From IMG/VR virus record IMGVR_UViG_3300031853_000006, positions 1 through 64,000 of that record: a stretch of DNA of 64,000 bases; one strand, 5' to 3'. A program made the translations under genes and the position numbers. The stretch comes from a virus. Its lineage: Duplodnaviria; Caudoviricetes. Below are positions 1 to 64,000 of this stretch, piece by piece. The notes under the pieces were generated by a model. That model ran no database searches and had not been told where the DNA came from. It was given only the letters and a program-made list of their open reading frames with translations. Within the stretch, counting starts at the first letter, position 1; each line of letters opens with the position of its first letter.

Positions 1-342
1 GGTTACTTCGCGTATGCTATAAGTTCGGTATGTAGTTCCGTATCAAACTTTGGATGGTATTCATTCTCAGAAACAGGTACGTCACTTCGTTTAGGTGCAA
101 TATCTAAACTTGTAATTTCGGACATCAAAGATAAAATGAATGAACTATTCAGTCAGTGGCACAAGGTTACCTGGGAGATGGTAAGCGGTAACAGGGTGGA
201 ACCCTTATACGACAAGTTGCTTGAAGAAGCAGCTTCAAAAGGGTATCAAACTTACAAGAACATTTCACACGACTGCACAAAAGACCAATATGGTAACTTT
301 CATGACTCAATAGAATACGAAGTAATCAATCCAAACAAATGA
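1..342 (+). CDS. 5'-truncated hypothetical protein
   Basis: Frame 1 is open from base 1 and continuous with ORF 136..342. Confidence 0.6.
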   Translation, partial: GYFAYAISSVCSSVSNFGWYSFSETGTSLRLGAISKLVISDIKDKMNELFSQWHKVTWEMVSGNRVEPLYDKLLEEAASKGYQTYKNISHDCTKDQYGNFHDSIEYEVINPNK

Positions 343-374
343 ATCGTTAATATAAGTACAAAGGAGATATCTAA

Positions 375-671
375 ATGAATGATGTCAAGAAATCTAAAAT
401 AGAAAGAGCAATTGAGCCCTTTTTAAGTGACCGCGAATCTGTCGAAATTCTATTTAAGCTATTGTATTCTAAGCGATTGATTCCCGTTGTAATAGCACAA
501 CTCGAATCTGCTTACAATCGACCTGTAGATATCAAGCGCCAGGAGGATCGAGAGCTAGTAGAGGAGATTGTAGAGTACTACTTCGAGCATGATCTAGAAG
601 ACATTACGCATCCTGTTAAGTCGCTGATAAGTAAGGCGATAAGCAAAATAGGACTAGGCAACGACACTTGA
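375..671 (+). CDS. hypothetical protein
   Basis: ORF with AAGGAG RBS; ATCGTTA motif upstream at 343. Confidence 0.7.
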   Translation: MNDVKKSKIERAIEPFLSDRESVEILFKLLYSKRLIPVVIAQLESAYNRPVDIKRQEDRELVEEIVEYYFEHDLEDITHPVKSLISKAISKIGLGNDT

Positions 672-726
672 TACAATGAGCAATTTCTAGTTTAACAATA
701 CACACTACTCCTTAGGAGGGCATAAT

Positions 727-1011
727 ATGAATACTAAACTCGACGGCAACAAGGCTAAAAAGACAGGCTACAGAAAGGACAGGTTCAAAAACATAGCTCA
801 TGAAACTCCGTTCGAGCGGCTGACTAAACGAAGGGAAGCGCTCAAGGCTGCAAAGTATAGCTACGCGATGGACATTTATACGCTTCCAGACGGATCAATG
901 ATGACATCTTCTGCATATTACGAAACAGTATCAGAAGTAGAACTTGAATATAAGCGTGAAATTCAAAAGCAAAAATACGCAGCTGATCCTGATTCATTCG
1001 GCATTGTGTAA
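727..1011 (+). CDS. hypothetical protein
   Basis: ORF with AGGAGG RBS. Confidence 0.7.
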   Translation: MNTKLDGNKAKKTGYRKDRFKNIAHETPFERLTKRREALKAAKYSYAMDIYTLPDGSMMTSSAYYETVSEVELEYKREIQKQKYAADPDSFGIV

Positions 1012-1031
1012 AATCGTCATAGTATATGTTA

Positions 1032-1113
1032 GCAGGTATGGTGGAATTGGCAGACACGCAAGATTTAGGTTCTTGTGCTGCAAAGCGTGAGGGTTCAACT
1101 CCCTCTACCTGCA
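1032..1113 (+). tRNA. tRNA-Leu(TAG)
   Basis: GCAGGTA/TACCTGC acceptor stem, anticodon stem CAAGA/TCTTG with loop TTTAGGT, long variable arm, GGTTCAACT T-loop; CCA not encoded. Confidence 0.93.
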
Positions 1114-1155
1114 TTAGCAATTAAAAAGAAAGAAAACTTGAATGGAGGAAACTAA

Positions 1156-2157
1156 ATGTATACAGGAGAAAGACATTATGTAATGTCAGGTTCGTTGACA
1201 ACCGCAATGGTAGAAAAGCTAATAACCATACCTACATTTGAACCCATTGATGTACTTGTATCTCAGTTAGATCGAGCAGGTGTAAACAAGATGCTTGAGT
1301 ATATGGAAATGGGAGCTGTAAAGTCGCTATTCATCGATTCAGGAGCGTATTCGATCCATGCACAGGGATTTGAAAAAGTAGCCAAAGGCCGCTTCGCAAC
1401 TATCGATGAATTCATAGATGAGTACATTGAATATGTAAATGAATTAGATGATAAAATCATAGCCGTCGCTCAAGTCGATCATATTCCAGGTGTATTCAGG
1501 CAGCCGAAAACACCTCAAGACTATATCGAGTCAACAGAACTGTCGTGGGAAAACTTTATGTATATGTACCCCAAGATGAAGAGCCCCGAAAAACTGATAG
1601 CAGTAATGCATCAAGGAGAATCATTCGATTACTTGAGAAAGTTAGCAAACTGGCGAGGAGATCACGGAGAGAAAATAGAGTATCTAGGAATCAGTCCTAG
1701 TAATGACCGCGGAGTCAACGAGAAGGACATTTATCTTAAAGAAGTTTACGATTGCCTTCAGGGTACTACTCAGCCGGATATCAGGACGCACTTGTTTGGC
1801 TATACTTCATTGCCAGGATTGGAGAAGTTCCCATGGTATTCAGTAGACTCTACTTCTCATCGTTTGCGTCCTGCATATAATAAAGTATTTGTACGAGAGT
1901 TCGGAACCATTTCGTTATCTCGAAAGCGTGAGACTACAACCAAGACGGACCAAATGTTTTTGGAGGTTGCTGACAAAGAAAATATAAAGTTGCTAGAAGA
2001 TCGAGCCAAGAGTTACAACTTGACGCTAGACGAGCTGGAGAATGAAAGTTGGGCACGTACAGTATTTGATATCATGGAAGTGTCAGCTTTCGTCAAAGAG
2101 CATCCTTACAATCCGAAGAAGCTAGGCAGGAGGAAGAGGTTATTCAACATTGATTAA
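1156..2157 (+). CDS. tRNA-guanine transglycosylase (TGT)-fold protein, possible DpdA-like DNA base-modification enzyme
   Basis: Motifs FIDSGAYS, QVDHIPG, VMHQGE, HLFG and PWYSVDSTS typical of phage queuine tRNA-ribosyltransferase-like proteins. Confidence 0.6.
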   Translation: MYTGERHYVMSGSLTTAMVEKLITIPTFEPIDVLVSQLDRAGVNKMLEYMEMGAVKSLFIDSGAYSIHAQGFEKVAKGRFATIDEFIDEYIEYVNELDDKIIAVAQVDHIPGVFRQPKTPQDYIESTELSWENFMYMYPKMKSPEKLIAVMHQGESFDYLRKLANWRGDHGEKIEYLGISPSNDRGVNEKDIYLKEVYDCLQGTTQPDIRTHLFGYTSLPGLEKFPWYSVDSTSHRLRPAYNKVFVREFGTISLSRKRETTTKTDQMFLEVADKENIKLLEDRAKSYNLTLDELENESWARTVFDIMEVSAFVKEHPYNPKKLGRRKRLFNID

Positions 2158-2200
2158 GTCATCTGGCCAGTATGCATATCGTATTGAATACAACGAACAC

Positions 2201-2228
2201 AAGGTCTGTCATTACTTGACGGACCTTT
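2201..2228 (+). terminator. hairpin, putative terminator
   Basis: AAGGTCTGTC-attactt-GACGGACCTT stem downstream of the TGT-like gene. Confidence 0.5.
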
Positions 2229-2278
2229 AATATTTACAAGTGTTTTCAAATAGAAGGCAACTCATAAGGAGGTTGAAG

Positions 2279-2545
2279 ATGAGTATTGTAGATAAAGATC
2301 ACATGACAGAGCTTAGGTCTGCTGCTGATGCTCGAAACACCGCACAGACTGCTGAAGATGATCAGCAGCTCATAGCAGTAGCTTATGCGATTAACATGGC
2401 ATCAAATACCGGAGCATATGATACATTCTTCCAAGAGCCGCTAAGAGCAAATACAATCTCAAAGCTAGAATCTAAAGGATATACAATCAAGACTGAGGAT
2501 AAGCAGAACCAGCTGCATCGGACAGTCATCTCTTGGGCAGAGTAA
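2279..2545 (+). CDS. hypothetical protein
   Basis: ATG at 2279 after AAGGAGG. Confidence 0.7.
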   Translation: MSIVDKDHMTELRSAADARNTAQTAEDDQQLIAVAYAINMASNTGAYDTFFQEPLRANTISKLESKGYTIKTEDKQNQLHRTVISWAE

Positions 2546-2584
2546 CAATACGCAATACAGATACAATAGAAAGGTACAACTCAG

Positions 2585-3046
2585 ATGTTTGCAGATAAAG
2601 TGATGATGCTAGAAGCTTGCAAGTACAACGATCTAGCGAAATACACTAAAGTATTTAATACCACTCAAATTGAATACCATCTGTGGATCTATATGAATCC
2701 AGAAGACGTCAGAGACGCTGTTTTCCTAGAGGCTCGCGAAGTTCAGGACGACAATTCAAAAATATCTGATGGTGTATTCGAAAGGCAGTCTCAATGTTGG
2801 ATCCGAGTTGTAACTGACCACATAAACACATCCCCAGGAAAGCATACATATAAACTAATGATGGTAGACCGGTATACTGATACCGATTTCAGTTTGTATA
2901 TTTCATATTACATTCAAGATGATAATCCTGAGAAGCCTTATGTGTATATGAAGGACAAGGAGGACCCGGAGTATGAACCAGACGAGCCCGACGTCCCAGA
3001 AGATAGCAACACTGAGGAAGATGGCAACATCGACAATCAATCCTGA
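2585..3046 (+). CDS. hypothetical protein with acidic tail
   Basis: ORF with RBS. Confidence 0.7.
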   Translation: MFADKVMMLEACKYNDLAKYTKVFNTTQIEYHLWIYMNPEDVRDAVFLEAREVQDDNSKISDGVFERQSQCWIRVVTDHINTSPGKHTYKLMMVDRYTDTDFSLYISYYIQDDNPEKPYVYMKDKEDPEYEPDEPDVPEDSNTEEDGNIDNQS

Positions 3047-3326
3047 ATTACCTTCACGCGAAGAAGTCGAGAATGCCGAATGGGACCAGATAACTAGTAA
3101 CCAATATCAGATTACATTGAAGGATCTGAGAGTTGTAGTAAGAACCGATGTAGGATGGATGCCAGAAGATGAAGCATCCTATTGGTATACTATTGAGATA
3201 TGCGGGATTGGATTAGTAGAGTCGGAGTCACTTCCAGCTTATAAGAATGGCAAGCCCCGCTGTTGGAAAGCTGTAAAGAAAGAAATCGTTAAAATACTTG
3301 AAACTTATTCTACAAGTAAGGAGTGA
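3021..3326 (+). CDS. hypothetical protein
   Basis: ATG at 3021 after GAGGA. Confidence 0.55.
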   Translation: MATSTINPELPSREEVENAEWDQITSNQYQITLKDLRVVVRTDVGWMPEDEASYWYTIEICGIGLVESESLPAYKNGKPRCWKAVKKEIVKILETYSTSKE

Positions 3327-3330
3327 AACA

Positions 3331-4122
3331 ATGGAAAGCATTTTTTCTAGCAAGCTGTATATGGCAAGCCCTAGAAAAGAGCAAATCAAAGCTGCTCTTG
3401 CATTTACGGGTAACGCCGAGCTCGTGCAGCAACTAGCTTCAAGCCTTGATGAAGAGTATCAGACTCCTCAGAATGTAGGCGAAGCGGAAGCGATCGAAGT
3501 AGAAGACGTCGAAACGGGAGAAGAAGATCTTTTTGTAGACGATGACATCAATCCTGAAACAGATCTAATGACTGTAGACGATCTAACTAACAAGTCTTCT
3601 GGATCAAACAAGTCCGCTAGTAAGCCTTCTAGTAAATCTAGCACACCTATCGGTCCTAAGGGGCCTAAGCCTAAGCGAACTGAATATACAGATGTTCCAG
3701 ACAGTGCGCCATCTGATGATGTCAGTCCAGATGCACCTGAACCAAAGAGCGATAATTCGGAAAAGGACGAAACAGAAGCGTCAACTAAAATAACTTCTTG
3801 TGAGCAGATCAGCTTGACCGTGCTTAAAGAATCACTCAACAGCAGAGAGGATACTAAGGGAGTATCTCGAATAGCAGAAAAAGAAAACGAAGTTTGGATC
3901 TACTACAAAGACGAAGTCAACCTCAATAACCTCATGACGGAAGTCATTGAATACATGATGTCAGCCGGATATGATACACTCGAGTTTAACAGGCTTGCAA
4001 GGTCAGATAACGCAATCGTTTTCCAAAAGACTGAAGGCACTCCTGAAGAACTTGAAAGCATAGAGCCGCAATACACTGATGAGTCAGTCGAGGAAGTAGG
4101 ATTGGAGGGCAAAGCCGAGTGA
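3331..4122 (+). CDS. hypothetical acidic protein with low-complexity linker
   Basis: ATG at 3331 after AAGGAG; TEAS/ITSC sites. Confidence 0.7.
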   Translation: MESIFSSKLYMASPRKEQIKAALAFTGNAELVQQLASSLDEEYQTPQNVGEAEAIEVEDVETGEEDLFVDDDINPETDLMTVDDLTNKSSGSNKSASKPSSKSSTPIGPKGPKPKRTEYTDVPDSAPSDDVSPDAPEPKSDNSEKDETEASTKITSCEQISLTVLKESLNSREDTKGVSRIAEKENEVWIYYKDEVNLNNLMTEVIEYMMSAGYDTLEFNRLARSDNAIVFQKTEGTPEELESIEPQYTDESVEEVGLEGKAE

Positions 4123-4850
4123 AAAGATTAGTGTACTCCACATTAGATGTAGAGGTAGATCCAGGATATATGCTCGATGCAGGAGACAATTCAGTCTTCT
4201 TAAAGAGCCGAAAGCCTAGTTTAACTACTGATATGATTAAAGAAATGATAGGAGCGATGTGCGATAGGCGGGGGTTAGATGCGGCTGACAAGCGTAAGTC
4301 ACAGAGCAACGGAATAAATATCGTTAGAACTAGAGATCAAATTGTAAAGGCGATGCTTAATCACGTTTGCACAGATAGTACCGAATATTATCAGATCGAG
4401 GGTGACGACTTCTGCTATAGAATGTCCTTCGAAGATTTCATGAAGAAATTCACAGTATGTGAACCTAAGTTCGGCTGTAATTATTACAGTCGCTGTATCC
4501 AGTGTGCAGAGGAGCTTGATGAAGAAGCATGGCCCGGATTTACATTCAATTTCGGACGCAAAGAAATCTTTCTCAAGAGCGATAATCAGAATCTTACTAC
4601 TCGAATAATACGAGATTTCATCAATATTGTATGCGACATCAAAGGCGTAGGGGACGCGATCCGAAAGAAAGCGCTTTACGACGAAGCAACACTCAAAGAT
4701 TTCCGTCGTCGTATTATGAAAGGGACGCTCGAGCATCATGTAACTGCTAACGGCACAGAATATTACTCAATTTCAGGGAAGGACTATTCTTGGAGCTACC
4801 CTGCAGATGAGTTCGAAGACAGTGTAATTGTCATGACAGCTCGAGAATAA
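4119..4850 (+). CDS. hypothetical protein (MKRLVYS N-terminus)
   Basis: GTG start overlapping the previous stop, GGAGG RBS. Confidence 0.7.
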   Translation: MKRLVYSTLDVEVDPGYMLDAGDNSVFLKSRKPSLTTDMIKEMIGAMCDRRGLDAADKRKSQSNGINIVRTRDQIVKAMLNHVCTDSTEYYQIEGDDFCYRMSFEDFMKKFTVCEPKFGCNYYSRCIQCAEELDEEAWPGFTFNFGRKEIFLKSDNQNLTTRIIRDFINIVCDIKGVGDAIRKKALYDEATLKDFRRRIMKGTLEHHVTANGTEYYSISGKDYSWSYPADEFEDSVIVMTARE

Positions 4851-4865
4851 TTTTTATAAAAAGTC

Positions 4866-4894
4866 TTGACAAATTCATAGAATTGTCATATAAT
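4866..4894 (+). promoter_or_regulatory. sigma70/sigmaA-type promoter
   Basis: TTGACA-17 nt-TATAAT. Confidence 0.85.
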
Positions 4895-4943
4895 ATAAGT
4901 ACACAACTAATTTGTAGCTTAACAGCTAAGGAGGAATTAAATT

Positions 4944-5141
4944 ATGAAACGAGTAGTTAAAGCAAGTTCAACCGCAGAAGCTGTATACAATGCTGTGGAG
5001 TTTCTTGGAAGTAGAGGAGCAGACGAGCACGACGTGCTCATGCACTTTTTCGATTACCTTCCAGCTGCAGAAAGCCTAGAGGTTCTGGAAGACTACATCA
5101 AGATGTGCGATCTCGATGATGAATGGGCAGCGTACAAGTAA
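4944..5141 (+). CDS. tagged small protein (MKRVVKAS)
   Basis: AAGGAGG RBS; shared N-terminal motif. Confidence 0.75.
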   Translation: MKRVVKASSTAEAVYNAVEFLGSRGADEHDVLMHFFDYLPAAESLEVLEDYIKMCDLDDEWAAYK

Positions 5142-5196
5142 GAAGAGTGGGACACGTATCGCAGATACGCATTCTAATAACAGGAGGAACAGTTCG

Positions 5197-5538
5197 ATGA
5201 AAAGATGGATACACGCATCAGATGAAGTAATGAAACAATCAATCGCAGATGACGAATATTATTCTACTACTCCACGAAACGAAGTAGAATTCGACCACGA
5301 CGTTGTCTGGAGCGTACAATTTTACCCAGCAGGTGCTTTTCTCCTCTATGATAAAGAAGTATTCGTGCTCGGTAAGACTTACAAAGAAGCAAGAGATCAG
5401 GGAGTTGTACTTGCAGAAGCATGGGGCTATCCGACAGACCCGTCACATTGCGTAGTGCAGTATGCTTATGTTTCGATCAATAGATGGTCCAGATTCAACA
5501 AAGACGAATGCGACGGCGTTGAATTCGGCATAGACTGA
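5197..5538 (+). CDS. MKRWIHA-tagged protein
   Basis: ATG at 5197 after AGGAGG. Confidence 0.8.
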   Translation: MKRWIHASDEVMKQSIADDEYYSTTPRNEVEFDHDVVWSVQFYPAGAFLLYDKEVFVLGKTYKEARDQGVVLAEAWGYPTDPSHCVVQYAYVSINRWSRFNKDECDGVEFGID

Positions 5539-5553
5539 GGGAGGAAGTCAATC

Positions 5554-5724
5554 ATGAAAAGATGGATACACGATCCTAACGAACCTCAAGATGAATTTGA
5601 CAGACAGTGGAAAGAGAAGTTTGGAGACGATGATGAAACTATGAAGTTTAATTCATTGGAAGAGCTCCATGATTGGCTTGAGGAAGTTAAGAGATTTGAA
5701 CCTGTTTACGACAAGTCAGTTTAA
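5554..5724 (+). CDS. MKRWIH-tagged 56-aa protein (below the ORF-track cutoff)
   Basis: GGAGG RBS; translated by hand MKRWIHDPNEPQ...YDKSV*. Confidence 0.7.
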   Translation: MKRWIHDPNEPQDEFDRQWKEKFGDDDETMKFNSLEELHDWLEEVKRFEPVYDKSV

Positions 5725-5740
5725 GGAGGAGTATTTAATC

Positions 5741-6067
5741 ATGAAAAGATGGGTACATGCAACTACTGAGTGTGTTTTCGGAATGGCTGTTGTAGATAAA
5801 GATGAATTCGACCTTCCATATGATATATGGCTTGACCCGGCAGGTGCTTCCAGGAATGTTAAACATTCACTGCCTCGAGTAAAGGTAGTTGTGGATGGTC
5901 AGCGAATTCCGTTTTCCATCACAGATGATCCTAAACCGCTTATTAAAAAGCAAATAAAAGGTGAACGGCGCATAAAGGAGTGGATCCTTAAAAATAAAGA
6001 AAATCTATTGAAACAATGGAACCGTGAGTTGACAGATAGTCAGGTTCTTAAAGTTCTAGTAAAGTGA
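5741..6067 (+). CDS. MKRWVHA-tagged protein, DUF4160-like
   Basis: H-x-x-PRVKV...EWI-x-x-N-x-E-x-LL-x-x-W pattern resembling DUF4160. Confidence 0.55.
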   Translation: MKRWVHATTECVFGMAVVDKDEFDLPYDIWLDPAGASRNVKHSLPRVKVVVDGQRIPFSITDDPKPLIKKQIKGERRIKEWILKNKENLLKQWNRELTDSQVLKVLVK

Positions 6068-6089
6068 TAAGTGAGGAGGGGATTAGCTC

Positions 6090-6326
6090 ATGCTAATAGA
6101 TAATGTGCTAGATGTGTTGAATAACTTATGTAACATACTCATCAATGATGGACAGGTTCCCGAAGAAGTAATTGAGATACTCTTGGATTCGGGAGCTAAT
6201 GTAGATATGTTACAGAAGATTGGATTCACTGATGACCAGATTTCTGATTACGCTTATTATGAAGCTAACATGTCCGGAAGGTCAGAAAGTGATATTCTTG
6301 CAGAATTATATAATACGCAAAAGTAG
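6090..6326 (+). CDS. acidic hypothetical protein
   Basis: GAGGAGG RBS. Confidence 0.7.
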   Translation: MLIDNVLDVLNNLCNILINDGQVPEEVIEILLDSGANVDMLQKIGFTDDQISDYAYYEANMSGRSESDILAELYNTQK

Positions 6327-6338
6327 GAGGAACATCAA

Positions 6339-6821
6339 ATGAAAAGATGGATACACGCAAGTAGCAGCACTGCTAACATTCCTAATACAAAAGACGGATG
6401 GATCGATTATTTCCAAAATAACTATTTCAGAGAATATCCAGATTATGATGGACTTGACGATTTAGCAGATTACCTCGACGGAAAAGAAGCAGATACCGAT
6501 TGGTCTTATGCACTTGAAGATTATGGTGCTGATCCAGAAGTCGTAGCTGCACTCGAAAAGTTTGTAGCAAAGAATCAGTCAGCTGCATTTCCAGACAAAA
6601 TACGCATCGCTATGCATCCGGATAGCGCTCTGTTCCCTACTAAAGAGTATGTGTACGACAAAATGTATGTACATGAGGGTGGAGGCTGCTACTATCGCAG
6701 TAAAGACAACCCCGACCCAGTGACTAATGCGTTTGTAAGCTTGTACCCGGATGGTCATCTGACTTATTTGTGGAATGGTACTGAGATGGATTTGGATGCA
6801 AAAGTAACTAACAAATACTAG
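6339..6821 (+). CDS. MKRWIHA-tagged protein
   Basis: AGGAGG RBS; shared motif. Confidence 0.8.
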   Translation: MKRWIHASSSTANIPNTKDGWIDYFQNNYFREYPDYDGLDDLADYLDGKEADTDWSYALEDYGADPEVVAALEKFVAKNQSAAFPDKIRIAMHPDSALFPTKEYVYDKMYVHEGGGCYYRSKDNPDPVTNAFVSLYPDGHLTYLWNGTEMDLDAKVTNKY

Positions 6822-6914
6822 AAAGCTTCAGCAATAGATGCATCCTCCGATCCAGATGAAAAGATCAACAAGGCTCTGTTTAACTGCAGGGCCTCAAAAC
6901 TTTTTAAGAAACAG

Positions 6915-6943
6915 TTGACAAATTCATTGAAATGTCATATAAT
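6915..6943 (+). promoter_or_regulatory. sigma70/sigmaA-type promoter
   Basis: TTGACA-17 nt-TATAAT. Confidence 0.85.
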
Positions 6944-6969
6944 ATACATATAAGGAAGGAGGTAATGGG

Positions 6970-7677
6970 ATGAAACGATTATTAAGAAATCAACCTAGTA
7001 TCGAATTACATCTGTCCGACATCGTCAAAAGCATAGATCACATTGTCATCTGCGAGAATCTGATACAGAGGCCCTATATCATTTCCGCGGATACAGACGT
7101 AGACGAGGACGAACTTACAGATGAACAATTCTACATAACACTAACAGATTCAGAGATTGCCGGTTTGCCCATTGACAAGATACGCTCCTTCACTAACATA
7201 GAACTTTTAGGCAGGATCGCTAAGATCGACTACTCACTCCTCACCGTTGAGCAGAAAGAAGCGATCAAAAAAGCATTCGGCAGAAAAGTAATACTCAGCG
7301 AAAGCGATGTTCAAGAGATACTTAACATGATTAAAGGATGTACTTCTGTTTCGTATGAAGGTCAGCATTGGAAAACAAATAAGTTTCTGAAAGGTGCCGA
7401 CGGAAAGATCCGCAAACAAGATTGCCTTGACATCTTACATCAACTCACTGTTGAAGATTATGTTGCTAACTCTAAGAGTTTCAACTTAGATCATATCGGT
7501 AATCACATAATTATTTTTGAACCGGATAGCGATTGGGAGTTAGCAGACGGCACAATATTAAGCGACATCAAGATCTATGTGAAATTAGACCTAGATGAAA
7601 CTGACGGATCTGCAGCAGCGTTGATCTCAATGCACCAAGCAGCCTATGACGATGATAGATACCCTTATAGGAAGTAA
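6970..7677 (+). CDS. protein with C-terminal MqsR-like (RelE-fold) ribonuclease domain
   Basis: L-x-x-EDY...IF...IYVKL...ISMH pattern characteristic of MqsR-like toxins. Confidence 0.55.
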   Translation: MKRLLRNQPSIELHLSDIVKSIDHIVICENLIQRPYIISADTDVDEDELTDEQFYITLTDSEIAGLPIDKIRSFTNIELLGRIAKIDYSLLTVEQKEAIKKAFGRKVILSESDVQEILNMIKGCTSVSYEGQHWKTNKFLKGADGKIRKQDCLDILHQLTVEDYVANSKSFNLDHIGNHIIIFEPDSDWELADGTILSDIKIYVKLDLDETDGSAAALISMHQAAYDDDRYPYRK

Positions 7678-7733
7678 TTTCAATCTTTTATAAGAATGTG
7701 AACATTTGAATTCAATTCAAGGAGGAACATAGA

Positions 7734-8321
7734 ATGAAAAGATGGATACATGCAGCAACAGATAATCAGCCTGCTGGAGGAGCCCATTGGGAGCGCGGTA
7801 GCGGTGACCTTGCAGCATTTGAATGGTACATTGATAATGAAACAGAAAAGTTGTTAGGTATCATCGAAGAAGCATGGAGAGATGAACTAGGAGGCTACTG
7901 TGCATACGCTTGCTTAGGAGAAAGACGCAGCGACGATAAGTTCCTCGGCAAGTTCGATACACGTAAAGAAGCAGAAAGGTCAATTGTTAACTTCTACGAT
8001 GGCGGAAGCGTCATGAGGGGCAACAAAGGCGATCAGTACGAACTGGTTATGGAAAGTACAGATGCAGATTACTGTGAAGATGCAGTTGATGCATCAACAT
8101 TATCTGCACCAAAAGACAATCTGAAAAAGATAGCTGCTCCCGCAAGTAAGTGGGAGAAGAGTTACGAATCAGAAAGAGGTATCACCTTCTGGTCAAAAGA
8201 TTTTGACAACTGCTCCGCTGATATTTCAGATTATGATGATGACGGATCTGCCGGATACGAAGTAAGGATTGATATCAACGGCGGAGAATGGAACAAGGAA
8301 AACGGCGGAGAAGTACTTTGA
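7734..8321 (+). CDS. MKRWIHA-tagged two-module protein
   Basis: Internal VDAS junction; second module resembles the N-module of 8404..8859. Confidence 0.75.
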   Translation: MKRWIHAATDNQPAGGAHWERGSGDLAAFEWYIDNETEKLLGIIEEAWRDELGGYCAYACLGERRSDDKFLGKFDTRKEAERSIVNFYDGGSVMRGNKGDQYELVMESTDADYCEDAVDASTLSAPKDNLKKIAAPASKWEKSYESERGITFWSKDFDNCSADISDYDDDGSAGYEVRIDINGGEWNKENGGEVL

Positions 8322-8396
8322 GAATTATCGCAACTTCTTGAATAGAATATTCAAAGTTCTCAAAGACAATGGTTTTGAGATTGTAGATTGAGGAGG
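8320..8396 (+). repeat. 77-bp direct repeat of 13806..13882
   Basis: 75/77 identical by eye; a copy of the 3' end and downstream RBS of gene 13572..13877. Confidence 0.9.
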
Positions 8397-8403
8397 TTAT
8401 ATT

Positions 8404-8859
8404 ATGAAAAGATGGATACATGCAGCAACAGGAACAAATGACGGATGGAAGCATTCATATGATTCCGAACGTAGTTGCAGTTTTGATTCTAAAGAATTCG
8501 ATGACGGAGTAGCGAACATTCGTAGTTTTGACAACGACGGAGATTGGGGCTACTCCTTAACACTTGAGTTCGACAATGGCAAAACTATCAGCAAGTCAGA
8601 ATACGGAGAAGGTAGCTTGCAGCGATTGAAGGATTACGCAGAGGATCAGTTTTCGTCTGCAGCAGTACAGAGCCGCACAGAGGTATGTGCAAGCTCTAAA
8701 TCATTCGATGATTGGTATGATTCGTTGAAGTCAGCAGATCAAGCGAAGGTAGATGATTTAGCCGATGATATGGGACTTCCGCTTTACGAAGAGTGTTCGG
8801 AAGCAGAATTAGCCCAGTTACATGATTCTTTCACATCCAACAAAGGAGGACTAAGTTAA
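8404..8859 (+). CDS. MKRWIHA-tagged two-module protein
   Basis: Shared motif; internal VCASS. Confidence 0.8.
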   Translation: MKRWIHAATGTNDGWKHSYDSERSCSFDSKEFDDGVANIRSFDNDGDWGYSLTLEFDNGKTISKSEYGEGSLQRLKDYAEDQFSSAAVQSRTEVCASSKSFDDWYDSLKSADQAKVDDLADDMGLPLYEECSEAELAQLHDSFTSNKGGLS

Positions 8860-9080
8860 TGAAAAAAGTTATTAAAGCATCAGCAGCAAAGGACGACGCG
8901 TACAGGGCAGCCGATACAATCTTGAGCACTATGAAGAAGCTGTTCGACACAATGGATAGTGTGAGCATGGATTATCCTAGCTTCGTAGAAGATAACGGGC
9001 TAGGAGAGCTGTACGATTGCCTTGCAGAGGATATTCCCGCATTTCAGCTAGCTGTTAATAGCAAGACTCTTGAGTATTGA
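8859..9080 (+). CDS. tagged small protein (MKKVIKAS)
   Basis: AGGAGG RBS; motif variant. Confidence 0.75.
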   Translation: MKKVIKASAAKDDAYRAADTILSTMKKLFDTMDSVSMDYPSFVEDNGLGELYDCLAEDIPAFQLAVNSKTLEY

Positions 9081-9096
9081 TCGGAGGTCATTAAAC

Positions 9097-9756
9097 ATGA
9101 AGAAATGGATACATGCGAATAAAATCGTGGATAACGGTCAGATACAGAAGGGCCTCTTATGGTCACTAGATGGACATACACTTGAGGTTGTAAGCGTTAG
9201 TCCTGATCATAAGACTTGCAAAGTATCTGAAAAGTGGATCAATGAAGATACTTTCGAGGAGATGGATGAAGTCGATACGTACAATATAGCAACAGATGCA
9301 AACGGTCAGGAATACATTTACGCTCCCGAATACAAAGAGTACGCTAATCCGGAAAGCCGAGGAGACGACTACAGCTGGTGGGCACGCAAATACGCAACAG
9401 GAGCAAACAATTATCCGTACACGGAAGTTAATGCGTCATCTAATTATGATAATATGGTCAATGAGGACGGGGAGACGTTCCGTCAGTATCTTGACAGGAC
9501 CAGATGGGAAGGATTTGACCCGTCAGGATTATCAGACGATGAATACTATGAGCTCGAAGATGAATTCTATGGAAACGCTATGAAAGCTCCTATGAGCAAG
9601 GAAGAGTTTGATCAGTGGTGGTTCTCTTTGTCATCTATCGATCAGGAAATTGTAGTTGACATCATGGAGGATTGGGACATCTTCAAAGTAACTGAAGATT
9701 ACACAGACAAGATCGTTGAGGAGTTCGGCAAGCGCAAACAACAGAAGGAGTTATAA
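9097..9756 (+). CDS. MKKWIHA-tagged multi-module protein
   Basis: ATG at 9097 after GGAGG; internal VNASS. Confidence 0.8.
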   Translation: MKKWIHANKIVDNGQIQKGLLWSLDGHTLEVVSVSPDHKTCKVSEKWINEDTFEEMDEVDTYNIATDANGQEYIYAPEYKEYANPESRGDDYSWWARKYATGANNYPYTEVNASSNYDNMVNEDGETFRQYLDRTRWEGFDPSGLSDDEYYELEDEFYGNAMKAPMSKEEFDQWWFSLSSIDQEIVVDIMEDWDIFKVTEDYTDKIVEEFGKRKQQKEL

Positions 9757-9759
9757 GAC

Positions 9760-10092
9760 ATGAAGCGATATATTGAAGCAAACCGCAGAACAAGTGAAGC
9801 GAAGCTAATTTATAGTCAGCTTGGGTTCAGATGCCCTGATCTGAGGTCAATGTCGGGAGTTGGGCTCGATCCAAAAGAAGCACTGATGGATGCAATAGAT
9901 AGCATCGACTTTCCTTACTTAAACCTAGATTGGGAAGACCCGGATTCGTTCACATTCGAAGAACTGCTTGAGAAGATTGAGCACTTCAACGAAAACAAAG
10001 ACGGATACGATTACATCTTCTATTTATCTATTGACGGTAAAGTGTATATCGATTTCGTAGAAGAGGCCGTAAAGAAGGGCAACTGTTTTTAA
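9760..10092 (+). CDS. tagged protein (MKRYIEAN)
   Basis: AAGGAG RBS; motif variant. Confidence 0.75.
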   Translation: MKRYIEANRRTSEAKLIYSQLGFRCPDLRSMSGVGLDPKEALMDAIDSIDFPYLNLDWEDPDSFTFEELLEKIEHFNENKDGYDYIFYLSIDGKVYIDFVEEAVKKGNCF

Positions 10093-10226
10093 GTGAATGT
10101 CAGACATGATTCGTCACTACTTAAGGTGAAGCTACTAGCAAATTGCTAGCTGTTTCACCTTTTATAATTTCATCATTTGTTCCTCTATTAGGAGGATAAT
10201 ATACCTAGAAAGGAGAAGAGTAACTA

Positions 10227-11903
10227 ATGGCGAGATTAGTAAAAACGATTGAAGGCCAGCTGGTTAAGTGTAAAGTAGTAACCCACTTTGAAGACAATAC
10301 TGAATCAGTCAAGGTACTTTCAGTTGGCGATGTAGTCGAAGGCCTTAGATACATTGAGAAGGGCGAAGTTAAAACTGCAACAGGTCGTATCTCTGCAATC
10401 AACACAAAGTGCACTTCGGTTACATACGTAGACATGAATCACCCAGAGGATTATTTTGCCAAAGATGTAAAAGCATCTACAATCGAGATAGACGCTTCTG
10501 CACAGTATGAAGCCAAGCTCGTTAGCGTCGAAGCTATGGAAATAGTAGAAGACGCCGGAGTAGAGAACGTAGATAAGGTAACAGTTAGCACTGTACCCGA
10601 AGTAACTCTCGAAATGTCATATACAGACGGCAGGACGGTACTTCAAGATGTAGTAGTAGGTGACATACTTACTGATATGGTGATAATGACATCACCTGGT
10701 CAGCCGGATATCAAAGGTGATTTCAAAGTAGCAGCATTCATGTACAGCATATATCGTAAGGCAGTTAACATCAACGGAATCTATCTGCAGTCCTTACTTG
10801 ATGGCAAGTGCATACGAGCTACCTTCGAGAACATCGTCAGATTTACAGAAAAGCCTGCAGCTCATGTAACACTCAACAATTCATTCGCAGAACTCGCTGA
10901 AGCACTCGAAGAGTCATCTGAAGTGTATGCATTCATGGAGTCAGACGTGACCATTCCACCTCGAGAGGATGGAAGAATCACAACACTTTCAATTCCTGCA
11001 GGAAAGAAACTTGTGCTAGACTTACAAGGGCACAATATTGAAACACTCGCGTATGCATTCTATGTAGCTGGAGGCGATCTTACACTTCGTGATACTTCCG
11101 GAACCGGGCGTATCATTGGTTCAATCCCGAATAAGGCATATCCGATGGTACAAGTAAATGCAGGCGGTGTATTCACCATGGAAGGCGGTACAATTGATAC
11201 TACAGAAGTACCTTTAGCAGAGGGTGATGCAAATTGGCTGTACGGTGTTGTTTGCTCCGGAAATGGAATATTCAACATGACCGGCGGCCAGCTTATTACG
11301 CAAGACGCTGCAGGCATCTCCATAACTAACGGAACCGCATCAGGTGCAGGAGCTAAGTTCAACATCAAGGGTGACGCAGTAATTACTTCAAAAGACTGCA
11401 CAGCAATATATCTTGCAGATAACAAAGAAGTAAACATCAGCGGGCATGCGGTAATCAACGGAGGTATTCTGTTGAGATTAGGTGATCTTAATATCACCGA
11501 AAATGCAACTGTTAATGGTGCACCTGCAGGAACAGATATCTATCCGTTAGGTAAACTTGCATGCGAGTCAGGGTGCGAAAACCATAACGCAGCTATCTTA
11601 GCCATGACCGGATGTTACGGATCTGAGCTCGGCAACGATCTCAACATTAACATAAGTCAGTTTGCCAAAGTAGCCGGATACATTGATAATGCAATTGATA
11701 TTGCAACATTGAATACCAGATATGATCAGAAAGTCAATGTCACAGTCAACTCGCTATACGTTTCTTACACTAACAAGTTGTGGAACATCTATAATCACGC
11801 ACAACTCGCTAGTATGGCTGCTGCAGAGGGCAAGACCTTGCCTGCAGAACAGTCTACAACTGACCTTACAATCAAAGTCAACGGATCTAAGGTATATCCG
11901 TAA
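10227..11903 (+). CDS. putative virion protein with C-terminal beta-helix-like repeats
   Basis: Gly/Asn-rich repeats (GVFTMEGGTI, GIFNMTGGQL, EVNISGHAVI); preceded by an ACCTT motif. Confidence 0.55.
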   Translation: MARLVKTIEGQLVKCKVVTHFEDNTESVKVLSVGDVVEGLRYIEKGEVKTATGRISAINTKCTSVTYVDMNHPEDYFAKDVKASTIEIDASAQYEAKLVSVEAMEIVEDAGVENVDKVTVSTVPEVTLEMSYTDGRTVLQDVVVGDILTDMVIMTSPGQPDIKGDFKVAAFMYSIYRKAVNINGIYLQSLLDGKCIRATFENIVRFTEKPAAHVTLNNSFAELAEALEESSEVYAFMESDVTIPPREDGRITTLSIPAGKKLVLDLQGHNIETLAYAFYVAGGDLTLRDTSGTGRIIGSIPNKAYPMVQVNAGGVFTMEGGTIDTTEVPLAEGDANWLYGVVCSGNGIFNMTGGQLITQDAAGISITNGTASGAGAKFNIKGDAVITSKDCTAIYLADNKEVNISGHAVINGGILLRLGDLNITENATVNGAPAGTDIYPLGKLACESGCENHNAAILAMTGCYGSELGNDLNINISQFAKVAGYIDNAIDIATLNTRYDQKVNVTVNSLYVSYTNKLWNIYNHAQLASMAAAEGKTLPAEQSTTDLTIKVNGSKVYP

Positions 11904-12172
11904 GAAAGGAGCTACGTCATGGATGAGACCATCGAAGTAACTAACGAGGAGTGGAAAGAGCTCCCGACGCCGCCAGAAGATCCTATCGAAGAGGGGATAG
12001 TTGTTCCTGAAGGATCCGATAAGTGACTATTAACATCGTTAAAGATAGTGCAAGGAAGCAGAACTCCTTGCACTGTTCTTTTGTTGAAGCTGATAATGAA
12101 CTAAGCTCCGCAGTGTAGTAACCTTCAATAATACCGGAGTTTCTAAGACGCTTCAAAAGGAGTGCGCTACTT

Positions 12173-12598
12173 ATGAAAAGATTGATTTATGCGACAGAGG
12201 ATAAGCCGTTAGTAGAACGTGTTCAAGAATTCATTGATAAACGCCCACATAAGCTTTCTGTATTCGAAGAAGGTAATCTGTATATTGAGAAACAGTCTAT
12301 CCAAAGTATGATTCATAACTACATTCGATGGTTCAATCAGAATGTCGATGAGTATGGGAATGGTTTTGAAACCGATTGGGATGACGACGATACTATGACC
12401 ATTCGGTATAAGAATGGTGAGATACGAACAATCAATCCGCAGTGGGATGACGGCGACAAGAAGATCAAGACTGACGGAATTGACTCAATCATACTAGACG
12501 GATCCTGGGGCACAGCATGTGCCGGAAACAATCTTGTAGCAGAAGATTACACAGTATACGAAGATATCCCAGATATCCGAATTGATTTTCTAGAATGA
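12173..12598 (+). CDS. tagged protein (MKRLIYAT)
   Basis: AAGGAG RBS; motif variant. Confidence 0.75.
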   Translation: MKRLIYATEDKPLVERVQEFIDKRPHKLSVFEEGNLYIEKQSIQSMIHNYIRWFNQNVDEYGNGFETDWDDDDTMTIRYKNGEIRTINPQWDDGDKKIKTDGIDSIILDGSWGTACAGNNLVAEDYTVYEDIPDIRIDFLE

Positions 12599-12615
12599 TA
12601 GGAGTGAAGTTGGTC

Positions 12616-12933
12616 ATGAAACGCAATACAAATACAGGGAACTTAATTGCGGACGGACGCATACAGAAGGGACTTAAGTGGAAAGTAGGTTGCCACGAAT
12701 TTACAGTCACAGTTGTCGGATTGGGCAGGAAGAGATGTAAAGTAGTAGAAACTTGGCCAGGATGTGAAAACGGAATATTTGGCAGCTACTTATCTACTTA
12801 CTCAATCCATAAAGACGGCAATAAGCGAGAATTTGTACGTGCATACGACGGATTCAAGCTATATGCAACAGACGCAATCAACTATCCTGAATCAACTGCT
12901 AAATTAGATTATTCAGGTACAATATTAAGTTGA
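12616..12933 (+). CDS. paralog of the N-terminal module of 9097..9756
   Basis: IADGRIQKGLKW...CKVVETW vs IVDNGQIQKGLLW...CKVSEKW; YATDAINYP vs YATGANNYP. Confidence 0.7.
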   Translation: MKRNTNTGNLIADGRIQKGLKWKVGCHEFTVTVVGLGRKRCKVVETWPGCENGIFGSYLSTYSIHKDGNKREFVRAYDGFKLYATDAINYPESTAKLDYSGTILS

Positions 12934-12984
12934 AAAGAGAACAAGCATGAAAAGGGCGAAGAATATTAAAGGAGGTAATTTACC

Positions 12985-13554
12985 TTGAAAAGAGTAATCA
13001 GAGCAAACCGATATCAGGAAAAATCAGATAGGCACATGCAGTACATCGCTTTCGTCGGCGAGAAACTTGCACAGATCGCAAGGACGGATTCTGAAGAAGA
13101 ATTGAATCAATTAGCTAGCGATATTGGTTTCAAATTCAGTCACGCAACATCTAAAGAAGATTTGATGGAGCGTGTTCTGGAGGAACTTGAATGGTACATT
13201 AAAGAGTACAAGGAGCAGCGAGCAAAGAGCAACGCGTTACCGAAGGTCAAGGAAGATCTTATCACCTTCATCGACAGTGCTCTCGGATATGATCTTTACA
13301 AAACTAAGGGAGAGTGGTCAAAAGACGCATACAGGATCGAGCATTCAGATGGATCTGAACCTACTCACAAAGAGATGAATGACATCTGCAAAGCCATTAT
13401 CGAGCCTTTTGACGCTAAGTTTGACGAAGGTTTAGGAGGCTCCTGGACAAGCCACAGCGGCCATATTAGGGGAGTTGATTTCAGGATTGGTTTCAATAGA
13501 GATTATGATCTTGACCCGCAGGGCAAGGAATTCTCTTTGCAACTTCAGTTCTAA
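12985..13554 (+). CDS. tagged protein (MKRVIRAN)
   Basis: TTG start after AGGAGG. Confidence 0.75.
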   Translation: MKRVIRANRYQEKSDRHMQYIAFVGEKLAQIARTDSEEELNQLASDIGFKFSHATSKEDLMERVLEELEWYIKEYKEQRAKSNALPKVKEDLITFIDSALGYDLYKTKGEWSKDAYRIEHSDGSEPTHKEMNDICKAIIEPFDAKFDEGLGGSWTSHSGHIRGVDFRIGFNRDYDLDPQGKEFSLQLQF

Positions 13555-13571
13555 TACAGGAGGGTGAATAA

Positions 13572-13877
13572 ATGAAACGGTGGATACATGCAGCAACAAT
13601 TAAACCTGAATTCCAGAAAGGTGATATTGTAATCAAGGGACGTGCTTCTGGATACCAAGGAACATTCGAGATGACAGGAAACATCAATGAATTCCCTGAT
13701 GACTTGTTGGAGTTTGTAAGGAACATCTACTTAATCGACTTCACTGCAGAAGGTGATCCTATCTATAAAGTAGAATACTTGATGGACGAAGACGATTTAT
13801 TCGAAGAGAATTATCGTAACTTCTTGAATAGAATATTCAAAGTTCTCAAAGACAATGGTTTCGAGATTGTAGATTGA
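13572..13877 (+). CDS. MKRWIHA-tagged protein
   Basis: Shared motif. Confidence 0.8.
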   Translation: MKRWIHAATIKPEFQKGDIVIKGRASGYQGTFEMTGNINEFPDDLLEFVRNIYLIDFTAEGDPIYKVEYLMDEDDLFEENYRNFLNRIFKVLKDNGFEIVD

Positions 13878-13891
13878 GGAGGAGCTACACC

Positions 13892-14377
13892 ATGAAAAGA
13901 TGGATACACGCATCGAGCGCTGAGTATGAACATTTGACGGAAACACGTAAACAGCCGAACGGCGAAGATCGTCTCCGTGCTGAATGGTACACTGAGGAAA
14001 GTTATCCAGATGTAGATCCTGAACAGCTTGCAGCCATTCAGGAGATAGATTGGGGAGACGTAACCGCAGAAGATACAGAAAATCTTCTGTACGATCTTGA
14101 TCTTACAAAGATCAAGAGCATCAGATACTGCAACGCTGAGGAAGAGGAAGTAGTGCACGGAGAAGGATTTGAGGACGGATATGTAGTTACTTTCAAAAAC
14201 GGGAAGACCACTATATTCGCTTGGAGAAATTACCCGAATAATCTCGATCCGCTTACAGAACTCCCGGATGCTTTCGGTAACGCAAAGTACCATAGGAGTA
14301 AGAAAGAAAACGGATTTGCACATGCGATGGCAGATTACAACGAACGAATTGCTGACGAAGCTTACGGAAGGGGATAA
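13892..14377 (+). CDS. MKRWIHA-tagged protein
   Basis: ATG at 13892 after GGAGGAG. Confidence 0.8.
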   Translation: MKRWIHASSAEYEHLTETRKQPNGEDRLRAEWYTEESYPDVDPEQLAAIQEIDWGDVTAEDTENLLYDLDLTKIKSIRYCNAEEEEVVHGEGFEDGYVVTFKNGKTTIFAWRNYPNNLDPLTELPDAFGNAKYHRSKKENGFAHAMADYNERIADEAYGRG

Positions 14378-14400
14378 ATCAAATCAATTTAGCAACACAG

Positions 14401-14437
14401 AAAGAGTCACATACCTGATGGGCATGTGACTCTTTTT
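14401..14437 (+). terminator. rho-independent terminator
   Basis: AAAGAGTCACAT/ATGTGACTCTTT stem plus T-run. Confidence 0.75.
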
Positions 14438-14523
14438 AATTACCTAATGAAATCAAACTTGACTGTAAAATCGTTATGTATGATGTACAGACGAAAAACT
14501 CACCGAAAGGAGAATTTTCAATC

Positions 14524-14766
14524 ATGCAAAGCTTTGAATACGACGAGGAGTTACCGGAGGAGATTAAAGATGTAATCAAGCATTACTGGAAAGTATATAA
14601 TAACCTTTCAAAGAAGCTCGATTCTAAAGCGATCAAAGAAATAGAATTCGAAGAAAGGATCCAGAAACAGGCTACTAATACAACAAAGAAAATACTAGAG
14701 ATAGACAGCACATACACACCTCATAACGTATATAACATGATTATCAAAGGAAGGGACTGGGTGTAA
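14524..14766 (+). CDS. hypothetical protein
   Basis: ATG after AAAGGAG. Confidence 0.6.
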   Translation: MQSFEYDEELPEEIKDVIKHYWKVYNNLSKKLDSKAIKEIEFEERIQKQATNTTKKILEIDSTYTPHNVYNMIIKGRDWV

Positions 14767-14772
14767 AGAACA

Positions 14773-15498
14773 ATGTCTAGGAGATTCAAAACATGGCGAG
14801 ACCCATACGGGGAAGGTTTCTACACCTGCAGGCCTAAAGAAATTGAAATCAATGAAGGGCTCACTGTATTTGTAGGATGTAACGGAGCGGGCAAGTCTAC
14901 TCTGATGTCAAACATCGAAAACTGCTTAAAAGCTGACCACATTCCGGTACTTTCCTTTAACAATCTGAAGGACGGGGGAGGCCATGCAATGAGCAAAGCT
15001 GCCTTCGAGTCGGATTTTACACGTGTGAGTACCCTCATGTCATCTAGCGAAGGCGAGTGCTTAGGAATAAACATTGCAAACATGATTAAATACGCACGTG
15101 AGTTCATAATGCACGGAGAGGTCCAGGAGGACACTCGGCTTGAACGCCTAACTCAAGCACTCAATTCAATTATAAACGACGATTCGACTGAACTTAAGGA
15201 CACTAAACCTTCTAATGAGAGGTGGATCTTGCTAGATGCAGCTGATTCTGGTGCATCAATTGATCGAGTAGTTGCATTGAAGGATGTAGTCGGCTTAATG
15301 ATGAAAGACGCTAAGTCCTTCGGTGTAGAGCTATATGTAATCATTACTGCGAACGAATATGAACTTGCAAACGGCACTGATTGCTTCGACGTACACAACG
15401 GTAAATATATTAGATTCCGAGATTACAACGATTTCAGGAAATTCATCCTGCATTCTAGCGAATTAGTGGATAAGCGGTATGCAAGGGTGAACTCTTGA
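14773..15498 (+). CDS. ABC/AAA-type ATPase
   Basis: Walker A GCNGAGKST, SEGE signature, ILLDAADSG Walker B/D-loop. Confidence 0.8.
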   Translation: MSRRFKTWRDPYGEGFYTCRPKEIEINEGLTVFVGCNGAGKSTLMSNIENCLKADHIPVLSFNNLKDGGGHAMSKAAFESDFTRVSTLMSSSEGECLGINIANMIKYAREFIMHGEVQEDTRLERLTQALNSIINDDSTELKDTKPSNERWILLDAADSGASIDRVVALKDVVGLMMKDAKSFGVELYVIITANEYELANGTDCFDVHNGKYIRFRDYNDFRKFILHSSELVDKRYARVNS

Positions 15499-15571
15499 AA
15501 TGTTCAATCGATGTCAAAATCGTTAATGTAATAGAAGGCATCAATATTAACAATCCGGTGGAGGAAGTTAA

Positions 15572-16051
15572 ATGAAGCTAAAAGTGAAACGTATGATCAA
15601 GAAGGACCGACAAAGTGGTGATTGGTCACTTAACGACCTTGTTACATTCGTCAATGTAGTGAGGCGTGCAAACATCATAACACTGCTAGATAGCAAAGAA
15701 GCAGCTGACATACTGTCAGCAATGTATTCGGATCTACACACGGTATGTGTAAACTTCTTAATTCACGAAGGTGCGGTTGAAACTCATCACTGGGTTAATG
15801 TCACGTCTGATCATCGATTTGTAATCGACTTAACAGGAGACAGATTTAGTTATTCAGACTTTTATGAATACACTAGCAAAGTGACTCCTTGGATATATTC
15901 ACTGCAAGGTGACCTGTATATTAGTTCAAATCATCTGCCCGCATGGGAAGAAGAAATCAGCCCTATCATGACTGATATGGACATTGTGTTCAGGACAACT
16001 TATTTTTCCGGATTAAGGTGCTTATCTATTCCCAAGAAGATATATCTGTAA
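15572..16051 (+). CDS. hypothetical protein
   Basis: GGAGG RBS; ATCGTTA motif upstream. Confidence 0.65.
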   Translation: MKLKVKRMIKKDRQSGDWSLNDLVTFVNVVRRANIITLLDSKEAADILSAMYSDLHTVCVNFLIHEGAVETHHWVNVTSDHRFVIDLTGDRFSYSDFYEYTSKVTPWIYSLQGDLYISSNHLPAWEEEISPIMTDMDIVFRTTYFSGLRCLSIPKKIYL

Positions 16052-16063
16052 GTAACAAATATT

Positions 16064-16121
16064 TGGCCTTTAGCTCAGTTGGTGAGCATAGTCTCCAAGG
16101 GTTCAATTCCCAAAAGGTCAA
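16064..16121 (+). ncRNA. tRNA-like element lacking an anticodon arm
   Basis: TGGCCTT/AAGGTCA acceptor stem, D arm TAGCTCAGTTGGTGAGC, GGGTTCAATTCCC T-arm, only about 10 nt between them. Confidence 0.6.
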
Positions 16122-16124
16122 TCG

Positions 16125-16194
16125 TGACGATCTGCTGATTTTGTAGAAAGGAGGATCTTCTCCTTATGGCAATGCATTCAACAGCAGATCGTCA
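16125..16194. other. structured hairpin between tRNA-like elements
   Basis: 13-bp perfect inverted repeat TGACGATCTGCTG/CAGCAGATCGTCA enclosing an AAGGAG/CTCCTT stem. Confidence 0.6.
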
Positions 16195-16202
16195 ATGAAT
16201 AA

Positions 16203-16277
16203 CGCCCCTTCGCCAAATGGTTAAGGCACGAGTTTTTGGTACTCGTATTTTTGTGGGTTCGAGTCCCACAGGGGCTG
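16203..16277 (+). tRNA. tRNA-Gln(TTG)
   Basis: GCCCCT/AGGGGC acceptor, anticodon stem CGAGT/ACTCG with loop TTTTGGT, GTGGGTTCGAGTCCCAC T-arm. Confidence 0.88.
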
Positions 16278-16531
16278 TTTACTTCCCATTCTTAGCGAGG
16301 TAGGATATGAGAAAAGTTGAATCTGAAGTAATTACTTTCACCCTTAATTGTCCCGCTAACTTAGCCGATCAGGGTTTCCGCCGGCTATACCCAAATGATT
16401 CAATTCCGTCATCACTCAAGGGCAAGCTTACTACAGCTGTGCACGAATATCTTTGACCAGTTGTTAGACGATAGTTACGACATTCAGCATTTTCTTGAGT
16501 CCAAATATTTATAAAAGTTTCCAGAAACGTC

Positions 16532-16560
16532 TTGACAAATTATGGAAAAGGTCTTATAAT
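16532..16560 (+). promoter_or_regulatory. sigma70/sigmaA-type promoter
   Basis: TTGACA-17 nt-TATAAT. Confidence 0.85.
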
Positions 16561-16567
16561 TATAATA

Positions 16568-16718
16568 CGTCAAGACAAAGCCATGCTTCATGAGCTTATT
16601 TAATTTAATAAGTGTACTTACAATAGCTACTTGTTAGCTTTTGTAATATGACGCCACTCTAAGGGCCTGGCCAATTTGTCTTGACGGATCAATCGGTAAG
16701 TTCATGAGTGGCGTTTTT
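16568..16718 (+). ncRNA. structured leader/ncRNA, copy 1
   Basis: P1 16568-16579 pairs with 16675-16686; P2 16651-16659 pairs with 16706-16714; followed by a T-run; two internal hairpins. Confidence 0.65.
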
Positions 16719-16756
16719 CATTTGATATAGCACATTATTTACGGAAGGAGAATAAA

Positions 16757-17416
16757 ATGAAACGCTATCGATATTATATACGCGAATCTAAATATCTAGA
16801 CGAAGAACAGCACAATGTATTGTTAGATGATACTTTGGAGATAGATATCGACATCGGCAGGTATCTGTATAAAATTGCTTCTAGCACTTCTGCAGAATAC
16901 GATAGGTTTCCGGGAGTATTTCAATTTAAGGAAGATGTACTTAAGATTCTTGAAGACGAATATCATTTTGAAGTAATCGAAGACGTATATGACGGAGTGC
17001 TCCAAAAAGGTCACATATCTAATCGGGCAGACAGCGCTTCTCTATACTTTGATACCTATTATGATCTATCTAATGCTACAGAGCCTAAATCTAGATTAGG
17101 GATAGCTTCGTTGAATATACCTGATTCAGGTAAAGTATACTGCTACATACATCTACGCTTTTCTGATCATCTGCACCCTGATCTAGGAGATAAAGAGCAC
17201 AATGCTTATTTAGACAGAAACATAGATAAGTATGCAAATAGAGCAGACGTAACACATGTAATGAAGGAAGAAGTATTTGAATTGCGAGAAGAAGCGCTAA
17301 TGCTTGCTTATAAAGACGCTTTGAGAATTCTAAAAGATGATTTAGATTTTAGAATAACTTCCTGGGTCAAGAAAGCTGAACACTATAAGAAAATTGAAAA
17401 CAAGTTAAACTTGTAA
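16757..17416 (+). CDS. hypothetical protein with S-x-Y...LRFSDH motif; related to 60735..61301
   Basis: Shared F-x-ED-[VI]-x6-Y, S-x-Y and LR[FI]S[DN]H motifs. Confidence 0.7.
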   Translation: MKRYRYYIRESKYLDEEQHNVLLDDTLEIDIDIGRYLYKIASSTSAEYDRFPGVFQFKEDVLKILEDEYHFEVIEDVYDGVLQKGHISNRADSASLYFDTYYDLSNATEPKSRLGIASLNIPDSGKVYCYIHLRFSDHLHPDLGDKEHNAYLDRNIDKYANRADVTHVMKEEVFELREEALMLAYKDALRILKDDLDFRITSWVKKAEHYKKIENKLNL

Positions 17417-17433
17417 GGGACAGGAGGCTTACA

Positions 17434-19254
17434 TTGATTCTAGTAACACAAAACGACGACACATACGAAATAAGATTCCCGTACAATCAAGAGATCATTC
17501 AGTTGGTCAAGAATGTTCCGGGAAGGATGTGGAACCCGGAAGGGAAGTATTGGTATATACCTTCTGGGCGTCTTGGATTCTTGATAGCGCAGTTCAAGGG
17601 AACTCCTTACGAACAGCAGTTACAAATACAATCCAACGAAGATATCAATGTCAATGCATCAATTGACGATACCAATCACATTCCCGATCAAGATATTTCC
17701 GATGTTACATTATATGTAGCACCCGGAATGAAAGTGTTTGAGCATCAGCTAGATACGCTTAGATTTGCTAAGTGGCGCTACCTGCACGGTCTTAAGTCAG
17801 GATTCATCTTAGCTGATGAACCGGGCTTAGCCAAAACGTTGCAGACAGCACTCTGGTCAATGTATCTGAAGGAGAAGTACAATGCTAAACACTGCCTTGT
17901 TATAGCATGTGTCAACTCTGCAAAGTACAATTGGCGTGAAGACATCATTAAGCATACTAGAGGAAAGGAAGAGCCGTATCTTCTCGGAACTCGAGTTAAA
18001 CGTGACGGATCGCTTAACTTTTCAACCGGGTCTAAGGAGAAATTAGAAGACTTGATGACCCTGAAAAAGTACGGAGGCAAAGGAGACGAAGATCTTCCAT
18101 ATTTCCTCATTGTTAATATAGAAGCTATAAGAATGCGTTCTGGAAAGTCATATCCGATTGCCGATAGACTGATAGAGCTAATCAATGCAGGAGAAATTGA
18201 TCTCGTGGCCCTTGACGAAATTCATCGCAACTGTAGCCCTAGCTCCATGCAAGGGAAGCAAGTCCTCAGAATAAAGAAAGAAAGTCAACGTCAGATACAA
18301 TGGATACCCATAACCGGAACTCCTATTACATCAAGACCCACTGATGTATTTCTACCGTTGCGATTAGTAGACGGGCATGCTTCTTCTAGCTATTGGCATT
18401 GGTGTCAGCAGTATTGTGTGTACGGAGGCTATGGAGGGCATGAAATCATTGGGTATAAGAATATTCCGCAGTTGAAGCAGATTCTTCAGCCTAATATGCT
18501 CCGCCGATTGAAGAAAAACGTGCTAGATCTCCCGCCTAAGATACATTACACGGAATATGTCGAAAACAGCCCTTACCAGGATAAGCTGTATAAGCAGATC
18601 TTGAACGAAGTGAGATCATCTCGTGAACAAGTTGTCAAATCACTTAATCCACTTGCACAGTTCATACATTTAAGGCAAGTGAACGGTAGTCCCGAATTAG
18701 TCGATGAGTCAATCTCGCCTAACGACAAGGATTACTTAACTAAGAACGCAAAGCTAGCTAGAATGTTAGAATTACTAGACGATATACTAGCGGAGCCCGA
18801 TGAAAAAGTCGTTATTTTCTCCAATTGGGTTGAACCCTTACGAACCTTACATAAATTCGTCAGTAAGAGATACAAAACATGTTGTTACACGGGTACGATG
18901 TCAGCTAGCGATCGAGAAAAGCATAAAGCTGCTTTCATAAATGATCCGGAACGACGAGTCATGATGGGAACAGTGGGTGCGTTAGGAACATCGCATACGC
19001 TGACTGTAGCTCGTAACGTCGTTTTCTACGACAGCCCGTGGAACCCTGCAGATATCGAACAGGCAGAAGATAGATGTCACCGAGCAGGTACAACTGAATC
19101 TGTTTTTGTATACACGCTGATAACTAAAGGTACAGTAGACGAAAAGGTTCATGAGATTCTGTCTAAGAAGGAAGGTACAGCTAACTACATTGTAGATAAC
19201 GAGCTTGACCTTCACAGTCATCCGGAACTCTTTGATCTATTACTTAGGGATTAG
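17434..19254 (+). CDS. SNF2-family DNA helicase/translocase with N-terminal HARP-like domain
   Basis: LADEPGLAKT, LDEIH, ITGTP, MLRRLK, KVVIFS, PWNP-x4-QAEDRCHRAG. Confidence 0.92.
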   Translation: MILVTQNDDTYEIRFPYNQEIIQLVKNVPGRMWNPEGKYWYIPSGRLGFLIAQFKGTPYEQQLQIQSNEDINVNASIDDTNHIPDQDISDVTLYVAPGMKVFEHQLDTLRFAKWRYLHGLKSGFILADEPGLAKTLQTALWSMYLKEKYNAKHCLVIACVNSAKYNWREDIIKHTRGKEEPYLLGTRVKRDGSLNFSTGSKEKLEDLMTLKKYGGKGDEDLPYFLIVNIEAIRMRSGKSYPIADRLIELINAGEIDLVALDEIHRNCSPSSMQGKQVLRIKKESQRQIQWIPITGTPITSRPTDVFLPLRLVDGHASSSYWHWCQQYCVYGGYGGHEIIGYKNIPQLKQILQPNMLRRLKKNVLDLPPKIHYTEYVENSPYQDKLYKQILNEVRSSREQVVKSLNPLAQFIHLRQVNGSPELVDESISPNDKDYLTKNAKLARMLELLDDILAEPDEKVVIFSNWVEPLRTLHKFVSKRYKTCCYTGTMSASDREKHKAAFINDPERRVMMGTVGALGTSHTLTVARNVVFYDSPWNPADIEQAEDRCHRAGTTESVFVYTLITKGTVDEKVHEILSKKEGTANYIVDNELDLHSHPELFDLLLRD

Positions 19255-19267
19255 GAGGATTCTTAAA

Positions 19268-19552
19268 TTGAAGATCACTAAACATAAGATCTTAGCTGCA
19301 TCTGATTTCAGAACATTCAGTGGGTACGATCTAGATGAGCTCGAAGAGTCATTTCCTGATATCTTCTACGATTACATTTACGACATTCGTCATGATGTAT
19401 CTAGAGTATTTGTATCACATAATCCTAAATGCGAGTTCATCGGAGCGCTTGATTCAGATGGTGGCTATTATGTATACAAGAAGGAAGATCCAGATTTCGG
19501 ACCAGGATGGTTTGAAGTAGATTTCACTGAACTTGCAGAGTACTTAAAGTAA
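19268..19552 (+). CDS. tagged protein (MKITKHKILAAS)
   Basis: TTG start after AGGAGG. Confidence 0.65.
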   Translation: MKITKHKILAASDFRTFSGYDLDELEESFPDIFYDYIYDIRHDVSRVFVSHNPKCEFIGALDSDGGYYVYKKEDPDFGPGWFEVDFTELAEYLK

Positions 19553-19568
19553 AGGAGAGACAATTATT

Positions 19569-20429
19569 ATGAAACTTCAGAGGGTATCAGCGTCTAGCAA
19601 GTATCGCAGACGCAGAGTAATCAAAGCATCTAGATCTCCTCAGGATCTGATAGATGCATTTGAAGCAAAAATTGCAGAGCTCGAAGTAGAATCGTGTAAC
19701 AACATCACTTCTTCGGAAAAAGCAACAGCAGACGATGTTGAAGCAAATGGTTGTGCAAACTGCTCTACCGAGTTTGCCGATACTGAAGAGGTAGAAGGCT
19801 GCGACATTTCCGGATCTTGTGTAAATGGCTCTATTGAGCTTGACGATGCCGAAAAACAAGAGCTTTTTGAAGTCATCGACAAATACAATACTTCTGATCC
19901 TGTTTCCGGAAAATGGTCACTTGAAACAATGGATGAGATGCAGGCTATTGCAAACCACTTCGGTATAACACTTGATGAAGCAAAAGATATAATGATTAAC
20001 TACCTTGGTTTCGATGAAGATACACTGCTATCTGATACTGAAGGTGGTAGCTGGTTTGCACTTAAGGATCTAGGCGGAAACACTTTTACAGAACATTTTG
20101 CAAATGCAAAAGACGCATCAGAGTTCGCAAACAAGTATGATTACGAACTTGTAGGTCCTGTAGAAGCTAGTACCGATGACGATGACTGGCGCGCACGTCA
20201 GGAAGAGCGTGCAGTCGAAATTGATGATTACGACTACGACCTTGATTATGAGGATGTAGGAGGAGGCGGCTTCGAAGAAGTGAGCAAAGATGGTTCACCT
20301 ATACTTTCTCTAGGAGAAATCAAAGAGTATTGGAACAAAAATAATATCAATGATCCAGTTCTGGAGAATTATGATACATTTGAAGATTGGTGGAGTGACA
20401 CTAGCAGTAACTACTTGAGGGAGGTATAA
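19569..20429 (+). CDS. acidic protein with many [VI]-x-[AGS] sites (scaffold/internal-protein-like)
   Basis: RVSAS, VIKAS, VESC, ITSS, VEAN, VEGC, VNGS, VEAS. Confidence 0.7.
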   Translation: MKLQRVSASSKYRRRRVIKASRSPQDLIDAFEAKIAELEVESCNNITSSEKATADDVEANGCANCSTEFADTEEVEGCDISGSCVNGSIELDDAEKQELFEVIDKYNTSDPVSGKWSLETMDEMQAIANHFGITLDEAKDIMINYLGFDEDTLLSDTEGGSWFALKDLGGNTFTEHFANAKDASEFANKYDYELVGPVEASTDDDDWRARQEERAVEIDDYDYDLDYEDVGGGGFEEVSKDGSPILSLGEIKEYWNKNNINDPVLENYDTFEDWWSDTSSNYLREV

Positions 20430-20433
20430 TGAT

Positions 20434-21240
20434 ATGAAAATCACAGCTAGCAGACGGGACGACATCGAGCGCAGACGCGCTGAGTACGATGCCGAAACTG
20501 CAAAATACAATGCGATTGTTGAGGAAGGTAAAGAGAACTATAGGCAAGCTTCGAGAGCTCAGCGTAGTGCAATAGAGAAGGAAGTAAGCGAGTTGATTGG
20601 TGCTACTTCCCTTCCACTCGAGATCCGAGCAGACGAGACCTATGTAAAAGGTGGAAAAGGCTTCCAGATGGGATGGAAAGTTTTAGTTAGAGCTAATGAA
20701 TCTACGAAGTTCGATGATAACACAGCCCTTGCTTGGAGCTGGGAGGTAGAGTTAGACGCTGACGGTAACTTACTAAAGGATTCAAGTTCGTGGTCAGGTC
20801 TCAAAGCTTGCACACCTGCTCAGATAGCTGATCTTGAGGAGTCAGTCAGAGTGATCAAGCTACTTAACGACATCGATTGGAACACAGTGCTCGATAAAGC
20901 AGTGCTCGATTACGAAGACTTCTTGGATAAAGAAGCGTCTGCGAAACTTGCAGACAGAAAAGCAGCAAGACCTGACTTTGAGAAGGAAATCCTAAACGAT
21001 GAGCTGGAAGATATGCTCGGTGGTAATGTAGCCATCAAGCTTCGCAAGAATGATAATTGGAGAGGCAGTGTTTACATTCTCCCAGAAGCAGTTACAGATC
21101 AATTCGTTAAGGGTGTAATCTTCCCTGGATACTATGCAGATAAGGGAGCCGAAGTGTTAAAAAGCTGGGAAAGTAGCAAGACCAGGAAAGATAATCTTGC
21201 AACTGACGGCGGCGAGTTTGTAACACTTATGCTGCCTTAA
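20434..21240 (+). CDS. tagged protein (MKITAS)
   Basis: GGAGG RBS. Confidence 0.75.
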   Translation: MKITASRRDDIERRRAEYDAETAKYNAIVEEGKENYRQASRAQRSAIEKEVSELIGATSLPLEIRADETYVKGGKGFQMGWKVLVRANESTKFDDNTALAWSWEVELDADGNLLKDSSSWSGLKACTPAQIADLEESVRVIKLLNDIDWNTVLDKAVLDYEDFLDKEASAKLADRKAARPDFEKEILNDELEDMLGGNVAIKLRKNDNWRGSVYILPEAVTDQFVKGVIFPGYYADKGAEVLKSWESSKTRKDNLATDGGEFVTLMLP

Positions 21241-21297
21241 GATTCAATGACAGGCAATTCGATTGAAACTAAAGAGTAACAAGGAGGAACAGATAAA

Positions 21298-21531
21298 ATG
21301 AAAAGATACTTAAAAGCAGCAGAACAGCCTACTGTAGAAGAGCAGCTTGGCGACGCTATTGATAATCTCAACGACGATTTTGATTTCGTCATCAGCGGTA
21401 TTGAAAAGATCGCAGCAGATGGTGATTACGGAAAAGCAAATGAGCTTGTGAATAGCCTTAGTGAGATGATCAATGCATCTATCGAGGAGATGGCTGAGAG
21501 CATCTCTACAGAAGCTCCAGCAGCAGAGTAA
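21298..21531 (+). CDS. tagged small acidic protein (MKRYLKAA)
   Basis: AAGGAGG RBS. Confidence 0.75.
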   Translation: MKRYLKAAEQPTVEEQLGDAIDNLNDDFDFVISGIEKIAADGDYGKANELVNSLSEMINASIEEMAESISTEAPAAE

Positions 21532-21549
21532 TCAAGGAGGAGTTACTAA

Positions 21550-21885
21550 ATGAAGCGATTTGTGCATGATAAATCTGCAGTTGATATGCTACATGAGTTT
21601 GAATCTAAGCTGACTGATCTTAAGCACTCAGAAGATGAGGACATTGAAAGCGCAACAGTCTTAGATTCAGAAGAATCTCGTTTCGAGCGAATAGCTAAGA
21701 AACAAGTAGAAGATATCGACGGGTTCCTAACAGATTATTGTCTGTACTACGATAAAGCAGATGATATCTATGTCACTGTCTTCGGAGATTCAGATCTTTA
21801 CAGACCTGAAGATGGTTACTTCGATGAAGAGTTTGAAACTCGAGAAGAAGCAATCGAGTGGTTCGACAATTACGGAGAAGAGTGA
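21550..21885 (+). CDS. tagged acidic protein (MKRFVH..., IESAT)
   Basis: AGGAGG RBS. Confidence 0.75.
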   Translation: MKRFVHDKSAVDMLHEFESKLTDLKHSEDEDIESATVLDSEESRFERIAKKQVEDIDGFLTDYCLYYDKADDIYVTVFGDSDLYRPEDGYFDEEFETREEAIEWFDNYGEE

Positions 21886-22015
21886 ATTAAAAATGTTTTC
21901 AAATGACTAAATGAAGCCATAGTTTTTAGTCCTTGCTAAATCAGCCCTTGCCCATCGAGGTAAGGGCTGTTTCCTTGTTTAGTAAATCGTTAATAATGCA
22001 TAAGGAGGTACTATT

Positions 22016-22591
22016 ATGGGATACAAGTTTAGGCCGGTAAAAGATATCGAAACAGGTGAAGAGTATACGTCAGTCCGCAAAGCTGCTGAAGCAATTGGAG
22101 TACCTGAAAGTAAGTTGCGAAGTTGTCTACGGAGAGGTGCAGAATGTCAAGGTCATAAGTTTGAATATGTAGATGTTCCGGATGCAGACAAAAGGGTGTA
22201 CTCTAGCGACTTACCAGGAGAAGAGTGGAGACCTGTTCCAGGCTATGAAGGGCTGTACAGCGCATCTAATAAAGGGCGAATCCGTTCGGACAAGTTCAAA
22301 AATAGGCTCAAAACTCCTACAACTACTAAGACAGGACAGCAGATAGTATGGCTTTCCAAAGACGGTAAAGGGCAGTTTCATGATGCTCACACTGTTTGCA
22401 ATCGAGCATTTGGAATAGATGTTTCTAGCTGGAAACCCGTAAAGTGTGTCACAGATCGCAAGGAGTTCAGGTCTATTCGGCAGTGCAGTAAGCATTACAA
22501 AATGACTTACAGTGATTACCGCACTCTGCAAGCTGGGCTCAGGAGTAATCGCTCGTTTAGATTTAAGGGCAAGACTTTTGAACTAATCTAG
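22016..22591 (+). CDS. NUMOD1/NUMOD4-domain protein, HNH homing-endonuclease derivative
   Basis: EEWRPVPGYEGLYSASNKGRIRS (NUMOD4); YTSVRKAAEAIG and FRSIRQCS (NUMOD1-like). Confidence 0.75.
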   Translation: MGYKFRPVKDIETGEEYTSVRKAAEAIGVPESKLRSCLRRGAECQGHKFEYVDVPDADKRVYSSDLPGEEWRPVPGYEGLYSASNKGRIRSDKFKNRLKTPTTTKTGQQIVWLSKDGKGQFHDAHTVCNRAFGIDVSSWKPVKCVTDRKEFRSIRQCSKHYKMTYSDYRTLQAGLRSNRSFRFKGKTFELI

Positions 22592-22708
22592 ACCAAGAAC
22601 ATTATATAATAACATAGTAATAACCATAGAAGTGGAGGCTGACCGCCTCTGCTTCTTTTTAATTTACACAACTGATGAACCTTTAATATTTCAGGAGAGG
22701 GAAAGAAT

Positions 22709-22939
22709 ATGGAAATAAAAGCTTTTTTGAATATACCAAATTCACACCAAGTTATCAAACCCCATGACATTGTCCGTCTCGGAAGGTTTAGCAACGACGA
22801 TTGGGTTGTTCATTATGGTTGGTATGAATTTGGAGGTAACAGGCCGGTATGCGGTTGGTACCTCACAAAAGACGGCGGGCTAGTAACAAAGCCCTTGCAG
22901 CTTCCAGACCTCGATGATATATACCTTGTAGTCAAGTAG
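22709..22939 (+). CDS. small putative virion protein, similar to the N-terminus of the next gene
   Basis: WVVHYGWY...GWY vs WIIHNGYY...GWY. Confidence 0.65.
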   Translation: MEIKAFLNIPNSHQVIKPHDIVRLGRFSNDDWVVHYGWYEFGGNRPVCGWYLTKDGGLVTKPLQLPDLDDIYLVVK

Positions 22940-22956
22940 ATGAGGAGAATGCGATA

Positions 22957-24012
22957 ATGGCAAGTGAAAAATACATTATCATACCTGGCACACAGCAACG
23001 CATATATGACGGAACAGTTGTCATGTTGCATAGGTTGCCTAACTTAAGATGGATTATTCATAATGGCTACTATACATATAACGGCAAGAAAACAAAAGGG
23101 TGGTATTTTTCTTCAATTCCCTCAGATACAACAATGCCTGTTTTCAATGAAGATTTGATGGCCATGACGATTATAGATGATCCCGATCCATTTCCAGGAC
23201 CGCCTATACCACCGCCACATCCGCCACATCCGCCGGGCCCTATACAGATTCCGTTTACTCCGGAAGACAAGCGTCAAATAGATGCAGCTCTTATTACAGT
23301 TAAAGATCTTGCTGCAAGGGATATGCTCGGCAGCAGATGGACACCTAATGGTAAAGTTGTCAGGGTCAACGATATAGACGGAGAAGGCACAATAGATTAC
23401 TTCTCCTGGAACGCTGAAACATCTACCTGGGAGCCTGCTTCCTTCGGATACAGATACATGACACGAGAAGAGATCGAGCAGGCTACCGCAGATGATATAA
23501 TAAGCATCGAGTGGAGTAACGAAGAAGGTGCACTTGTCTTAGGAAGGCATGATGCTCCGATAGAAAAAGTAATGCTCAACGGAGTTGCACACGATCCGGT
23601 ATATACTGCAGAAGATCTTCAGCTCACAATTCCACGTTATGGAATGGAAGACCTCGTTGTAAACATCCCTCACGATAATTACATCAGGTCTATCCGATTT
23701 GAACAAAACTACACATTCCCGGATGGGCATGTAGGCCCTGCAATCGTAGTTGTAGTATCGGATGGAACTACTGAACACGAAGTAGCAGGTGATGCAACAG
23801 GCCTCATAGATGTTTACCAAGGCGGACAGACAGATACTATAGACGTTTCAATTCCGTCAGACGATAGGGTAGTAAGGGCATATGCTAAAATATCAACCCG
23901 ACCCAATAATCGGTTGAAGGTAGACGAAGAAGGACTATATGTAGATGTGTCTGATTTAGAAGATCAGTTGGATGAAGTAACAGAAGCAGTAACATGGGAA
24001 ACTTTTGAGTAA
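22957..24012 (+). CDS. putative structural protein with Pro-rich linker
   Basis: Position in the tail module; ends VTWETFE, like LTWQTF of the next gene. Confidence 0.6.
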   Translation: MASEKYIIIPGTQQRIYDGTVVMLHRLPNLRWIIHNGYYTYNGKKTKGWYFSSIPSDTTMPVFNEDLMAMTIIDDPDPFPGPPIPPPHPPHPPGPIQIPFTPEDKRQIDAALITVKDLAARDMLGSRWTPNGKVVRVNDIDGEGTIDYFSWNAETSTWEPASFGYRYMTREEIEQATADDIISIEWSNEEGALVLGRHDAPIEKVMLNGVAHDPVYTAEDLQLTIPRYGMEDLVVNIPHDNYIRSIRFEQNYTFPDGHVGPAIVVVVSDGTTEHEVAGDATGLIDVYQGGQTDTIDVSIPSDDRVVRAYAKISTRPNNRLKVDEEGLYVDVSDLEDQLDEVTEAVTWETFE

Positions 24013-24091
24013 ACAGAACTTACAAAGTTCTTTTTACAATATAGCAACTATTTAACTATGCCATGAAAAACTTGTACAAGGAGGAATACTA

Positions 24092-25114
24092 ATGGCTAAT
24101 CTAATTAAACTTGGTCAGGGTACAAAGTCAGGATATGATAGCGTAGCCGTAAAAGACCAGTATCAGGTGTATTTTACCACCGATACTCATCAGATTTTCG
24201 TAGGCTCAGACGAGTTTACAAAGGGCACAAAGGTTCTTTCAGCAGAGCCGACTTCTGCCACTCCTGGTGATCAGGACAGACTTTATGCCTTTGATGGCGC
24301 TCTGTACTTGATGTCAGGTAAAGAGGGCAGCACGTACAACTGGATTCGTGTTGCTAACATCAACGATACAGCCGGTACTGTAACATCTGTTGCAGCAGGC
24401 GAAGGATTGGAGACCGCAAGCGGTTCTGCAATTACTTCGACAGGCACAATTAAGCACTCAGTTCCGTCGGGAGCTGCAGCAGCTGCAGATAGCCTGACAA
24501 ATCAGACTCCTGATTTCGGTGAGTCATTCAACATCCAGGGTGTTGGTACAGATAAGTTCGGTCATGTTGTAGCAAACAATACACATACCGTAACTCTTCC
24601 GACCGAGACTCCTGTAACTGTATCAGATACAACAGGCTCAGCAGTAACACTTACTCCTGGTGACAGCTTCACAGTTGTAACTGGCGTTGGAATGAGCACT
24701 GCAGTAGACGCTACCGATCATGATGTAGTTGATACGAAGGTTACCTTCACGCTTCCGAGCGACGTCAACACAACTTACTCGATCAGCTCTACTTCAGAGG
24801 GTGTTGTAACACTTACAGGATCAGACAGCTCTTCTTCAACAGCTGTTATCGATGGATGGAGCGACCTTGCTAAGAAGTCTGATATCACATCAGTCTTCAA
24901 GTATAAGGGTTCTGTAGCATCAGTTGCAGATCTTCCGAAGGCAGCAGATGTTGGTGACGTTTACCAGGTTGGTACATCAGAGTATGTCTGCATCACCGCA
25001 GGTACAGGCGCAGAGGATCCGGCAACTTATGAGGAACTCGGTCCTGTAGTTGACCTGTCAGCTTACGCTACTACAGCTTATGTAGACGAGAAGCTCACAT
25101 GGCAGACATTCTAA
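24092..25114 (+). CDS. putative tail-fibre/appendage protein
   Basis: GTVTSVAAGEGL, DKFGHV, VFKYKGSVASVADLP fibre-type motifs; Thr/Ser-rich. Confidence 0.65.
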   Translation: MANLIKLGQGTKSGYDSVAVKDQYQVYFTTDTHQIFVGSDEFTKGTKVLSAEPTSATPGDQDRLYAFDGALYLMSGKEGSTYNWIRVANINDTAGTVTSVAAGEGLETASGSAITSTGTIKHSVPSGAAAAADSLTNQTPDFGESFNIQGVGTDKFGHVVANNTHTVTLPTETPVTVSDTTGSAVTLTPGDSFTVVTGVGMSTAVDATDHDVVDTKVTFTLPSDVNTTYSISSTSEGVVTLTGSDSSSSTAVIDGWSDLAKKSDITSVFKYKGSVASVADLPKAADVGDVYQVGTSEYVCITAGTGAEDPATYEELGPVVDLSAYATTAYVDEKLTWQTF

Positions 25115-25278
25115 TCTGTTTCGCTTGAAATAGTACTAATAAGGAGTGTGAGGAATCTTTAGGGCTCCTCCACTCCTTCATTTGTTTCGCAGAATACAAA
25201 GGGCAAAACTCTACAAAGGATTCACCTTTTATATGTGTGAAACACATTTGTCCACTATATACAGAGAGGAAAGATAGC

Positions 25279-25917
25279 ATGGATGTAAAATTCTACGCAA
25301 CAACATCGAGTAGGCTTCCAAGCTTGCCTGTCATAAATGGGCAGTTAATATATCTCGAAGATATCGATGCTTCATATTATGACATGGGCAATGTACGACA
25401 TCCAGTTTCAGGAGTCAAGCTTGTAAATGCTCTTCCGTCAACAGGGCAGCAAGCCAACATGCTATATGTTGTTATAGATCAAGGAGGCTCTGCAAAAGCT
25501 AGTATTTGGGATGCAGGAGCAAGCACTTATAGATCATTATCAAGTGATATTGCAACTACTTCAAATGCCGGACTTGTAAAGCCTGACGGTACAACAATTA
25601 CTATTTCTAATGATGGTACAATTTCGTGCCACGCAGAGGTTACATCGTTACCTGCAACTGCTATTACGTATGATAATACAACTTCTGGCACGACAGCAAC
25701 AAATGCCCAAGGAGCTCTTGACGAAATTGCAGCAGGAGTTGACGATGCTGTAGACAAGGCTACCGGAGCCCAGCAAGATGCAGACTATGCTCTTTCACAG
25801 TTAAGCACAGTCATCAGCACGATTGAAGGCATGGAAACAAGGCTACAAGCTGTTGAAGCAATTGCAGCTAGGGCACTTATCACTGAAGATCCAGTATCAC
25901 AACAGAATAACGACTGA
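25279..25917 (+). CDS. putative tail-fibre protein
   Basis: ATTSNAGLVKPDGTTITISNDGTIS repeat; ATNAQGALDEI motif; coiled coil. Confidence 0.65.
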   Translation: MDVKFYATTSSRLPSLPVINGQLIYLEDIDASYYDMGNVRHPVSGVKLVNALPSTGQQANMLYVVIDQGGSAKASIWDAGASTYRSLSSDIATTSNAGLVKPDGTTITISNDGTISCHAEVTSLPATAITYDNTTSGTTATNAQGALDEIAAGVDDAVDKATGAQQDADYALSQLSTVISTIEGMETRLQAVEAIAARALITEDPVSQQNND

Positions 25918-25956
25918 TACTTTTTACAATAATAGACCCAGAAAGGAGATTTAACT

Positions 25957-26295
25957 ATGGGAGTTAAATATTCGCAGCTTCCTGAGGCTACCTCAATAGC
26001 TAACAATGATCAGATAGCGATGCTTGACGTTTCAGGAAACATCTTGACCAGGATCCCAGTCGATCATGCTTACGGAACTACCGCATTCGGTGTAGGCGAT
26101 TCAACTCATTACGGCCATACTAAACTTAGCGATACATATGACGTAGTCGTTGGTAATGCCGCGTCTGGTATCGGTGCGAGTCAGGCTGCACTAAAAGCTG
26201 TTTATGACTACGCTAAGGCGGCACCCGACGCTCCTTTGACAGTAGTTAACGGGCAGTTATGCATCACATACGATGATGGTTCAAACGCTGAGTAA
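25957..26295 (+). CDS. putative tail-fibre protein
   Basis: YGHTKLSD...ASQAALKAVYD fibre repeat. Confidence 0.65.
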   Translation: MGVKYSQLPEATSIANNDQIAMLDVSGNILTRIPVDHAYGTTAFGVGDSTHYGHTKLSDTYDVVVGNAASGIGASQAALKAVYDYAKAAPDAPLTVVNGQLCITYDDGSNAE

Positions 26296-26311
26296 GAAGG
26301 GGGACTAGACT

Positions 26312-27802
26312 ATGGCAACAGTAACTAAGCCACCGATCTTAGATGATACAGGTCAGGGAATTGTAGGAGCACTCGATGATATTCTTGAAACAGCCCAGCT
26401 TTCTGCTCCGATTGCAACGCTTGAACATATCGGAAAAGTAAAGCCAGACGGGATAACAGTCAGAACTGACAATAACGGAGTCCTTACAGTTGTCAAATCT
26501 GTAATTGAAATCCCGAGAGTTGATCAGGATACTTTCACCTATGATGGATCACAGAAAACACTCACATTCATCAATATCAATCCGGACGAGGTGCTTGTAA
26601 CTGATAATGTAGCAACTAATGCAGGGACATATACTTGCACATGTACGCTTAAGAACCCGAATGCGGTATGGAGTGATAGAACAGCAGCTCCGAAAACCTA
26701 TAACTATACAATCAATAAGGCAGCAGGTTCAATAGTATTGTCACCTAGTTCCGTTTCACTTACAGGTTCACAGACATCTGTAACTGTAGACGTAACAATT
26801 ATCGGCGATGGCGTAGCTGTTTTTGGGTCAAATGATACCTCGATTGCAACTGTAACCCCTGACTCGTTGACTATGTCAGGTACAATAACTATAAGCGGTA
26901 CCGGAACAAACGGCGATACAACTATATCAGCTGTACTTGCAGCCGGTAATAACTATACAGGAGACTCAACAACTTGCGAAGTTTCAGCGAGTTACATTCC
27001 GATGAAGACGTTTGCAGCAGCTACGGATGCTGAGATTGCTGAGATGGTCGCTGCAGCTGATGCAGGTCTCATTGACTTGTATGAAGACTGCGGTTGGCGG
27101 GTTGGGCAGGAACACACTACAACATTGAGTGCTATTGCGGGGTCTGGGACGTATGACGGCGTATCGTGGACAGGTAGACCGCAGCCTGAACAGTCAATTA
27201 CCTTCGTGCTCCTTCATAGGGGGCTCTATCAGTTACAGAAAGCTGTTAAGAATAAGGACGGAAGTTCTAGGAACACTTGCTCGTTTGTAGTAGGACTTAA
27301 AGGAACGCTATCGCAGAACGCAAATGTTGACTCTAGCTCACCTAAGCCCTCTTGGCGATCGACTTCATTGAGGACTTGGCTGAATAGTGGATTTGTTTCA
27401 GGTATCCCGTCAGCCTTGCTACCTGCTTTTAAACAATTCTACACTACCACAGGATACATCACTGACCTCACTTATGGATGGGAAAGTACTGATCAAACAG
27501 TAGATAGATTTTCCTTAGCTGCTGAAAAAGAAATTCACAATACTCATCAATACAGTATTACAGCTGAAGCTAATCTATTGACCCAATTTAGCTATTATGA
27601 GATTTCAGCTAATCGAATGAAAAGTCGAGTCGGTATGACCGGCTATGACGAATACTGGAACAGATCAGTTGGGTCATATAATTCGGTGAATCGTGATGGA
27701 ACTATGTATGTTACTTCTTATGTTAGGAGTGGCAATCCTTATCCTTCGGCAAGAACATGCAGTTATGACTCATGTTTCGTTTCGCCATTCGGCGTCATGT
27801 AA
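26312..27802 (+). CDS. receptor-binding/fibre protein paralog A (Ig-like region plus C-terminal DUF6273/CLec-like domain)
   Basis: VKPDG repeat, Ig-like middle, LRTWLN...W-x-RS...SPFGVM C-terminus; paralog of 31381 and 33529. Confidence 0.75.
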   Translation: MATVTKPPILDDTGQGIVGALDDILETAQLSAPIATLEHIGKVKPDGITVRTDNNGVLTVVKSVIEIPRVDQDTFTYDGSQKTLTFININPDEVLVTDNVATNAGTYTCTCTLKNPNAVWSDRTAAPKTYNYTINKAAGSIVLSPSSVSLTGSQTSVTVDVTIIGDGVAVFGSNDTSIATVTPDSLTMSGTITISGTGTNGDTTISAVLAAGNNYTGDSTTCEVSASYIPMKTFAAATDAEIAEMVAAADAGLIDLYEDCGWRVGQEHTTTLSAIAGSGTYDGVSWTGRPQPEQSITFVLLHRGLYQLQKAVKNKDGSSRNTCSFVVGLKGTLSQNANVDSSSPKPSWRSTSLRTWLNSGFVSGIPSALLPAFKQFYTTTGYITDLTYGWESTDQTVDRFSLAAEKEIHNTHQYSITAEANLLTQFSYYEISANRMKSRVGMTGYDEYWNRSVGSYNSVNRDGTMYVTSYVRSGNPYPSARTCSYDSCFVSPFGVM

Positions 27803-27867
27803 TCATAACCATTCAACAACAATACAAATCGCCTGTAGTAGAAGGAAAGTTTGTCTCATTAACAAAG

Positions 27868-28082
27868 CTCGACAAACAGGGCAACCTGAGTTCAAAGCCT
27901 TAACCAGATTTACTTGGTACGAGACAACGAGTAATCAGAACAAAAACACCCCTTGGTGGGAGCGTTTGCCTCGTTACGACGGCGATAACTCTTTTTGTTG
28001 TGTGCGAGGCGACCGTGCCAGCTCTAACCTTGCCAGCAACTATATTGATGGGTATGTGTTGTCGCCTTTCGGCTGCTTGTGA
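27868..28082 (+). pseudogene. internally deleted silent 3' cassette B
   Basis: LDKQGN-coding DNA joined directly to EFKALTRFTWYE...SPFGCL*. Confidence 0.7.
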
Positions 28083-28315
28083 TGAAGAAATCTTAACCCA
28101 TAACACCCATTGGTATCTATCAGATAGCAGACATTATACAATACATTGCACTATAAGGTATGACAGGATACAAACAACCGCAACAGGAGAAGCTCTCAAA
28201 CACTTCTGGATAAAGAAATCGAGCTTCTCCTGTTTTACTGAATAGATACGCGAAGCGGTACAAGATCGTCAAATCGCTTTCGGTAGAATGTTCTTCATCA
28301 TTAAAAATACAAAAA

Positions 28316-28841
28316 GTTGGACACCAACGGCAACTCAAGATCTACTTGTTCGTTTGTGGTTGGGGTGAAGGATTGTTTGTATAATGCAGGGACAATTACA
28401 GGTAACCCCGACCCTTGGAGCGTTTGGAAATATTCGAAAAGGCACAGTTGGTGCAACAGCGGATTCAGAAGTGCATTCAATTCATATCTCAGGTCAACAT
28501 TTAAGCAATTCAAGTGCATCACAGGCCGCTACAATAATAGTAAAACTGGCGGAGATAACTATATTACACAAGAATGGTTCACTTTTGCGGCAGCTAAAGA
28601 AGTTTTTAATCAAAGTGGTTATAGTACTGACAATGAAACTAATGCGCTGCGTCAGTTCTCCTGGTACAGTTTAACAGATAATTGGTATAAAAATAATGCC
28701 CCTTGGCCGAACACATGGTGGTTAAGGAGCCCTTCTTATCAAACACGGGAAGGAGAGTATTCGATAGTTTCAAATAGAGGTGCGGGCGAGGGTAACGGTT
28801 ATGATCCTATCCGAGGTATCTCGCCTTTCGGCGTAATGTAA
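28316..28841 (+). other. silent 3'-end cassette C
   Basis: Begins mid-domain at the 64-bp repeat, no RBS, ends SPFGVM*. Confidence 0.85.
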
Positions 28842-29498
28842 TTCACTACCTTACCTCAACACGTATAAAAGCTTGAAAACAAAGAATCAGCAGGGTTGCT
28901 CACCCTGCTTTTCTTATTGTGTTGTTTCTATTAAATAGCTATGTGTTATATGCAGCCGAAAGGCGCCAACCCAGAAGCATCGCTAGCGTTGTAACCGGTG
29001 GCGTAGCCGTTGCTGTGAACACGACAGAAAGGGTAGCCGGAGTCGTAATTAGGCGAACGCTCCCACCAATAGTAGGCGGAGCCATTTTGGTTTTTGATTC
29101 GATTGCTTGTAGTCTCGTACCACGTGAACCTTGTTAACGCTTTGAACTCTGTCAGGTTTGAGTATGCGGTTTGCTGACCTGCTTTTCCTCCCTGGCCGTA
29201 CGTCTCATCACCCTTGAACACTTCTGCTGCGGCAGGAAGTGCAAAGTAATCTTGAGACGTCGTAGTGGTTGAAGCATTGTATGCAGTTACAGTCTCGCAG
29301 TGGAACTGCTTGAACGTTGCTTGCAAGCTAACTGGCAACGATTGGCGGAACCCTCCATTGCACCAATAACGTCTTTTAGATGACTTCCATGAGCCTGCGT
29401 TAGTATTCGAAGGATTCATATAACCTGCCTCGCTCAAACAATCCTTCACCCCAACCACAAACGAACAAGTAGATCTTGAGTTGCCGTTGGTGTCCAAC
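28316..29498. repeat. 64-bp perfect inverted repeat, arms 28316-28379 and 29435-29498 (C/D)
   Basis: GTTGGACACCAACGGC...GAAGGATTGTTTG. Confidence 0.92.
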
Positions 29499-29704
29499 AC
29501 AGGAGTGACAAGATGATACAGTCCCTTATGCATCAACACTAACGTGATCTGTTGTTCAGGCTGTGATTCCCCGACTGACCATGATACTCCCTCATAAGTC
29601 CCCGAAGCCGGAATCGCCGCAAGCGTCGTCACATGCTCCTGCCCAACCCGCCAACCGCAGTCTTCATACAAGTCAATGAGACCTGCATCAGCTGCAGCGA
29701 CCAT
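28946..29704 (-). other. silent 3'-end cassette D
   Basis: Homology to paralog A begins exactly at the 68-bp repeat; ends APFGCI*. Confidence 0.88.
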
Positions 29705-29973
29705 TGTTTGTTTTTTACTCAACACACTCGAACAATCACACCCGTGTTGCGCATGAGCTGACGCCCTACTGTCGGTGCAGTACACACATTTCAGAAACAC
29801 CGCTTCGCACATCATAAGTGGTCAACAGGAGAAGCTCTAAGTGTCACACACTACAAGAACACTGTGTAGTTGTGAAACTAGAGTAGTAGCGAGCTTCTCC
29901 TGTTGCGGTTGTTGCGGAGTGCAAGTGAGGTGTTTTTGAGAAGGTGAATGATTCTTTTTGATCGATAGAGAAC

Positions 29974-30507
29974 GTCGTGGGTGTGAAGGATTGCTTGAGT
30001 GCTGAGGGGTATATGCATAGGAGTGACTATACTACAGGATACTGGTCTAGATGTAGCCGCAGGTATTGGTGCAATGGCGGATTCTTAAGCAGCATTTCAG
30101 ATGAATTGCGCCTCGCATTCAAACAATTCAATTGTAGTACTTGGGAGAGGGACGACACTTACAACTGGAGCCTTCACACAGTTTCGGATTATTTTGCACT
30201 ACCTGCCGAAAAAGAGGTGTGGGGAACTGACCCCGAAACTTCTGGCCAGCTATGGAGTCCAGCTAAAGAGCAAGCTGTACTTACTGTATTCGCTTATTAT
30301 GAAACTAGATCTAATATAACTAAATATCGAGGGAGTGGCATAAATAGTTGGTATGAGCGTTCGACTGGTACTATGACTGATGGTAACGGTCCACATTTTT
30401 GCTATTGCTATTATAATCGCTCGCAAGAATTCTATGTGCCGAATGACATGCGGTACAACGAGACGATGTTGAATAACCAAGGTATCTCGCCATTCGGAGT
30501 TATGTAA
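29974..30507 (+). other. silent 3'-end cassette E
   Basis: Starts VVGVKDCLS; about 50-bp imperfect inverted match to cassette F; ends SPFGVM*. Confidence 0.85.
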
Positions 30508-30516
30508 AATTGAAAT

Positions 30517-30566
30517 AAAGTGCTGATTCATGCATCTGCATTGCAGGATTGAGTCAGCACTTTATT
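30517..30566. terminator. bidirectional terminator-like hairpin between convergent cassettes E and F
   Basis: AAAGTGCTGATTCA...TGAGTCAGCACTTT. Confidence 0.65.
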
Positions 30567-30616
30567 TAAGTTCATCTAGGATTTAATGCAAGGTCTAGCT
30601 AGCCTATTGAAGAATT

Positions 30617-31208
30617 TCATAAACATCCTACAGGGGATATTCCTCGAACAGAGTCAGCAAATCCAAAGCTGCTGCCCGGCTCAGTACCCATCACAAAGCA
30701 ATTGTAGCGGATGTCGTTATACCAAGGTGAGCGTTCTGACCAAGTTGATACATAAGTTCCGCCATGCCCTTGAGCCTTATAAAGATTTCGTTCTATTTCA
30801 TACCATTCAAAGCGAGTTAGCTGATTGAACTCATATATGTTGGAGTATGCGGTTCCTGTCCCTGCCGAGCTACCGTTGCCGTAAGTTCTGTGTCCTTTCC
30901 ACACTTCGGCTGCTGCAGGTAAGAAGAAATAGTCTTGAGTTTGCTGTACAGTTGAACTGTTATAAGATTCGGCAGTTAATACGATGCATTTCTTGAATAC
31001 ATTTCTCAGTGACTCAGGCACCGATTGCCTGAATCCTCCGTTACACCACTGTCTACGAGCACATCCCTTCCAAGATGTAGAATAACTACCACTCCTATGC
31101 ATATACCCATTCGTACTCAAGCAATCCTTCACTCCTACGACGAAGGAGCACGTTGTGCGGGGGTTGCCTTGTTTGTCGAGGACGGGGGTTGTTAGTTGGT
31201 AGAGGCCT
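30617..31208 (-). other. silent 3'-end cassette F
   Basis: Starts GLYQLTTPVLDKQGNP at the 91-bp repeat; ends SPVGCL*. Confidence 0.88.
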
Positions 31209-32379
31209 GGTTTGGCACATCTGCCCAGACTAAAATCAAGCCCGGCGCAGCGTCAAATTACACTTGCAAACTGATGATTAACCTTGTTTATTACTTGAAA
31301 AGAATTGTAGTTCAACTTACCATTCTACAAAGGAAACAAACAAATTCTTCATTATCTACAAGGAAGGAGAAAATAATCATATGGCAACTGTTACACAACC
31401 ACCGATTATTGATTCAACGGGTCAAGATATTGTCGACAAGCTCGAAGAGATCAGCGAAGAGATTCAATCGTCGATTACAACCGCAGCGGTTGGTCGTCTT
31501 GGCTTAGTTAAACCCGATGGAGATACTATCGAAGTAACCGCAGACGGAACGATTTCGGCAACAAAGATATACATTCCGACTCCCATAATCAGCACTCAGA
31601 CCTACACTTACAACGGATCTGAGCAGACGCTAGTCTTTACTTCAATCAGTACCTCTGATGTAGTTATAACTGGAAACAAGGCGACTAACGCAGGTAGCTA
31701 TTCTTGCACAGTTACGCTTAAGAATCCAAGTGCGATGTGGTCAGACGGGACATCAGCTCCGAAGGTCTATCCGTGGTCAATAGCCAAAGCAACTGGATCA
31801 ATCACATTTTCAGAAAGTTCCATCGAATTGACGACAGGGACACCCTCAGCAACTGTAGTAGTAACTATCGTGTCAGACGGAAACGCAACGATAGCAGCTG
31901 CTGATCCAACAGTGGTATCTGTTTCGCCTTCTATTATGAGCGCATCCGGTAACTTAACAATAACTGGATTAAAGACAGGCGCAACAACGGTTACCGCGAC
32001 GCTTCCGGCAACAACAAACTTTACGGGTGCGACAACATCTTTAACAGTCGATGCCCAGATGCTTCCGATGAAAACATTTGCAGCTGCAACTGATGCCGAA
32101 ATAGCTCAGATGGTTGCAGCCGCTGATGCTGGACAGATCGACCTTTACGAGGATTGCGGATGGAGAGTAGGGCAAGAGCATCAAACAACGATCTCAGCTA
32201 TTGCAGTATCTGGTACATACGACGGAGTCACTTGGTCAGTTGGTGAATCACAGCCGCAGCAAACAATAACACTCGTGTTAATGCACAGAGGCCTCTACCA
32301 ACTAACAACCCCCGTCCTCGACAAACAAGGCAACCCTCGCAGCACGTGCTCCTTCGTCGTCGGAGTGAAGGATTGCTTG
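31118..32379. repeat. 91-bp inverted repeat (4 mismatches), arms 31118-31208 and 32289-32379 (F/G)
   Basis: AGGCCTCTACCAACTAACAACCCCCGTCCTCGACAAACAAGGCAACCC...GGATTGCTTG. Confidence 0.92.
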
Positions 32380-32868
32380 TCTGCTGCTGGCTATATGAAC
32401 TTGACAAATACTAACGGAGGCTCGTGGAATGCATCAAATAGAAGACCATGGTGCAATGGAGGATTTCGTCAATCCTTATCGGATAGCTTGCGGTCTGTAT
32501 TTAAGCAGTTTGAGACAGTGACGGCTCAAACTTATAGTGGCTCAACAAATCAAACATCGCAAGACTACTTTGCCCTCCCTGCCGCAGCAGAAGTGTTTAA
32601 GGGCGACTCGATGTACGGAACTGGAGGTTCGGCAGGTCCAAAAACTGCATACTCAAACCTAACAGAATTCAATGCTCTAACAAGGTTCACATGGTACGGA
32701 ACAACGAGCAATAGGGTCAAAACCAGAAAAGATTCCGCCTACCCTTGGCGGGAGCGCTCGCCTTATTACGGCTCCAGCAACCATTTCTGTTTTGTGAGCA
32801 ACAACGGCGGTACCGACCTTACCACTGCTAACGGTACTGTTGGATTGTCGCCTTTCGGCTGCTTGTGA
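31381..32868 (+). CDS. receptor-binding/fibre protein paralog G
   Basis: Same architecture as A; AACCTT motif at 31280 and GGAAGGAG RBS. Confidence 0.8.
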   Translation: MATVTQPPIIDSTGQDIVDKLEEISEEIQSSITTAAVGRLGLVKPDGDTIEVTADGTISATKIYIPTPIISTQTYTYNGSEQTLVFTSISTSDVVITGNKATNAGSYSCTVTLKNPSAMWSDGTSAPKVYPWSIAKATGSITFSESSIELTTGTPSATVVVTIVSDGNATIAAADPTVVSVSPSIMSASGNLTITGLKTGATTVTATLPATTNFTGATTSLTVDAQMLPMKTFAAATDAEIAQMVAAADAGQIDLYEDCGWRVGQEHQTTISAIAVSGTYDGVTWSVGESQPQQTITLVLMHRGLYQLTTPVLDKQGNPRSTCSFVVGVKDCLSAAGYMNLTNTNGGSWNASNRRPWCNGGFRQSLSDSLRSVFKQFETVTAQTYSGSTNQTSQDYFALPAAAEVFKGDSMYGTGGSAGPKTAYSNLTEFNALTRFTWYGTTSNRVKTRKDSAYPWRERSPYYGSSNHFCFVSNNGGTDLTTANGTVGLSPFGCL

Positions 32869-33349
32869 TGATAGCATACAAAACAAGCTCCGCAACGTCG
32901 TTTAACTTTGCGGAGCTTTTTCTTTGATTAAGTTGAGAAGATTAGTTTGTTATAAGCAGCCGAAAGGCGCTAACCCAGAAACAATGTTAGCGTAGCGATC
33001 GGCGGCGGAGCCATAGCCGCTAACAAGACAGAAACCGCTGCTGTCGCGGTAACGAGGCGAACGCTCCCACCAATAGTCGGCGGATCCATTCCAATTTTTA
33101 ACTCGGTTACTTGTTGTTTGGTAATATGTTATTGCTGACAACGCGTTTGCTTCGGTAGTTGTGGAATAAGTCCGAGAATTGAAGATTTCCTTTTCAGCGA
33201 ACAGTGCAAAGTAGTCTTGTGAAGTAATATTTGCTCCTCCGGAAGTCGAGCCGCTGTAATCCCCAGTCACTGTCTCAAACTGCTTAAATACAGACCGCAA
33301 GCTATCCGATAAGGATTGACGAAATCCTCCATTGCACCATGGTCTTCTA
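32439..33349. repeat. 84-bp perfect inverted repeat, arms 32439-32522 and 33266-33349 (G/H)
   Basis: TAGAAGACCATGGTGCAATGG...GAGACAGTGAC. Confidence 0.92.
32950..33349 (-). other. silent 3'-end cassette H
   Basis: Starts at the 84-bp repeat; ends APFGCL*. Confidence 0.88.
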
Positions 33350-33528
33350 ATCGAGTAACCCTGTCCACAATTCTACGAACCCTCTAAACTCCCACACTGC
33401 AAACTACACTTAAATCTCAACAGACCAACCTTGTTTAATACTACATTGAAGGAGAGTTCTACCCCTCCGATCTTATACAAAGAAACACAACGAGAATTCT
33501 TCAAATACAAGGAAGGAGAAATATCAAT

Positions 33529-35022
33529 ATGGCAACAGTCACAGAGCCTTTATTGCTTGATGAAACCGGTCAGGCAATGATTACGCAACTTGAGAACATC
33601 AATGATGCACTCGAAGTTAAGGTAACACCTGCAACGACTGATAAGTTAGGGCTTGTCAAGCCTGATGGAGTTACTCTTAATGTCACACCCGACGGGACTA
33701 TATCGTCATCTCGCATCTTTGTTCAGGTTCCTGTAGTCAGCGAACAGACCTACACCTACAACGGGCTGACGCAGTACCTCATATTCACATCAATCTCTCG
33801 AGAAGATGTTACTGTCACAGGTGATTCTGCTACTGATGCAGGTAATTACACTTGTACAGTTTCACTTAACAATCCGAACGGAATGTGGAGCGACGGAACA
33901 GTCGCACCTAAAACATTCCCTTGGTCAATTCAGAAAGCAACCGGTTCAATCACATTATCTGAATCATCGCTTTCGCTCGATACTAACACACCCTCCGCAG
34001 TAGTTAATGTAACTATCGTAGGTGACGGAACAGCGACGTTTGCAGCAGAAGACCCAATGATTGCGAGTGCTTCGCCGTCAGTTATAACCTATTCATCTCC
34101 TGTAACAATAACAGGACTCCGGACAGGTTCTACAACGATCACAGCAACATTGGCTGCAACAACAAATTACACAGGAGACAGTGCAACTATAGAAGTTACA
34201 GCTGAGATGGTTCCGTTAAAGACGTTTGCAGCTGCAACTGATTCAGAAATCCGACAGATGGTTGAAGCAGCAGATGCGGGACTTATTGATCTCTACGAAG
34301 ACTGCGGATGGAGAGTCGGTCAAGAGCATCAGACGACTGTTGCAGCAATGGCAGCATCTGGTACATACGACGGAGTCTCCTGGTCAGTGGGTGAGACTCA
34401 TGCAGAGCAAACAATAACACTTGTATTGATGCATCAGGGCTTGTATCAGTTAGTCAACGCAGTTAAGGATAAGCAAGGAAATAACAGGACAACCTGCTCT
34501 TTCGTCGTCGGAATGAAGGATTGCCTTAACGAAGGCGGATATATGAATTCTACTAATACAAATAGTGGTTCATGGAACGGATGTGCAAGAAGATCCTGGT
34601 GCAACTCTGCATTCCGCCAAGCCCTCCCTGCCGATTTAAGAGCAGTGTTTAAGCAGTTTGAAACGGTCACCGCAACGGAGTACAACGCTAGTACGACCAC
34701 AACATCACAAGACTACTTCGCCTTAGCAGCTGCAGCCGAAGTGTTCAAGGGCGATCCTGATTATGGTCAAGGCGGCTCAGCCGGTCAGCAAACCGCATAC
34801 TCAAACCTGACCGAGTTCAACGCACTGACGCGATTCACTTGGTATGAGACATCAGCGAATAGGAGGAAGGCACAAGGACAGAACGGATCTAATATATTTT
34901 GGTATGAAAGGTCACCCTGTGCAGATGTTACAGCGACGTGGCTCTGTGTTAATCAAGGAGGAGGTCCTCGAGGGAGTGGGGCTAATAATCAATTCGGATT
35001 AACATTCTTCGGCTGCTTATAA
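33529..35022 (+). CDS. receptor-binding/fibre protein paralog I
   Basis: Same architecture; AACCTT motif at 33427. Confidence 0.8.
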   Translation: MATVTEPLLLDETGQAMITQLENINDALEVKVTPATTDKLGLVKPDGVTLNVTPDGTISSSRIFVQVPVVSEQTYTYNGLTQYLIFTSISREDVTVTGDSATDAGNYTCTVSLNNPNGMWSDGTVAPKTFPWSIQKATGSITLSESSLSLDTNTPSAVVNVTIVGDGTATFAAEDPMIASASPSVITYSSPVTITGLRTGSTTITATLAATTNYTGDSATIEVTAEMVPLKTFAAATDSEIRQMVEAADAGLIDLYEDCGWRVGQEHQTTVAAMAASGTYDGVSWSVGETHAEQTITLVLMHQGLYQLVNAVKDKQGNNRTTCSFVVGMKDCLNEGGYMNSTNTNSGSWNGCARRSWCNSAFRQALPADLRAVFKQFETVTATEYNASTTTTSQDYFALAAAAEVFKGDPDYGQGGSAGQQTAYSNLTEFNALTRFTWYETSANRRKAQGQNGSNIFWYERSPCADVTATWLCVNQGGGPRGSGANNQFGLTFFGCL

Positions 35023-35531
35023 TCTGCAAATCAAAAGAACTGCCATCAAAAGGCAGTTCTTTGAATGTACGCAGAAAGTTTAATCATACTAGCCCGCTGC
35101 CTACAACTGTGCGGCAGCGGGCTTCGCGGAGAGTGTTCTGTTCCTCCGCGAAATAAGATAGAGCCATCTAGTTCAGCCTAGTTGCATCAAACCGCCAATT
35201 TTAGGCGGTTTTCGTTTTGTGTCACAAGCAGCCGAAAGGCGACAACCCACGAGCATTGCTAGCGTTGCTACCGCCGGCGCTGGCGTTGCCCACAGCACAA
35301 AAACCGTCGCCGTTGTAGCAACGGGGCGAACGCTCCCACCAAGCGGAGGCGGAGCCCTCCACATTTTTAGCTCTGTTGCTCGTTGTCTCATACCACGTGA
35401 AACGAGATAGTGCGTTAAATTCGGTCAGGTTTGACCATGCGGTTCCTTGACCTACTGAAACACCTGTACCATAATCCGGATCCCCCTTGAACACTTCGGC
35501 TGCAGCTGCTAAGGCGAAGTAGTCTTGTGAT
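34704..35531. repeat. 48-bp perfect inverted repeat (64 bp with 2 mismatches), arms 34704-34767 and 35468-35531 (I/J)
   Basis: ATCACAAGACTACTTCGCCTTAGCAGCTGCAGCCGAAGTGTTCAAGGG. Confidence 0.92.
35222..35531 (-). other. silent 3'-end cassette J
   Basis: Starts SQDYFALAAAAEVFKG; ends SPFGCL*. Confidence 0.88.
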
Positions 35532-35534
35532 TAA

Positions 35535-35909
35535 TCAAAGGCAGCCGAAGGGAGATAGACCATAATTACCTATCACATAATAATTAGTAGGAGTGCCAGA
35601 GCTGCTCGCTAGACACTCATCAGTGTCATTATAGTAAGCAGGCGAACGCTCCCACCAACCATAGGCGGATCCGTTCATAGTTTTGATCCTGGTTGTTGTC
35701 CGATAGTAAGTGATAGCAGTCAGCGCGTTTGCTTCGTTTGTCGTGCTATTGGGATTTGATGCATGAACCTCCTTTTCGGCAAACAGTGCAAAGTAGTCTT
35801 GCGATGTAATGTTTGAGCCTCCGGTTTGATAATTATTAGATTGACCAGTAATGCAGTTAAACTTCTTAAACACTGCTCTTAAATCGGCAGGGAGGGCTTG
35901 GCGGAATGC
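35535..35909 (-). other. silent 3'-end cassette K
   Basis: Starts AFRQALPADLRAVFK; ends SPFGCL*. Confidence 0.88.
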
Positions 35910-36021
35910 GCTTAAACTCCGTCAAAAATGAAACTACATTATTATATAAGAAACAAAGTAATTGATGAACCTTATTTAATGTTGATGAAATCAATGATCA
36001 CTGGAAGGAGGAAATCTTCAA

Positions 36022-36261
36022 ATGGATAAGAGCACAATGCAAGAAATCGGTGCCATATGGGACAAATTCAATGAACTCGACAAGAAACTTTCTGACTTCA
36101 TTGACAGCGTTCACGGAGTTTCCACAGCCGGCATATCTGAGAATCAAGATAGTATCCTTGATGTTGCAGATCTATCAGACGAGAACAGCACAAGTATTGT
36201 AGAACTCGCTGATATGGTCGAAGACCTTGAGGGAAGAGTAAAAGCATTGGAGGAAAAGTAA
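36022..36261 (+). CDS. coiled-coil tail accessory protein
   Basis: Heptad pattern; AACCTT motif at 35968. Confidence 0.6.
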   Translation: MDKSTMQEIGAIWDKFNELDKKLSDFIDSVHGVSTAGISENQDSILDVADLSDENSTSIVELADMVEDLEGRVKALEEK

Positions 36262-36263
36262 TC

Positions 36264-36452
36264 ATGGTTAAGAAATACTCAAGACTTCTCGAGCAGAGAA
36301 TCACAAATGAAAAAACCGGATCGACTTGGGCAATCCAGGATGTTCCGAACACTTGGCGTGATGCAACTCACGACAAAGTAATCGCTGACCATTATGTTTT
36401 CCTTGAGGACGGGACAGCTGAGCCGATTCCGCCCAATGAGGACGAAGAGTAA
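36264..36452 (+). CDS. CD1375/XkdX-like small tail accessory protein
   Basis: Y-x-x-L...I-x-DVP-x-x-WR pattern; follows a coiled-coil gene. Confidence 0.5.
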   Translation: MVKKYSRLLEQRITNEKTGSTWAIQDVPNTWRDATHDKVIADHYVFLEDGTAEPIPPNEDEE

Positions 36453-36483
36453 TAACTAGCATAATCAGGAAGGAGAAAAGCAG

Positions 36484-37104
36484 ATGGCCCAAGTAACATC
36501 CCCTCTCCTGCTAGACGGAACAGGCCAGACCATGCTCACGAAACTCGAAGGAATTCGTGCAGCACTTGCTGCAGAGGTAACCCCTGCAACAACAGCAACG
36601 GCAGGTATCGTCAAGCCGGACGGAACCACAATTACAATAGATGGTAACGGAACCATTTCAGCTGCCGTAGCCCCTGCAACAACATCGGTCGCAGGTACTG
36701 TAAAGCCGGACGGAACCACCATTACCGTCACCAACGACGGAACAATTTCTGCAGATGTTGCCTTTGCAACAACCGCAAAAGCAGGTACTGTAAAGCCGGA
36801 CGGAACGTCGATCACAGTATCGAATGACGGCACCATCTCAGCACAAGCAGGCGAAATGGTGTTCCAGAGTCACTTAATAGAAGCATCAGGATGGTCAAGT
36901 AACGTATATTCATTTGAGCTGGAATATCCGAGTGCTTCATATGACATTCTTGACATCACACCTAGTGAGACTGCATCAGATGCACAGAGAAAAGCATGGA
37001 TTTCGGCAGATTGCGGTGGGTTCAGAGCAACTAACACAATTTATGCACACGGAACCGTGCCCACAACCGACATTCCCGCAGTATTGCTAGTAAGGTCAAA
37101 GTAA
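36484..37104 (+). CDS. tail-fibre protein with three tandem AT-x3-AG-x-VKPDGT-x-IT-x4-GTISA repeats
   Basis: Three ~90-bp tandem repeats at about 36580-36843; N-terminus like paralogs A/G/I. Confidence 0.7.
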   Translation: MAQVTSPLLLDGTGQTMLTKLEGIRAALAAEVTPATTATAGIVKPDGTTITIDGNGTISAAVAPATTSVAGTVKPDGTTITVTNDGTISADVAFATTAKAGTVKPDGTSITVSNDGTISAQAGEMVFQSHLIEASGWSSNVYSFELEYPSASYDILDITPSETASDAQRKAWISADCGGFRATNTIYAHGTVPTTDIPAVLLVRSK

Positions 37105-37183
37105 CAAGTGTGTTAGCTAATAAAGACACTTGCATATAAACAAATTAACAACCAAAAACTATTCAGATTGGAGGAATAAAAAC

Positions 37184-37513
37184 ATGAGAGCTGTTATTCT
37201 TGCAGACGGAACACGTATTGATAATGTCAGCGATTCTAGTTCAGTTGATGCAATTCTTGCCATCAGAGAGAACTACGAAGCAGCAGGAGCTGTTCGCGAT
37301 ATCTTTACAGCAGAGAATTCTACTTCTTTCGAGATCGTAGATGAGGAAGGAAAGCAGATCGCAGTAGCATCAGAGGTTATCCTCGGTGACGGTGCACAGC
37401 TGTATTCTACAGAGGGCGGAGTTATCTGCCAGGTTAACTTCCGTGCTAAGACTGATGTAGAGATTCTTCAGGATGAAGTTAAAGAGCTTCAGGATGCTGT
37501 AATCGAGGGATAA
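37184..37513 (+). CDS. tail accessory protein (XkdW-like position)
   Basis: ATG at 37184 after GGAGG; C-terminal coiled coil. Confidence 0.6.
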   Translation: MRAVILADGTRIDNVSDSSSVDAILAIRENYEAAGAVRDIFTAENSTSFEIVDEEGKQIAVASEVILGDGAQLYSTEGGVICQVNFRAKTDVEILQDEVKELQDAVIEG

Positions 37514-37526
37514 GGAGGACAAAGAC

Positions 37527-37676
37527 ATGAGTAAATCAATGGCTAAGATCTGGGCACGTCGCATTCACGACGGCGCTTATACACTCGACGATGTGAAAGC
37601 AAAGTACGGCGAAGAGGGAGTTCAGCAGGTTAAGGAAGCTTACAGACAGCTTTTCGGTACAGACATTCCGGAGTGA
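37527..37676 (+). CDS. CD1375-like 49-aa protein
   Basis: MAKIWARRIHDGAYTLDDV; AAGGAGG RBS; translated by hand. Confidence 0.6.
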   Translation: MSKSMAKIWARRIHDGAYTLDDVKAKYGEEGVQQVKEAYRQLFGTDIPE

Positions 37677-37757
37677 CACATAATTAACAATTAAGAGTAA
37701 GGGACGTCTAACATCAGATGTCCCTTTCTTTTTTCTTCTAAGGAGGAATAAGCTGTA

Positions 37758-38135
37758 ATGAACATCGAAGCTGCAACATTGAAGTATTACAATGCAAACA
37801 ACCGAGGGAACAGAACGAGTGACTGCGTAAAACGTGCATTGTCGTTAGCTCTAGATATTTCATACACCGATATTTCTAAACTCCTCAATGCAGAGATGCA
37901 TAGGCAGCACGAAGATGCATGGAACTATCCTAATGTTTACGGGAAAGTAGCTAAAGATCTAGGATGCTCTGATTGGATGTATGATGGAGTTATAAACGAA
38001 AACGGCAGGATGAAATTAGACGAATTTGTCGACACGGTGCTTGATCCTAATAAGACCTACCTTGTGCATACAGGGAGGAGCGCTTCAGCTCTCAATCATA
38101 CGAAAATTTTATTTTCTTTCCGCAAGTTTCGTTAA
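37758..38135 (+). pseudogene. phage DCV-x-RA family protein (putative papain-like fold), apparently truncated by the tnpB insertion
   Basis: YYNAN...DCVKRALS...H, then an abrupt switch to AT-rich sequence at about 38100. Confidence 0.55.
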
Positions 38136-39615
38136 ATTATTTATTAAATATAACGATTCTTACGAATTTTCACTGAATCTATAAGAATCTAGTGAAATAT
38201 ATAACCTTAAATATAATTAGATATCTAAACAAAGAATGAGAAAGGAGGTGAAACATATGAAAACTTGGAAATCTAACCTTAAGCATCTTAGTCTAAAAGA
38301 TTATGAAATCCTTCGTGATATGTGCCATGCAAGCAAGAATGTTTACAATGCTTCGCTTTATAACATTCGGCAACATTTCTTTCAACAAAGCGAATTTCTT
38401 CGATACGAAGCTAATTATCACTTGATGAAAGGTACCAATGTCTACGATTATCTTGGTAATGTTGCCCAGCAATCTATGAAAGCAGCTGACAGTGCATTCA
38501 AAGCTTTCTTTGCTTTGATTAAAATGTATAAGCAAGGCAAGTTGGAGAGTAGGCCTAACATTCCACATTACTTACCTAAAGATGGATTTTTCAAAATCGA
38601 GTTCAACAGCCCTAGGGACCAGAAGAAGAATATCGAGCAAGGCTACTATCAGCTACCAATGTCTCGATACCTTGCAACCAAGTACGAAGGCATCAGGGTC
38701 AAGATAACAATTCCGCCTTACTTGCGTGACAAACATATTCGACAGATCCACATCATTCCTAGATGCAATGGCAAGTACTTCGAAGCCTGTTTCTTGTTTG
38801 ACGATGTCGAAAATCAAAAAGTTAATCTCGATTTAACTAAAGCATTAGCAATTGATTTAGGTGTCAACAATTTTGCAACTTGCGTAACTTCTGAAGGAGA
38901 TTCATTTATAATTGACGGTAAGAAAATCAAATCAATCAACCAATGGTATAACAAAGAAAATGCCAGACTGTCAAGTATTAAGTATAAACAGAAGTTAAGC
39001 AAAGAGGCAACCAACAGGCAAGCACGATTGTCCGCAAAACGAGGACGCCGCATCAATGATTTCATCTATTGTTCTGCAAAGTACATAGTTGAATATTGCA
39101 TCGATCATAACATTGGTAATCTTGTTGTAGGATACAATGACGGCTTTCAGGATAATCCTAATCTAGGTAAAGTCAACAATCAAACCTTTGTGATGCTACC
39201 TTACGGCAAATTCAAAAGCAGGCTCGAACATTTATGCAACTCGGTTGGGATAACCTATACCAAACAAGAAGAATCTTATACCTCAAAAGCAAGTTTCTTT
39301 GACCTAGATGATATGCCAATTTGGAACCCTGATAATCCTCATCAAGGCAGCTTTTCTGGGAAGCGAATCTATCGAGGTCTGTATAGAAGAAACAATGGAA
39401 CTAATCTTAACGCTGATGTAAATGGAGCGCTAAATATCCTAAGAAAATGTAATGTTGTAGACCTTTCGGTCTTATACAGTAGAGGCACTGTCGTCGTGCC
39501 TACAAGAATAAGGCTATCCTGACTTTTTCAGGAGGAAACTCAAACAGCAACCTTCTTGCGAATAGAATTCTATTAAAAATCTTAATGTAACTTGATAATT
39601 TTTAATTTATTCTAA
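38100..39615 (+). mobile_element. solo tnpB element (IS200/IS605-IS607 superfamily), ends approximate
   Basis: tnpB without tnpA, AT-rich flanks, gene fragments on both sides. Confidence 0.6.
38257..39522 (+). CDS. tnpB: RNA-guided endonuclease TnpB
   Basis: AIDLGVNN (RuvC-I), LVVGYNDGF, QEESYTSKAS, NADVNGALNI (RuvC-III). Confidence 0.92.
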   Translation: MKTWKSNLKHLSLKDYEILRDMCHASKNVYNASLYNIRQHFFQQSEFLRYEANYHLMKGTNVYDYLGNVAQQSMKAADSAFKAFFALIKMYKQGKLESRPNIPHYLPKDGFFKIEFNSPRDQKKNIEQGYYQLPMSRYLATKYEGIRVKITIPPYLRDKHIRQIHIIPRCNGKYFEACFLFDDVENQKVNLDLTKALAIDLGVNNFATCVTSEGDSFIIDGKKIKSINQWYNKENARLSSIKYKQKLSKEATNRQARLSAKRGRRINDFIYCSAKYIVEYCIDHNIGNLVVGYNDGFQDNPNLGKVNNQTFVMLPYGKFKSRLEHLCNSVGITYTKQEESYTSKASFFDLDDMPIWNPDNPHQGSFSGKRIYRGLYRRNNGTNLNADVNGALNILRKCNVVDLSVLYSRGTVVVPTRIRLS

Positions 39616-39823
39616 GACGATAGTAAACGGATAGAGTTTGAAGCTTATGACTCAGCGTCTTTGAAAGCCATGTTGCAGAGGTATCGAGAAACTGGGGAAG
39701 TACCCTGGGAGGATTACTCGGTATCAGAGGAATACTAAAATCGTTAAAAAGAGTAGGGCATGGGTTCCTACTCTTTCTTTACAAAGATCAAATATAACTA
39801 GAAAGTGGAGTAGAGCAGCAAAA

Positions 39824-40033
39824 ATGATACGTTGGAAAAAACAAGAAGACAATACACTCAGGAGTGAAGATGATAGATTCTTAATAGTAGAATCACATGA
39901 TAGCGCACATGGAGATCAGTGGATCTTGCATGATCAAAAAGATGCACTTACAGGAAGCTACGCCTTTCGTACGCAGCTTGATTGTAAGCTAAAGGCTGAA
40001 ACACTACATAAGTTATCGAGGCCTAAATTCTAA
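39824..40033 (+). CDS. hypothetical protein
   Basis: ORF; ATCGTTA motif upstream. Confidence 0.6.
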   Translation: MIRWKKQEDNTLRSEDDRFLIVESHDSAHGDQWILHDQKDALTGSYAFRTQLDCKLKAETLHKLSRPKF

Positions 40034-40081
40034 AAACACCCAAGAAGAACCTTTAATAATCATTGAGGAAGGTATCAACAC

Positions 40082-40417
40082 ATGACTAAAGAAGAGAAAA
40101 TCCTCACCATAACAGAATCATCTGATTTCCATTGTTTATTGGAATTGATGTTACCCCTGTATGACATAGATGAATTTGCATGGTTGCCAGAATTATTCTC
40201 TATCATAGGTCATGAAAGGCTACTTCTACTTGCACGATATGCAGGAGGGGAAACATTGCGGATACCTTCTCTTGACGAGATTTCTCATGCAATCGAATCG
40301 CTTGATTGGTACTATCGTGTATATATAAAGCGAAGCAAACGACGCAAGTCAATTCCGCCTGAATATATTCATTCAGTAGATAAGATCAAAGAGGTGTTCG
40401 ATGCTGCAAGAGATTAA
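40082..40417 (+). CDS. Mor/C-like protein
   Basis: ELFSIIG...LLLARYAGGETLRIP resembles the Mor-family GG-x-x-x-x-IP segment. Confidence 0.45.
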   Translation: MTKEEKILTITESSDFHCLLELMLPLYDIDEFAWLPELFSIIGHERLLLLARYAGGETLRIPSLDEISHAIESLDWYYRVYIKRSKRRKSIPPEYIHSVDKIKEVFDAARD

Positions 40418-40604
40418 ACAATACATAGCAGAGCTTCCAGATGAACCTTTCGAAGATTATTATCAGCGTTATATCAAAGAATCGCAAGATAAGGCAATTC
40501 GTAGGGATTTGAAAGTAGCTTCGCAATCGCTTACACAACTGGAAGATACAGTTGATATAATCAAAGGATTAAACAAACTAACCGAGGAGTTGGGACGGAT
40601 ATGA
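40401..40604 (+). CDS. hypothetical protein
   Basis: Overlapping ORF with GAGG RBS. Confidence 0.65.
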   Translation: MLQEIKQYIAELPDEPFEDYYQRYIKESQDKAIRRDLKVASQSLTQLEDTVDIIKGLNKLTEELGRI

Positions 40605-40969
40605 CCTTATCATCTCAGGAATTCAGAAACGCATACGAAAAATTCTATAGCTCATTTAGGAATTACCTGTGGCCCTATCGAGTAGTTGAAGATCTCGCTA
40701 ATTTTGAAGTAGAGATCTTTAGTGCGTTCAACGACCTTGATAGCACTCGTAATCTTTTAATGAAGCTGAGTAAGCCCATTGAGGAAGTAGTCAAGGAGTT
40801 TGACGATAAAAAACTCGAAGAAAGATTTAATGCGTTCTTTGAATTACTTGATGAAGTTGAAGCCGATAAGATGTATCTTACATTACCGCAAGTTGAGGAG
40901 GTTACCACTAATGAAAATAAGCAAGACAAATCCGAAGAAGTCAATAAAAGCGAGCTCGCAGCAGACTAA
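40601..40969 (+). CDS. hypothetical protein
   Basis: ATGA overlap with the previous gene. Confidence 0.65.
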   Translation: MTLSSQEFRNAYEKFYSSFRNYLWPYRVVEDLANFEVEIFSAFNDLDSTRNLLMKLSKPIEEVVKEFDDKKLEERFNAFFELLDEVEADKMYLTLPQVEEVTTNENKQDKSEEVNKSELAAD

Positions 40970-41186
40970 GGAAAACATTCAAGCATGTGACGATGCAGAT
41001 GCAATCGTGCTGATCCAGGAGGAAGCAGCTGCAGATCCTACTTGCTGCTGCAAGTACGAAAGATCGCTTGAACTTATCTCGGCAGCTATTGAGTCACTTG
41101 CAGAAATTGCAAAAGACGATCAGATCGCAAAAGATTCAATTGCTAACTTAGGAGTAGTAATGCTCGATCTCAAGAGCAATTGTTAA
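40911..41186 (+). CDS. tagged protein (KKSIKASS, IQAC)
   Basis: ATG at 40911 after GAGGAGG. Confidence 0.65.
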   Translation: MKISKTNPKKSIKASSQQTKENIQACDDADAIVLIQEEAAADPTCCCKYERSLELISAAIESLAEIAKDDQIAKDSIANLGVVMLDLKSNC

Positions 41187-41217
41187 ACTAACAAAAAAAA
41201 ATCGGAGGATTGAACAC

Positions 41218-41634
41218 ATGAAAAGAGTAATCAGAGCATCAGCATACGACAACGCTACTATATTTGAAGACGAGAATTATATATTCAAAAAGGAGCATGG
41301 TATCGGCGTGAACGATACTCCGTATTACGGGTTAGCTGTAAAAGCGAAAAACGGATCGCCAGCAGATAAGCACGTAGTACAAGTCAGACTCAACAGCGAT
41401 TTTCCTAGGTATGAGGGAGCCCCTGTAGGAATTACTTATCAGGGTGCATATGTGGCTCACGGAATGCGAAGCTCAACAGATACGTGGGATGACACACAAG
41501 AATACATCGAAGTACTTCAAGATTCGCTTGATTTCGCAAAGAAAGTAACACAGTGGATCAAACATAACGGCTACGACAAAGTTAATCCGGATGTCGAGCC
41601 TGACTATGATGACGATTACGATCTTGATGAGTAA
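41218..41634 (+). CDS. tagged protein (MKRVIRAS)
   Basis: GGAGG RBS; motif variant. Confidence 0.75.
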   Translation: MKRVIRASAYDNATIFEDENYIFKKEHGIGVNDTPYYGLAVKAKNGSPADKHVVQVRLNSDFPRYEGAPVGITYQGAYVAHGMRSSTDTWDDTQEYIEVLQDSLDFAKKVTQWIKHNGYDKVNPDVEPDYDDDYDLDE

Positions 41635-41831
41635 TGTAACTAAGCAACCTCAATAAACCCTATCCATACATTTTAGGACAGAATACACCTACTTACACAT
41701 TGTTTTTCTTCCTAAAAGAGGAGCGCATTCGGCAATTGTTGAGTGCGCTTTTTCTTTGTAATCGTTGGACTGATTAAACTAACTAATACTTGAACCTTAT
41801 ACAATAATGTACTAATTTTTCGATATAATTC

Positions 41832-42059
41832 ATGAAAGGTATTTCAAAAATGGATGCAAAGCAGAAAATCAAAGAGCTGAGATCTAGAACAGGCTTATCA
41901 CAACAAAAATTCGGCATGCTTTTCAAGATGTCAGCAATCAATATCTCTAACTGGGAGCAAGGAGTAACTAAACCTCCCGAGTATGTTGTATACATGCTAG
42001 AAAGACTCATGGAATTGGATCCTGATATTCCAAAAGTAACTAACAAGGAGAATAACTGA
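41832..42059 (+). CDS. XRE-family helix-turn-helix regulator (start may be 41850)
   Basis: IKELRSRTGLSQQKFG...ISNWEQG-x-x-KPPEY. Confidence 0.85.
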   Translation: MKGISKMDAKQKIKELRSRTGLSQQKFGMLFKMSAINISNWEQGVTKPPEYVVYMLERLMELDPDIPKVTNKENN

Positions 42060-42061
42060 TA

Positions 42062-43132
42062 ATGTCGTACACTCAACCCTTCTTCAGCTTAGTAATTCCA
42101 TGCTACAACGATGGAAGATACAAAGCAGGAGCTTATTTGGATAGGTTACTCTCTAGTGTAGTGGCTTCAAATCTGCAGTATGACGACATTGAAGTCATAC
42201 TAGCAGATGATCATTCACCTAAGCCCTACATGCGGACAGTTAACAAATTCAAAAAGTATTTCAACATAAAGATGATAAAAACCGAATACCAGTTTGGGCC
42301 CGGAAACACTCGGCAGGTCGGTACAATGATAGCAAGAGGCAAATGGCTGTGCTTCGCAGACCATGATGACACCTTTTATCCGCGAGCATTGCATACAGTC
42401 ATGGACCTAATTAACAATAGCGAAGGCGATCTAGTATACGTCCATGCTGATTTCGACAAAGTGAACAGTAATAACCCAGATGAAATTGTAGAAAGGTTCT
42501 ATAAGACGGATAATAACGCACTTAAGTTTGTTCATGGCAAGTTCTACAACATCGCAAAGCTATGGAAACCGTTTCATCTGCATTTTCCGAAGGATTTGAA
42601 GACACATGAAGACGTCGCATTAGGTTGTCAAGTAGAATGCGTGCTGAAATACGTTGATCCTAGTCAGATCTTGTATGTCCCTACACCTGTTTATAAATGG
42701 ACAGATAATCCAGAGTCAATTTCTAATCAAAACTACAACGATACTAAGTCGAATCCATTTCTGGAGAGGGCTTACTCAGATTATCTTACTTCCAACATAG
42801 GGCAATTTGTTGAGCAAGCTGAATTAGGTCGGCTGACTCCTATAGAACTTACAAACAAGGTACTTGTAGTCTTCTTAGGCAGCTGGTTCCAATTATACAA
42901 CTTCAAAGTCAATCATCCAGACACTTACATCAAGGAAAACATCGACTATGTGAAATACTGGTGGCACAGATACAAAGAAGTGTCACATTTCAGTACTCCT
43001 GTAATCAAACTAATGATCGCACAAGGGTTCACACAGTTAGCGCTGACCTTGAATCGAACTGCACAAGCTTACGGAGTCGAAAATCTGGATGAATGGCTTG
43101 AAATCTTAGATAGAAAGGAAGAGAAACAATGA
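42062..43132 (+). CDS. glycosyltransferase family 2
   Basis: SLVIPCYN, EVILADDHS, GPGNTRQVG, FADHDD, HEDV. Confidence 0.88.
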   Translation: MSYTQPFFSLVIPCYNDGRYKAGAYLDRLLSSVVASNLQYDDIEVILADDHSPKPYMRTVNKFKKYFNIKMIKTEYQFGPGNTRQVGTMIARGKWLCFADHDDTFYPRALHTVMDLINNSEGDLVYVHADFDKVNSNNPDEIVERFYKTDNNALKFVHGKFYNIAKLWKPFHLHFPKDLKTHEDVALGCQVECVLKYVDPSQILYVPTPVYKWTDNPESISNQNYNDTKSNPFLERAYSDYLTSNIGQFVEQAELGRLTPIELTNKVLVVFLGSWFQLYNFKVNHPDTYIKENIDYVKYWWHRYKEVSHFSTPVIKLMIAQGFTQLALTLNRTAQAYGVENLDEWLEILDRKEEKQ

Positions 43133-44211
43133 GTAAACCATTTCTAAGCGTAATTATTCCATGCTACAACGACGGGAGGTACAAAGACGGTGTATATTTA
43201 GACCGATTACTGACCAGTATGACTAATCAGGGCATGAAACGAGAAGAAGTAGAGGTCATAATTGCAGATGACTGCTCACCTGAGCCATTTTTCGATAAAT
43301 ATGAGGAAAAGTTCGGTGATAAGTTTATTATGAAGTATGTCAAGACTGATTACAACTTCGCTCCTGGAAATACTCGTGCTAAAGGAGTTGAAATAGCGAC
43401 GGGCGAATGGATGGCTTTCGCAGACCACGACGATATGTATTATCCGCAAGCGTTTACAGCAGTACGAAATGCAATCCGCGAACGCAACGAGAAATACTTC
43501 ATATTCACAGATTTCACTGGAGTAACTCCCGAAGGAGAAGTCACAAAAGCGTACAAATGTGTGCTGAACTGGTGCCACGGCAAGTTCTACAATAGAAAGA
43601 ACCTCTGGGACAAATTCGGGATACATTTCATCCACGATCTTGCTTCGCATGAAGACATAGCAATATGCACTCAGGTCGCATGTGCGTTTACACAGCTACA
43701 ACAGGAGCTTACATATCTCGCAGTTGCATCTTACGCTTGGACCGACAATCCTCAGTCAGTGTCCCATGCAAAATACTATGTAGAAGGGTCAGACGGGCCT
43801 AGATACTTCTTAGAAGTATTCTTTAAGGACTATCTAACTGCAACTGGTTATATCTACTTAAATGAATTTGCACAACATAAAATATCACTTAAGTATGCAG
43901 TAACTAGGTGCATCGAGATAGCTGTATACTGCTACATATACACGCAAGGCTTCCAGTTCAAACGCAAGGATTTTCTGAAAGAGAACTTATTCCATTCGGG
44001 TGAATTCTTGAACCGAGTTAAAGAAACATTCAATCTAACTAACGAGCAGATTTATGATGCAGTAGCTGAAGATAACGCAGCCATCTATCGAAAAATCAGA
44101 CCATTAGCCGACCCGGGAGCAGGTGCATACATTCCCCAACAAAGCTTTATGGAATGGATTGAGCTAGTCGACCAAGCATATATCAGTGCAGAAGAGCAGC
44201 CTAATCGTTAA
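43129..44211 (+). CDS. glycosyltransferase family 2 (tandem paralog)
   Basis: SVIIPCYN, EVIIADDCS, FADHDD, HEDI. Confidence 0.88.
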   Translation: MSKPFLSVIIPCYNDGRYKDGVYLDRLLTSMTNQGMKREEVEVIIADDCSPEPFFDKYEEKFGDKFIMKYVKTDYNFAPGNTRAKGVEIATGEWMAFADHDDMYYPQAFTAVRNAIRERNEKYFIFTDFTGVTPEGEVTKAYKCVLNWCHGKFYNRKNLWDKFGIHFIHDLASHEDIAICTQVACAFTQLQQELTYLAVASYAWTDNPQSVSHAKYYVEGSDGPRYFLEVFFKDYLTATGYIYLNEFAQHKISLKYAVTRCIEIAVYCYIYTQGFQFKRKDFLKENLFHSGEFLNRVKETFNLTNEQIYDAVAEDNAAIYRKIRPLADPGAGAYIPQQSFMEWIELVDQAYISAEEQPNR

Positions 44212-44306
44212 AGTTGATGTACCTGTCGGTGGAGGTCAGCATTATAAAGTAACCTTCAATAAATAAGACGAAATTCCAACAGCTTTTTAACGAAAGGAGT
44301 TTATAT

Positions 44307-44927
44307 ATGAAGAAATTCGTCAAGTCCGAACTTACATTGGACATGCGTGAATTCATTGACGGTGTGTGCAGATCGTTGAAAGGGCAACGAGCTTCAGCTA
44401 CTGACTATCGTGAAGCTGCACGTGACGTCGCACATAGATTCCTACCTACTACGTCTACTAAAAGTGCTTTCACAAAGATGGAAAAGGAGATTCTAAATTA
44501 CATGGTTTCACATAACTACATAACTAAAGACGTGCTGAAAGCAGGATTCACAGATAACAACGGAATCAGCGTAATTGATCCGGATGAAGTGCTTCCCAAA
44601 GAGCTAGCCAGCAGAAGATACGGCTGTAGACTTCAGTTTAGCAATGATTCATCAGCTAACGAAGAAGTATTGGAGCTAATGCTTGATCAAGGCTTCGTTA
44701 AAGTAAGCGCTTACAAGCTTCGTGAATATGGAGTTCTGTATCCTGATAAGTCAGTGTTCTTTGCACATTCAGACAGTCATTGCAACGAGATTGCAAATGA
44801 CATAACAGAAGACTACACCGGATTTCGAGTAAGCAGAACAATCAATGTCGTTTGGCCTCAGTACTACGACATCACAATCGTTACCGATGAGAAGGAACAG
44901 AAGCTTAAGTATCATCAGTTAACTTGA
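44307..44927 (+). CDS. hypothetical protein (MKKFVKS N-terminus)
   Basis: AAAGGAG RBS; AACCTT motif at 44251. Confidence 0.7.
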   Translation: MKKFVKSELTLDMREFIDGVCRSLKGQRASATDYREAARDVAHRFLPTTSTKSAFTKMEKEILNYMVSHNYITKDVLKAGFTDNNGISVIDPDEVLPKELASRRYGCRLQFSNDSSANEEVLELMLDQGFVKVSAYKLREYGVLYPDKSVFFAHSDSHCNEIANDITEDYTGFRVSRTINVVWPQYYDITIVTDEKEQKLKYHQLT

Positions 44928-44964
44928 TCAGTAATCACATTCAAGAAAGCGAGAAAGAATCGCA

Positions 44965-45357
44965 GTGCAAGCATCAGCATATTCGATAGTTGCTCAGTCT
45001 ATTCAATTAAAGAGTTTAGAGAAAGACGGAAAGCTTTACTATCGTTACACCATAAGCATTGACTCTGTAGATAAGCTACCCGAGTCAGCTTTAACTAAAG
45101 CGAAGAAGGTGCTGTCAACAGTAGCTACAGCTAAAAAGACACAGAAGTCTACGCCTATAAAACATCCTAAGGCCGCTAGGCTCAATCACCGAATGGACCA
45201 CGATGCAATACCACTACCATCATATAAGAGAGAATGTATGAAGGTAGCCCGGCAGCTCGGATATGATGATAAGGTACTCCAAATGATTGAAGCAGCTACA
45301 ACCGAAGCGCAAGTGCAGTCGGCACTTGTTACAGGACGACATCTAATGAAGGATTGA
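44965..45357 (+). CDS. hypothetical basic protein
   Basis: ORF, start uncertain. Confidence 0.55.
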   Translation: MQASAYSIVAQSIQLKSLEKDGKLYYRYTISIDSVDKLPESALTKAKKVLSTVATAKKTQKSTPIKHPKAARLNHRMDHDAIPLPSYKRECMKVARQLGYDDKVLQMIEAATTEAQVQSALVTGRHLMKD

Positions 45358-45366
45358 TGATTACTC

Positions 45367-45624
45367 ATGGTCAGACTAATATACTACGACGAATCAACAA
45401 GAACAGGAGTGCTTAGTAGCTCTTCAGAAGCATATGTACGCACAGTTGCAACAGAAGTGCTAAAAGAAGACCCAAACACAGATTGTAATCAACTCTCTAG
45501 AATACTCGCAGGAGAGCTAGAGGAAACTCATAAGGTAACTAATCAGAATTCGACCGATGTCCTTATAGATGTCAAGTCAATCGTGTACGCAACACGGTCA
45601 AAGCTAAGAATGCTAATCAAATAA
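45367..45624 (+). CDS. hypothetical protein
   Basis: ORF. Confidence 0.6.
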   Translation: MVRLIYYDESTRTGVLSSSSEAYVRTVATEVLKEDPNTDCNQLSRILAGELEETHKVTNQNSTDVLIDVKSIVYATRSKLRMLIK

Positions 45625-45794
45625 GCAAGCTACTTTTTACTAACATATACTCCTCTATAAAGCAAGCCCGAAGCGTCTTATCAGATGCCTTCGGGCCATG
45701 CTTTGTAGTAAGTTGAACCTTATTTATACACAGAAGAGAATATACAATGATCAAGTAGATGATCATTCAACATAAACAGAAAGAGGTACAGTAC

Positions 45795-46385
45795 ATGGAC
45801 GAACCCAAAACCGTTGGCGGAGTCGGAACTGATCTTTTAGTAGAGCAAACTAGGGATGTTTCGGCAATGCGAGACACCCTTATTTCTTTTAATAAGACCG
45901 ACCCAAATGCAGTCAGAAAAGCAATGCAAAATGTAACGCTGTTACGCGTCTATCACCAGTTAGAGCGCATTGTTAGATACACTGACCTCATTGACCGGAT
46001 AGAGGATAGCATTTATCAATCAATCGATGCGAAACTTGATAGTTCAGACCCGTCTGACCCCGAACTTTATTTCAGTTTAATCCCAATACAGGAACGATTA
46101 CAGCGAATGATGGTAGAATCACACAAGCTGTTAGAGCCCTACTTGAATATGGAACAACTTGCAACATTCGATGTGCCAGTAGCAGAAGATCCAAGTCAAG
46201 CATTCGCTTCTATGATACTCGATCAAGAATCACGAGAAAAGGTAAGAACATCCGCACAGGAGCTGCTTGCAGCTATATCTGCACTTGATGGAACATCTGT
46301 AGACGCAGAGTCAAGAGAAGCAGTTAAAAGCAAAGCAGCCGAAGCACTTGCACAGATAGAAGACAACAGCGAAGACGAGGAGTAA
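45795..46385 (+). CDS. candidate terminase small subunit
   Basis: Helical protein immediately upstream of terL; positional inference only. Confidence 0.45.
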   Translation: MDEPKTVGGVGTDLLVEQTRDVSAMRDTLISFNKTDPNAVRKAMQNVTLLRVYHQLERIVRYTDLIDRIEDSIYQSIDAKLDSSDPSDPELYFSLIPIQERLQRMMVESHKLLEPYLNMEQLATFDVPVAEDPSQAFASMILDQESREKVRTSAQELLAAISALDGTSVDAESREAVKSKAAEALAQIEDNSEDEE

Positions 46386-46391
46386 CCACAG

Positions 46392-48356
46392 ATGGCAGAA
46401 TACAGCGCAATATACGAAGACGCAGTAGATCGCATAACCGCTGTGTATAATTCATGTTCTATAGCCGAGCAGAAACTCCTTAAGAGTATCCTGGAGGAGA
46501 TGAGTGTCCACGGATACTCTCAAACTCTTGAACAGACATGGTTGAGTGATTTCCGAGAAGTTCCTGTGAGTCTCAATCAGTTTTTAGATGACCCTGATTA
46601 TCTTGGCCATGCGACAGACATGGGCAAGTCAGTGTTTCCGTATTGGCGTCAGATGATGAATGATTTATTCAATGCAGGTAACAGGTACAATGAAGTTATA
46701 CTGTCAGGAGCTACGAGAATCGGAAAAACGAGCACAGCAATCACCATAATGGCTTACATGTTATATCGCTTGATGCTTTACAGAGATCCTCATAGCTATT
46801 TCTCACAGAAGCCTACAGCCAGATTTACACTAGTGTTTGCAAACTTGACAAAAGAGCTAGCAACCGGAGTTGCCTTCTTCGAGTTTAACTCTACTATAAA
46901 AGAGTCACCGTGGTTCTTGAGGCATGGATCGATGAATCGAAGTTCGGCTAATCCAATATACCTACCAGACGGTGATAAAATAAACATACTACCTTGTTCA
47001 GATGCAGCACATGCGCTCGGGATGCAAGTTTTTGCGGCGATCATGGACGAGGTGTCGTTTGCCAAGGCGGGAATTAAGGATATTACAAAGGCCAAAGCTA
47101 GTATGAAAAACATGTACGATACAATCAACGCTCGTATTTCAGGTACCTTCAGAATTGGCGGTGAAGTTTACGGCAAATTGATTGCATCGTCATCTAAGAA
47201 TCAGGACAATGACTTCTTAGCCGATCACATTGAGACACAACAAAGGGCAGATAATGAACATTTGTTCCTAGTAGATGAACCGCAATGGAAGATACTACCA
47301 AAAGAGAAGTTCTCAGATAAAGTATTTCATTTTACTGTAGGAGATAGATACAAAAGAGGCTTCGTTATTCCTGAAGAAAACGATGACGAGGAACACAGAA
47401 AGGAATACGAGGAGCAAGGATACAAAGTCATAGAAGCACCTGCCGAATTGAGAAAGAACTTCGTTGCAGACTATGATATAGCCCTCAGGGACATCGCAGG
47501 AATATCTGTTGCAGGAGCAATGGGCTTTATCACGCAGGAGATGGTAACGCCATGTGTTACTCAAGAGAGGCAGAATCCGTTCTACGAAGATGTGCTTGTG
47601 ATAGGTACTCGTGACGAAGGAGTTGAGATATCAGATTACTTTCATGAAGAAGCAGTGCCGAGCGATTTGAAAGTGCAACAGATGGCGATACACATAGACC
47701 TAGCAGAAACTAGGAACCGAACAGGTATCAGTGGCTGTGTGGTTTCGGGTAATAAGGTAGTAGAAACGGAAGATGGCAAGAAAGTAGCACTCCCTTACAT
47801 AAAGCAAGTTTTTGCAGTCGGCGTTGAAGCTCCTAGAGGCGATAGACAATCATTTCAAAAAGTAATCAATTTCATAGTTTACCTCAGGCAGCATCATTTC
47901 AACATAGGGACAATCAGCACTGACCAGTATCAGTCATCGTTTCTTCGTGAAACATTGTCACAACAGGGGTTCGATGTAACTAAATTCTCTGTTACTGGTT
48001 CAATGGATCCGTTTATTGGAATGAAGAATCTTCTAATTGATCAAAGGATCGAGCTAGTCAAGAACCAGGTGCAAGAAGATGAACTCGTTTCAGTGCAGCG
48101 AGTTAACAACAAGATCGAAATACCTGAATCGTCAGATGGCGGGCACGGAGATATTGCAGAATCTGCAGTTGGAGCTGCTTACTCACTTGTGAAGGATCAG
48201 GTAACTGCCCGCCCGCCTGCAAGGAATCTAGCTTCAATCGCAGCAGCAGTTAACACAGGAAGAGGAGGCCGGAGACCTAATCCAATGTCTTCAGCTAATA
48301 CTATAAATAGCGGGCCAAAGGGTAACTACCCTGTTAAGTTTCCGAAGTTGAGGTGA
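46392..48356 (+). CDS. terL: terminase large subunit
   Basis: Walker A SGATRIGKTS, Walker B AIMDE, nuclease HIDLA, STDQYQS, HGDIAES. Confidence 0.88.
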   Translation: MAEYSAIYEDAVDRITAVYNSCSIAEQKLLKSILEEMSVHGYSQTLEQTWLSDFREVPVSLNQFLDDPDYLGHATDMGKSVFPYWRQMMNDLFNAGNRYNEVILSGATRIGKTSTAITIMAYMLYRLMLYRDPHSYFSQKPTARFTLVFANLTKELATGVAFFEFNSTIKESPWFLRHGSMNRSSANPIYLPDGDKINILPCSDAAHALGMQVFAAIMDEVSFAKAGIKDITKAKASMKNMYDTINARISGTFRIGGEVYGKLIASSSKNQDNDFLADHIETQQRADNEHLFLVDEPQWKILPKEKFSDKVFHFTVGDRYKRGFVIPEENDDEEHRKEYEEQGYKVIEAPAELRKNFVADYDIALRDIAGISVAGAMGFITQEMVTPCVTQERQNPFYEDVLVIGTRDEGVEISDYFHEEAVPSDLKVQQMAIHIDLAETRNRTGISGCVVSGNKVVETEDGKKVALPYIKQVFAVGVEAPRGDRQSFQKVINFIVYLRQHHFNIGTISTDQYQSSFLRETLSQQGFDVTKFSVTGSMDPFIGMKNLLIDQRIELVKNQVQEDELVSVQRVNNKIEIPESSDGGHGDIAESAVGAAYSLVKDQVTARPPARNLASIAAAVNTGRGGRRPNPMSSANTINSGPKGNYPVKFPKLR

Positions 48357-48533
48357 TACATTATGGATAAAGAATCAACAGAAGAAGAACAGCATCTAGT
48401 CGAAATGTTTCAATGTACTAAAGAACAATACGATAACAGAGATGAACTAGAACCAAAGGCACTAAACAGCGAAAAGAAAGCTGATTAGTATATAAGTAAC
48501 TCGCAAACATCAAATAATAAGGAGGAAATAATC

Positions 48534-50141
48534 ATGGAGTTTGCAAAGACTTTTTGCAAACCTGGAGCGTGCATAGCAGTAACGCCCGTAGGTTTGCAGA
48601 CAGTTCTGCAGTATAACGAAAACGGCTTGCTGCAGAAAGTACTGATCGGGTTCGGATCAGATCTCGACAATGATCGAGGTACTTACACGATCACAGATGA
48701 GGGAACTTACAAAAAGCTGTTTGAGTCTATCAGAGGTCGTGTGCCTGTGAAGATTTCGACAACCGGAGGAACCACTTGGATCTACGGAGTTATGTATTCC
48801 GATAGAATTCCGAGCGACGACGGAGTCCTTCCTGATTCGCTCTTCAAAAGCTACATTGATGACATCGTCAAGGGTGAATCATATTCGTTCTATGCAGGGT
48901 ACATTCACAGTCTTGCAGCAGCATTCCAAGGACCTGTAGTGATCCGAAATTACTTGAGTATGGCAGGATTCAACGATCTTCCTCAGGTACTTGTCCCAGT
49001 TACGCTTACTGATAACACAATCGAGGGAGCATTACATTCTACTAAGACTCCGTTTAACAAGAATTTCATAGCAGGATTCTTTGTCTTTGAAGATATGAAA
49101 TGCAGATATGCCCCTCTCGGGTTGAAGCAGATCACTGTAACTAAAGATCCCGAAATTGAGATTGGTCCTGATGGGTGCTGGAAAGGTACAGTAGTCGGAG
49201 CTAACGAATCTATTGTATTCAATTATTCAGCTATTAAGCATCATCAGGTAGGCAAGGGAGCTACGCTACTGTTGCAGCAGATCAATGAACATCATCATGA
49301 CATCATTTCAACTCGAGTTGGATCTGATGCAGAACTAGTTAAGCTCGGAGTAGGCGCTGAAGTAAAATGCCCTGTATGCGGAAAGGTATGCAGAGTAGGA
49401 GCAGACGACGCTGCATATCGATGTGACGATCCTCACTGCGTATCACATATGTATACAGATACACAGAAGATGCTTAAAGCGTTGAAACTTGCGGAATTGT
49501 CTTTTGAAGAGTATAAGAAAGCAGTTGACCAGAAAGACATACAATGCCTAACAGATGTGTTAGCACTGCCTCAGTATAAAGATGAAAAGATCCAAGTTAC
49601 ATTGGCTTCAGCACTTTACGCTGTGATTCCATTTACACCTTTTGAGCTTCTTGAAAAGTTTGCAAATAAGTGCAACAACAAGGTAGAAACAGTTGTATAT
49701 TATATCGAAAATCCGTTAAGGATTGAAACAGATTTAGACATCACAGAAGTAGCGGTAGCTAGATTAGTTAAGTGGTTAGAGGATCCGTATAATATCACAA
49801 CACTTACGACTATTTTCGACATTGTTGAAATCGAGGAGAAGGAACAGAAGTTTGATGGCGCTCCCATCTTCCGAGGTAACAAGATTGCAATAACTGGAAG
49901 GTTCAAAAGAGGAGACCTTCCCGAAATTGAAGCAATTCTCAGAAGCTACTCTGCGGAAGTTACTACATCGATCAATGTAGGAGATGATCTTCCAGATGTA
50001 GTTGTAACTGGCGGAACCGCTGAAGGTATTTCTGGTCAGGTTATTCAGAAAGCTAAAGTTCATGGCATTCCGATCTACGAAGAGGACGATTTTTTCATCC
50101 GCTACGAAATAGATCAAGACCTGGCGAGCAACCTTCTATAG
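48534..50141 (+). CDS. NAD-dependent DNA ligase-like protein, catalytic motifs degenerate
   Basis: CPVCG-x13-C-x4-C Zn finger, C-terminal BRCT (FRGNKIAITG...KAKVHGIPIYEEDDF); motif I reads TPVG instead of KxDG. Confidence 0.7.
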   Translation: MEFAKTFCKPGACIAVTPVGLQTVLQYNENGLLQKVLIGFGSDLDNDRGTYTITDEGTYKKLFESIRGRVPVKISTTGGTTWIYGVMYSDRIPSDDGVLPDSLFKSYIDDIVKGESYSFYAGYIHSLAAAFQGPVVIRNYLSMAGFNDLPQVLVPVTLTDNTIEGALHSTKTPFNKNFIAGFFVFEDMKCRYAPLGLKQITVTKDPEIEIGPDGCWKGTVVGANESIVFNYSAIKHHQVGKGATLLLQQINEHHHDIISTRVGSDAELVKLGVGAEVKCPVCGKVCRVGADDAAYRCDDPHCVSHMYTDTQKMLKALKLAELSFEEYKKAVDQKDIQCLTDVLALPQYKDEKIQVTLASALYAVIPFTPFELLEKFANKCNNKVETVVYYIENPLRIETDLDITEVAVARLVKWLEDPYNITTLTTIFDIVEIEEKEQKFDGAPIFRGNKIAITGRFKRGDLPEIEAILRSYSAEVTTSINVGDDLPDVVVTGGTAEGISGQVIQKAKVHGIPIYEEDDFFIRYEIDQDLASNLL

Positions 50142-50161
50142 TTGATGGAGGTTAACTACAT

Positions 50162-51667
50162 ATGGCGACATGGTTAGATAAAATACTACGACGCTCCGAA
50201 AGGGCTCAGAGAGAAGCAGGTCCGATAACCTCGATGCTTCGACAGATAGTCGGAGGGTCATTCTACAAGGTATCAGCTCTCAAGGGTGATTCAAGCGTCA
50301 ATACAATCAGAACGCAGATTGATACAATGAGAGCTCTTGCTCAAGATTCGCAGATAGCAACAGCTTTATCATATTATGCGACAGATGCAACCACACTCAA
50401 TTCTTCTGGTCAGATCATCTGGGCAACTGCAACTGAGTCAGGTTATCAAGAAATCGCAGATATAGTCAACACAAAGTTTACTGAATGGAAGATCAACACA
50501 TATGCACGTGATCACATTCTGGAACTTGCGACGATAGGTAACTTGTACCTTCCGACTACTAAGCTGTATCGAGAGCAGGGTGAACACGTACAAGGGAAAG
50601 AGCTAGTTTCCTTAGATAGTAATACTGTCCGTAATGACTTGTATGAAATTATTACCTCTACAAAGATTCCTCCAGAAGACGTCGTCCACTTATGGTACAA
50701 GGGTAAGCCGCAAGGTTACGCAATCCAGGAGAATTCAGATAGCGGAGAGGCGGTTAGGTATGACGAGAATGCTGTTATACATTTCACATTAGGTGGACTG
50801 TTAGGCGATTATACGCTTCCGGGTCGTAACGCAGATGGCGAGGACATAGATTTCGACATTCAGTTCGGACAGCCGCTCATGGCTGCTGCAACACAGCCCA
50901 CACAGACACTTAACTTGCTCGAAGATGCACTTGTCCTTTCGTCCCTCACTCGAATAGTCAGATTCATCAATGTAGAATGTGGAAATTCTGAGGAGGAAGA
51001 AATACAAGCGACCCTGCAGCAGATAAAAGATATGATAGAGCAGCAGCTTTCTATCAATACGTCGACAGGCGATGCACAGAGCTTCGTCAATCCGCAGAGT
51101 CCAAATAACTTAATTTACTTGCCTAAGATCAACGGACAAGATGCAATTTCAGTATTAGATATGAATATGGCAGAGGCAACCGACGCTGACAACAAGCTGC
51201 TTGACTACTATCAGGACAAGAAGCTGTCTGTGCTAGGTGTGCCGAAAGAAGCCATGAACTTCTCATCTGCAGAGGGACTCGGAGGTGCCGGAGCAGTTAT
51301 GTCACAGAGATCTGCTCTTTATGGAAACTCATTACAGCGTATCGAAACAGCCTACATGGAGGGTTGGAAGAACGCAATGAACATGTATTTTGTAGAGCAT
51401 GGGTTTAGCGGATACCAAGATAAGTTCGTACTTCACATGAATCCGATTATCACTCAGCTCAGTACCGTCAATTCAGAGAGACGCGATAGCACGCTTGGTC
51501 AGGCTTCGACAATGACGGAATTGCTCAAATCCTTAGGAGTATCTGATGAGGCACCGTATAGGAAAGCCCTCACCGAGATCCTATCCGAAGTGTTCCCTGA
51601 AACGGGTTCAGATGCTAATACATGGAACATTCAAGTAGAGTCAGGAGGTGAGGAAGGTGAGTTCTAA
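50162..51667 (+). CDS. portal protein (T4 gp20-like)
   Basis: Size and position; IATALSYYATDAT, EDALVL-x-x-L-x-R, YYQDKKLSVLGVPK. Confidence 0.75.
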   Translation: MATWLDKILRRSERAQREAGPITSMLRQIVGGSFYKVSALKGDSSVNTIRTQIDTMRALAQDSQIATALSYYATDATTLNSSGQIIWATATESGYQEIADIVNTKFTEWKINTYARDHILELATIGNLYLPTTKLYREQGEHVQGKELVSLDSNTVRNDLYEIITSTKIPPEDVVHLWYKGKPQGYAIQENSDSGEAVRYDENAVIHFTLGGLLGDYTLPGRNADGEDIDFDIQFGQPLMAAATQPTQTLNLLEDALVLSSLTRIVRFINVECGNSEEEEIQATLQQIKDMIEQQLSINTSTGDAQSFVNPQSPNNLIYLPKINGQDAISVLDMNMAEATDADNKLLDYYQDKKLSVLGVPKEAMNFSSAEGLGGAGAVMSQRSALYGNSLQRIETAYMEGWKNAMNMYFVEHGFSGYQDKFVLHMNPIITQLSTVNSERRDSTLGQASTMTELLKSLGVSDEAPYRKALTEILSEVFPETGSDANTWNIQVESGGEEGEF

Positions 51668-51668
51668 T

Positions 51669-52082
51669 ATGAAATCTTCAAAAGAGTTAGTTAACATCTT
51701 CTTCAGAGACCTCAAGCGTTATAATCAAACAAACTTCAAAACGATTGAGAAAGCAGATCTCAGTAAGCAAGATGCAACAGTTCATAAAGCATTTAGCTCT
51801 GTAGTAACTAGGTACTTCATATTCAAAGAGAAACATCCGGAAGTTTCAGAAGTGGAACACAGGATGCTCTATTTCAAGCTAAAGCTCGACATGGTAGCAA
51901 GCTATTTCTCAGAGTATCCAGACACATCAACTGATAACTTGGTTGCATTTCAGCTTGAACTCAAGAAGTACATCAAGGAGAGCAAGCATAATCCGGATGA
52001 AGGAGAAGAGATAAAAGATGGACAAGAAACTGCACTATCAGATATCCAGTTGGGATCAGATAACGGAATGCCTGTCGAATAA
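51669..52082 (+). CDS. hypothetical protein
   Basis: ORF after portal. Confidence 0.65.
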   Translation: MKSSKELVNIFFRDLKRYNQTNFKTIEKADLSKQDATVHKAFSSVVTRYFIFKEKHPEVSEVEHRMLYFKLKLDMVASYFSEYPDTSTDNLVAFQLELKKYIKESKHNPDEGEEIKDGQETALSDIQLGSDNGMPVE

Positions 52083-52752
52083 TAGCAGGAACCTCTATCT
52101 GAATCTGATTAAACTAATGGACGGGCCTCACATCAAAGGTGAGGTCCTCCAAGTAAATCATGCTTCGTATGGCACATTGTTTGCAGCAATGATCATGGGG
52201 CATGGTGAGCTAGTTACAGAGTTTGACGAGGATGGCAACGCAATTCCTTTCCTCTCAACAGATGAAATTCTCAAACAGATTGAAAAATTCGGCTTCTATG
52301 TTATCTACGATGTTAAGAGTAATCTACCGATGAATGTAATCACATTCCTTCAGGAACTATACGAATTCGGATATGACAAGATTACACGTATTGTAGTAAG
52401 CACAAAGAGCAAAGAGTCAGGATCTCTTATATGGAGACCTCAAGTCATTGCAATCAAGTCACAGTTTAATTCTGATTTACTTTCATACGGTGCAAAGATC
52501 ACTGAGAAAGTATTCAAGAACAAGTTAGCTGATAACACTATCATGAATCTATCTTACGAAGCAGATATGAAGTGGGACTGGCTGACCTATATCGCTAACA
52601 TAGCTGACTTGCTTGAAGAGAACATAGATCCACGAGATGATATTGCAGAGTTGCACTCATTAGATCCGTTTGATCCGATTCATAACGAGGGCTTGACTCC
52701 GTACACAGACCCAGAAGAACCTGACGAAGAATCTCAAGAGGAGGGCAACTGA
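52018..52752 (+). CDS. hypothetical protein
   Basis: ORF in the structural operon. Confidence 0.7.
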   Translation: MDKKLHYQISSWDQITECLSNNSRNLYLNLIKLMDGPHIKGEVLQVNHASYGTLFAAMIMGHGELVTEFDEDGNAIPFLSTDEILKQIEKFGFYVIYDVKSNLPMNVITFLQELYEFGYDKITRIVVSTKSKESGSLIWRPQVIAIKSQFNSDLLSYGAKITEKVFKNKLADNTIMNLSYEADMKWDWLTYIANIADLLEENIDPRDDIAELHSLDPFDPIHNEGLTPYTDPEEPDEESQEEGN

Positions 52753-53303
52753 TGTCGTTGAATAATCTGATAGGCCCAGATATAAAACTGATGAGAGCAC
52801 GCTATGATGAAGCGTTACAGCTTCAGGGCATACCAGTTACTTATCAATATCCTAATTTACCTGATACTAACGCTCAAAGCGAATCGGTAGTAGACGCTTA
52901 TTCAGAGCCGATTGAAACTAGCATATTCTTTGAAGGTAATCCTAAAGTAAGGACATTCAAAAGGCTCGGATGGGTAGTTGAAAACGCACAGGACTTACCT
53001 GCCCTAATACATTGTAGTTTCAACTTACCGCATGTACAGCGTGACAGTATCTTCAGGATCGCAGGGCAGTATTCCGAATTACCTGATAGGATATTCCGAG
53101 TAACTGAAATAACATATGATGCACAAAGTCCTGATCACTTGGTGTGCCAGATTGTTCCCATAAACGGAACAGAAGAACAGATAGTAGGCCGTACAAAAGT
53201 AGAAGTAAAGAAAACATTCAATACTTCAAACCATTTCTTGAAGTCCGAACTAGATTACAGAGGTAATCAGCATATGACTGTAGAAGAAACAGAGGAGAGA
53301 TAA
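52752..53303 (+). CDS. putative head-closure/neck protein
   Basis: Position before sheath; LKRLGW-like and IFRVTEI-like beta-strand motifs. Confidence 0.45.
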   Translation: MSLNNLIGPDIKLMRARYDEALQLQGIPVTYQYPNLPDTNAQSESVVDAYSEPIETSIFFEGNPKVRTFKRLGWVVENAQDLPALIHCSFNLPHVQRDSIFRIAGQYSELPDRIFRVTEITYDAQSPDHLVCQIVPINGTEEQIVGRTKVEVKKTFNTSNHFLKSELDYRGNQHMTVEETEER

Positions 53304-53307
53304 TTCT

Positions 53308-53928
53308 ATGTTATGGGCATATGATGACGCAATTGTCAAAGACTTATCAGATTGTATAGACCCTTCGGGAGAAGCAAACAACACTGTCCGAGTGATGGGT
53401 GAAGAAGGCATCATGGGAGTAATGGGTCAGCTGCAAGACGATAGAATTACTTTTCCCGCTATATTTCTAGATCGACATGCAGATACTCCGCTTGATCCTA
53501 GCAGATACAACTTTACTCGTATGAAGAAAGGAGTACCTGCTGTATTTGATCCAGAAGAGAATAACATCTATCTAGAGAAGTCAGTGCCCATTTCACTCAA
53601 ATATGATTTGCATGTGTTAACAACTAATACTGTTGACATGGACGAGCTAATGCGAGAGATTCTATTTCGGTACAGTTCTCTCTATTATATAACAATGGAA
53701 GTGCCATATGAATCTAAACGTAAGATCAGATTCGGTGTTGCAATCAATCCTGATACTTCTATCTCTCGCAAGTCAGGCACTGCAGAGTATCTTGAAAACG
53801 GCAGACTTTACGAATCAATCATGGAACTAGAGTGCCAAGGGGCAGTGTTAATACACTATACTCCTAGGCATATGGAACGGGTTGTTCTGGATCATAATAT
53901 CCAGATCAAGAACCCCGAAGAACCTTAA
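53308..53928 (+). CDS. putative tail terminator/completion protein
   Basis: YDDAI, ITFPAI, VPISLKYDL...MDELMREI pattern; position. Confidence 0.5.
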   Translation: MLWAYDDAIVKDLSDCIDPSGEANNTVRVMGEEGIMGVMGQLQDDRITFPAIFLDRHADTPLDPSRYNFTRMKKGVPAVFDPEENNIYLEKSVPISLKYDLHVLTTNTVDMDELMREILFRYSSLYYITMEVPYESKRKIRFGVAINPDTSISRKSGTAEYLENGRLYESIMELECQGAVLIHYTPRHMERVVLDHNIQIKNPEEP

Positions 53929-53950
53929 ATAAAAAGGAAGAGGTGATTCA

Positions 53951-54247
53951 ATGTTATACAAAAATGTATCCAGCTCCGTTAAAACTTTTCACGGAAAAGA
54001 ATTTCAACCTGGACAGATTCAAGAAGTAGACAAGTATATCAATAACAAATTCATGATATTGGTAGACGAACAGCAGAACACCCAAAAGGAAAACAAACCG
54101 CAGAAGGAACCGTCTTCTGAACAGTCTAAGAAGGACACTCCTAAGAAAGAAGATCCTAAGCCCGATGTGTCAACAGAGGCTAAAGAAGAGTCAAAAGATA
54201 ATCAGAAAGAGAATCAAAAAGACTCTAAAGACTCGAAGAAGGCGTAA
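53951..54247 (+). CDS. small protein with Lys/Glu-rich tail
   Basis: ORF with RBS; AACCTT motif at 53921. Confidence 0.65.
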   Translation: MLYKNVSSSVKTFHGKEFQPGQIQEVDKYINNKFMILVDEQQNTQKENKPQKEPSSEQSKKDTPKKEDPKPDVSTEAKEESKDNQKENQKDSKDSKKA

Positions 54248-54321
54248 CGATTAGCAATCAGACGAGTGTTTGTCTTAAACAAAACGTAACATATTAACTA
54301 CAGTATTAAGGAGGAAGGTTC

Positions 54322-56148
54322 ATGGCTAAGATAACCATCAATGAAATCTCCAAGAACTATACTTACTCTAGCGGTACTAGTTCATTTTGCTCAGTAGCTC
54401 TGCCAATGACGGCAAGCTGGGGACCTGCATTTGAGGATCCCAAAGCAGCAGGACAGGATCTTGCAACAATGCTAGAGACTACTGCATTCCAGCATTTCGC
54501 ATCTACTCAGGAAGGTCTGGAAGCATTTACAGCAACTTATAGAGGACCCGCTGCTAACTACAGATCAGCAAAGGATTACTCATACCAGATTGCGCTCACG
54601 TTGCTTACAATAGGATATGATCTTGATGTATGCCGTGTATGTGCAGGATCACACGCGTCAGGAAGATTTGATGCAACAATCGGATCATCAGCTGGATCGC
54701 TTACACTTAGAGCAAAGTACCCAGGATCATTTGGTAATAACCTGATCGGTGCTTTTTCAAAAGTAAACGGAAGAAACTACTGGAACCTTATCACTTATGT
54801 TGTTGATTCAACAGGTGCTAAGTCCGCAGTAGAGAATCTCGTGTTTGTGTTCGACATCGAGAACTCAACAGACACTATTCCGCATGTTTCTGAGATTGAG
54901 TCAGCATTCTTTGATCTGATTGTAGACGGAATTGACACAGACGACGATGTAGTATTCAACGCCGAAACAGTTACACTTGAAGGTGGATCCGATCGTCTTG
55001 CAGATGACGCCGCGGACGTAATGATGGATAGCGCTATTGCGCTTGCAACAACACGTTACGGACTTGTTTCTGCATCAGATCCGACTGATTACCTTGCAAC
55101 ACTCAACAATGTAAAAGCATCAAACCCGTCGGTATCAAAAGCATCAACAATCCGCTACATGGAGTGGAACTACAATGCAGCTTATTACGTACTTGAGATA
55201 CTTACAGATAAGCTTGCATACAATCATAAGAGAATGATCCTTCCCGGATGGGATGACCAGAACTTCGAGTTCCTAACAGGTGAACAGGTAGCAAGAATCG
55301 GAAGCATTTCACCGCTTCACGCAAGAATGATGAATGTAGCAGCACAGACCAGATGCGCATGTGCATTGCTTGATATTCCGAAATCACTTCTTAGATCCGG
55401 CGTATGGAACGACTCAACAGTTCCTACACAGGAAGGCTACGCACAGAAGATCGGCAGATACGTTCCTGATTCATCGATCAGCTCAGACGGATTGTTCCAG
55501 ACACACAGTGCATTGTTTGCACCTTGGTGCCAGTACAAATACGTAGGCACAGCAAGAAATAATCCGGCTCCGCCGGCATTCCTCGCACTGATGCTTCAGA
55601 TCTCAATGCTCAAGAATCAGTCACTTCAGTACGAGTGGGCTATGCCGACAACAAGAAAACATAATCTTGTAATCGGCGCACCTGATTACAAAGTGCCGAA
55701 GAAGCTGTTGGATCAGTGGCAGGGAGAAAGTGGAGTAAGCCTAAACATCATAACACCTATCCCGGATCAGGGCATGACCTTATGGGGCAACAGTACGGTT
55801 TTCGACCTCCCCGTAGCAACTTATCAGGCGCTTGCAAACCTGTCATCTAGATATCTTCTCGACGCCGTCGAAGATGTCGTTTACAGATGTGGTATCGGGA
55901 TTACCTTCCAGTATAACAACGAGGAAGCATACAGCAAGTTCTACGCGGGGGTATCTCCTTTATGCGATACTATGAAAGCAGTTGGTGCTATCACGTCTTA
56001 TAATATTACAATGTCCAAAGATATCAACGGATTGGATTCAGTCAATTTGAATTCTGTAGTTGGTGTCGTGGAACTTTATGTAGAAGGTATTATTACATCG
56101 ATTACTTGCGACCTGGTAGTACTCCCCGCAGGTACAGAAGGGGCTTAA
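54322..56148 (+). CDS. contractile tail sheath protein
   Basis: AKITINEI, WGP, AKYPGSFGN, APW, LWGNST, RYLL-x-x-VE typical of sheath proteins. Confidence 0.85.
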   Translation: MAKITINEISKNYTYSSGTSSFCSVALPMTASWGPAFEDPKAAGQDLATMLETTAFQHFASTQEGLEAFTATYRGPAANYRSAKDYSYQIALTLLTIGYDLDVCRVCAGSHASGRFDATIGSSAGSLTLRAKYPGSFGNNLIGAFSKVNGRNYWNLITYVVDSTGAKSAVENLVFVFDIENSTDTIPHVSEIESAFFDLIVDGIDTDDDVVFNAETVTLEGGSDRLADDAADVMMDSAIALATTRYGLVSASDPTDYLATLNNVKASNPSVSKASTIRYMEWNYNAAYYVLEILTDKLAYNHKRMILPGWDDQNFEFLTGEQVARIGSISPLHARMMNVAAQTRCACALLDIPKSLLRSGVWNDSTVPTQEGYAQKIGRYVPDSSISSDGLFQTHSALFAPWCQYKYVGTARNNPAPPAFLALMLQISMLKNQSLQYEWAMPTTRKHNLVIGAPDYKVPKKLLDQWQGESGVSLNIITPIPDQGMTLWGNSTVFDLPVATYQALANLSSRYLLDAVEDVVYRCGIGITFQYNNEEAYSKFYAGVSPLCDTMKAVGAITSYNITMSKDINGLDSVNLNSVVGVVELYVEGIITSITCDLVVLPAGTEGA

Positions 56149-56181
56149 GTAACCTACAACGTACTTCAAGTTAATTCAATC

Positions 56182-56218
56182 AGAGCGAAGCTTATAAAAG
56201 AGCTTCGCTCTTTTTTTT
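56182..56218 (+). terminator. rho-independent terminator
   Basis: AGAGCGAAGCT/AGCTTCGCTCT stem plus 8 T. Confidence 0.85.
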
Positions 56219-56228
56219 GAAAAAACAG

Positions 56229-56257
56229 TTGACAAAATTGCAAATACATATTATAAT
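56229..56257 (+). promoter_or_regulatory. sigma70/sigmaA-type promoter
   Basis: TTGACA-17 nt-TATAAT. Confidence 0.85.
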
Positions 56258-56312
56258 TCTTACACAATGTTAACTAGTCCTACTATTCTGTTAAAGTAAG
56301 GAGGAATATAAT

Positions 56313-58568
56313 ATGCCTAAAGCAATCAATCTAACTAGCACACAAGTAGAAGAACTGAAACAGCTAATTGCAGACGGCACTACACAGCAAAACGCTTGCA
56401 AACATTTTGGAATCTCCGAAAGTAAGTTAGCAGCTATTTGCAAAGAGAATAACATTGAACGCAAGTGGGTTAGAGAATATACTTGTGTTCTGTGCGGAAA
56501 GGTCTTCAAGGCATCTCATAAATCTGCTATATGTCCTGAATGCAAAGCTACTCCGAATGTGTGTGTAATCTGCGGAAAAGCATTCCCAAAGAAGTATTTC
56601 CCTTACAATCAAAAGACGTGTTCCGCTAAATGTCGAGGAGCATACAGAGCTCAATCCGGCACCGCAAAAGCAGGAGCACAGAAAATGAAAGAAACTAAAA
56701 TGGAGCGCTACGGCACGCTAGATCCTGCGGAAGTAACTAAGAAGAAAAAGGGAGGAGAACTTGATCCCAAGATCTGCCCATTGTGTGGAAAAGAATTTGT
56801 ACCGGATACTCCTAGACAAGTCTACTGCAAAGATGTTCATTATGTTCCCTGTCCGGTCTGTGGCAAGATGACAGAACTCAAAGATATTTCTATAGGCCCT
56901 CAGGCTTGCTCAGAAGGATGTAGAATGGCAAGGATCAATCAAACTTGCCTAGAGCGATACGGGAATAAGGACGCAGTCAATTCGGAGCACGCGAAGAAAC
57001 TGGGAAAGCAAACATCGCTTAGAAAGTATGGCAAAGAATATTACATGCAGACTGATAAAGCGAAGCAGCATTACAAAGATGTTATCCAAGAGAGATATGG
57101 AGTCACAGCTCCTATAGCATATCCAGAATTCAAGGAGAAGGCTAAGCGGACTAATCTGGAGAAGTATGGAACAGAGTATGCTTCACAGTCTGAAGAGATA
57201 AAAGAAAAGGTTAGACAGACTAATCAAGAGCTCTATGGTGGGGCAGGCTTCGCTTCGCCTATATTACGCAAGCGCATAACAGAAACAAACAAAGAGCGGT
57301 ATGGAGTAGAATTTCCAGTGAGCAGCCCAGAAATCCGACAGAAGATATCTCAGTCCCTTCGTGATAATTATGGAGTAGATAACTTCTGGAAAACCAAAGA
57401 AGACTTAGCAAGACGGATCAAAGATCCAAGAAAGATTGACGATTACTACGCATTTAAGCAAGATCCTAGAGGGTATGTAGAAAGCCATTACGAAGATAAA
57501 CCTCCAATCTATGTACTAGCAGATGATCTGGGAGTCACAGATACGCCCATTTATGATATACTCATCAACGCGAAATGTCAAGATGTAATAGATAGAACTA
57601 AACAGTCTAGCATGGAGTATGAAATCGAGCACTTATTGCGAAAGCTGGTGCCCGATGCAGAGATATGGGTCAATTGTAGACGAGTTCTTCCTGAAAATAA
57701 AGAGATTGATTTCTACTTGCCAGAATACAAATTCGGCATTGAATGTAATCCAACTATCACGCATAATTCTACAGTGTCTGCATGGAACCCTGGAGTAGAT
57801 CCCGCGCTGCCCGTCAGTTATCATAAACAGAAATCAGAACAAGCCATGCAGGTAGGCGTGTTCCTATTTCATATATTTGGATATGAATGGACAAACAAAC
57901 GAGCCATAATAGAATCAATGATTGCAAATATCTTAGGCAAAAATACAAATAAGGTCTATGCGAGGAATACACAGATAATACAAGTAGACGCGCCGACGGC
58001 TAAGAAGTTTCTAGACGATAATCACCGCCAAGGAGGGACTAACGCACCTATCAGATTAGGGCTCAAAGATAAGATTACTAACGAATTAGTGAGCCTCATG
58101 ACCTTTGGAAAAACACGTCCTAGTATCGGAAAGGAGCAAGATGCATTAGATACAGATTACGAATTGATACGATTCTGCAACAAATTGGGTACATCTGTAG
58201 TCGGAGGAGCGTCGAAGTTATTTAAGCATTTCTTATCAGAATATGCCCCAACAAAAGTGATATCATTTTCTGACATAGCACATACTAAAGGAGGACTGTA
58301 CCGGACACTAGGGTTCAAGGATGTAAGTCATTCTGATCCCGGATATGTATGGGTGAAACATTACACTGACGAATACCGAAACCGTGTATCCTGCCAGAAG
58401 GCGAACCTTCTAAAAATGTTTGACGATGTGACAGAAGAGGATATTGAAACAAAGTCAGAACGAAAAATCATGATAGACCACAAATACGTACAGGTTTACG
58501 ATAGCGGAGTCATACGATGGGAGTATACTCCAGTATCGTTAAATAGTGCAGAAGATGGAGGTGAATGA
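56313..58568 (+). CDS. multidomain endonuclease-like protein (Zn ribbons, [KR]YG repeats, Vsr/PD-(D/E)xK-like nuclease, C-terminal GNAT/Mom-like domain)
   Basis: CxxC pairs; ERYG/EKYG repeats; EIDFYLPEYKFGIECN; ELIRFC...VVGGASKLF...LY-x-x-LGF. Confidence 0.7.
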   Translation: MPKAINLTSTQVEELKQLIADGTTQQNACKHFGISESKLAAICKENNIERKWVREYTCVLCGKVFKASHKSAICPECKATPNVCVICGKAFPKKYFPYNQKTCSAKCRGAYRAQSGTAKAGAQKMKETKMERYGTLDPAEVTKKKKGGELDPKICPLCGKEFVPDTPRQVYCKDVHYVPCPVCGKMTELKDISIGPQACSEGCRMARINQTCLERYGNKDAVNSEHAKKLGKQTSLRKYGKEYYMQTDKAKQHYKDVIQERYGVTAPIAYPEFKEKAKRTNLEKYGTEYASQSEEIKEKVRQTNQELYGGAGFASPILRKRITETNKERYGVEFPVSSPEIRQKISQSLRDNYGVDNFWKTKEDLARRIKDPRKIDDYYAFKQDPRGYVESHYEDKPPIYVLADDLGVTDTPIYDILINAKCQDVIDRTKQSSMEYEIEHLLRKLVPDAEIWVNCRRVLPENKEIDFYLPEYKFGIECNPTITHNSTVSAWNPGVDPALPVSYHKQKSEQAMQVGVFLFHIFGYEWTNKRAIIESMIANILGKNTNKVYARNTQIIQVDAPTAKKFLDDNHRQGGTNAPIRLGLKDKITNELVSLMTFGKTRPSIGKEQDALDTDYELIRFCNKLGTSVVGGASKLFKHFLSEYAPTKVISFSDIAHTKGGLYRTLGFKDVSHSDPGYVWVKHYTDEYRNRVSCQKANLLKMFDDVTEEDIETKSERKIMIDHKYVQVYDSGVIRWEYTPVSLNSAEDGGE

Positions 58569-58569
58569 C

Positions 58570-60582
58570 ATGGCAACTTACACCTGCAAACGGTGCGGAA
58601 AACAGTTTGACCTAAGAGGTTTCAGCAAGTATTGCAAAGAATGTCGTGATTACTACACACCTTGCGTTATTTGCGGAACTCCAGTGCACCAGACGAATCC
58701 GGAAAATGAAGCTAAAACATGTTCAAGAAAGTGTGCAGGGCTGTATAGAAAACAATCTGGAATAAGTAAAGCTACTGCGGAGAAATCGATAGCGACTAAG
58801 AATAAGAAGTACGGCAACGGGTCAGGGGCTAAGTACAAGCCGAGGAAGTGTAAGCTCTGCGGAAAAGAGTTTATCCCAAATGGTTCAAAACAAGTTTACT
58901 GCAAGAATCCACATTACGGTCCGTGCCCTGTTTGCGGTAAGCAAACACTTATAAGGGAATTAAGCAAAGGACCGAACGCTTGTTCAGAAGAGTGTAGAAT
59001 AGCTCTTATTACTAAGTTAGCGAGAGAGCGCGATAATACCGAGTCGCTGAAGAAGAACCGGCAGACTTGCTTAGAAAGGTACGGAGTTGAATATTATTCC
59101 CAGACTAAAGAGTGGCGTGACAAAGTAGCCGAAACGTCAATGGAACATTACGGAACTACTTGCCCGCTAGCTAGCCCCGAAATTCATGAACAACTTGTTA
59201 AAACTAATATAGAGAAATATGGCTATGCTAATCCTGCGCAAGCTCCTGAAATAATTGAAAAGATTTCAAAGACTTTAGAAGAGCGTCATGGAGGTTGCGG
59301 AATGGCATCTGACGCAACACGTGAAAAGATATATGCAACTAACAAAGAACGCTACGGAGATATCCACCCTGCAAGGACTTTACAATGTAAGGAGAAGGGG
59401 AAGCAAACATCGTTGGCTCGTTACGGATACGAAAGCTATGCAAGTACTAAGGAAAGCATTGCACGTAGTATGCTAGATCCTAGCAAAATTGATGACTTCT
59501 GGAGCTTTCGCGCAGATCCTGAAACGTATGTAACATCTCATTACAAAGTGAAACCATATGCAGATGAATTAGCTGCCGATCTAGGATTCAATGAAACATC
59601 TGTATATGACATATTGATCAACTTCAACTGCAAAGATGTAATCAATCGTAGCAAAACTTCTATTATAGAAAGAGAGATGTACGAGTTCCTGACTACATTA
59701 GTCCCCGAATCTGAAATCAGAAAATGTGACAAACGGACAATCACCCCACTAGAATTAGATTTCTATCTGCCGAACTATAATTTTGCAATTGAATGCAATC
59801 CAACATATACTCACAATTCCTCATTCAAGTCCTTCGGAGAGGGTGAGCCTAAAACAACAGTGTACCACAGAAACAAAACAGATAAAGCAGAAGAAGCTGG
59901 GATATTTCTGATGCATGTTTTCGGGTATGATTGGCTTTATAAACAGGACATCATTAAATCGATGATACGCAACGCCTTAGGAAAATGTGATACTACAATT
60001 TACGCCCGGAATACAGAAGTAAAAGAGCTAGATGCAAAAACTACTCGTGAGTTTCTCAACACTAATCACAGACAAGGTGATGCATCATCTCCTATCAGAT
60101 TAGGTCTAATAGATAAGCAGACGAAAGAGCTTGTTTCAGTAATGACGTTTAGCAAACCTCGTACAACTATCGGAAGTAGTGCAGATGATCCTGAAGGATC
60201 TTATGAGCTTGTCAGATTCTGTAGTTTGCTAAATACTTCTGTAGTAGGAGGGGCTTCAAAACTATTCAAGTGGTTTAGTAGTAACTATAATCCTACAAAG
60301 ATAATATCATTCTCAGATAGAGCGCATACTCGAGGAAACTTATACAGCTCCTTAGGTTTTCACGAAGTTCGAAGATCTGATCCCGGTTACGCATGGGTCA
60401 ACGTATACACAGAAGACTACAAGAGCCGTGTAGCCTGCCAAAAACACAAACTCCCTCAGCTATTTGACGACGTAACTGAAGAAGATATGAGCAATAAGTC
60501 AGAACGAATCATAATGATGGAACATAATTACGCGCAAGTTTATGACAGCGGGACAATACGATGGGAGCTAGAACCCCGTTGA
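58570..60582 (+). CDS. tandem paralog of 56313..58568
   Basis: ELDFYLPNYNFAIECN; ELVRFC...VVGGASKLF; ATG at 58570 after GGAGG. Confidence 0.7.
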   Translation: MATYTCKRCGKQFDLRGFSKYCKECRDYYTPCVICGTPVHQTNPENEAKTCSRKCAGLYRKQSGISKATAEKSIATKNKKYGNGSGAKYKPRKCKLCGKEFIPNGSKQVYCKNPHYGPCPVCGKQTLIRELSKGPNACSEECRIALITKLARERDNTESLKKNRQTCLERYGVEYYSQTKEWRDKVAETSMEHYGTTCPLASPEIHEQLVKTNIEKYGYANPAQAPEIIEKISKTLEERHGGCGMASDATREKIYATNKERYGDIHPARTLQCKEKGKQTSLARYGYESYASTKESIARSMLDPSKIDDFWSFRADPETYVTSHYKVKPYADELAADLGFNETSVYDILINFNCKDVINRSKTSIIEREMYEFLTTLVPESEIRKCDKRTITPLELDFYLPNYNFAIECNPTYTHNSSFKSFGEGEPKTTVYHRNKTDKAEEAGIFLMHVFGYDWLYKQDIIKSMIRNALGKCDTTIYARNTEVKELDAKTTREFLNTNHRQGDASSPIRLGLIDKQTKELVSVMTFSKPRTTIGSSADDPEGSYELVRFCSLLNTSVVGGASKLFKWFSSNYNPTKIISFSDRAHTRGNLYSSLGFHEVRRSDPGYAWVNVYTEDYKSRVACQKHKLPQLFDDVTEEDMSNKSERIIMMEHNYAQVYDSGTIRWELEPR

Positions 60583-60734
60583 TAACACAACGAAAAAGGT
60601 TGTATCTCTAATTGAGGTACAACCTTCTTGATATTTATGTAGAATGTGAATCTAGTGGAGTTTCGAGGTTAGATCAGTGTGTTAATTGGCCTTGCGTGTC
60701 ATGACTCCTATTGCATGCTCTAAACTACTTGTTA

Positions 60735-61301
60735 CTATCGGCTAGCAACTTCTACAGCGCGTTTGATTACTTTCTTAGCATAGTCGAAAGCCTCTTCGTA
60801 AGATCCATATTTCTCTCCGTTTACAGTTATAATTCTTGTATAAGTTTCTAAATTTTCTATCTGCTCATCAGTCAAATATTCTTTAAGTTTTTCAGATTTC
60901 AGCTCCTGATCTTTGTTATATTTCTGTGAAGCGCTGCGCTTGGGACTATGATTAGATATGCGCAATCTGATCCTGATATTAGCTATGACATTTCCATCTG
61001 CGTCTGTTGCTAAGTAGTTATAGTAGTGTGAATGATCTGGACTAACATTTTTATATGTCCCAATCAATCCGTAGTTAACTTCGCACAGCCATTCTATGTC
61101 CTCCATGAATGCTTCGAAATCATCTATCATCCATTGCTTAATCTTCTTCTTATGCCTCGAAATTACGGGCCTGGAGGGGAGTTTAGGATGCGGAATACGT
61201 TCAGCTGCAGCTATAGTTCGAGGGTCAATCGAATAACCTGCGTCTACTACTATGTCAATGATTGCAGGATTAGTTTGATTACCCCTAACAAATATCTTCA
61301 T
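60735..61301 (-). CDS. hypothetical protein with S-x-Y...LRISNH motif; related to 16757..17416
   Basis: GGAAGGAG RBS on the minus strand; shared motifs. Confidence 0.75.
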   Translation of the reverse strand: MKIFVRGNQTNPAIIDIVVDAGYSIDPRTIAAAERIPHPKLPSRPVISRHKKKIKQWMIDDFEAFMEDIEWLCEVNYGLIGTYKNVSPDHSHYYNYLATDADGNVIANIRIRLRISNHSPKRSASQKYNKDQELKSEKLKEYLTDEQIENLETYTRIITVNGEKYGSYEEAFDYAKKVIKRAVEVASR

Positions 61302-61321
61302 ATCTATACTCCTTCCTAAAA

Positions 61322-61447
61322 TATAAAAGCATCACTAGAAGTAGAACAGTATGTTCTCGGCCAAGACAACAATACCCACGATTCTCTAGTGATGCTAATA
61401 TTCATAACGATTTACATCGTTGGGTACTTATCTCTATGTCTTGGCTT
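61322..61447 (-). ncRNA. structured leader/ncRNA, copy 2
   Basis: P1 61437-61445 with 61360-61368; P2 61385-61396 with 61328-61339; U-rich tail; same topology as 16568..16718. Confidence 0.65.
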
Positions 61448-61453
61448 AATTTT

Positions 61454-61482
61454 ATTATAAGCCCTGATAGGTGAAAAGTCAA
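61454..61482 (-). promoter_or_regulatory. sigma70/sigmaA-type promoter
   Basis: TTGACT-17 nt-TATAAT on the minus strand. Confidence 0.8.
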
Positions 61483-61621
61483 GACTTTTCTTAATATTTT
61501 CCAAATTACACAACGATTGCATATGAAAATCGTTAAATAATTCAAGAAGGGCACTTGACCCCTCACACGACGTAATGAGCAAATTACTTGAATCAGGATT
61601 CTAAAAGGAGAAGAACCGCCT

Positions 61622-61930
61622 ATGGATCACAGAGATAACAAAAAGAAAGTACTAAGTTCCGGAGGAAGCCGAAGATTATCGAATCAGCTGAATCCGTCGT
61701 TTACAACAGAACGAAGAAAAGATGAATGGTTGATTGATAGTTGCATTTACAAAGCCGATCAAAAGTTTTCTAATTCGCACTGCGGTAAGAGGTGTAAGAA
61801 TAGGAATGTTAGCGCTCTTAAGTGCCGAGGCGGATGCGGTTGTGAATACTACTTGTCGACGAAAGAATGGCGTCTTTCAAAGAAGGGCAAAGCGATTAAC
61901 CTGAAGGAGGAGTTAGGTCATGCCAGATGA
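61622..61930 (+). CDS. basic Cys-containing hypothetical protein
   Basis: AAGGAG RBS; ATCGTTA motif upstream. Confidence 0.6.
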   Translation: MDHRDNKKKVLSSGGSRRLSNQLNPSFTTERRKDEWLIDSCIYKADQKFSNSHCGKRCKNRNVSALKCRGGCGCEYYLSTKEWRLSKKGKAINLKEELGHAR

Positions 61931-62285
61931 TAACTACGACAGCTCTATAATTGTCCAAAATTGGCTCAAAGATCACAACATTCCTTTCACTACAGAACAG
62001 ACATTCGAAGGACTTGTAGGACAGAGCGGAGCTCACTTGAGATTCGACATTTACCTAGAACAGCACAAAATGTGTATAGAAGTGGACGGGCAGCAGCATT
62101 ATCGAGCGTGCAAAAATGTCAATATGAAAACTTTTCTCAAAAAGAGAAATCATGACAGGCGTAAAGAATGGTACTGTTATACACACGGGCTGTTCTTGTT
62201 GAGACTAGTCTGGGACGAACTCGCTTACTTAGATCAAATTCTCGGTTTCCTACTAAAATGGGAAGCGACGCTAGTACAAAGCTGA
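61920..62285 (+). CDS. DUF559/Vsr-like endonuclease
   Basis: LRFDIYL...IEVDGQQHY...DRRK...LLRL. Confidence 0.75.
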   Translation: MPDDNYDSSIIVQNWLKDHNIPFTTEQTFEGLVGQSGAHLRFDIYLEQHKMCIEVDGQQHYRACKNVNMKTFLKKRNHDRRKEWYCYTHGLFLLRLVWDELAYLDQILGFLLKWEATLVQS

Positions 62286-62322
62286 GAAACTAGACTAATT
62301 TTGTTTTCATTATAAAAAAGTC

Positions 62323-62351
62323 TTGACAAATTCATATATTTATCATATAAT
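62323..62351 (+). promoter_or_regulatory. sigma70/sigmaA-type promoter
   Basis: TTGACA-17 nt-TATAAT. Confidence 0.85.
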
Positions 62352-62398
62352 ATAATTGTATCGATCATTAAACACTTTATCAGGTAGGAGGCGTAATC

Positions 62399-62962
62399 AT
62401 GAAAGTATTCAGAGAGATGGAAACAGATACAAATACCTTCAAAATAGGAGACAGGATCGAAGTACAGTTCGGGAATGAATCTCACTACGCAACAGCCATC
62501 CAGCAAAGAGGCTATGAAATGCTCTTTCTAACCGATGATTACCTCGACGATGCAATGCCTATGAATCCAACACCCTTGACTGAGGGAGGATGGGCAGAGA
62601 GTGAACTCAGGAAAAGACTGCAGAGTGTAGCAGAAACCGTCGACATCAAAGATCAGCTAGTGCCCTTTGAAAACGGGGACCTTTTGACTCTCTTAAGTAT
62701 TCAAGAGATGTTCGGACTTGACAAGAGCTTCAATGAATGCGAAGGGCAGATTGAGTGGCTGAAAGATCGCAGACACAGAATCACAGAAAGAAAGGGCGAT
62801 CCTTACGAATGGGGATGGCTGCGCTCAGTCGTATCCGCGTCGAGTTTCGCGATTGTCGACAGTGACGGCTGTGCGGACCGTGGGGGTGCGTCCTACGCTC
62901 ATGGCGTCTGCCCAGCTTTCCTGATCAAGAATACTATCACAGAAAGCGAGGTAGAGGAATGA
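62399..62962 (+). CDS. stand-alone DUF6273/CLec-like protein
   Basis: W-x-x-SELRK-x-L, LLS-x-x-E, WLRS...GVCPAF. Confidence 0.7.
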   Translation: MKVFREMETDTNTFKIGDRIEVQFGNESHYATAIQQRGYEMLFLTDDYLDDAMPMNPTPLTEGGWAESELRKRLQSVAETVDIKDQLVPFENGDLLTLLSIQEMFGLDKSFNECEGQIEWLKDRRHRITERKGDPYEWGWLRSVVSASSFAIVDSDGCADRGGASYAHGVCPAFLIKNTITESEVEE

Positions 62963-63507
62963 AGAACTCAATGGAGGTATTAAGAGAGATCGAGACAAAA
63001 ACAGATCGTTTGCAGGTCGGGGATAGAATAAAAGTTAGCTTTTCAGGAGAAGAGCACTATGCAACGGCTATTCAGCAAAGAGGCGATGTGATGCTCTTTC
63101 TGACTGACGACTACCTCGATGACGCTATGCAGATGAACCCTACAGACACGACTGAGAGAGGATGGGCAGGGAGTGAGCTCAGAAAAAGACTGCAGGATAT
63201 AGCGGACAACACAGATATAAATGATCAGCTGATACCCTTCGAGAACGGAGATCTTCTGACTCTTCTGAGCATCCGGGAGATGTTTGGACTCGATGAAAAT
63301 TTTGATGAGTGTGACGGTCAGATTGAATGGCTAAAGGATCGCAGACACAGGATCGCATTAAGAAAAGGAGAATCCAACGAATGGGGGTGGCTTCGCTCCG
63401 TCATGTCGGCGACGCATTTCGCTAATGTCTACAACAATGGGTTAGTGAACTACTACTACGCGGGGAGTGCTATTGGCGTCCGTCCAGCTTTCCTGCTTAA
63501 GTTATAG
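62959..63507 (+). CDS. tandem paralog, DUF6273/CLec-like protein
   Basis: Highly similar to the previous gene except the WLRS...GVRPAF segment. Confidence 0.7.
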   Translation: MKNSMEVLREIETKTDRLQVGDRIKVSFSGEEHYATAIQQRGDVMLFLTDDYLDDAMQMNPTDTTERGWAGSELRKRLQDIADNTDINDQLIPFENGDLLTLLSIREMFGLDENFDECDGQIEWLKDRRHRIALRKGESNEWGWLRSVMSATHFANVYNNGLVNYYYAGSAIGVRPAFLLKL

Positions 63508-63582
63508 AAAGTGAGGTAGAAGAATGAAGATAGCAATTGGTACACCTGACGAAATCCATGAGAAGACAGGAGGAGATGACAA

Positions 63583-63858
63583 ATGCTAGAAATCTACCAG
63601 AAAGAACTGTTAAAGTTAGCCGAAGGCCTTATTAAGAGGGCTGTACCGTTCAAATTCATCCCGCTAGAGGGAGGTGGGCAGATACGAACAGCTACCTGGG
63701 ACGCTGTGTGTCATAAGTACAGCTATGGAGGAGAATCAGGTAAGCTAGAAGTAGCTGGCAGCATAGTAAACACTCATAAGACCGATGACACAGTCGAAGG
63801 AGACTTAACTGCAGAAGAAGTGCTTTCAAGAATTGATAAAGGCGCGCTATCGGAATAA
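63583..63858 (+). CDS. hypothetical phage protein
   Basis: WDAVCHKYSYGG-x-x-G-x-LE motif; AGGAGG RBS. Confidence 0.7.
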   Translation: MLEIYQKELLKLAEGLIKRAVPFKFIPLEGGGQIRTATWDAVCHKYSYGGESGKLEVAGSIVNTHKTDDTVEGDLTAEEVLSRIDKGALSE

Positions 63859-63859
63859 T

Positions 63860-63919
63860 AAAACAGCCACTAGTTGCACAGAAGAAAGCTGATGCAATGC
63901 ACAGTGGCTGTTTTTCTTT
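63860..63919 (+). terminator. terminator-like hairpin
   Basis: AAAACAGCCACT...AGTGGCTGTTTT. Confidence 0.6.
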
Positions 63920-64000
63920 GTATGTTAATGCTTTTAAGGAACTTGGTTATCGATAAAGCACGCCTGAATAATTAGGAGTGCTGATATTTGTTACGCCGTC

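Follow-up and report, generated by a model that had tools for sequence, protein, structure and literature searches.

Why do so many otherwise unrelated genes of an uncultured phage, from gut or rumen, open with nearly the same seven residues? In the window analysed here, a stretch of 64,000 nt within a 116.9-kb contig that represents a 78% fragment of the phage genome, nine genes begin with MK[RK]W[IV]H[AD], all on the plus strand, with ORFs of 56-219 aa and a GGAGG-type Shine-Dalgarno sequence ahead of each (Table 1; genes are named by their first nucleotide). The first-pass annotation had listed these starts, and every one was found again (5197, 5554, 5741, 6339, 7734, 8404, 9097, 13572 and 13892), as were its variants at 4944, 8859, 9760, 12173, 12985, 21298 and 41218. 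Its variants at 19268, 19569 and 40911 are present but displaced, and those at 20434 (MKITAS) and 37758 (MNIEAA) are weak matches.

Occurrence of the tag at gene starts

For counting the tag, we used the pattern M-[KR]-[RK]-hydrophobic-[IVL]-x-[A/S/D] at the starts of plus-strand genes over the whole 116.9-kb contig. The 7-residue tag was carried by 24 of the 141 genes (about one gene in six), against 0.02 expected by chance from residue frequencies, and the same pattern followed none of the 554 internal Met residues; the genome-wide enrichment that the first-pass annotation had proposed as a check is present. For the strict WIHA form the expectation was as low as 4e-6. The full motif was found 19 times N-terminally and twice internally, both within the first 25 residues, as compared with 0.6 in shuffled sequences. 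Newly added to the earlier list were genes 4119, 21550 and 44307 in the window and seven more elsewhere on the contig (73882, 83504, 83909, 84109, 99381, 100377 and the polyprotein gene at 74295).

The bodies behind the tag were described from the outset as unrelated and mostly acidic, in good agreement with our analysis: most pairs are without BLASTP similarity, a few shared modules excepted, and the tagged proteins are more acidic than the others (median pI 4.6 versus 5.2; p = 0.004). A recognisable function was found for none of the tagged proteins. A short N-terminal peptide is thus common to small, otherwise unrelated proteins, as it is in an internal-protein system of the T4 type.

Table 1. 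Tagged genes and neighbouring transcription signals in the window
Feature	Position	Strand	Remark
Tag-like gene, GTG start, MKRLVYST, 243 aa	4119..4850	+	from ORF list; fits M-K-R-hydrophobic-V-x-S-T
Sigma-70-type promoter, 12/12 consensus positions (TTGACA-17-TATAAT)	4866..4894	+	drives tagged genes 4944-6821
MKRVVKAS gene, 65 aa	4944..5141	+	pI 4.4
MKRWIHAS gene, 113 aa	5197..5538	+	
MKRWIHD gene, 56 aa	5554..5724	+	Asp replaces Ala
MKRWVHAT gene, 108 aa	5741..6067	+	pI 9.6, sole basic protein of its cluster
MKRWIHAS gene, 160 aa	6339..6821	+	two modules
Second sigma-70-type promoter, 12/12 consensus	6915..6943	+	drives 6970-11903, including tagged genes 7734-10092
MKRWIHAA gene, 195 aa	7734..8321	+	
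MKRWIHAA gene, 151 aa	8404..8859	+	
MKKVIKAS gene, 73 aa	8859..9080	+	
MKKWIHAN gene, 219 aa	9097..9756	+	
MKRYIEAN gene, 110 aa	9760..10092	+	
Terminator-like hairpin, 13-bp stem	12044..12077	+	end of second early-type operon
Candidate late promoter AACCTTCAATA	12120..12130	+	53 nt 5' of tagged gene 12173
MKRLIYAT gene, 141 aa	12173..12598	+	
Untagged paralogue of gene 9097 module 1	12616..12933	+	start MKRNTNTG
MKRVIRAN gene, TTG start, 189 aa	12985..13554	+	
MKRWIHAA gene, 101 aa	13572..13877	+	3' end belongs to repeated block
MKRWIHAS gene, 161 aa	13892..14377	+	
Displaced variant MKITKHKILAAS (KHKILAAS), TTG start, 94 aa	19268..19552	+	
Acidic 286-aa protein	19569..20429	+	RVSAS at residues 5-9, RRRRVIKAS at residues 14-22
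MKRYLKAA gene, 77 aa	21298..21531	+	homologues in G1, G2, G8
MKRFVHD gene, 111 aa	21550..21885	+	pI 4.2
Displaced variant MKISKTNPKKSIKASS, 91 aa	40911..41186	+	KKSIKAS at residues 9-15
MKRVIRAS gene, 138 aa	41218..41634	+	candidate late promoter at 40048 upstream
Loosely tagged MKKFVKSE gene, 206 aa	44307..44927	+	opens packaging module; late-type motif at 44251 ahead

Tag-like sites in the head proteins of relatives

Genes that fit the pattern occur in all four relatives (G1, 14 genes, with looser variants besides; G8, 5; G3, 6; G2, 5), with MKRVIKAS as the consensus tag, and WIHA is one flavour of it that was found on other contigs too. Proteins shared with the relatives are about 40-70% identical, while the nearest isolate is at 25-32% identity (capsid protein and large terminase). 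The tag is common to a clade of myophages, uncultured and 120-165 kb in size, whose hosts are Bacillota of the gut or rumen and whose heads are of the T4 type. The alignment for the gene at genome position 100377 comprises 30 homologues, nearly all of which begin with MKRY[VI][KR][A/G/S]S (three diverge), and in the AlphaFold model of this family the pLDDT falls below 50 at residues 1-8 only and is 93 or higher elsewhere; in this one modelled family, the tag is thus predicted to be disordered and to lie outside the fold.

The first-pass annotation had compared the tag with a [VLI]-x-A↓S protease site, and had asked for the prohead protease and for the same sites in the head proteins. On our own contig, the 78% fragment, a search with PF05065 (HK97-type capsid), Peptidase_S78 and S77 gave no match for a capsid or protease gene, and the match between the tag and head sites therefore rests on the relatives. 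Among these, G2, G3 and G1 have both a capsid protein of the gp23 family and a prohead protease of the gp21 family (Peptidase_S77). The capsid protein matches the Pfam Gp23 family from residue 76, and in 118 of 120 capsid homologues [V/I]-[T/M/N]-[A/G/S], with R/K at P7, stands directly before ATNT[S/A]N, an invariant sequence near residue 68 that, as read from the sequence, would be the mature N-terminus. The protease match lies within an ORF of 470-494 aa, of which the C-terminal half matches coiled coils only, and [IV]-A-A-S, its A-A-S invariant, occupies residues 152-155, where the protease domain ends. A small acidic gene starting with MRKVIKPS or MKRVIKAD lies two genes ahead of the protease. 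Tags, capsid site and protease site alike have Ala, Ser or Gly at P1. The likeness to a [VI]-x-A↓S protease site is supported; for the link to a head protease the support is only indirect and comes from the relatives, in whose head proteins the short motif recurs.

The basic capsid propeptide carries further [IV]-x-[AS] sites (2.4 observed versus 0.8 in shuffled sequences), but the mature part of the capsid protein is enriched in the core motif as well (8.6 versus 3.8 in shuffles). At a background of 0.47 per 100 aa, matches to the short core [IV]-x-[A/S/G]-[A/S/T] are frequent, and with its over-representation even in the mature capsid protein, single matches weigh little.

With moderate confidence, we interpret the tag as a T4-like propeptide for capsid targeting and cleavage that follows an Ala/Ser/Gly rule. 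A gp21-type prohead protease, fused in the relatives to a coiled-coil, scaffold-like domain, would recognise and remove the short propeptide, which has the form M-K-[R/K]-hydrophobic-[I/V]-x-[A/S/G] and stands before S/A/T. Small accessory proteins, acidic for the most part, would enter the prohead because their tag binds to the core of protease and scaffold, and upon activation of the protease, cleavage would take place behind the small residue. Capsid propeptide, protease-scaffold junction and the joints between the modules of polyproteins would be cut by this rule as well. Cleavage and capsid loading of the tagged proteins are steps that we infer, as is their ejection, in which the cargo would exit the head together with the DNA.

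The tag might instead be an N-terminal signal for a fate outside the capsid, such as the sorting or timing of early host-takeover proteins by way of a degradation signal for a host AAA+ protease, a host peptidase site or a peptide that docks to a factor of phage or host, its resemblance to head sites being coincidental. Two perfect sigma-70-type promoters, of a type typical of early genes, precede the genes of the largest tagged cluster (eleven genes, 4944-10092); the upstream one is a member of a promoter family with at least 13 near-identical copies (repeat family D5), and the same promoter class elsewhere precedes non-structural genes. We count these early-type promoters against the capsid-targeting reading. 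The proteins themselves, small, acidic and without recognisable function, resemble host-takeover or anti-defence proteins, the full motif is strictly N-terminal, and the short core is frequent enough for chance matches in head proteins. We nevertheless regard a non-capsid signal as unlikely. The motif recurs at the conserved capsid boundary and at the protease-domain end of the relatives, as well as at polyprotein junctions and at the start of the small gene that lies ahead of the protease. Several of the tagged genes are located behind the candidate late motif. This late motif precedes only some of the tagged genes (12173-14377, 40911-41634, and genome positions 73489-76331 and 83504-84450), and it is also found ahead of portal, neck and head modules. 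In addition, the tag is without the hydrophobic core required for a secretion signal, and neither a ClpP-type nor a Prp-type protease was found in our contig or in four relatives.

Modules, codons and recombination at the tag

That all tagged genes descend from one ancestral family, the bodies having diverged while the N-terminus was kept for structure or folding, is quite improbable in our estimate. Several tagged genes are indeed paralogues or share modules, and the WIHA genes are clustered with near-identical codons, which suggests recent duplication. However, the bodies span 56-219 aa and are mostly dissimilar in BLASTP, the tag stands outside the fold in the modelled family, and homologous modules were found with the tag, without it, and behind other tag flavours. 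Gene 7734 contains KKIAA↓PAS at residue 131 (nt 8124), a tag-like sequence that coincides exactly with an internal module boundary, and the module after it has its homologue in gene 8404, where it stands directly behind the tag. A 97-aa G1 protein starting with MKRVIKAS shares 50% identity with module 1 of gene 9097, and EVNA↓SS at residue 110 (nt 9424) marks the module boundary where this G1 protein ends. The homologues of gene 6339 vary in their arrangement: in some, module B follows the tag directly; in one, two modules are separated by an internal MKRWVHAA, which speaks against a single family; and in others the next joint reads TVKA↓ST or KVIKA↓DS. The polyprotein at genome position 74295 (678 aa) contains 10 core sites versus 2.4 expected, a number reached in none of 2000 shuffles. 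We count these sites at module joints in favour of the propeptide reading.

Slightly less probable still is a conservation essentially of nucleotides, without any role of the peptide, as an initiation enhancer, a translational-regulator site over the start codon or a gene-conversion tract. In its favour, A-rich codons are over-used in the tags relative to the whole genome (AAA, 19/24 versus 49%; AGA, 13/21 versus 33%; ATA, 9/18 versus 29%; GCA, 16/19 versus 51%), MK[RK] starts without the rest of the tag are also frequent (33 of the 141 genes), and one recombination block terminates inside the tag. Yet positions 4-7 switch codon family with the chemistry kept (TGG/GTA/TAC/TTC/TTG, ATA/ATT/ATC/GTN/TTA and GCN/TCN), the relatives, at a GC content of 33-43%, retain the peptide with different codons, and in-frame tag-like motifs lie inside proteins, far from start codons. 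Replacements are conservative (W/V/Y/F/L, I/V/L and A/S), with several codon families per position; Arg and Lys are encoded by AGA, CGA, CGG, AGG and AAA, Ile, Val and Leu by eight different codons, and Ala by GCA, GCG and GCT. Upstream, the tagged genes share the Shine-Dalgarno sequence only, and this limited sharing, together with the synonymous codon variation, shows that selection acts on the tag peptide, as the first-pass annotation had proposed. As for a Sec or lipoprotein signal peptide, this candidate was rejected after finding only two hydrophobic residues behind MKR, where a core of 7-15 ahead of a small-x-small site is needed, and bodies that are acidic and soluble-looking.

The tag DNA could in addition take part in the exchange of cargo. 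A plus-strand block of about 100 nt at 8320-8420 is repeated at 13806-13908 with about 95% identity (repeat D6, 77 nt at 97%). It contains what is left of the 3' end of a gene like 13572, then the Shine-Dalgarno sequence and 17 nt from the beginning of the tag, and the identity stops within the tag. Modules are exchanged directly behind the tag in the homologues. These sequence comparisons support the tag DNA as a recombination junction bringing new modules behind the tag, a handle of the kind first suggested from the shared DNA; it may serve as the crossover point because it is nearly the sole sequence common to the tagged genes.

Comparison with known head-protein systems

The internal proteins and Alt of phage T4 carry N-terminal propeptides of 7-19 residues that serve for targeting to the core and are cleaved off by gp21, and the internal proteins of T-even phages are highly diverse outside this targeting sequence (PMC9026906, PMC3012670). 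The tag resembles these propeptides in its shortness (7 residues in Alt, 10-19 in the T4 internal proteins), in its position on otherwise unrelated, fast-evolving accessory proteins, in ending with the cutting motif, here predicted, of the head protease, and in being nearly the only conserved sequence of variable gene clusters; a gp23-family capsid protein and a gp21-family protease accompany it, here in the relatives. T4 gp21 cuts a glutamyl-alanyl bond (PMC9026906). Against this L/I-x-E rule, the cut in our phage would come after Ala, Ser or Gly, and the cargo is acidic whereas the T4 internal proteins are basic, two differences that we count against the capsid-targeting reading. The tag also begins with basic residues (MKR), at least 24 genes, about 15% of the contig, carry it as compared with a handful in T4, the protease of the relatives is fused to a coiled-coil, scaffold-like domain, and many of the tagged genes lie behind early-type promoters.

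In the giant phages phiKZ and SPN3US, a gp21-type protease acts on many proteins of the head interior at a short consensus site, as predicted here, and cuts some of them into several fragments. The proteases of these two phages cut after Glu (S/A/G-x-E) and are not known to cut after Ala, Ser or Gly. Their propeptide-bearing ejection and inner-body proteins are processed by gp175 and gp245 (PMC5694885, PMC7411985, PMC10052503). Long and varied propeptides are found in these jumbo phages, the cargo of which is unrelated, in contrast to the uniform 7-residue N-terminal tag described here.

The gp21 protease and herpesvirus assemblin belong to a related protease fold class (PMC9026906). The assemblin sites, [V/L/I]-x-A↓S, lie within the protease-scaffold precursor rather than on cargo tags, and the likeness to our tag, an aliphatic P3, Ala at P1 and Ser or Ala at P1', is claimed for the cut-site pattern only and not for membership.

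The N-terminal tag in the contig and in related phages

In a six-frame scan the pattern MK[RK]W[IV]H[AD], the WIHA flavour of the N-terminal tag, matched exactly nine times, each match starting an ORF of 56-219 aa with a GGAGG-type ribosome-binding site 5-10 nt upstream, and these are the nine genes that had been claimed in the first-pass annotation. For the genome-wide motif enrichment, proposed there as a check, the relaxed pattern M-[KR]-[RK]-[WVYLFI]-[IVL]-x-[ASD] was used, and was found on 24 of the 141 plus-strand genes against 0.02 predicted from residue frequencies; none of the 554 internal Met residues in the 116,896-base contig, whose first 64 kb make up the window, starts such a pattern. 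The full motif with both basic residues occurs 19 times at N-termini and twice internally in the contig (0.6 in shuffles), both internal copies lying within the first 25 residues. The variants listed at first reading are present, those at 20434 and 37758 being weak matches, and further genes were added to that list.

Coordinates of tagged genes, promoter motifs and other features (window positions, or whole-contig positions where marked "genome")
Feature	Position	Remark
WIHA-flavour tagged genes	5197, 5554, 5741, 6339, 7734, 8404, 9097, 13572, 13892	all on + strand
Tag-like gene	4119	GTG start, MKRLVYST; added to the first list
Further tagged genes	21550, 44307	added to the first list
Displaced tag copies	19268, 19569, 40911; genome 73489, 74295	a few residues inside the protein
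Sigma-70-type promoters, perfect and near-identical	4866, 6915, 16532, 56229, 62323; genome 67811, 81913, 89218, 95093, 99174, 100833, 103361, 104170	at least 13 copies
AAATCGTTAA motif	342, 3284, 14469, 15518, 21985, 44203, 61528, others	30-100 nt upstream of many genes
AACCTTnnAT[AT] motif	12120, 22678, 40048, 44251, 50130, 53921; genome 73426, 80824, 83450, 98412	
Repeated block	8320-8420, 13806-13908	~100 nt, about 95% identical
Terminase	46392-48356	
ORF between terminase and portal	48534-50141	535 aa; weak match of the last 300 residues to the C-terminal part of NAD-dependent DNA ligases (phrog_3869, E = 4e-10)
Portal	50162-51667	
Sheath	54322-56148	
Full-length NAD ligase	genome 68429-70549	
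Untagged 558-aa protein	10227-11903	ends the second early-type operon of tagged genes; middle and C-terminal region rich in Gly/Asn/Thr, no family match; beta-helix-like by impression
TnpB-like gene	38257-39522	OrfB_IS605 and Cas12f1-like TNB domains
Tandem genes similar to HNH/homing endonucleases	56313-58568, 58570-60582	about 700 aa each; second product also has a weak Mom-like match; relatives have similar genes, with the start MKFKPKACKECGK..., behind the AATCGTTA motif
tRNA-Leu (anticodon TAG)	1032-1113	
tRNA-Gln (anticodon TTG)	16203-16277	

The contig is a 78%-complete fragment of an uncultured myophage. Using its last gene as a probe, we found 22 related IMG/VR loci, several of them on complete records with terminal repeats, and the relatives G1 (134.5 kb), G8 (137.7 kb), G3 (144.2 kb) and G2 (166.0 kb) were taken whole. 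The clade is abundant: metagenomes from gut and rumen yielded more than 850 related capsid proteins. One capsid homologue is labelled Agathobacter, which makes Lachnospiraceae the likely hosts. The best isolate, Bacillus phage vB_BceM-HSE3, is not close (identity 25% for the capsid protein and 32% for the large terminase), and megablast of window positions 4000-15000 against a collection of isolated phages gave no DNA match.

The tagged proteins are small (median 132 aa), and the acidic nature ascribed to their bodies was seen as a shift in median pI (4.6 for tagged proteins vs 5.2 for the others, p = 0.004). The tag is absent from every protein of recognizable function, including terminase, portal, sheath, ligase, a helicase-like ORF, homing endonucleases and others. 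The Pfam search of 20 tagged or neighbouring proteins gave nothing usable; one polyprotein of G2 carries a methyltransferase domain (Pfam). Conservation between the contig and G1 was equally poor for tagged genes (5/24) and untagged small genes (15/91), and the faster turnover of cargo genes sought in this comparison was not detected.

Genes starting with M-K-R-[V/Y/I]-[I/V]-x-[A/S/C] were found in all four relatives (14 in G1, 5 in G8, 6 in G3 and 5 in G2), with the consensus MKRVIKAS, and G1 carries a run of about 15 neighbouring MKR... genes, looser variants included. The tag is thus a property of the clade, and WIHA is one flavour of it. Module 1 of gene 9097 (MKKWIHAN) shares 50% identity with a G1 protein starting with MKRVIKAS, and MKRWIHA is carried also by homologues of gene 6339 from other contigs. 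In IMG/VR searches at the DNA level the exact WIHA tag sequence was not found, and the degenerate MKRVIKA[S/T] pattern gave 10 stretches, 6 of them in G1 and the further relative G9 and the rest near the chance number. In an alignment of 30 homologues of tagged gene genome 100377, MKRY[VI][KR] is kept in nearly all (three diverge), the next residue being A in 15, G in 7, S in 3, C in 1 and E in 2. The AlphaFold model of this family has a mean pLDDT of 90.5 and no fold match in PDB; since only residues 1-8, the tag, score below 50, the tag is predicted to be a flexible extension outside the fold.

Module junctions and head-protein sites

The motif at the end of the tag recurs inside the proteins. 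The acidic 678-aa polyprotein at genome 74295 carries 10 [IV]-x-[AS]-[AST] sites against 2.4 expected, a number reached in 0 of 2000 shuffles. Gene 7734 has KKIAA/PAS (the slash marks a putative cut) at residue 131, followed by a module homologous to that directly behind the tag of gene 8404, and gene 9097 has EVNA/SS where its one-module G1 homologue ends. In one homologue of gene 6339 a complete internal MKRWVHAA separates two modules, while three others carry MKRWIHA directly on the second module, with TVKA/ST or KVIKA/DS at the next joint. From this motif shared by tags and junctions, it follows that internal joints and N-terminal tags interconvert by gene fusion and fission.

Neither capsid protein nor head protease was detected among the large ORFs of the contig (PHROGs, Pfam), and family searches for HK97-type capsid (PF05065) and S77/S78 proteases gave no match in it. 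In the related loci the head module follows the homologue of the last contig gene at a distance of about 11-12 kb, so that of the contig was lost off its end. The search for a prohead protease with matching capsid and scaffold sites, suggested in the first-pass annotation, therefore turned up no head genes in the contig itself, and in the relatives gave the motif at what appear to be processing boundaries.

Matches to Peptidase_S77 (T4 gp21) above the Pfam cut-off were obtained in G2 and G3, within ORFs of 480-488 aa that have homologues in G1 and G8; no ClpP-type or Prp-type protease was found in the contig or the four relatives. The protease domain takes up the N-terminal ~150 residues, and the rest, which matches coiled coils only, looks like a fused scaffold. 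At the boundary of the protease domain (residues 152-155 in G1) [IV]-A-A-S is conserved, A-A-S being invariant. The gene directly following encodes the capsid protein (Pfam Gp23 from residue 76, E = 4e-17), and in 118 of 120 metagenome homologues [V/I]-[T/M/N]-[A/G/S] stands immediately before an invariant ATNT[S/A]N (~residue 68), with R/K at P7. In the basic propeptide of the capsid protein [IV]-x-[AS] sites recur (2.4 observed vs 0.8 shuffled). Two genes upstream of the protease a small acidic gene starts MRKVIKPSSRKVTAST in G1 and MKRVIKAD in G3; by the T4 order 67-68-21-22-23 its position would be that of core protein gp67. The C-terminus of the protease-scaffold (G1 114682-116058 and homologues), I-S-A-G-T-S-T-A-N-I-A-P, resembles the mature capsid N-terminus A-T-N-T-S-N-I-M-A-R-P, and may reflect either a second processing site or capsid-scaffold mimicry. 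vB_BceM-HSE3 has a 559-aa ORF immediately before its capsid gene, where the relatives have the protease-scaffold gene, and its capsid protein is without the basic motif-rich propeptide.

The AlphaFold model of the G1 capsid protein was poor (pLDDT 47), and no match to T4 gp23, whose cut site is Glu65/Ala66, was obtained in PDB with a single capsid sequence or a 28-sequence profile. For the complex predicted between a G1 tagged protein and residues 1-150 of the G1 protease, its protease domain, the score was 0.00, giving no verdict either way.

As judged from sequence, these observations form a coherent chain, in which the tag matches the junction motif, the junction motif matches that at the capsid and protease boundaries, and the sole recognizable protease is of gp21 type; the chain recurs across many independent sequences. 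We therefore lean, by a little, towards a propeptide role for the tag, with cleavage by the head protease and, probably, targeting of the tagged protein to the capsid. The preference is this low because the core motif [IV]-x-[A/S/G]-[A/S/T] is short, degenerate and common in background (0.47 per 100 aa), and because T4 gp21 cuts after Glu. Characterized giant-phage relatives of gp21 cut there as well. Within the capsid protein, the core motif is enriched in the folded part too (8.6 vs 3.8).

Promoter motifs upstream of tagged genes

Three recurrent upstream motifs were identified in the contig. In the sigma-70-type family, AAAAAGTCTTGACAAATTCATAnAAnTATCATATAATATA, conservation extends far outside the -35 and -10 hexamers, and the family probably represents an early promoter class read by host sigma-A. 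Its copies at 4866 and 6915 drive tagged genes 4944-10092, and the remaining copies lie before non-structural genes, among them the ligase operon and a homing endonuclease. The motif AACCTTnnAT[AT] occurs in 14 copies against about 3.6 by our own estimate from base composition; 13 are on the coding strand, 11 of these 30-63 nt upstream of a start codon. It precedes the portal gene, the pre-sheath gene (neck module), the packaging module and gene 22709 upstream of the tail-fibre genes, as well as the head module in G1 and G8 and the portal in G8, and is a candidate late promoter. It is also located before tagged genes 12173-14377, 40911-41634, genome 73489-76331 and genome 83504-84450. The AAATCGTTAA motif, with 25 copies in G1, 29 in G2, 11 in G3 and 9 in G8, often stands before large non-structural genes such as homing-endonuclease-like ORFs, and is probably a third promoter class, perhaps middle.

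Judged by the upstream promoter motif, the tagged genes divide about equally into late-looking and early-looking ones. Early synthesis is compatible with later packaging, yet is unlike the prediction of a pure cargo model, and this is the main caveat to the propeptide reading. The early-looking half keeps alive a function of the tag in early proteins; that the tag marks some other N-terminal fate is nonetheless rather unlikely in our estimate. If the tag is not related to the capsid, it would still be new for about 15% of a phage's genes to share an N-terminal signal for sorting or timing. On the expression timing of T4 internal-protein genes nothing citable was found in the literature.

Tag peptide, tag DNA and the T4 system

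The tag DNA had been proposed to serve as a recombination handle. The repeated block consists of the 3' end of a 13572-type gene, the Shine-Dalgarno sequence and the first 17 nt of the tag; its identity ends within the tag, and the gene bodies beyond are unrelated. This block and the module swaps behind the tag support a handle, on the basis of one clear junction. Descent of the tagged genes from one diverged paralogue family is improbable.

Selection at the tag acts on the peptide, not on DNA, in agreement with the first-pass annotation, which had pointed to synonymous codon variation. The Arg/Lys residues use five codons, the aliphatic position eight and Ala three, and the hydrophobic position alternates among TGG, GTN, TAY, TTY and TTG, with an extra bias towards A-rich codons. 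Upstream of the tagged genes only the Shine-Dalgarno sequence is common (repeat families D1-D4). Since MK[RK] starts are general in this genome (33/141 genes), the first three residues may reflect translation efficiency too, and the specificity of the tag lies in hydrophobic-[IV]-x-small-[S/A/T]; a nucleotide-level effect as the explanation of the conservation is very improbable.

A wider reading is offered tentatively. A T4-type protease would have shifted to a herpesvirus-like Ala/Ser/Gly rule, the 7-residue tag MKR-hydrophobic-I/V-x-A would load more than 20 different acidic effectors (about 15% of genes) into the capsid, and the tag DNA would act as a crossover handle by which new cargo modules might be captured, fused into polyproteins and swapped between phages. 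If true, the system would show how far the T4 head-loading device scales; its cutting code would be new and its tag very short, and the entire cargo set could be read directly from the genome sequence. Among proteins of Bacillota phages it would also single out candidates for a first wave of anti-defence and host takeover, supply a minimal tag with which proteins could be delivered into gut Firmicutes, and provide a natural peptide signal that doubles as a recombination handle.

The closest known system is the capsid-targeting sequence of T4, carried by IPI, IPII, IPIII and Alt as propeptides of 7-19 residues that direct these proteins to the core and are removed by gp21 (PMC9026906, PMC3012670). 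The internal proteins of T-even phages are otherwise highly diverse, the targeting sequence alone being conserved (PMC9026906, PMC3012670). The likeness lies in the logic and in the head type, the latter as seen in the relatives. In contrast to T4 gp21, which cuts a Glu-Ala bond (PMC9026906), the apparent cutting rule here is a small residue at P1, as at the sites of herpesvirus assemblin. The composition of the tag and the charge of the cargo also differ from those of T4, as do the scale (at least 24 genes) and the mixed promoter classes.

What the first reader, a model, noticed from the sequence alone, without database searches (positions are those of the whole stretch)
16532..17416. Promoter, pseudoknot-topology RNA and LR[FI]S[DN]H protein unit, copy 1
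Seen: transcription would start right at stem P1 (CGTCAAGACAAA/TTTGTCTTGACG). A second stem P2 (ACGCCACTC/GAGTGGCGT) has its 5' arm inside P1 and its 3' arm outside, followed by a U-run, GGAAGGAG and the ORF. The same topology, with the same CAAGACA/TGTCTTG core but a different P2 sequence, precedes the related gene at 60735..61301, which amounts to covariation within one genome. Established: type III toxin-antitoxin loci have the order promoter, pseudoknot RNA, terminator, RNase, but typically use tandem repeats. Inference: an uncharacterised RNA-protein pair (RNA antitoxin, or an attenuator bound by the protein).
Basis: partly seen in the sequence, partly recalled or inferred. Interest (0 to 1): 0.8.

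Follow-up and report, generated by a model that had tools for sequence, protein, structure and literature searches.

The report
Pseudoknot-terminator leader RNA of phage genes
Three distantly related genes of an uncultured phage each start with the same uncatalogued folded RNA, a long hairpin whose tip pairs with a downstream transcription-stop signal. It probably throttles production of an unknown nuclease-like protein and may also bind that protein.

Summary
A consensus sigma-A promoter (16532-16560) starts transcription at the foot of a long hairpin (P1). A 9-10 nt segment in its apical loop pairs with a segment 19 nt past the hairpin (P2). P2 is GC-rich and is followed directly by a U-run, then the RBS and the ORF.

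The same topology precedes the gene at 60735-61301. It also precedes a third paralogue outside the window (genome 99174-99896).

A genome-wide scan for this topology finds only these three sites in 117 kb; shuffled genomes give 0.25. A superfamily profile finds only these three genes.

Ten further metagenomic homologues keep P1 and P2 with unrelated sequences: 192 of 192 anchored pair cells are paired, with 2-5 pair types per column. The linker length tracks the hairpin length (r = 0.79).

Rfam, Pfam, PHROGs, NCBIfam and PADLOC give no credible match. The proteins form one superfamily (invariant S-x-Y, S-[DN]-H) with a weak restriction-endonuclease-like fold.

Best reading: a cis-acting pseudoknot-type attenuator that also yields a small RNA, closest to RCd22/AbiF. 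Membership of type III TA systems is not met. Seven homologues lack the RNA, which argues against an obligatory antitoxin.

An earlier scan note had already flagged the third copy.

The parts
16532..16560 (+). Copy 1 promoter: -35 TTGACA and -10 TATAAT with a 17-nt spacer. It carries the phage's usual GTC extension upstream of the -35.
   Evidence: One search gives 12 of 12 matches. One search shows it is one of 15 consensus promoters in the genome.
16568..16579 (+). Copy 1, P1a 5' arm (CGTCAAGACAAA). It begins 8 nt after the -10 hexamer, at about +1.
16580..16650 (+). Copy 1, interior of the P1 domain: the P1 extension (GCCA/TGGC and further pairs) and apical hairpins.
   Evidence: MFE folds.
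16651..16659 (+). Copy 1, P2 5' arm (ACGCCACTC). It lies on the 3' side of the apical loop of P1.
   Evidence: One search gives mean P(unpaired) 0.49 for this arm against 0.30 for the rest of the domain.
16675..16686 (+). Copy 1, P1a 3' arm (TTTGTCTTGACG).
16687..16705 (+). Copy 1, linker L3 (19 nt). It runs from the foot of P1 to the P2 3' arm.
   Evidence: The script, with arms extended as far as they pair, gives L3 = 19 nt in all three copies in the genome. With the fixed arms the values are 19, 20 and 23.
16706..16719 (+). Copy 1, P2 3' arm (GAGTGGCGT) followed by the U-run: the stem and tail of a probable intrinsic terminator.
   Evidence: One search gives a P2 duplex energy of -15.5 kcal/mol.
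16743..16750 (+). Copy 1 ribosome-binding site (GGAAGGAG).
16757..17416 (+). Copy 1 gene: a 219-aa protein of family 1 with ...CYIHLRFSDH.... The first 47 residues are disordered, followed by an alpha-beta3-alpha-beta-alpha core.
61454..61482 (-). Copy 2 promoter: TTGACT-17-TATAAT.
   Evidence: 11 of 12 matches.
61437..61445 (-). Copy 2, P1a 5' arm (GCCAAGACA).
61385..61395 (-). Copy 2, P2 5' arm (GCATCACTAGA) in the apical loop. GTAAATCGTTAT lies just upstream of it.
61360..61368 (-). Copy 2, P1a 3' arm (TGTCTTGGC).
61325..61339 (-). Copy 2, P2 3' arm (TCTAGTGATGC) followed by the U-run.
   Evidence: One search gives a P2 duplex energy of -16.6 kcal/mol.
60735..61301 (-). Copy 2 gene: a 188-aa protein of family 2 with ...RIRLRISNH.... 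It is the only minus-strand gene in its neighbourhood.

Best explanation
The unit is a self-contained transcription module.

How the RNA folds:
- A strong host-type (sigma-A) promoter starts an RNA whose first nucleotides form the foot of a long hairpin, P1a plus P1b, of about 21-33 nt per strand.
- The 3' side of the hairpin's apical loop displays a GC-rich 7-13 nt segment.
- This segment pairs with a second segment 13-23 nt downstream of the hairpin's foot. The result is a large H-type pseudoknot.
- The second helix (P2) is followed at once by a U-run, so it doubles as the stem of an intrinsic terminator.

Consequence (inferred): most transcripts end here as a compact RNA of about 120-155 nt with both ends base-paired. 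A minority read through into the RBS and the gene for an R-x-S-[DN]-H protein. In copy 1, read-through would continue into the SNF2 helicase gene behind it.

The leader therefore works in cis as an attenuator. It keeps a protein with a nuclease-like fold, which may be harmful, at a low level despite a consensus promoter.

The RNA occurs only with this protein superfamily and has diverged together with it, so the protein probably recognises its own leader for feedback or neutralisation. RCd22 RNA does this with AbiF.

Shown: the structure, its conservation and covariation, and its exclusive linkage to the gene family. Inferred: termination, read-through and protein binding.
For: Structure and conservation:
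- P1a and P2 are kept in 12 leaders with unrelated sequences. P1a has 108 of 108 cells paired and P2 has 84 of 84, with 2-5 pair types per column. With partners permuted, the means are 63 of 108 and 44.5 of 84.
- Five G-U wobbles in P2 would be A-C mismatches on the other strand, which fits an RNA of the sense strand.
- In the closely related pair L005/L021, a U-A pair becomes U-G.

Specificity:
- The topological scan finds 3 sites in the genome against 0.25 in shuffles. All three are in front of the only 3 family genes.
- In 111 kb of other loci, 10 of the 13 distinct sites found lie directly in front of a family gene.

Geometry of a true pseudoknot:
- Linker L3 measures 13-23 nt.
- L3 length correlates with the length of the descending P1 strand (r = 0.79, p = 0.004, n = 11).
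- The P2 5' arm is more accessible than the rest of the P1 domain in all 12 leaders.

Terminator features:
- P2 duplex energies are -12 to -19 kcal/mol.
- Every P2 is followed by T3-5.
- L009 carries an ordinary short-loop terminator at the same place.

Start of transcription: P1a begins 5-8 nt after the -10 hexamer in 7 of 11 leaders.

A need for control:
- The leader is present in 10 of 12 loci where the gene has its own promoter.
- It is absent where the gene sits inside an operon.
- In L014-16 a 53-aa ORF takes the leader's place. Its best PDB match is the RHH end of HicB antitoxins, E = 0.038.

Precedent: RCd22/AbiF has a SigA promoter, a 100-130 nt structured RNA with a terminator, then an RBS and a toxin gene. 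That RNA acts in cis and in trans (PMC12373285).
Against: - There is no expression data.
- P2 closes a 34-57 nt loop, so the standard terminator scan does not call it. Termination by a pseudoknotted stem is plausible but not demonstrated.
- No conserved alternative (antiterminator) helix was found. Only W1 has one. What, if anything, switches the attenuator is therefore unknown.
- No nucleotide outside the U-run is invariant, so no binding site for a protein or ligand can be pointed to.
- L023 and L025 carry family genes directly behind a promoter with no leader, so the control is dispensable in some phages.
- The protein's function is unknown. The nuclease-like fold rests on Z scores of only 4-6.
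Confidence: 0.55

Rival explanations
1. An RNA-protein toxin-antitoxin pair in the manner of type III systems or RCd22/AbiF. The terminated pseudoknot RNA binds and neutralises, or is required by, the nuclease-like protein. The three copies are three orthogonal pairs.
For: - The gene order is the same as in type III TA loci and RCd22/AbiF: promoter, structured RNA, terminator, RBS, gene.
- There is a strict one-to-one linkage of RNA and gene in this genome.
- The RNA sequence differs between paralogues while the fold is kept, as expected for cognate pairs.
- In L014 an ORF resembling a protein antitoxin stands in the RNA's place.
- Family 2 has a very basic stretch after the RISNH motif.
Against: - Seven of about 19 distinct loci encode the protein with no RNA. 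Two of them have their own promoter.
- There are no tandem repeats.
- There is no match to any known toxin or defence family.
- No family-1 relative was found in 185,579 bacterial and archaeal species genomes. The other families were not scanned there.
- The host genome looks like that of a large lytic phage, and toxicity is untested.
Confidence: 0.22
2. A dual-promoter temporal switch. Early host-RNAP transcripts from the sigma-A promoter fold into P1 and P2 and stop. Later transcripts start at a phage-specific promoter (AAATCGTTAT) inside the apical loop, lack the P1 5' strand, and express the gene. The logic resembles late-promoter bypass of inhibitory hairpins in T4 homing-endonuclease genes.
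For: - GTAAATCGTTAT is identical in the apical loops of copy 2 and the third copy. Similar words lie in L020 and L009.
- The motif occurs 33 times in the genome, 27 of them on the coding strand and 16 within 75 nt of an RBS and start codon.
Against: - Copy 1 and most homologous leaders have no such motif.
- Enrichment is modest: 33 observed against 19.9 in shuffles, maximum 31.
- In L011, L013 and L022 the motif lies upstream of P1. In L004 it lies inside the sigma-A promoter spacer.
- A start shortly after the motif would still include the P2 5' arm, so the terminator could still form.
Confidence: 0.1
3. The short RNA is the product that matters. It would be a stable trans-acting small RNA, decoy or sponge made early in infection, and the downstream gene merely shares its promoter.
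For: - The promoter is strong, both RNA ends are base-paired, and a terminator follows.
- There is no conserved switch helix.
Against: - The sequence is not conserved, even in loops, so no common target is evident.
- The RNA is never found apart from this gene family in the DNA examined. One weak extra hit in L011 is the exception.
Confidence: 0.08
4. A DNA-level element. The inverted repeats would be operators, a cruciform or an origin element bound by the adjacent protein.
For: - The P1 arms of copy 1 repeat the GTCTTGAC word of the promoter's -35 region.
- Homologues lie beside iteron-like repeats and replication genes.
- One relative is fused to a Toprim domain.
Against: - GTCTTGAC is simply the -35 context of this phage's promoters. 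It is absent from most homologous P1 arms.
- The G-U pairs are strand-specific.
- The position from +1 to a U-run and an RBS is that of a transcript.
- The arms have no common sequence that a DNA-binding protein could read.
Confidence: 0.05

Closest known systems
RCd22 RNA / AbiF (Abi_2) system of a Clostridioides difficile prophage (PMC12373285)
   Same: - The layout runs SigA promoter, structured RNA of about 100-130 nt ending in a Rho-independent terminator, RBS, then a gene for a potentially harmful protein.
- Short and read-through transcripts share one start.
- The RNA lowers expression in cis and binds the protein in trans.
   Different: - There is no abiF motif: no Rfam match.
- There is no Abi_2/HEPN protein.
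- Here the fold is one large pseudoknot whose second helix is itself the terminator stem, not two hairpin motifs followed by a separate terminator.
- The genome holds three divergent copies and looks like that of a lytic phage.
- Some relatives lack the RNA.
Type III toxin-antitoxin systems (ToxIN, CptIN, TenpIN)
   Same: - The order is promoter, pseudoknot-forming RNA, terminator, protein gene.
- The terminator sets the RNA-to-protein ratio (established knowledge; reviews listed).
   Different: - The antitoxin RNAs of those systems are tandem repeats of about 36 nt, cut by the toxin. None are present here.
- Their toxins are ToxN, CptN or TenpN endoRNases. Nothing matches them here.
- Here the pseudoknot is 120-155 nt and includes the terminator.
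Autoregulatory mRNA-leader pseudoknots (phage T4 gene 32; E. coli rpsO/S15 and the alpha-operon/S4)
   Same: - A pseudoknot at the 5' end of the mRNA, kept by covariation.
- It sits in front of the gene whose product reads it (established knowledge).
   Different: - Those elements act on translation and have no terminator.
- They are small.
- Their proteins are known nucleic-acid binders.
- Binding is untested here.
Activator pseudoknot of IncI-alpha/IncB plasmid rep mRNAs (repZ/repA)
   Same: A hairpin's apical loop pairs with a distal segment just upstream of the RBS of the controlled gene (established knowledge, recalled from memory and not checked here).
   Different: - That pseudoknot activates translation. 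It is blocked by an antisense RNA and coupled to a leader peptide.
- No antisense promoter or leader peptide was seen here.
- Here a U-run follows the distal arm.
Intrinsic (Rho-independent) terminators and leader attenuators
   Same: A GC-rich helix followed directly by a U-run, placed between a promoter and the gene.
   Different: - The loop is 34-57 nt, not 3-8 nt, and contains one strand of another helix.
- No competing antiterminator is conserved.

Membership tests
Type III toxin-antitoxin (ToxIN/CptIN/TenpIN) | Antitoxin RNA built of tandem direct repeats | tested here: not met
   Tandem Repeats Finder finds nothing in either leader at minimum score 30.
Type III toxin-antitoxin (ToxIN/CptIN/TenpIN) | Toxin belongs to the ToxN/AbiQ, CptN or TenpN endoribonuclease families | tested here: not met
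   No credible Pfam match and no PADLOC or NCBIfam match. The predicted fold is alpha-beta3-alpha-beta.
Type III toxin-antitoxin (ToxIN/CptIN/TenpIN) | Terminator between the RNA gene and the toxin gene | tested here: met
   A GC-rich P2 helix plus U-run lies 20-41 nt before the start codon in all leaders. This holds by sequence only.
Type III toxin-antitoxin (ToxIN/CptIN/TenpIN) | The protein is toxic and the RNA neutralises it by direct binding | not testable with these tools
   Needs expression and binding assays. Loci without the RNA argue against an obligatory antitoxin.
abiF RNA motif / AbiF (RCd22-type) | abiF RNA motif (Rfam RF03085) upstream of an Abi_2 protein | tested here: not met
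   Rfam searches at gathering and at permissive thresholds give no abiF match. There is no Abi_2 match.
Riboswitch with terminator expression platform | Conserved ligand-binding core nucleotides, and an aptamer helix that competes with the terminator | tested here: not met
   No invariant column outside the U-run. P1 and P2 do not overlap. No conserved alternative helix exists. No Rfam family matches.
Intrinsic terminator | GC-rich stem immediately followed by a U-run | tested here: met
   P2 duplexes have energies of -12 to -19 kcal/mol. T3-5 follows directly in 12 of 12 leaders.
Intrinsic terminator | Short hairpin loop (about 3-8 nt) | tested here: not met
   The loop is 34-57 nt and the consensus scan does not call it. 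L009 is the one exception, with a 10-nt loop.
H-type RNA pseudoknot | Two helices in the order 5'a-5'b-3'a-3'b, both supported by covariation, with linkers long enough to span the helices | tested here: met
   All anchored pair cells are paired, with 2-5 pair types per column. L3 scales with P1 length, r = 0.79. Whether both helices form at the same time was not tested physically.
PD-(D/E)XK (restriction-endonuclease-like) nucleases | alpha-beta-beta-beta-alpha-beta core fold | tested here: inconclusive
   The order of secondary-structure elements fits. Both models list Hjc, McrC, VRR-NUC, FokI, BpuSI, Bax1 and I-Ssp6803I, but only at Z 3.5-5.6. Foldseek finds nothing at E <= 0.001.
PD-(D/E)XK (restriction-endonuclease-like) nucleases | Catalytic D...(D/E)-x-K signature on strands 2-3 | tested here: inconclusive
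   The invariant residues are S-x-Y on strand 2, S-[DN]-H at the end of strand 3, and a Tyr on the last helix. No D/ExK signature was recognised by eye. No residue-level superposition was available.

The most novel reading that the evidence does not exclude
A new class of single-unit RNA-protein pairs carried by lytic phages. A large pseudoknot RNA would be made in excess from an early promoter and would specifically bind its cognate R-x-S-[DN]-H nuclease-fold protein. It would keep the protein inactive, or direct it, until the RNA decays or is displaced. The three orthogonal pairs in one genome would be weapons against the host or against competing phages. This would be a type III-like system with neither repeats nor a ToxN-type toxin.
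Probability: 0.2. Interest if true: 0.85.

Novelty: new variant of a known kind. Interest (0 to 1): 0.62.

Why it matters
If the reading holds, it adds three things.

1. A new structured RNA family. It has clear covariation and an unusual design: the terminator stem is the second helix of a 120-155 nt pseudoknot.
2. A new phage protein superfamily with no match in any curated library.
3. A heritable link between the two that has survived divergence beyond BLAST recognition.

The unit gives a compact, testable case of how phages restrain a gene placed behind a consensus early promoter.

If the RNA also binds its protein, RNA-antitoxin-like control would extend from bacterial defence islands and prophages to large lytic phages of Bacillota in the gut or rumen. 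The three natural, sequence-orthogonal versions could also serve as attenuator parts.

Tried and rejected
**RNA families and alignments**
- Rfam at gathering threshold on the whole window, and at E <= 10 on both leaders, gave only two tRNAs and noise.
- Sequence-based alignment (MAFFT) followed by RNAalifold was run on the whole leaders, on the P1 domains and on the 3' halves. It predicted no pairs. The cause is that the leaders share no primary sequence and MAFFT misplaces the arms. I replaced it with an analysis anchored on the arms. For the same reason no covariance model was built.

**Protein families**
- Pfam, PHROGs, NCBIfam and PADLOC gave no credible hit. The phrog_2657 'transcriptional regulator' match (E = 1.2e-4) was seen in 1 of 17 family members and I rejected it as spurious. 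FIN1 scored below its cut-off.
- PDB sequence searches with both profiles found nothing.
- The ESM Atlas gave no usable hit.
- Foldseek against the PDB and BFVD found nothing at E <= 0.001.
- A search for longer, fused relatives found none. One Toprim fusion surfaced in the representative search.

**Other collections**
- The cultured-phage collection has no DNA or protein match for families 1 and 2.
- Bacterial and archaeal species genomes have no family-1 relative.
- IMG/VR scans gave one locus for family 1 and none for family 2 or the third copy.
- The superfamily alignment was too divergent for locus scans.
- The records behind the metagenomic loci are not held for whole-record searches.
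No expression data could be examined.

**Ideas rejected**
- The P1 3' arm as a second sigma-A promoter: it contains TTGACG, but the -10 position is GC-rich or a poor match.
- GTCTTGAC as an operator: it is the normal -35 context of this phage's promoters.
- A conserved antiterminator between L1 and L3/P2: it is significant only in copy 1.
Full report
**Context.** The window is the first 64 kb of a 116,896-base IMG/VR virus record, estimated 78% complete.
- The genome has 42% G+C and 15 near-identical consensus promoters of the form AAAAAGTCTTGAC-N17-TATAAT.
- It uses strong GGAGG-type ribosome-binding sites.
- The helicase next to copy 1 is about 35% identical to helicases of Clostridium, Bacillus and Streptococcus phages.
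- The host is therefore probably a Bacillota species.
- Record names of related contigs (XIEF21, STEW18) suggest ruminant gut samples. That is my reading of the names, not a tool result.

**The observation.** In copy 1:
- The promoter lies at 16532-16560 with 12 of 12 matches.
- P1 pairs 16568-16579 with 16675-16686.
- P2 pairs 16651-16659 with 16706-16714.
- Then come a T-run, GGAAGGAG at 16743-16750, and the ORF at 16757-17416.

Copy 2, on the minus strand, repeats this order with another P2 sequence. Both leaders fold better than shuffles, with z about -3.1.

I wrote a detector for two crossing helices followed by a T-rich tail close to the start codon. It scores both copies above all 200 shuffles.

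**A third copy, and exclusivity.** An earlier scan note (e1-5938218) pointed to a third unit outside the window, and I verified it.
- Promoter at genome position 99174.
- P1 is TTGCTAGAGGAAG/TTTCCTCTAGCAA.
- P2 is CGCCGTCTATT/AATAGGCGGCG, followed by a T-run.
- The ORF at 99381-99896 encodes 171 aa with FIYLRISDH.

A stricter scan of both strands of the whole genome finds exactly these three places, and with its arm extension the linker L3 is 19 nt in all three. Twenty block-shuffled genomes give 0.25 hits on average. A superfamily profile finds exactly three genes in the genome, the same three. RNA and gene are thus linked one to one.

**Conservation elsewhere.** Family 1 (24 proteins at 43-55% identity) and family 2 (17 proteins at 41-60%) come only from metagenomes. 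I fetched 19 distinct homologous loci.

Ten further distinct leaders keep the topology with different arm sequences: L004, L005/L021, L006, L009 (a variant), L011/L012, L013, L017, L020, L022 and L028.

With P1a anchored at its outer pair and P2 at the pair next to the U-run:
- P1a has 108 of 108 cells paired and P2 has 84 of 84.
- Each column shows 2-5 pair types.
- Permuting partners among leaders gives 63 of 108 and 44.5 of 84.
- Five G-U pairs in P2 would be A-C mismatches on the other strand.
- The near-identical pair L005/L021 differs by a U-A to U-G change.

In 111 kb of fetched loci the scan reports 13 distinct sites. Ten lie directly in front of a family gene.

**Anatomy.** The P1 domain folds the same way in every leader.
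- P1a is followed by an internal loop or bulge, then P1b.
- The apical region usually carries one small hairpin.
- The P2 5' arm lies on the 3' side of the apical loop, next to the descending P1b strand.
- That arm is more often unpaired than the rest of the domain (0.36-0.90 against 0.22-0.40).
- P2 duplexes have energies of -12 to -19 kcal/mol.
- Linker L3 is 13-23 nt, somewhat A-rich and G-poor.
- L3 length rises with the length of the descending P1 strand (r = 0.79, p = 0.004, n = 11).

That correlation is expected if L3 must run back along the P1 helix to reach the apical loop, that is, if both helices form together as one H-type pseudoknot.

P1a starts 5-8 nt after the -10 hexamer in 7 of 11 leaders, so the RNA's 5' end is buried in P1. 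No alternative helix competing with P2 is conserved. Only copy 1 has one, at -23.1 kcal/mol with z = -3.9.

**The proteins.** BLASTP sees no similarity between copies 1 and 2. hhalign is weak (probability 12%) but aligns the same motifs. Four results support homology:
- A whole-library profile search with family 1 reaches intermediate proteins. One of them, P0091, is also hit by the family 2 profile at 1.4e-15.
- The profiles cross-hit the third copy and L017.
- A combined alignment of 23 sequences forms a continuum. It has invariant S-x-Y, an invariant His in [RK]-x-[ST]-[DNE]-H, and an invariant Tyr in the last helix.
- L002/L008 carries members of both families. L007 carries a tandem pair.

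The AlphaFold models have pLDDT 79 and 77. Both show a disordered N-terminus of about 45 residues, then helix, three strands, helix, strand and a long helix.

Both models return largely the same list of solved structures: Hjc resolvases, McrC, VRR-NUC, FokI, BpuSI, Bax1, I-Ssp6803I, the tRNA-splicing endonuclease, the chimallin N-terminal part and the Fbxo7 FP domain. The Z scores are only 3.5-6. The shared hit list supports one common fold. The restriction-endonuclease-like assignment remains a lead, not a result. No curated library gives a credible match to the family.

Gene neighbours are replication and nucleotide-metabolism genes: SNF2 helicase, DnaB, DnaA-like, dUTPase and DUF932. One relative is fused to a Toprim domain.

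**Where the leader is missing.** Five groups of homologues lie directly behind another gene and have no leader: L003, L007, L010, L018/19 and the family-1 gene of L002/L008.
- The family-2 gene of L002/L008 has only a simple hairpin.
- L023/24 and L025 have a promoter that runs straight into the RBS.
- L014-16 have a 53-aa ORF in the leader's place. Its best PDB match is the RHH end of HicB antitoxins, E = 0.038, and it has no Pfam hit.

So the leader goes with having one's own strong promoter (10 of 12 such loci) and is not indispensable to the protein.

**Interpretation.** The safest statement is structural. This is a conserved, uncatalogued pseudoknot leader RNA of about 120-155 nt, and its second helix has the features of an intrinsic terminator stem.

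From that I infer a cis-acting attenuator behind a consensus early promoter. It would give much short RNA and little mRNA.

The exclusive, co-diverging link with one protein superfamily suggests that the protein reads its own leader. I could not test this.

The closest worked example is RCd22/AbiF in a C. difficile prophage. There the RNA both terminates in cis and binds the toxin in trans (PMC12373285).

Membership of the type III systems fails on repeats and on toxin family. The leaderless homologues weaken the idea of an obligatory antitoxin.

A dual-promoter switch through the AAATCGTTAT word in the apical loop fits copies 2 and 3. It does not fit copy 1 or most homologues. A DNA-level role is unlikely given the strand-specific wobble pairs and the lack of any shared arm sequence.

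**Verdict.** The finding is a new variant of a known kind, a leader attenuator or RNA-protein module. It has an unusual architecture and an unknown protein partner, and it is readily testable.

Noticed in passing
G000:C1 99174-99896 (outside the window; locus L029 275-997): A third promoter-leader-gene unit of the same kind. The protein has 171 aa with FIYLRISDH. P1 starts 33 nt after the -10 hexamer instead of at +1.
   Followed up: yes
Whole genome, e.g. window 4944, 5197, 5741, 6339, 7734, 8404, 8859, 9097, 9760, 12173, 13572, 13892, 16757, 21550, 41218: Twenty-six of 203 RBS-preceded ORFs match a loose N-terminal pattern, and about 22 of them begin MKR[WVYF][IV][HKR]A[ST]. Otherwise they look unrelated. 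All three leader-linked genes are among them. Many lie in the early region behind sigma-A promoters. I did not test it, and the early-promoter context makes me doubt it.
   Followed up: partly
Window 343, 3285, 14470, 15519, 21986, 39740, 58535, 61411 (-), 61529, and further sites beyond the window: The word AAATCGTTA[AT][AG]TA recurs. There are 33 ATCGTTA in the genome against 19.9 in shuffles, 27 of them on the + strand and 16 within 75 nt upstream of an RBS and start codon. It has no -35 partner. It may be a phage-specific promoter or RNA signal. It also occurs in related metagenomic contigs.
   Followed up: partly
L011 1990-2835 and L013 1960-2835: A non-coding stretch of about 1 kb lies upstream of the family-1 gene and near a DnaB gene. 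It holds four or five iteron-like repeats (AAATATATCT[AG]TTTTTG...), which suggests a replication origin.
   Followed up: no
Window 16580-16601 with 16694-16712: In copy 1 only, a long alternative helix forms between the start of the P1 interior and L3 plus the first bases of the P2 3' arm (-23.1 kcal/mol, z = -3.9). A direct repeat, TTCATGAG, underlies it. It could act as an antiterminator in this copy. It is not conserved in 10 other leaders.
   Followed up: partly
L014 2833-2994 (also L015, L016): A 53-aa ORF stands where the leader RNA would be, in front of a family-2 gene. Its weak best PDB match is the C-terminal (RHH) part of HicB antitoxins, E = 0.038.
   Followed up: partly
Window 56313-60582: Two adjacent paralogous genes of 751 and 678 aa are rich in CxxC pairs and repeated ERYG motifs. 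They lie just upstream of the oppositely oriented copy 2. A 121-aa ORF at 61920-62285 looks like a small endonuclease-type protein. The region may be rich in mobile genes.
   Followed up: no
Window 1032-1113 and 16203-16277: Two phage-encoded tRNA genes. The second lies about 250 bp upstream of the copy 1 promoter.
   Followed up: no
P0064 (353 aa, metagenomic): A Toprim_2 domain (E = 3.7e-10) is fused to a family-1-like domain that has lost the RFSDH motif.
   Followed up: partly

Follow-up and report, generated by a model that had tools for sequence, protein, structure and literature searches.

Candidate store of receptor-binding tips for three phage fibre genes, built on pair-specific inverted blocks and DGR-type variable regions

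The region at ~26312–35921 of the 64-kb window (the whole stretch of phage DNA analysed) is occupied by three paralogous fibre genes (A, G, and I; ~495 aa) and eight 5′-truncated in-frame cassettes, and we interpret it as a likely store of spare receptor-binding tips for the three fibre genes of a large phage, the host of which is probably a gut member of the Bacillota. In the reading that we favour and on balance consider probable, the tips are swapped by inversion at homology blocks that are specific to particular pairs of units, and they originated by DGR mutagenesis. The fibre protein is predicted to begin with a short N-terminal anchor, followed by two Ig-like domains and, at the C-terminus, a C-lectin-like DUF6273 domain, and the eight cassettes, which appear to be unexpressed, would represent alternative C-terminal parts of the DUF6273 domain. 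At the start of each cassette is an in-frame block of 45–150 nt, which matches a partner of opposite orientation and is maintained at or near full identity with it. Recombination over such a block would invert the DNA between its arms, joining the fixed gene start to a new tip and turning the displaced tip into a stored copy. The catalyst would most likely be general homologous recombination, provided by the host or by an unrecognised or unsequenced phage function, and the retroelement that made the tips by DGR mutagenesis would have been lost or would lie in the unsequenced part of the genome.

Three full paralogs and eight C-terminal cassettes that lack an RBS had been recognised in the initial annotation, and our coordinates and in-frame alignments agree with this description (table 1). 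The full genes are 48–63% identical to one another at the amino acid level. None of the eight cassettes contains a stop codon or a frameshift, each aligns in frame up to the stop codon, and no Shine–Dalgarno sequence was seen in the upstream DNA that was read for the cassettes. Substitutions between pairs of silent units show a third-position excess (e.g., 14, 8, and 26 differences at the three codon positions between H and K). Hairpins, which had been reported as terminator-like elements between convergent pairs, were found after C/D, E, G/H, I, and J, and none was found after A, B, F, or K. The relationships among the units are not uniform along their length: nearest neighbours shift segment by segment along the domain, and this mosaic structure is what past staggered exchanges would produce. 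The repeats form three groups (A-B-C-D, E-F-G-H, and I-J-K), which supports in part the earlier proposal that the system operates independently in the three fibres; however, the variable-region families and 3′ ends cross these groups, because D, H, J, and G form one family, whereas A, C, and E have another 3′ end in common. Two stand-alone short DUF6273 proteins, P0052 and P0053, were rejected as further cassettes since both are tandem expressed genes. The sequence AACCTTGTTTAATAC upstream of G and I was likewise rejected as a general promoter, as it is not enriched in the window, and reflects paralogous leader sequences.

Table 1. Units, hairpins, variable regions, and inverted-repeat blocks of the locus. 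Positions are those of the window; first residues of cassettes are given in G-equivalent numbering.
Feature	Position	Strand	Remarks
Fibre gene A	26312-27802	+	496 aa, predicted expressed, RBS AGAAGGGGGA, C-terminal DUF6273 domain
Cassette B	27888-28082	+	from aa 429; comprises just the final 65 codons; shares 27 identical nt with G at the 3′ end
Cassette C	28316-28841	+	from aa 313; C/D block is its first 64 nt
Cassette D	28946-29704	-	from aa 244; largest cassette; blocks to A, C, and B
Cassette E	29973-30507	+	from aa 326; degraded E/F block at its start
Cassette F	30617-31208	-	from aa 304; divergent from G; block to G
Fibre gene G	31381-32868	+	495 aa; N-terminus disordered, followed by two Ig-like domains and DUF6273
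Cassette H	32950-33349	-	from aa 354; G/H block is its first 84 nt
Fibre gene I	33529-35022	+	497 aa
Cassette J	35222-35531	-	from aa 393; block to I
Cassette K	35535-35909	-	from aa 360; block to I
Hairpin between C and D	28889-28909		two-way
Hairpin after E	30513-30567		like that of C/D
Hairpin of G/H	32885-32918		like that of C/D
Hairpin after I	35035-35061		like that of C/D
Hairpin after J	35189-35211		like that of C/D
Variable region of G	32722-32868	+	DGR-type
Variable region of D	28946-29092		family of G variable region
Variable region of H	32950-33096		family of G variable region
Variable region of J	35222-35365		family of G variable region
Variable region of B	about 27950-28082		family of G variable region
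Variable region of K	35535-35681		family of G variable region
A/D block	arm in A 27044-27111, partner 29637-29704		68 nt exact
C/D block	arm in D 29435-29498, partner 28316-28379		64 nt exact
B/D block	arm in D 29090-29149, partner 27888-27947		60 nt, 82%
E/F block	arm in F 31090-31142, partner 29973-30025		53 nt, 89%
F/G block	arm in G 32289-32397, partner 31100-31208		109 nt, 90%; 48 nt exact
G/H block	arm in G 32439-32522, partner 33266-33349		84 nt exact
I/K block	arm in I 34609-34659, partner 35859-35909		51 nt, 98%; 45 nt exact
I/J block	arm in I 34704-34851, partner 35384-35531		48 nt exact; ~147 nt, 86%

All eight cassettes begin at a block of high identity that matches a unit of opposite orientation. 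The measured lengths agree with those first reported for the repeats between partners, with exact runs of 84, 68, 64, 48, 48, and 45 nt versus a background identity of ~70%; the longest exact runs in the E/F and B/D blocks are at most 19 nt, and these two blocks are so degraded that they would be poor substrates. Third-codon-position identity is 1.0 within the blocks and 0.1–0.5 outside them, and protein constraint therefore does not explain the blocks; instead, this pattern points to ongoing homogenisation or to selection acting at the DNA level. The blocks are found at five depths along the domain (about aa 244, 304–326, 354–360, 393, and 429), which supports the proposed staggering of in-frame crossover points, and because they are nested, successive inversions would build chimeric tips. 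That inversions would yield such tips had also been predicted, and every inversion that we simulated, whether single or nested, left an intact chimeric gene, with all ORFs intact and 484–502 aa in length. One of them, the F × G inversion, would leave two-thirds of G, counted from its 5′ end, running opposite to all the genes around it, which speaks against the inversion reading. What we observed is the layout of the locus, the DGR signature, the in-frame products of the simulations, and the repetition of the design in a relative; inversion itself, its rate, and its enzyme are inferred.

Beyond what the initial annotation contained, we find that the tips consist of DGR-type variable regions belonging to a C-lectin domain, DUF6273. 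PF19789 (DUF6273) matched all units except B. DUF6273 has a C-lectin fold and is a known DGR target (PMC10743442, PMC11792537); we take the assignment of the tip domain to this fold from that literature, as our whole-protein fold search was dominated by the Ig-like domains and returned nothing on the tip domain. These variable regions correspond to the final 48 codons in each of G, D, H, and J, with B and K being less clear, and all six finish in a conserved IMH-like TCGCCTTTCGGCTGC. Variable sites by codon position number 25/23/14 of 47 in the tip compared with 27/26/83 of 148 upstream. The variation falls at template-adenine positions: with the template repeats of three relatives used in place of the phage's own, 33 of the 38 template-adenine columns vary, whereas only 22 of the 94 other columns do (p = 2e-11). 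The locus has the same target domain as the DUF6273/C-lectin DGRs (BPP-1 Mtd; gut phage targets, PMC10743442, PMC11792537), with a variable region at the C-terminal end, NNC/NNT variable codons, a hairpin downstream, and the conserved IMH-like 3′ end. Relatives with identities of up to 61% are genuine targets of a DGR. In L001, L003/L004, and L010, variable and template repeats form true pairs that mismatch only at adenines, with a reverse transcriptase adjoining.

Unlike these DGRs, the 116.9-kb record has no Avd and no match to the reverse transcriptase model PF00078, and neither Avd nor reverse-transcriptase remnants were found downstream of K (36–41.6 kb). BLASTN analysis of the variable region against the record gave only the six variable-region copies and no template repeat, and none of the six copies qualifies as a template because none has an adenine-restricted mismatch spectrum. 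A contig of 145.8 kb reportedly encodes the same proteins as the record; among the matches listed from it there was no relative of the L001 reverse transcriptase, which is weak evidence. Further differences from DGRs are that five of the six variable regions of the family (D, H, J, B, and K) lie in silent truncated cassettes and that the variable regions differ at non-adenine sites. These differences amount to 8–20% of non-adenine columns, and the variable regions are therefore not currently homogenised by one template. We regard it as possible, but with less confidence than the exchange of tips by inversion as such, that the locus is a two-tier host-range engine that combines homology-driven flips with a DGR and needs no invertase, or an archive of DGR-made variants that replaces a lost DGR. 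In the two-tier case, the pair-specific in-frame blocks would be flipped and chimeric C-lectin tips dealt to three fibre genes at once, and a DGR, possibly in the unsequenced part, would hypermutate expressed and stored tips alike; as NNC/NNT codons cannot become stops, the silent tips would remain open.

It is unlikely, in our view, that the locus is a conventional multiple-inversion system in which sites hidden in the repeats are acted on by a serine or tyrosine site-specific invertase whose gene lies in the unsequenced ~20% of the phage or in the host. The long identity would then be a by-product, as with the repeats of the P1 C segment, which is flanked by repeats of 0.62 kb. Two observations would fit a hidden site: the motif GTGAAGGATTG is covered by three blocks (C/D, E/F, and F/G), and ~20 nt of the C/D block are conserved at the DNA level in L018, a distant metagenomic relative (~50% aa identity). 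However, a search with k-mers of 7–12 nt and 0–3 mismatches revealed no core motif shared by all eight blocks above the level of shuffled controls, in line with the earlier remark that the repeats share no core. Moreover, the blocks occupy five non-homologous positions, and identity falls off gradually away from the block in I/J, F/G, and A/D, unlike the edge of a sharply bounded site. Given that there is no common site and that the blocks differ by pair, general homologous recombination is a more likely catalyst than a single invertase with a single site, and is the most likely one.

Described phage fibre switches all use an invertase (Gin, Cin, and Min; Rin, PMC6109161; FR-phi gin, PMC13418256), and in the known systems it adjoins the invertible segment. 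The reported lack of a recombinase in the 64 kb was confirmed and extends across the record (116,896 bp), in which neither PF00239 nor PF00589 found a match, batch Pfam and PHROG scans detected no resolvase/integrase families, and searches for RecA, RecT, ERF, and Sak4-type (AAA_24) genes also found none. There is also no recombinase within 4 kb of the units in L018. Because the record is estimated to be just 78% complete, a recombinase may sit in the missing part, and an invertase or a DGR could be encoded within the unseen part of the phage. The TnpB gene at 38236–39522 was considered as a catalyst and rejected: it represents an insertion of IS605 type within a low-GC patch, with no link to the blocks.

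The locus resembles Min (p15B), Gin/Cin/Pin, and Rin (PMC6109161) in combining a constant 5′ receptor-binding part with promoterless 3′ cassettes in opposite orientation, which here give in-frame fusions on simulated inversion, and in having nested segments that permit multiple inversions. Those systems use one short shared site, such as the 11-bp rix crossover site of the Rin shufflon in Bifidobacterium prophages (PMC6109161), with an adjacent invertase, and serve one gene; in contrast, the locus described here has pair-specific repeats of 45–150 nt that are staggered in the domain and have no common core, has no invertase in 117 kb, and serves three genes. Long, staggered in-frame inverted repeats in paralogous half-genes or partial genes are also found in the hsdS loci of phase-variable type I restriction systems (especially pneumococcal spnIII/cod), where inversions yield chimeric specificity subunits (PMC6620402, PMC4948785), and long-repeat inversion in pneumococcal spnIII hsdS persists without its cognate or any other known site-specific recombinase (PMC6620402). 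Unlike our locus, hsdS is a bacterial methylase-specificity gene, normally has a tyrosine recombinase gene inside the locus, and has no DGR-type variable regions.

An explanation as improbable as a conventional system with a hidden invertase site is that the locus is an evolutionary relic of duplications, inversions, and phage exchanges, including captured DGR-diversified tips, with three fixed fibres and no useful switching. The decay of the E/F and B/D blocks, the drift of the variable regions at non-adenine sites, and the failure to find a recombinase, reverse transcriptase, or template repeat in the 116.9-kb record are consistent with such a history; however, six blocks are perfect over 45–84 nt while background synonymous sites are 50–90% changed, the eight cassettes are all open with coding-type substitution patterns, and the same cassette-and-repeat design recurs in L018, which has three truncated units with inverted repeats of 77 nt (perfect) and 95 nt (85%). 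A look-up of an L018 cassette found the same contig only. No close relatives of the phage were found by megablast against phages, by exact look-up of G, or in IMG/VR single-protein scans with G or a neighbouring gene, and only distant relatives emerged when viral, metagenome, and genome contigs were scanned with profiles. Scanning IMG/VR for a 17-nt block motif produced nothing beyond chance matches.

Non-reciprocal gene conversion from silent donors, in place of inversion, appears less probable still. In Neisseria pilE/pilS and Borrelia vlsE, promoterless partial copies are a reservoir for an expression locus, and RecA-dependent one-way conversion, which uses homology on both flanks and has no orientation requirement, generates mosaic products. 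Here, the 5′ block and the conserved IMH-like 3′ end, which most units have in common (B and G match exactly over 27 nt), could serve as the two flanks of homology; in addition, the units are mosaic, identity decays gradually 3′ of several blocks, B, C, and E are oriented like the genes, and F is awkwardly placed for inversion. Nevertheless, exact repeats of at least 45 nt are inverted in six of six cases, although only 30 of the 55 possible unit pairs have opposite orientations by our own count and conversion needs no such orientation, and the longest exact direct repeat is 27 nt. The homology at the 3′ end is short (16–27 nt), so that, unlike in pilE/pilS and vlsE, long homology is present at the 5′ edge only and is always inverted, and the nesting of B and C in the A/D segment fits sequential inversion. 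An assembly artefact was rejected because misassembly is unable to make eight divergent, open, 5′-truncated paralogs.

To our knowledge, phage host-range switching by DNA inversion has been known only in the form of one invertase, one short site, and one gene. If tips are indeed swapped by inversion at pair-specific blocks, the same outcome would be reached from long homology blocks placed at several depths of the binding domain, in an arrangement that would serve three genes and permit chimeric tips. DGR hypermutation and cassette storage would be linked on one protein fold, which suggests that DGR output can be archived and re-dealt. The locus would also show, as a natural map, where the C-lectin fold of DUF6273 permits crossovers and would bear on how long inverted repeats, as in pneumococcal spnIII, invert without a dedicated recombinase.

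Units of the fibre locus were defined by a stop-to-stop scan followed by BLASTP analysis and MAFFT alignment (see table). The three full-length paralogs, A, G, and I, share 48–63% identity, and eight partial units align in frame with them from an internal point through the stop codon with no stops or frameshifts. Each full gene is preceded by a strong ribosome-binding site, and none was seen in the upstream sequence inspected 5' of the cassettes, so that the initial annotation of three full paralogs and eight C-terminal cassettes lacking ribosome-binding sites was borne out. Comparisons between pairs of silent cassettes revealed an excess of third-position changes, which, together with the open frames of all eight, indicates that the cassettes have been preserved as coding sequence. 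A noncoding hairpin element (AACAACCGCAACAGGAGAAGCTC ... GAGCTTCTCCTGTT) is present in homologous copies of inverted orientation directly 5' of cassettes C and D, which suggests that these cassettes were duplicated along with their upstream flank.

Every unit except B matches the Pfam model DUF6273 (PF19789), a C-type-lectin-like domain that is targeted by diversity-generating retroelements (DGRs) and has its variable region at the C-terminal end (PMC10743442, PMC11792537). In an AlphaFold model of G, a disordered N-terminus (residues 1–60) precedes two confident Ig-like domains (about 65–230) and a C-terminal domain (238–495) of which the last approximately 80 residues are of low confidence. 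The closest homolog outside the record (61% identity across residues 65–495) is encoded in a myovirus tail module, directly 3' of genes for baseplate J and Mu gp48-like proteins, and this location supports a role of the A/G/I family as tail-fibre or receptor-binding proteins. A 206-aa protein is 47% identical to the A/G/I N-terminus over its first 60 residues, has three 90-nt tandem repeats after this anchor-like region, and may be a fourth user of the anchor. Distant from the fibre locus, two tandem small DUF6273 paralogs of 187 and 182 aa have alignable, divergent, variable-region-like C-termini (WGWLRSV...GV.PAFL); no template copy for them was found in the record.

Coordinates and domain positions of the features described
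Feature	Position	Strand	Start (G-equivalent residue)	Description
Fibre locus	26312-35921			units A to K
A	26312-27802	+		full gene, 496 aa
G	31381-32868	+		full gene, 495 aa
I	33529-35022	+		full gene, 497 aa
D		-	244	cassette
F		-	304	cassette
C		+	313	cassette
E		+	326	cassette
H		-	354	cassette
K		-	360	cassette
J		-	393	cassette
B		+	429	cassette
Hairpin element	28173-28270 and 29820-29913			two copies
206-aa protein	36484-37104			tandem repeats at 36557-36800
TnpB	38236-39522			428 aa
tRNA genes	1032-1113 and 16203-16277			
Small DUF6273 paralogs	62399-62962 and 62959-63507			187 and 182 aa
Complete DGR, relative L001	11771-12591			variable repeat, template repeat, RVT_1, small accessory ORF; by fibre-gene homolog
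Complete DGR, relative L003	11425-12247			as in L001
Complete DGR, relative L010	7904-8858			as in L001
Truncated DUF6273 units, relative L018	4048-6098	+ + -		three units

An exact-match scan identified inverted repeats between pairs of units of 84 nt (G/H), 68 nt (A/D), 64 nt (C/D), 48 nt (I/J and F/G), and 45 nt (I/K), reproducing the previously reported lengths, and exact direct repeats reach 27 nt at most. Extended blocks span 147 nt at 86% identity (I/J), 109 nt at 90% (F/G), 51 nt at 98% (I/K), 53 nt at 89% (E/F), and 60 nt at 82% (B/D). Most cassettes had been described as beginning exactly at a repeat; this is true of all eight, and partner units lie in opposite orientation in six of six long exact blocks. 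Codon-aligned profiles showed 100% third-position identity inside the blocks compared with 10–50% in flanking codons, which argues that the blocks are maintained as DNA rather than through protein constraint. In I/J, F/G, and A/D, identity falls off step by step beyond the 3' end of the exact stretch, as would be expected of heteroduplex tracts; the C/D, G/H, and I/K blocks have sharp ends. As initially noted, the blocks lack a shared core: no motif common to all eight exceeded shuffled controls, and the sole recurrent word, GTGAAGGATTG, reflects three blocks spanning the same protein position.

Inversion at these blocks would swap tips, that is, the C-terminal ends of the DUF6273 domain, between a fibre gene and a cassette, and because the crossover depths differ, chimeric domains would arise. 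We simulated inversions between block arms and measured the product ORFs; all gave intact genes, with products of 496 aa (A x D), 487 aa (A x D, then recombination with C), 485 aa (G x H), 484 aa (I x K), 494 aa (I x J), 499 aa (F x G), and 502 aa (E x F, then F x G). The F x G inversion is awkward: the 5' two-thirds of G would end up on the minus strand, and no promoter could be shown within the turned segment. Nearest neighbors also change along the domain, from A to I, then F or G, then H for D; from I to D for J; and from G to K and then D for H, as would be expected of past staggered exchanges. The earlier proposal of chimeric tips from staggered in-frame crossovers is thus upheld as far as the simulated products go; its further claim that the three fibres switch independently is only partly borne out. 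The blocks tie B, C, and D to A, E, F, and H to G, and J and K to I, which makes three groups, but the variable-region family shared by D, H, J, and G crosses them.

Neither a serine nor a tyrosine recombinase was found in the 116.9-kb record, extending the absence previously reported for the 64-kb window. The Sak/Erf/RecT-type gene that was to be sought elsewhere in the genome did not materialize either, as the record contains no RecA, RecT, ERF, or AAA_24/Sak4-type genes. The lack of a recombinase, the lack of a common motif, and the gradual decay at some blocks favor general homologous recombination acting on homology specific to each pair. The pneumococcal spnIII hsdS locus is a precedent, in that its long repeats keep inverting even when no known site-specific recombinase is present (PMC6620402). 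A two-tier system that is truly free of an invertase is a tentative reading that we consider rather unlikely. A less likely alternative to homologous recombination is an invertase encoded in the fifth of the genome that the record lacks. The IMG/VR record (116,896 bp, without end repeats), of which the window is the first 64 kb, is estimated to be 78% complete, and a 145,798-bp contig with the same proteins is listed in the protein database. TnpB (OrfB_IS605 plus a Cas12f-like TNB domain) is encoded 2.3 kb past the cassette array, in a patch with a GC content of only 37%, and is probably an IS insertion.

Nearly all genes of the record are on the plus strand. Batch family scans identified a T4-like portal, endolysins, a baseplate wedge protein, a helicase, two NAD-ligase-like ORFs, a RecU-like Holliday-junction resolvase, a queuine tRNA-ribosyltransferase homolog, TnpB, and many HNH/homing endonucleases, among whose ORFs are four DUF7487 proteins; two tRNA genes are also present. 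No DNA polymerase family was among those listed for the whole record (for PHROG at 36–70 kb, the best 25 of 35 families), and the replication module may be encoded in the part of the genome outside the record. The only relative in the genome collection is a goat-rectum Bacillota MAG and, among cultured phages, those of Faecalibacterium come closest (27–28% identity), so the host is probably a member of the gut Bacillota.

The tips carry a second kind of variation. In the last 48 codons of G, D, H, and J, differences fall mainly at codon positions 1 and 2 (25/23/14 variable sites of 47 by position), compared with 27/26/83 of 148 upstream (G vs. D, aa 300–447), and the codons that vary are NNC or NNT. 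Three relatives (L001, L003/L004, and L010) have variable/template repeat pairs of 135–142 nt that are mismatched almost exclusively at template adenines and adjoin an RVT_1 reverse transcriptase; a TnpB is also found near the DGR of L003. When the window tips were aligned to these three templates and columns were scored by template A, G, D, H, and J varied in 33 of 38 adenine columns compared with 22 of 94 others (Fisher p = 2e-11). For D/H and D/J, 59–66% of adenine columns differ and only 8–10% of others; G is somewhat more diverged at non-adenine columns (15–20%), and B and K are 27–36% apart, like templates of different phages. The variable-region sequence that a template repeat would match is TGGTGGGAGCGTTCGCCT...GGCTGC, and the common 3' end of the tips, TCGCCTTTCGGCTGC, is the counterpart of the relatives' IMH region (variable repeat GGCTGTCT, template GGATATCT). 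Hairpins are present after C/D, E, G/H, I, and J and also after the relatives' variable regions, and those at the locus look like terminators too. No reverse transcriptase or template copy was found in the 116.9-kb record, none of six tips behaves as a template, and the region downstream of K (36–41.6 kb) contains no remnant of an Avd or reverse-transcriptase gene; among the matches listed for the L001 reverse transcriptase, none came from the 145.8-kb contig, a weak indication of absence. Taken together, DGR-type variation in a record devoid of this machinery indicates that the tips were made by a DGR that has either been lost or lies in the unseen part.

The locus thus shows the signature of DGRs without their machinery. 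It can be likened to the Min and Rin shufflons, but their two defining features, an adjacent invertase and a shared short site, are missing from its available sequence. The long-repeat hsdS invertons are closest in design, although the genes here are phage fibre genes. Apart from L018 (described next), the relatives have full genes, singly or in tandem and in many cases accompanied by a DGR, and lack cassettes. A 6.1-kb rumen or gut metagenome contig (L018, Ga0326513_10012428; about 50% aa identity) has three truncated DUF6273 units, two of which match the domain start positions of D and C, with inverted repeats of 77 nt (perfect, the contig ending inside it) and 95 nt (85%) and no recombinase within the adjacent 4 kb. 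The same design in this relative argues that the arrangement of cassettes and repeats is not a one-off.

Follow-up and report, generated by a model that had tools for sequence, protein, structure and literature searches.

The locus considered here is a fibre-tip array of a large phage, in which eleven alternative tips (A to K) accompany three full-length fibre genes, and the question it raises is how these tips were diversified and whether the agent responsible resides in the same genome. The window, i.e. the whole stretch of 64,000 nucleotides that was analysed, belongs to a 116.9-kb record. Fibre gene 1 (26312..27802, plus strand, 496 aa) and fibre gene 3 (33529..35022, plus strand, 497 aa) end in the ordinary tips A and I, respectively, and fibre gene 2 (31381..32868, plus strand, 495 aa) carries tip G. 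Four further tips are found on the minus strand: cassette D (28946..29815), identified as an open reading frame with a DUF6273 match, is a C-terminal fibre half devoid of the N-terminal part, and cassettes H (32950..33300, 116 aa), J (35222..35494, 90 aa) and K (35535..35873, 112 aa) are C-terminal pieces. Genes and cassettes are connected by inverted repeats, namely I4 between gene 1 and cassette D (27044..27173 and 29575..29704, 83% over 130 nt), I6 between the end of gene 2 and cassette H (32434..32522 and 33266..33354, 98% complementary over 89 nt), I9 between gene 3 and cassette K (34609..34659 and 35859..35909, 98% over 51 nt), and I2 between gene 3 and cassette J (34704..34851 and 35384..35531, 86%). 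The left arm of I4 (27044..27173) is also the point at which a Logan contig from this phage breaks off.

The terminal 43 codons of cassettes D (28952..29080, minus strand) and H (32956..33084, minus strand) were compared directly. Exactly 20 codons differ, of which 19 are non-synonymous NNY-to-NNY changes keeping the third base in 18 cases (the exception is AAC/TAT), and the twentieth is a synonymous TTG/TTA pair. These are the counts given in a preliminary description made from the sequence alone, and the identity of the three scaffold blocks that it claimed was confirmed by direct reading. Differences at codon positions 1, 2 and 3 number 15, 13 and 2 in the 43-codon block versus 16, 15 and 42 in the 60 aligned upstream codons, so that the third position differs at 2/43 codons in the block and at 42/60 upstream (Fisher p = 3.5e-12). 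Synonymous sites are saturated outside the block and frozen within it, a signature far beyond chance and the one expected of the variable region (VR) of a diversity-generating retroelement (DGR).

The same asymmetry is found in two other tips. VR G (32734..32862, plus strand), supported by its codon pattern and by comparison with the template repeat (TR) of a sister strain, is the tip of the intact fibre gene 2 and the only VR-type tip now on a full-length gene; the VR of silent cassette J (35228..35353, minus strand) has 42 codons, one fewer than D and H. In each of the six pairwise comparisons within D, G, H and J, third-position differences number 2-7 per 41-42 codons versus 11-21 per 29 codons upstream (p = 0.019 for D-G; in the remaining five comparisons p lies between 8e-5 and 1e-9). 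The NNY fraction of the variable stretch is 0.96 in D and H, 0.93 in G, 0.92 in J, 0.89 in B and 0.81 in K, compared with 0.71 in F, 0.66 in A, 0.64 in E, 0.54 in C, 0.52 in I and a gene background of 0.50. Tip B (27942..28076, plus strand) differs from the group at 7-12 third bases and is longer by two codons, and tip K (35541..35669, minus strand), rich in NNY and NNT codons, differs from D, G, H and J at 17-20 third bases and lies outside that template group. D, G, H and J form one group, with B as a decayed member and K as a doubtful one; A, C, E, F and I are ordinary. Third-base counts and NNY fractions thus yield the ranking proposed earlier, in which G, J and B followed the D/H pattern and the remaining cassettes were more diverged.

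Several properties of the scaffold are shared by these tips. Of the 68 sites that do not vary within the D, G, H and J group, only 3 are adenines, against a background of 30% (p = 1.8e-7). A single adenine belongs to the scaffold, within the Glu codon of a Trp-Trp-Glu motif; its retention in all copies, the silent cassettes included, implies either selection on the cassettes or few writing events. All VR-type tips end one codon before the stop and have a common 3' motif. Scaffold differences from D/H are present in G, J and B, and require several template alleles or later drift; G has several non-adenine changes and so derives from a template allele that is older or different. At 90% identity clustering all fibre proteins are singletons, and the clusters thus supply no VR variants of other samples.

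The domain that carries the tips was examined by profile search and structure modelling. Of nine products of cassettes and genes, eight match DUF6273 (PF19789) with 24.7-45 bits against a cut-off of 23.5 (E = 2e-9 for gene 2, which was also aligned, and 1.5e-8 for gene 3), and the product of gene 1 scores 21 bits, just under this gathering cut-off. The model of cassette D (252 aa, pLDDT 94.7) has a C-type-lectin-like fold, as had been assumed for the target, and matches the DUF6273 domain of 9qa6 (Z = 16.7), Lcl (Z = 7.2), TvpA (2y3c, Z = 7.1) and many C-type lectins (Z = 5.4-6.7). VR residues 210-252 are its last four strands, and the tips make up the C-terminal face of the receptor-binding domain of the tail fibres, which is of DUF6273 / C-type-lectin-like type. 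In the literature, DUF6273 figures as a DGR target of C-lec-like kind whose VR is C-terminal (PMC10743442, PMC11792537, 10.1101/2024.10.15.618418).

The corresponding retroelement was searched for in the whole record. In the 116.9 kb, no match was obtained to RVT_1, to a profile of 15 DGR reverse transcriptases (RTs) or, by tblastn, to the RT of the sister strain L120; the best match to an Avd profile had an E-value of at least 1, and no Asn-codon-rich copy of a VR, i.e. no TR, was present. The preliminary description, having seen neither RT nor template in the window, had proposed an action in trans or in the past, and the absence of RT, Avd and TR holds for the complete record. Together with Pfam gene lists for 24 kb more, about 141 kb of the phage are without RT. 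Patterns made from the D/H scaffold, with N at the variable sites, retrieved no TR from IMG/VR, metagenome contigs or GTDB genomes: viral sequences and GTDB genomes gave no hit, and metagenomes gave two unrelated VRs (L095, L096). A scan with the second VR half gave none in genomes or viral sequences. The nearest of 77 IMG/VR loci that have the 18-base scaffold still shows 23 differences from D/H among 89 fixed sites. Thus the cognate TR, identical to D/H at every non-adenine site, was not found in these collections.

Other relatives were also screened. IMG/VR relatives selected by fibre protein or alignment (L078-L080) have ordinary tips and no RT, and relatives selected by sheath and baseplate proteins (L084-L093, L100-L108) are mostly fragments, none with an RT. 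The D-like tip of one relative (L094) differs in its scaffold codons, which makes it uninformative. A large hypervariable tip family of ~40-kb phages (L109-L111) was rejected as a source, as it uses different synonymous scaffold codons.

A complete core was found in the sister strain L120. The strain breakpoint lies at 35910..35962 of the window: to the right of 35962 both strains are 99% identical across the junction, and to the left they differ, L120 having immediately there a minus-strand core of Avd-like gene, TR and RT where the present strain has cassettes J and K. The Avd-like ORF of L120 encodes 202 aa (E = 8e-16 against the Avd profile built in this analysis), the TR (1617-1745, minus strand) is Asn-codon-rich, and the RT (377 aa) scores 46.7 bits against Pfam RVT_1 and contains GxxxSQ and YMDD motifs. 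The start of the L120 contig is the 3' end of a VR-bearing gene that is convergent with the RT. A more distant syntenic relative, L118, has the order fibre gene with VR, 154-aa ORF, Avd (E = 6e-15), TR and RT; in this phage all 21 of the 21 VR/TR mismatches within the repeat are at TR adenines, and the TR starts exactly where the third-base identity of D and H starts. The Avd-like ORFs of both relatives are unnamed by Pfam and NCBIfam. The L118 RT fragment used as query found only its near-twin, a result of little weight since the L120 RT is only 40% identical to that of L118, and the query P0270 gave no match in IMG/VR. Compared with the TR 3' end in L120 and in L118, the VR-type 3' motif of the present strain has two or three base differences, the same ones in both cases. 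The adenine-specific DGR mutagenesis invoked in the preliminary description is thus supported, since relatives possess a TR and a DGR-type RT and the mismatches lie on template adenines, the opposite of the outcome named there as refuting it; the RT and template looked for in the phage and its relatives lie in L120 beside the fibre array, and the real TR of L120 is Asn-codon-rich like the AAC/AAT-rich template that had been deduced.

The TR of L120, which for this comparison stands as an orthologous reference and not as the cognate template, was aligned to the tips of the present strain. Changes were found at 21/40 adenines versus 7/83 other bases in D (6 of these 7 at third codon positions), at 27/40 versus 11/83 in H, at 25/38 versus 9/82 in J, and at 23/40 versus 13/83 in G, with p from 4e-6 to 2e-9. 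For K the figures are 21/40 and 29/83 (p = 0.08). The nucleotide divergence of L120 from this strain, measured elsewhere, is 6-8%, and the non-adenine differences (8-16%) exceed it slightly in D and more in H and G. With 7-13 non-adenine differences to the VRs, the L120 TR is an allele of the actual template, not that template itself. The variable sites of these tips are likewise predicted by the adenines in the TR of an unrelated DGR phage of 45 kb (30/33 adenines versus 17/66 other bases, p = 3.5e-10).

The reading we favour, to which a probability of about 80% can be given, is that in D, G, H and J the terminal 42-43 codons represent DGR variable regions, orphaned in this strain and written by an allele of an L120-type TR. 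A cDNA copied from an AAC/AAT-rich TR would overwrite the tip with random bases opposite template adenines. Adenine-specific overwriting of this kind accounts for some 20 codons scrambled at their first two bases, third bases that are frozen, an adenine-free scaffold that is identical, and flanks that are saturated. Since the core is absent from the record and present in L120 at the place occupied here by J and K, the VRs of this strain appear to be orphans: either they would have been written before a recent loss of the core, or writing would have taken place in DGR-positive relatives whose tips were later recombined in.

The latter route, taken to its limit, gives the strongest competitor, in which no tip was diversified here and the VR-type cassettes were acquired through recombination, each from a separate DGR-positive relative, making the array a set of imported tips. 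At least two scaffold allele classes (D/H and G/J/B) exist, the L120 TR being a third; cassette parts upstream of the VRs are merely 60-75% alike; DGR-positive sister strains exist, and the phage encodes a RecA-like recombinase. However, the limits of the frozen-third-base block are the exact limits of the TR in L118 and L120, which is better explained by retrohoming into resident cassettes than by repeated recombination at the same two breakpoints, and one allele is common to D and H despite very different flanks. Repeated capture is therefore considered unlikely, though it deserves to be kept in view. Less probable again is a working DGR core in the remaining part of this phage genome, writing all VR-type tips remotely, silent ones included. 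The DNA covered leaves out at least 38 kb of the phage (~20 kb from the 5' part of an ENA contig of 145.8 kb, plus ~18 kb belonging to a contig of 33 kb, both contigs from ENA sample ERZ27256883; with the DNA polymerase of a relative as anchor for the 5' part of the former, the ortholog was not among the 120 matches listed). Targets 17 kb from their TR are published for Toutatisvirus (10.1101/2024.10.15.618418), and the near-identical D/H scaffold indicates that the last writing used a single template allele. Against a remote core, in both core-bearing relatives the core adjoins the fibre gene, that exact place holds J and K here with a clean breakpoint, and both the RT-free 141 kb and the scaffold scans gave no trace of it. 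Diversifying selection on binding residues combined with codon bias, with no retroelement involved, is effectively refuted by the third-base test and by the tests against the TRs of the 45-kb phage and of L120, for although positive selection is common on receptor-binding tips, it can neither freeze third bases (2/43) beside neighbouring codons at 42/60, nor align variable sites with the adenines of real TRs, nor raise NNY to the 0.92-0.96 of these tips from a background of 0.50.

Orphan VRs written by an L120-type template can be compared with known systems. The DGR of Bordetella phage BPP-1 (Mtd, bAvd, TR, Brt) diversifies a C-type-lectin-fold receptor-binding protein by adenine-specific changes in a C-terminal VR, whose 3' end differs from that of the TR, as the VR 3' end here differs from that of the TRs of L118 and L120. 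BPP-1 has one target beside its core, whereas here the core is missing and sequence similarity to BPP-1 is undetectable. Closer are the gut-phage DUF6273 / C-lec-like DGRs (Faecalibacterium phages Lelie, CP11, Roos and Pioen, tentaclin phages nd4/nd12, Toutatisvirus), which have the same target domain, a C-terminal VR and the same AAC/AAT template logic; the Trp-Trp-Glu-Arg-Ser-Pro scaffold of the present tips also occurs in classical VR-Avd-TR-RT cassettes of 45-kb phages. In contrast to these gut-phage DGRs, the present VR-type tips, four to six in number, belong to a T4-like myovirus whose genome measures at least about 180 kb and whose record lacks the core; most of them are on promoterless inverted C-terminal fragments interleaved with three full-length fibre genes. 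Gut phages with DGR targets but without a DGR have been reported (10.1101/2024.10.15.618418; PMC11792537; PMC10743442). Multi-target DGRs are described in Treponema denticola and Stenotrophomonas, with up to eight targets (PMC10743442), and resemble this array in having several paralogous VRs written by one template lineage, but their targets are complete genes in cellular genomes and not, as here, mostly silent gene fragments in a phage.

The arrangement also recalls invertible fibre systems (Mu Gin, P1 Cin, Rci/Rin shufflons; for an invertible tail-fibre system, see the BV01-like phage shufflon, PMC13596623), in which C-terminal cassettes likewise stand in opposite orientation behind an expressed gene. 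Unlike these systems, the array has no short conserved crossover site, and serine or tyrosine recombinases (PF00239, PF00589) gave no match in the 116.9-kb record; its repeats consist of paralogous coding sequence, 50-330 nt long, and any switching would therefore proceed by homologous recombination. In Neisseria pilS/pilE and Borrelia vls, an expressed gene is accompanied by a store of partial unexpressed variant copies used in gene conversion in bacteria. The present array is analogous to these systems and not a member of them, its variants bearing retroelement scars and residing in a phage genome.

We infer that the silent tips may be kept as an archive and moved to the three expressed fibre genes via recombination between the long inverted repeats. 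A complete two-tier system is possible, and is proposed tentatively: the DGR would write tips into any array cassette with a VR 3' end, promoterless inverted fragments included; homologous recombination between the repeats would shift archived tips to the expressed genes; and core-less strains would live off the archive, with resupply by DGR-positive sister strains during co-infection, whether through action in trans or through recombination.

The usual description of a DGR is of a single RT-TR unit serving one or two complete target genes. Here, retroelement-written tips are spread across silent, oppositely oriented gene fragments, and two strains sharing 99% identity at the junction differ in whether they have the DGR core. 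Should the archive be in use, one host-range locus would unite hypermutation with cassette switching, which would explain how DGR cores can be lost without loss of the diversity that they produced. The strain pair constitutes a natural with/without comparison for DGR action in trans on a co-infecting genome.

The IMG/VR record (116,896 bp, the window being its first 64 kb) belongs to a contractile-tailed phage with genes including those for a sheath, a portal, an SNF2 helicase and homing endonucleases. Its fibre array, at 26.3-35.9 kb of the window, comprises three full-length paralogous genes on the plus strand (about 495 aa each, 48-64% pairwise identity) and, between them, eight C-terminal fibre fragments on both strands; the labels A to K of the eleven tips are those of the preliminary description. 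All tested pieces of the array but gene 1 scored above the DUF6273 cut-off. Tip G is the end of the intact fibre gene 2, and cassettes D, H and J, on the strand opposite to that gene, are fragments that lack a promoter. Inverted repeats lie at 32434-32522/33266-33354 and 34609-34659/35859-35909 (each 98% complementary), at 34704-34851/35384-35531 and at 27044-27173/29575-29704; no serine or tyrosine recombinase was detected in the 116,896-bp record.

Tips D, G, H and J carry the signature of a diversity-generating retroelement (DGR). The 43 terminal codons of D (28952-29080, minus strand) and H (32956-33084, minus strand) were read directly, and the preliminary counts were reproduced: 20 of 43 codons differ, 19 by non-synonymous changes from one NNY codon (ending in a pyrimidine) to another, with the third base kept in 18 of these 19, and the three scaffold blocks are identical. 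Differences at codon positions 1, 2 and 3 number 15, 13 and 2 inside this block, versus 16, 15 and 42 in the 60 aligned codons directly upstream, used as a control (third positions: 2/43 versus 42/60, p = 3.5e-12). This makes D and H old paralogues with saturated synonymous sites outside one 129-nt block, within which synonymous sites are frozen and positions 1 and 2 scrambled. The same pattern was seen in all six pairs among D, G, H and J, and adenines occur at 3 of 68 sites invariant across these four tips (p = 1.8e-7). The NNY fraction of the variable stretch is 0.92-0.96 in D, G, H and J, 0.89 in B, 0.81 in K and 0.52-0.71 in A, C, E, F and I, the remainder of the genes being at 0.50.

A sister strain locus (L120) was found through an identical 62-aa protein, and its sample also yields contigs that match the end of the record at 92-94% identity. 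The two strains are identical at 198 of 201 positions to the right of a clean breakpoint at window position 35962, to the left of which L120 encodes, all on the minus strand, an Avd-like accessory ORF (202 aa), a template repeat (TR; L120 1617-1745) and a reverse transcriptase (RT; 377 aa, RVT_1 at 46.7 bits, GxxxSQ and YMDD motifs); cassettes K and J occupy this place in our strain. The L120 contig starts with the final bases of a plus-strand gene bearing a variable region (VR) that matches this TR.

The preliminary description had proposed that mismatches should fall on template adenines, which was examined against the L120 TR (123 aligned bases; Fisher test). Enrichment was found for D (21/40 adenines and 7/83 other bases changed, 6 of the latter at third positions; p = 1.5e-7), H (27/40 and 11/83; p = 2.5e-9), J (25/38 and 9/82; p = 1.8e-9) and G (23/40 and 13/83; p = 4.3e-6), K giving 21/40 and 29/83 (p = 0.08). 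The non-adenine differences of D are at the level of divergence seen between the two strains in general, and the L120 TR is therefore not the very template behind the D, G, H and J tips but an allele of it. D and H have one scaffold allele in common, and certain other scaffold codons are common to G, J and B, two of these codons also being present in the L120 TR; tips were therefore written at least twice, by a template that was evolving or in separate strains.

To the right of the array, a fourth gene (36484-37104) shares the N-terminal fibre motif of genes 1-3; next come three tandem repeats of 90 nt (36563-36842), and the C-terminus is unrelated. Conservation between this strain and L120 is lowest in this stretch. 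A TnpB/IS605 OrfB-type gene (38236-39522, 428 aa; transposase in PHROG, OrfB_IS605 in the ENA gene list) lies immediately right of the array, and this insertion may differ between strains because the 366-aa ORF listed at the matching position of L120 lacks an OrfB match. Further on, two large adjoining ORFs (56313-60582; 751 and 678 aa) have HNH/homing-endonuclease PHROG matches (E ~1e-100), one with an additional weak Mom-like match.

A homologous core is present in a more distant relative (L118), whose upstream genes are syntenic with those of this phage (67-78% protein identity) and whose single 492-aa fibre bears a VR and is followed in order by a 154-aa ORF, Avd, TR and RT. All 21 VR/TR mismatches inside the repeat are at TR adenines, and the TR starts exactly where the third-base identity of D and H starts. 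The 154-aa ORF (L118 3080-3544) matches the RNase-H-like RVT_3 at 26.4 bits and is an unusual component for DGR cassettes.

An exact scan of IMG/VR for an 18-base scaffold returned 77 loci, many of them from ~45-kb phages in which a second, AAC/AAT-rich copy lies some 655 nt from the first. One of these phages (L022) has a textbook DGR cassette: a 381-aa target with the same terminal motif, Avd, TR and a 457-aa RT. The TR of these phages has the codon count of the window tips, which vary at 30 of 33 of its adenine sites versus 17 of 66 others (p = 3.5e-10). The structure model of cassette D (252 aa, from alignment A2; pLDDT 94.7) superposes on the 9qa6 DUF6273 domain (Z = 16.7); further matches are the C-terminal domain of Lcl (Z = 7.2), TvpA, which is a DGR target (Z = 7.1), and C-type lectins by the dozen (Z = 5.4-6.7). 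DUF6273 has already been reported as a C-lec-like DGR target with a C-terminal VR (PMC10743442, PMC11792537, 10.1101/2024.10.15.618418). The 18-base scaffold also occurs in a ~811-aa protein of ~45-kb gut phages (L001 and ~40 similar loci), the tip of which is nearly invariant across phages and so resembles a VR relative that has not been diversified. A very large hypervariable DUF6273 tip family of ~40-kb phages (L109, L110 and L111), with one scaffold common to more than 60 of the listed proteins and no RT within 6 kb of the target gene, may comprise further orphan or remote DGR targets.

In the 116,896-bp record itself, RVT_1 gave no match (it was detected in the ~45-kb DGR phage records, used as positive control), profiles of RTs (15 sequences) and Avds (17 sequences) from the 45-kb phages had no match better than E = 1, nothing similar to the L120 RT or Avd was found, and the scaffold was confined to the cassettes. 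Exact-protein look-ups placed the same phage on a 145,798-bp ENA contig, reaching ~28.7 kb upstream of the record, and on a second of 33,012 bp with baseplate and head genes; their gene lists, read over 8.8 kb and 15.2 kb (at least 38 kb of the phage being unread), include a RecA-like gene and no RT. The upstream extension encodes a holin, a clamp loader and the RecA-like recombinase, and the 33-kb contig gp25, a prohead protease and a Gp23-type capsid gene; together the contigs sum to at least ~180 kb, exceeding the size implied by the CheckV completeness estimate of 78%.

The data show the DGR signature, cores homologous to one another in relatives, the clean breakpoint between strains and the fold; what led to this state is more tentative. 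This strain may have lost its DGR core recently, the tips being left behind; alternatively, the tips would have been written in DGR-positive relatives and then recombined into this strain. The array may serve as an archive, whose members would move to expressed genes via recombination between the inverted repeats, and the open frames retained by the silent cassettes argue that these are probably in use. Published precedents exist for the target family, for DGRs with multiple targets and for targets outliving their DGR; no paper found in our literature search puts tips written by a DGR on silent, inverted fibre cassettes arranged in an array. This strain and L120 form a pair that is a useful natural experiment.
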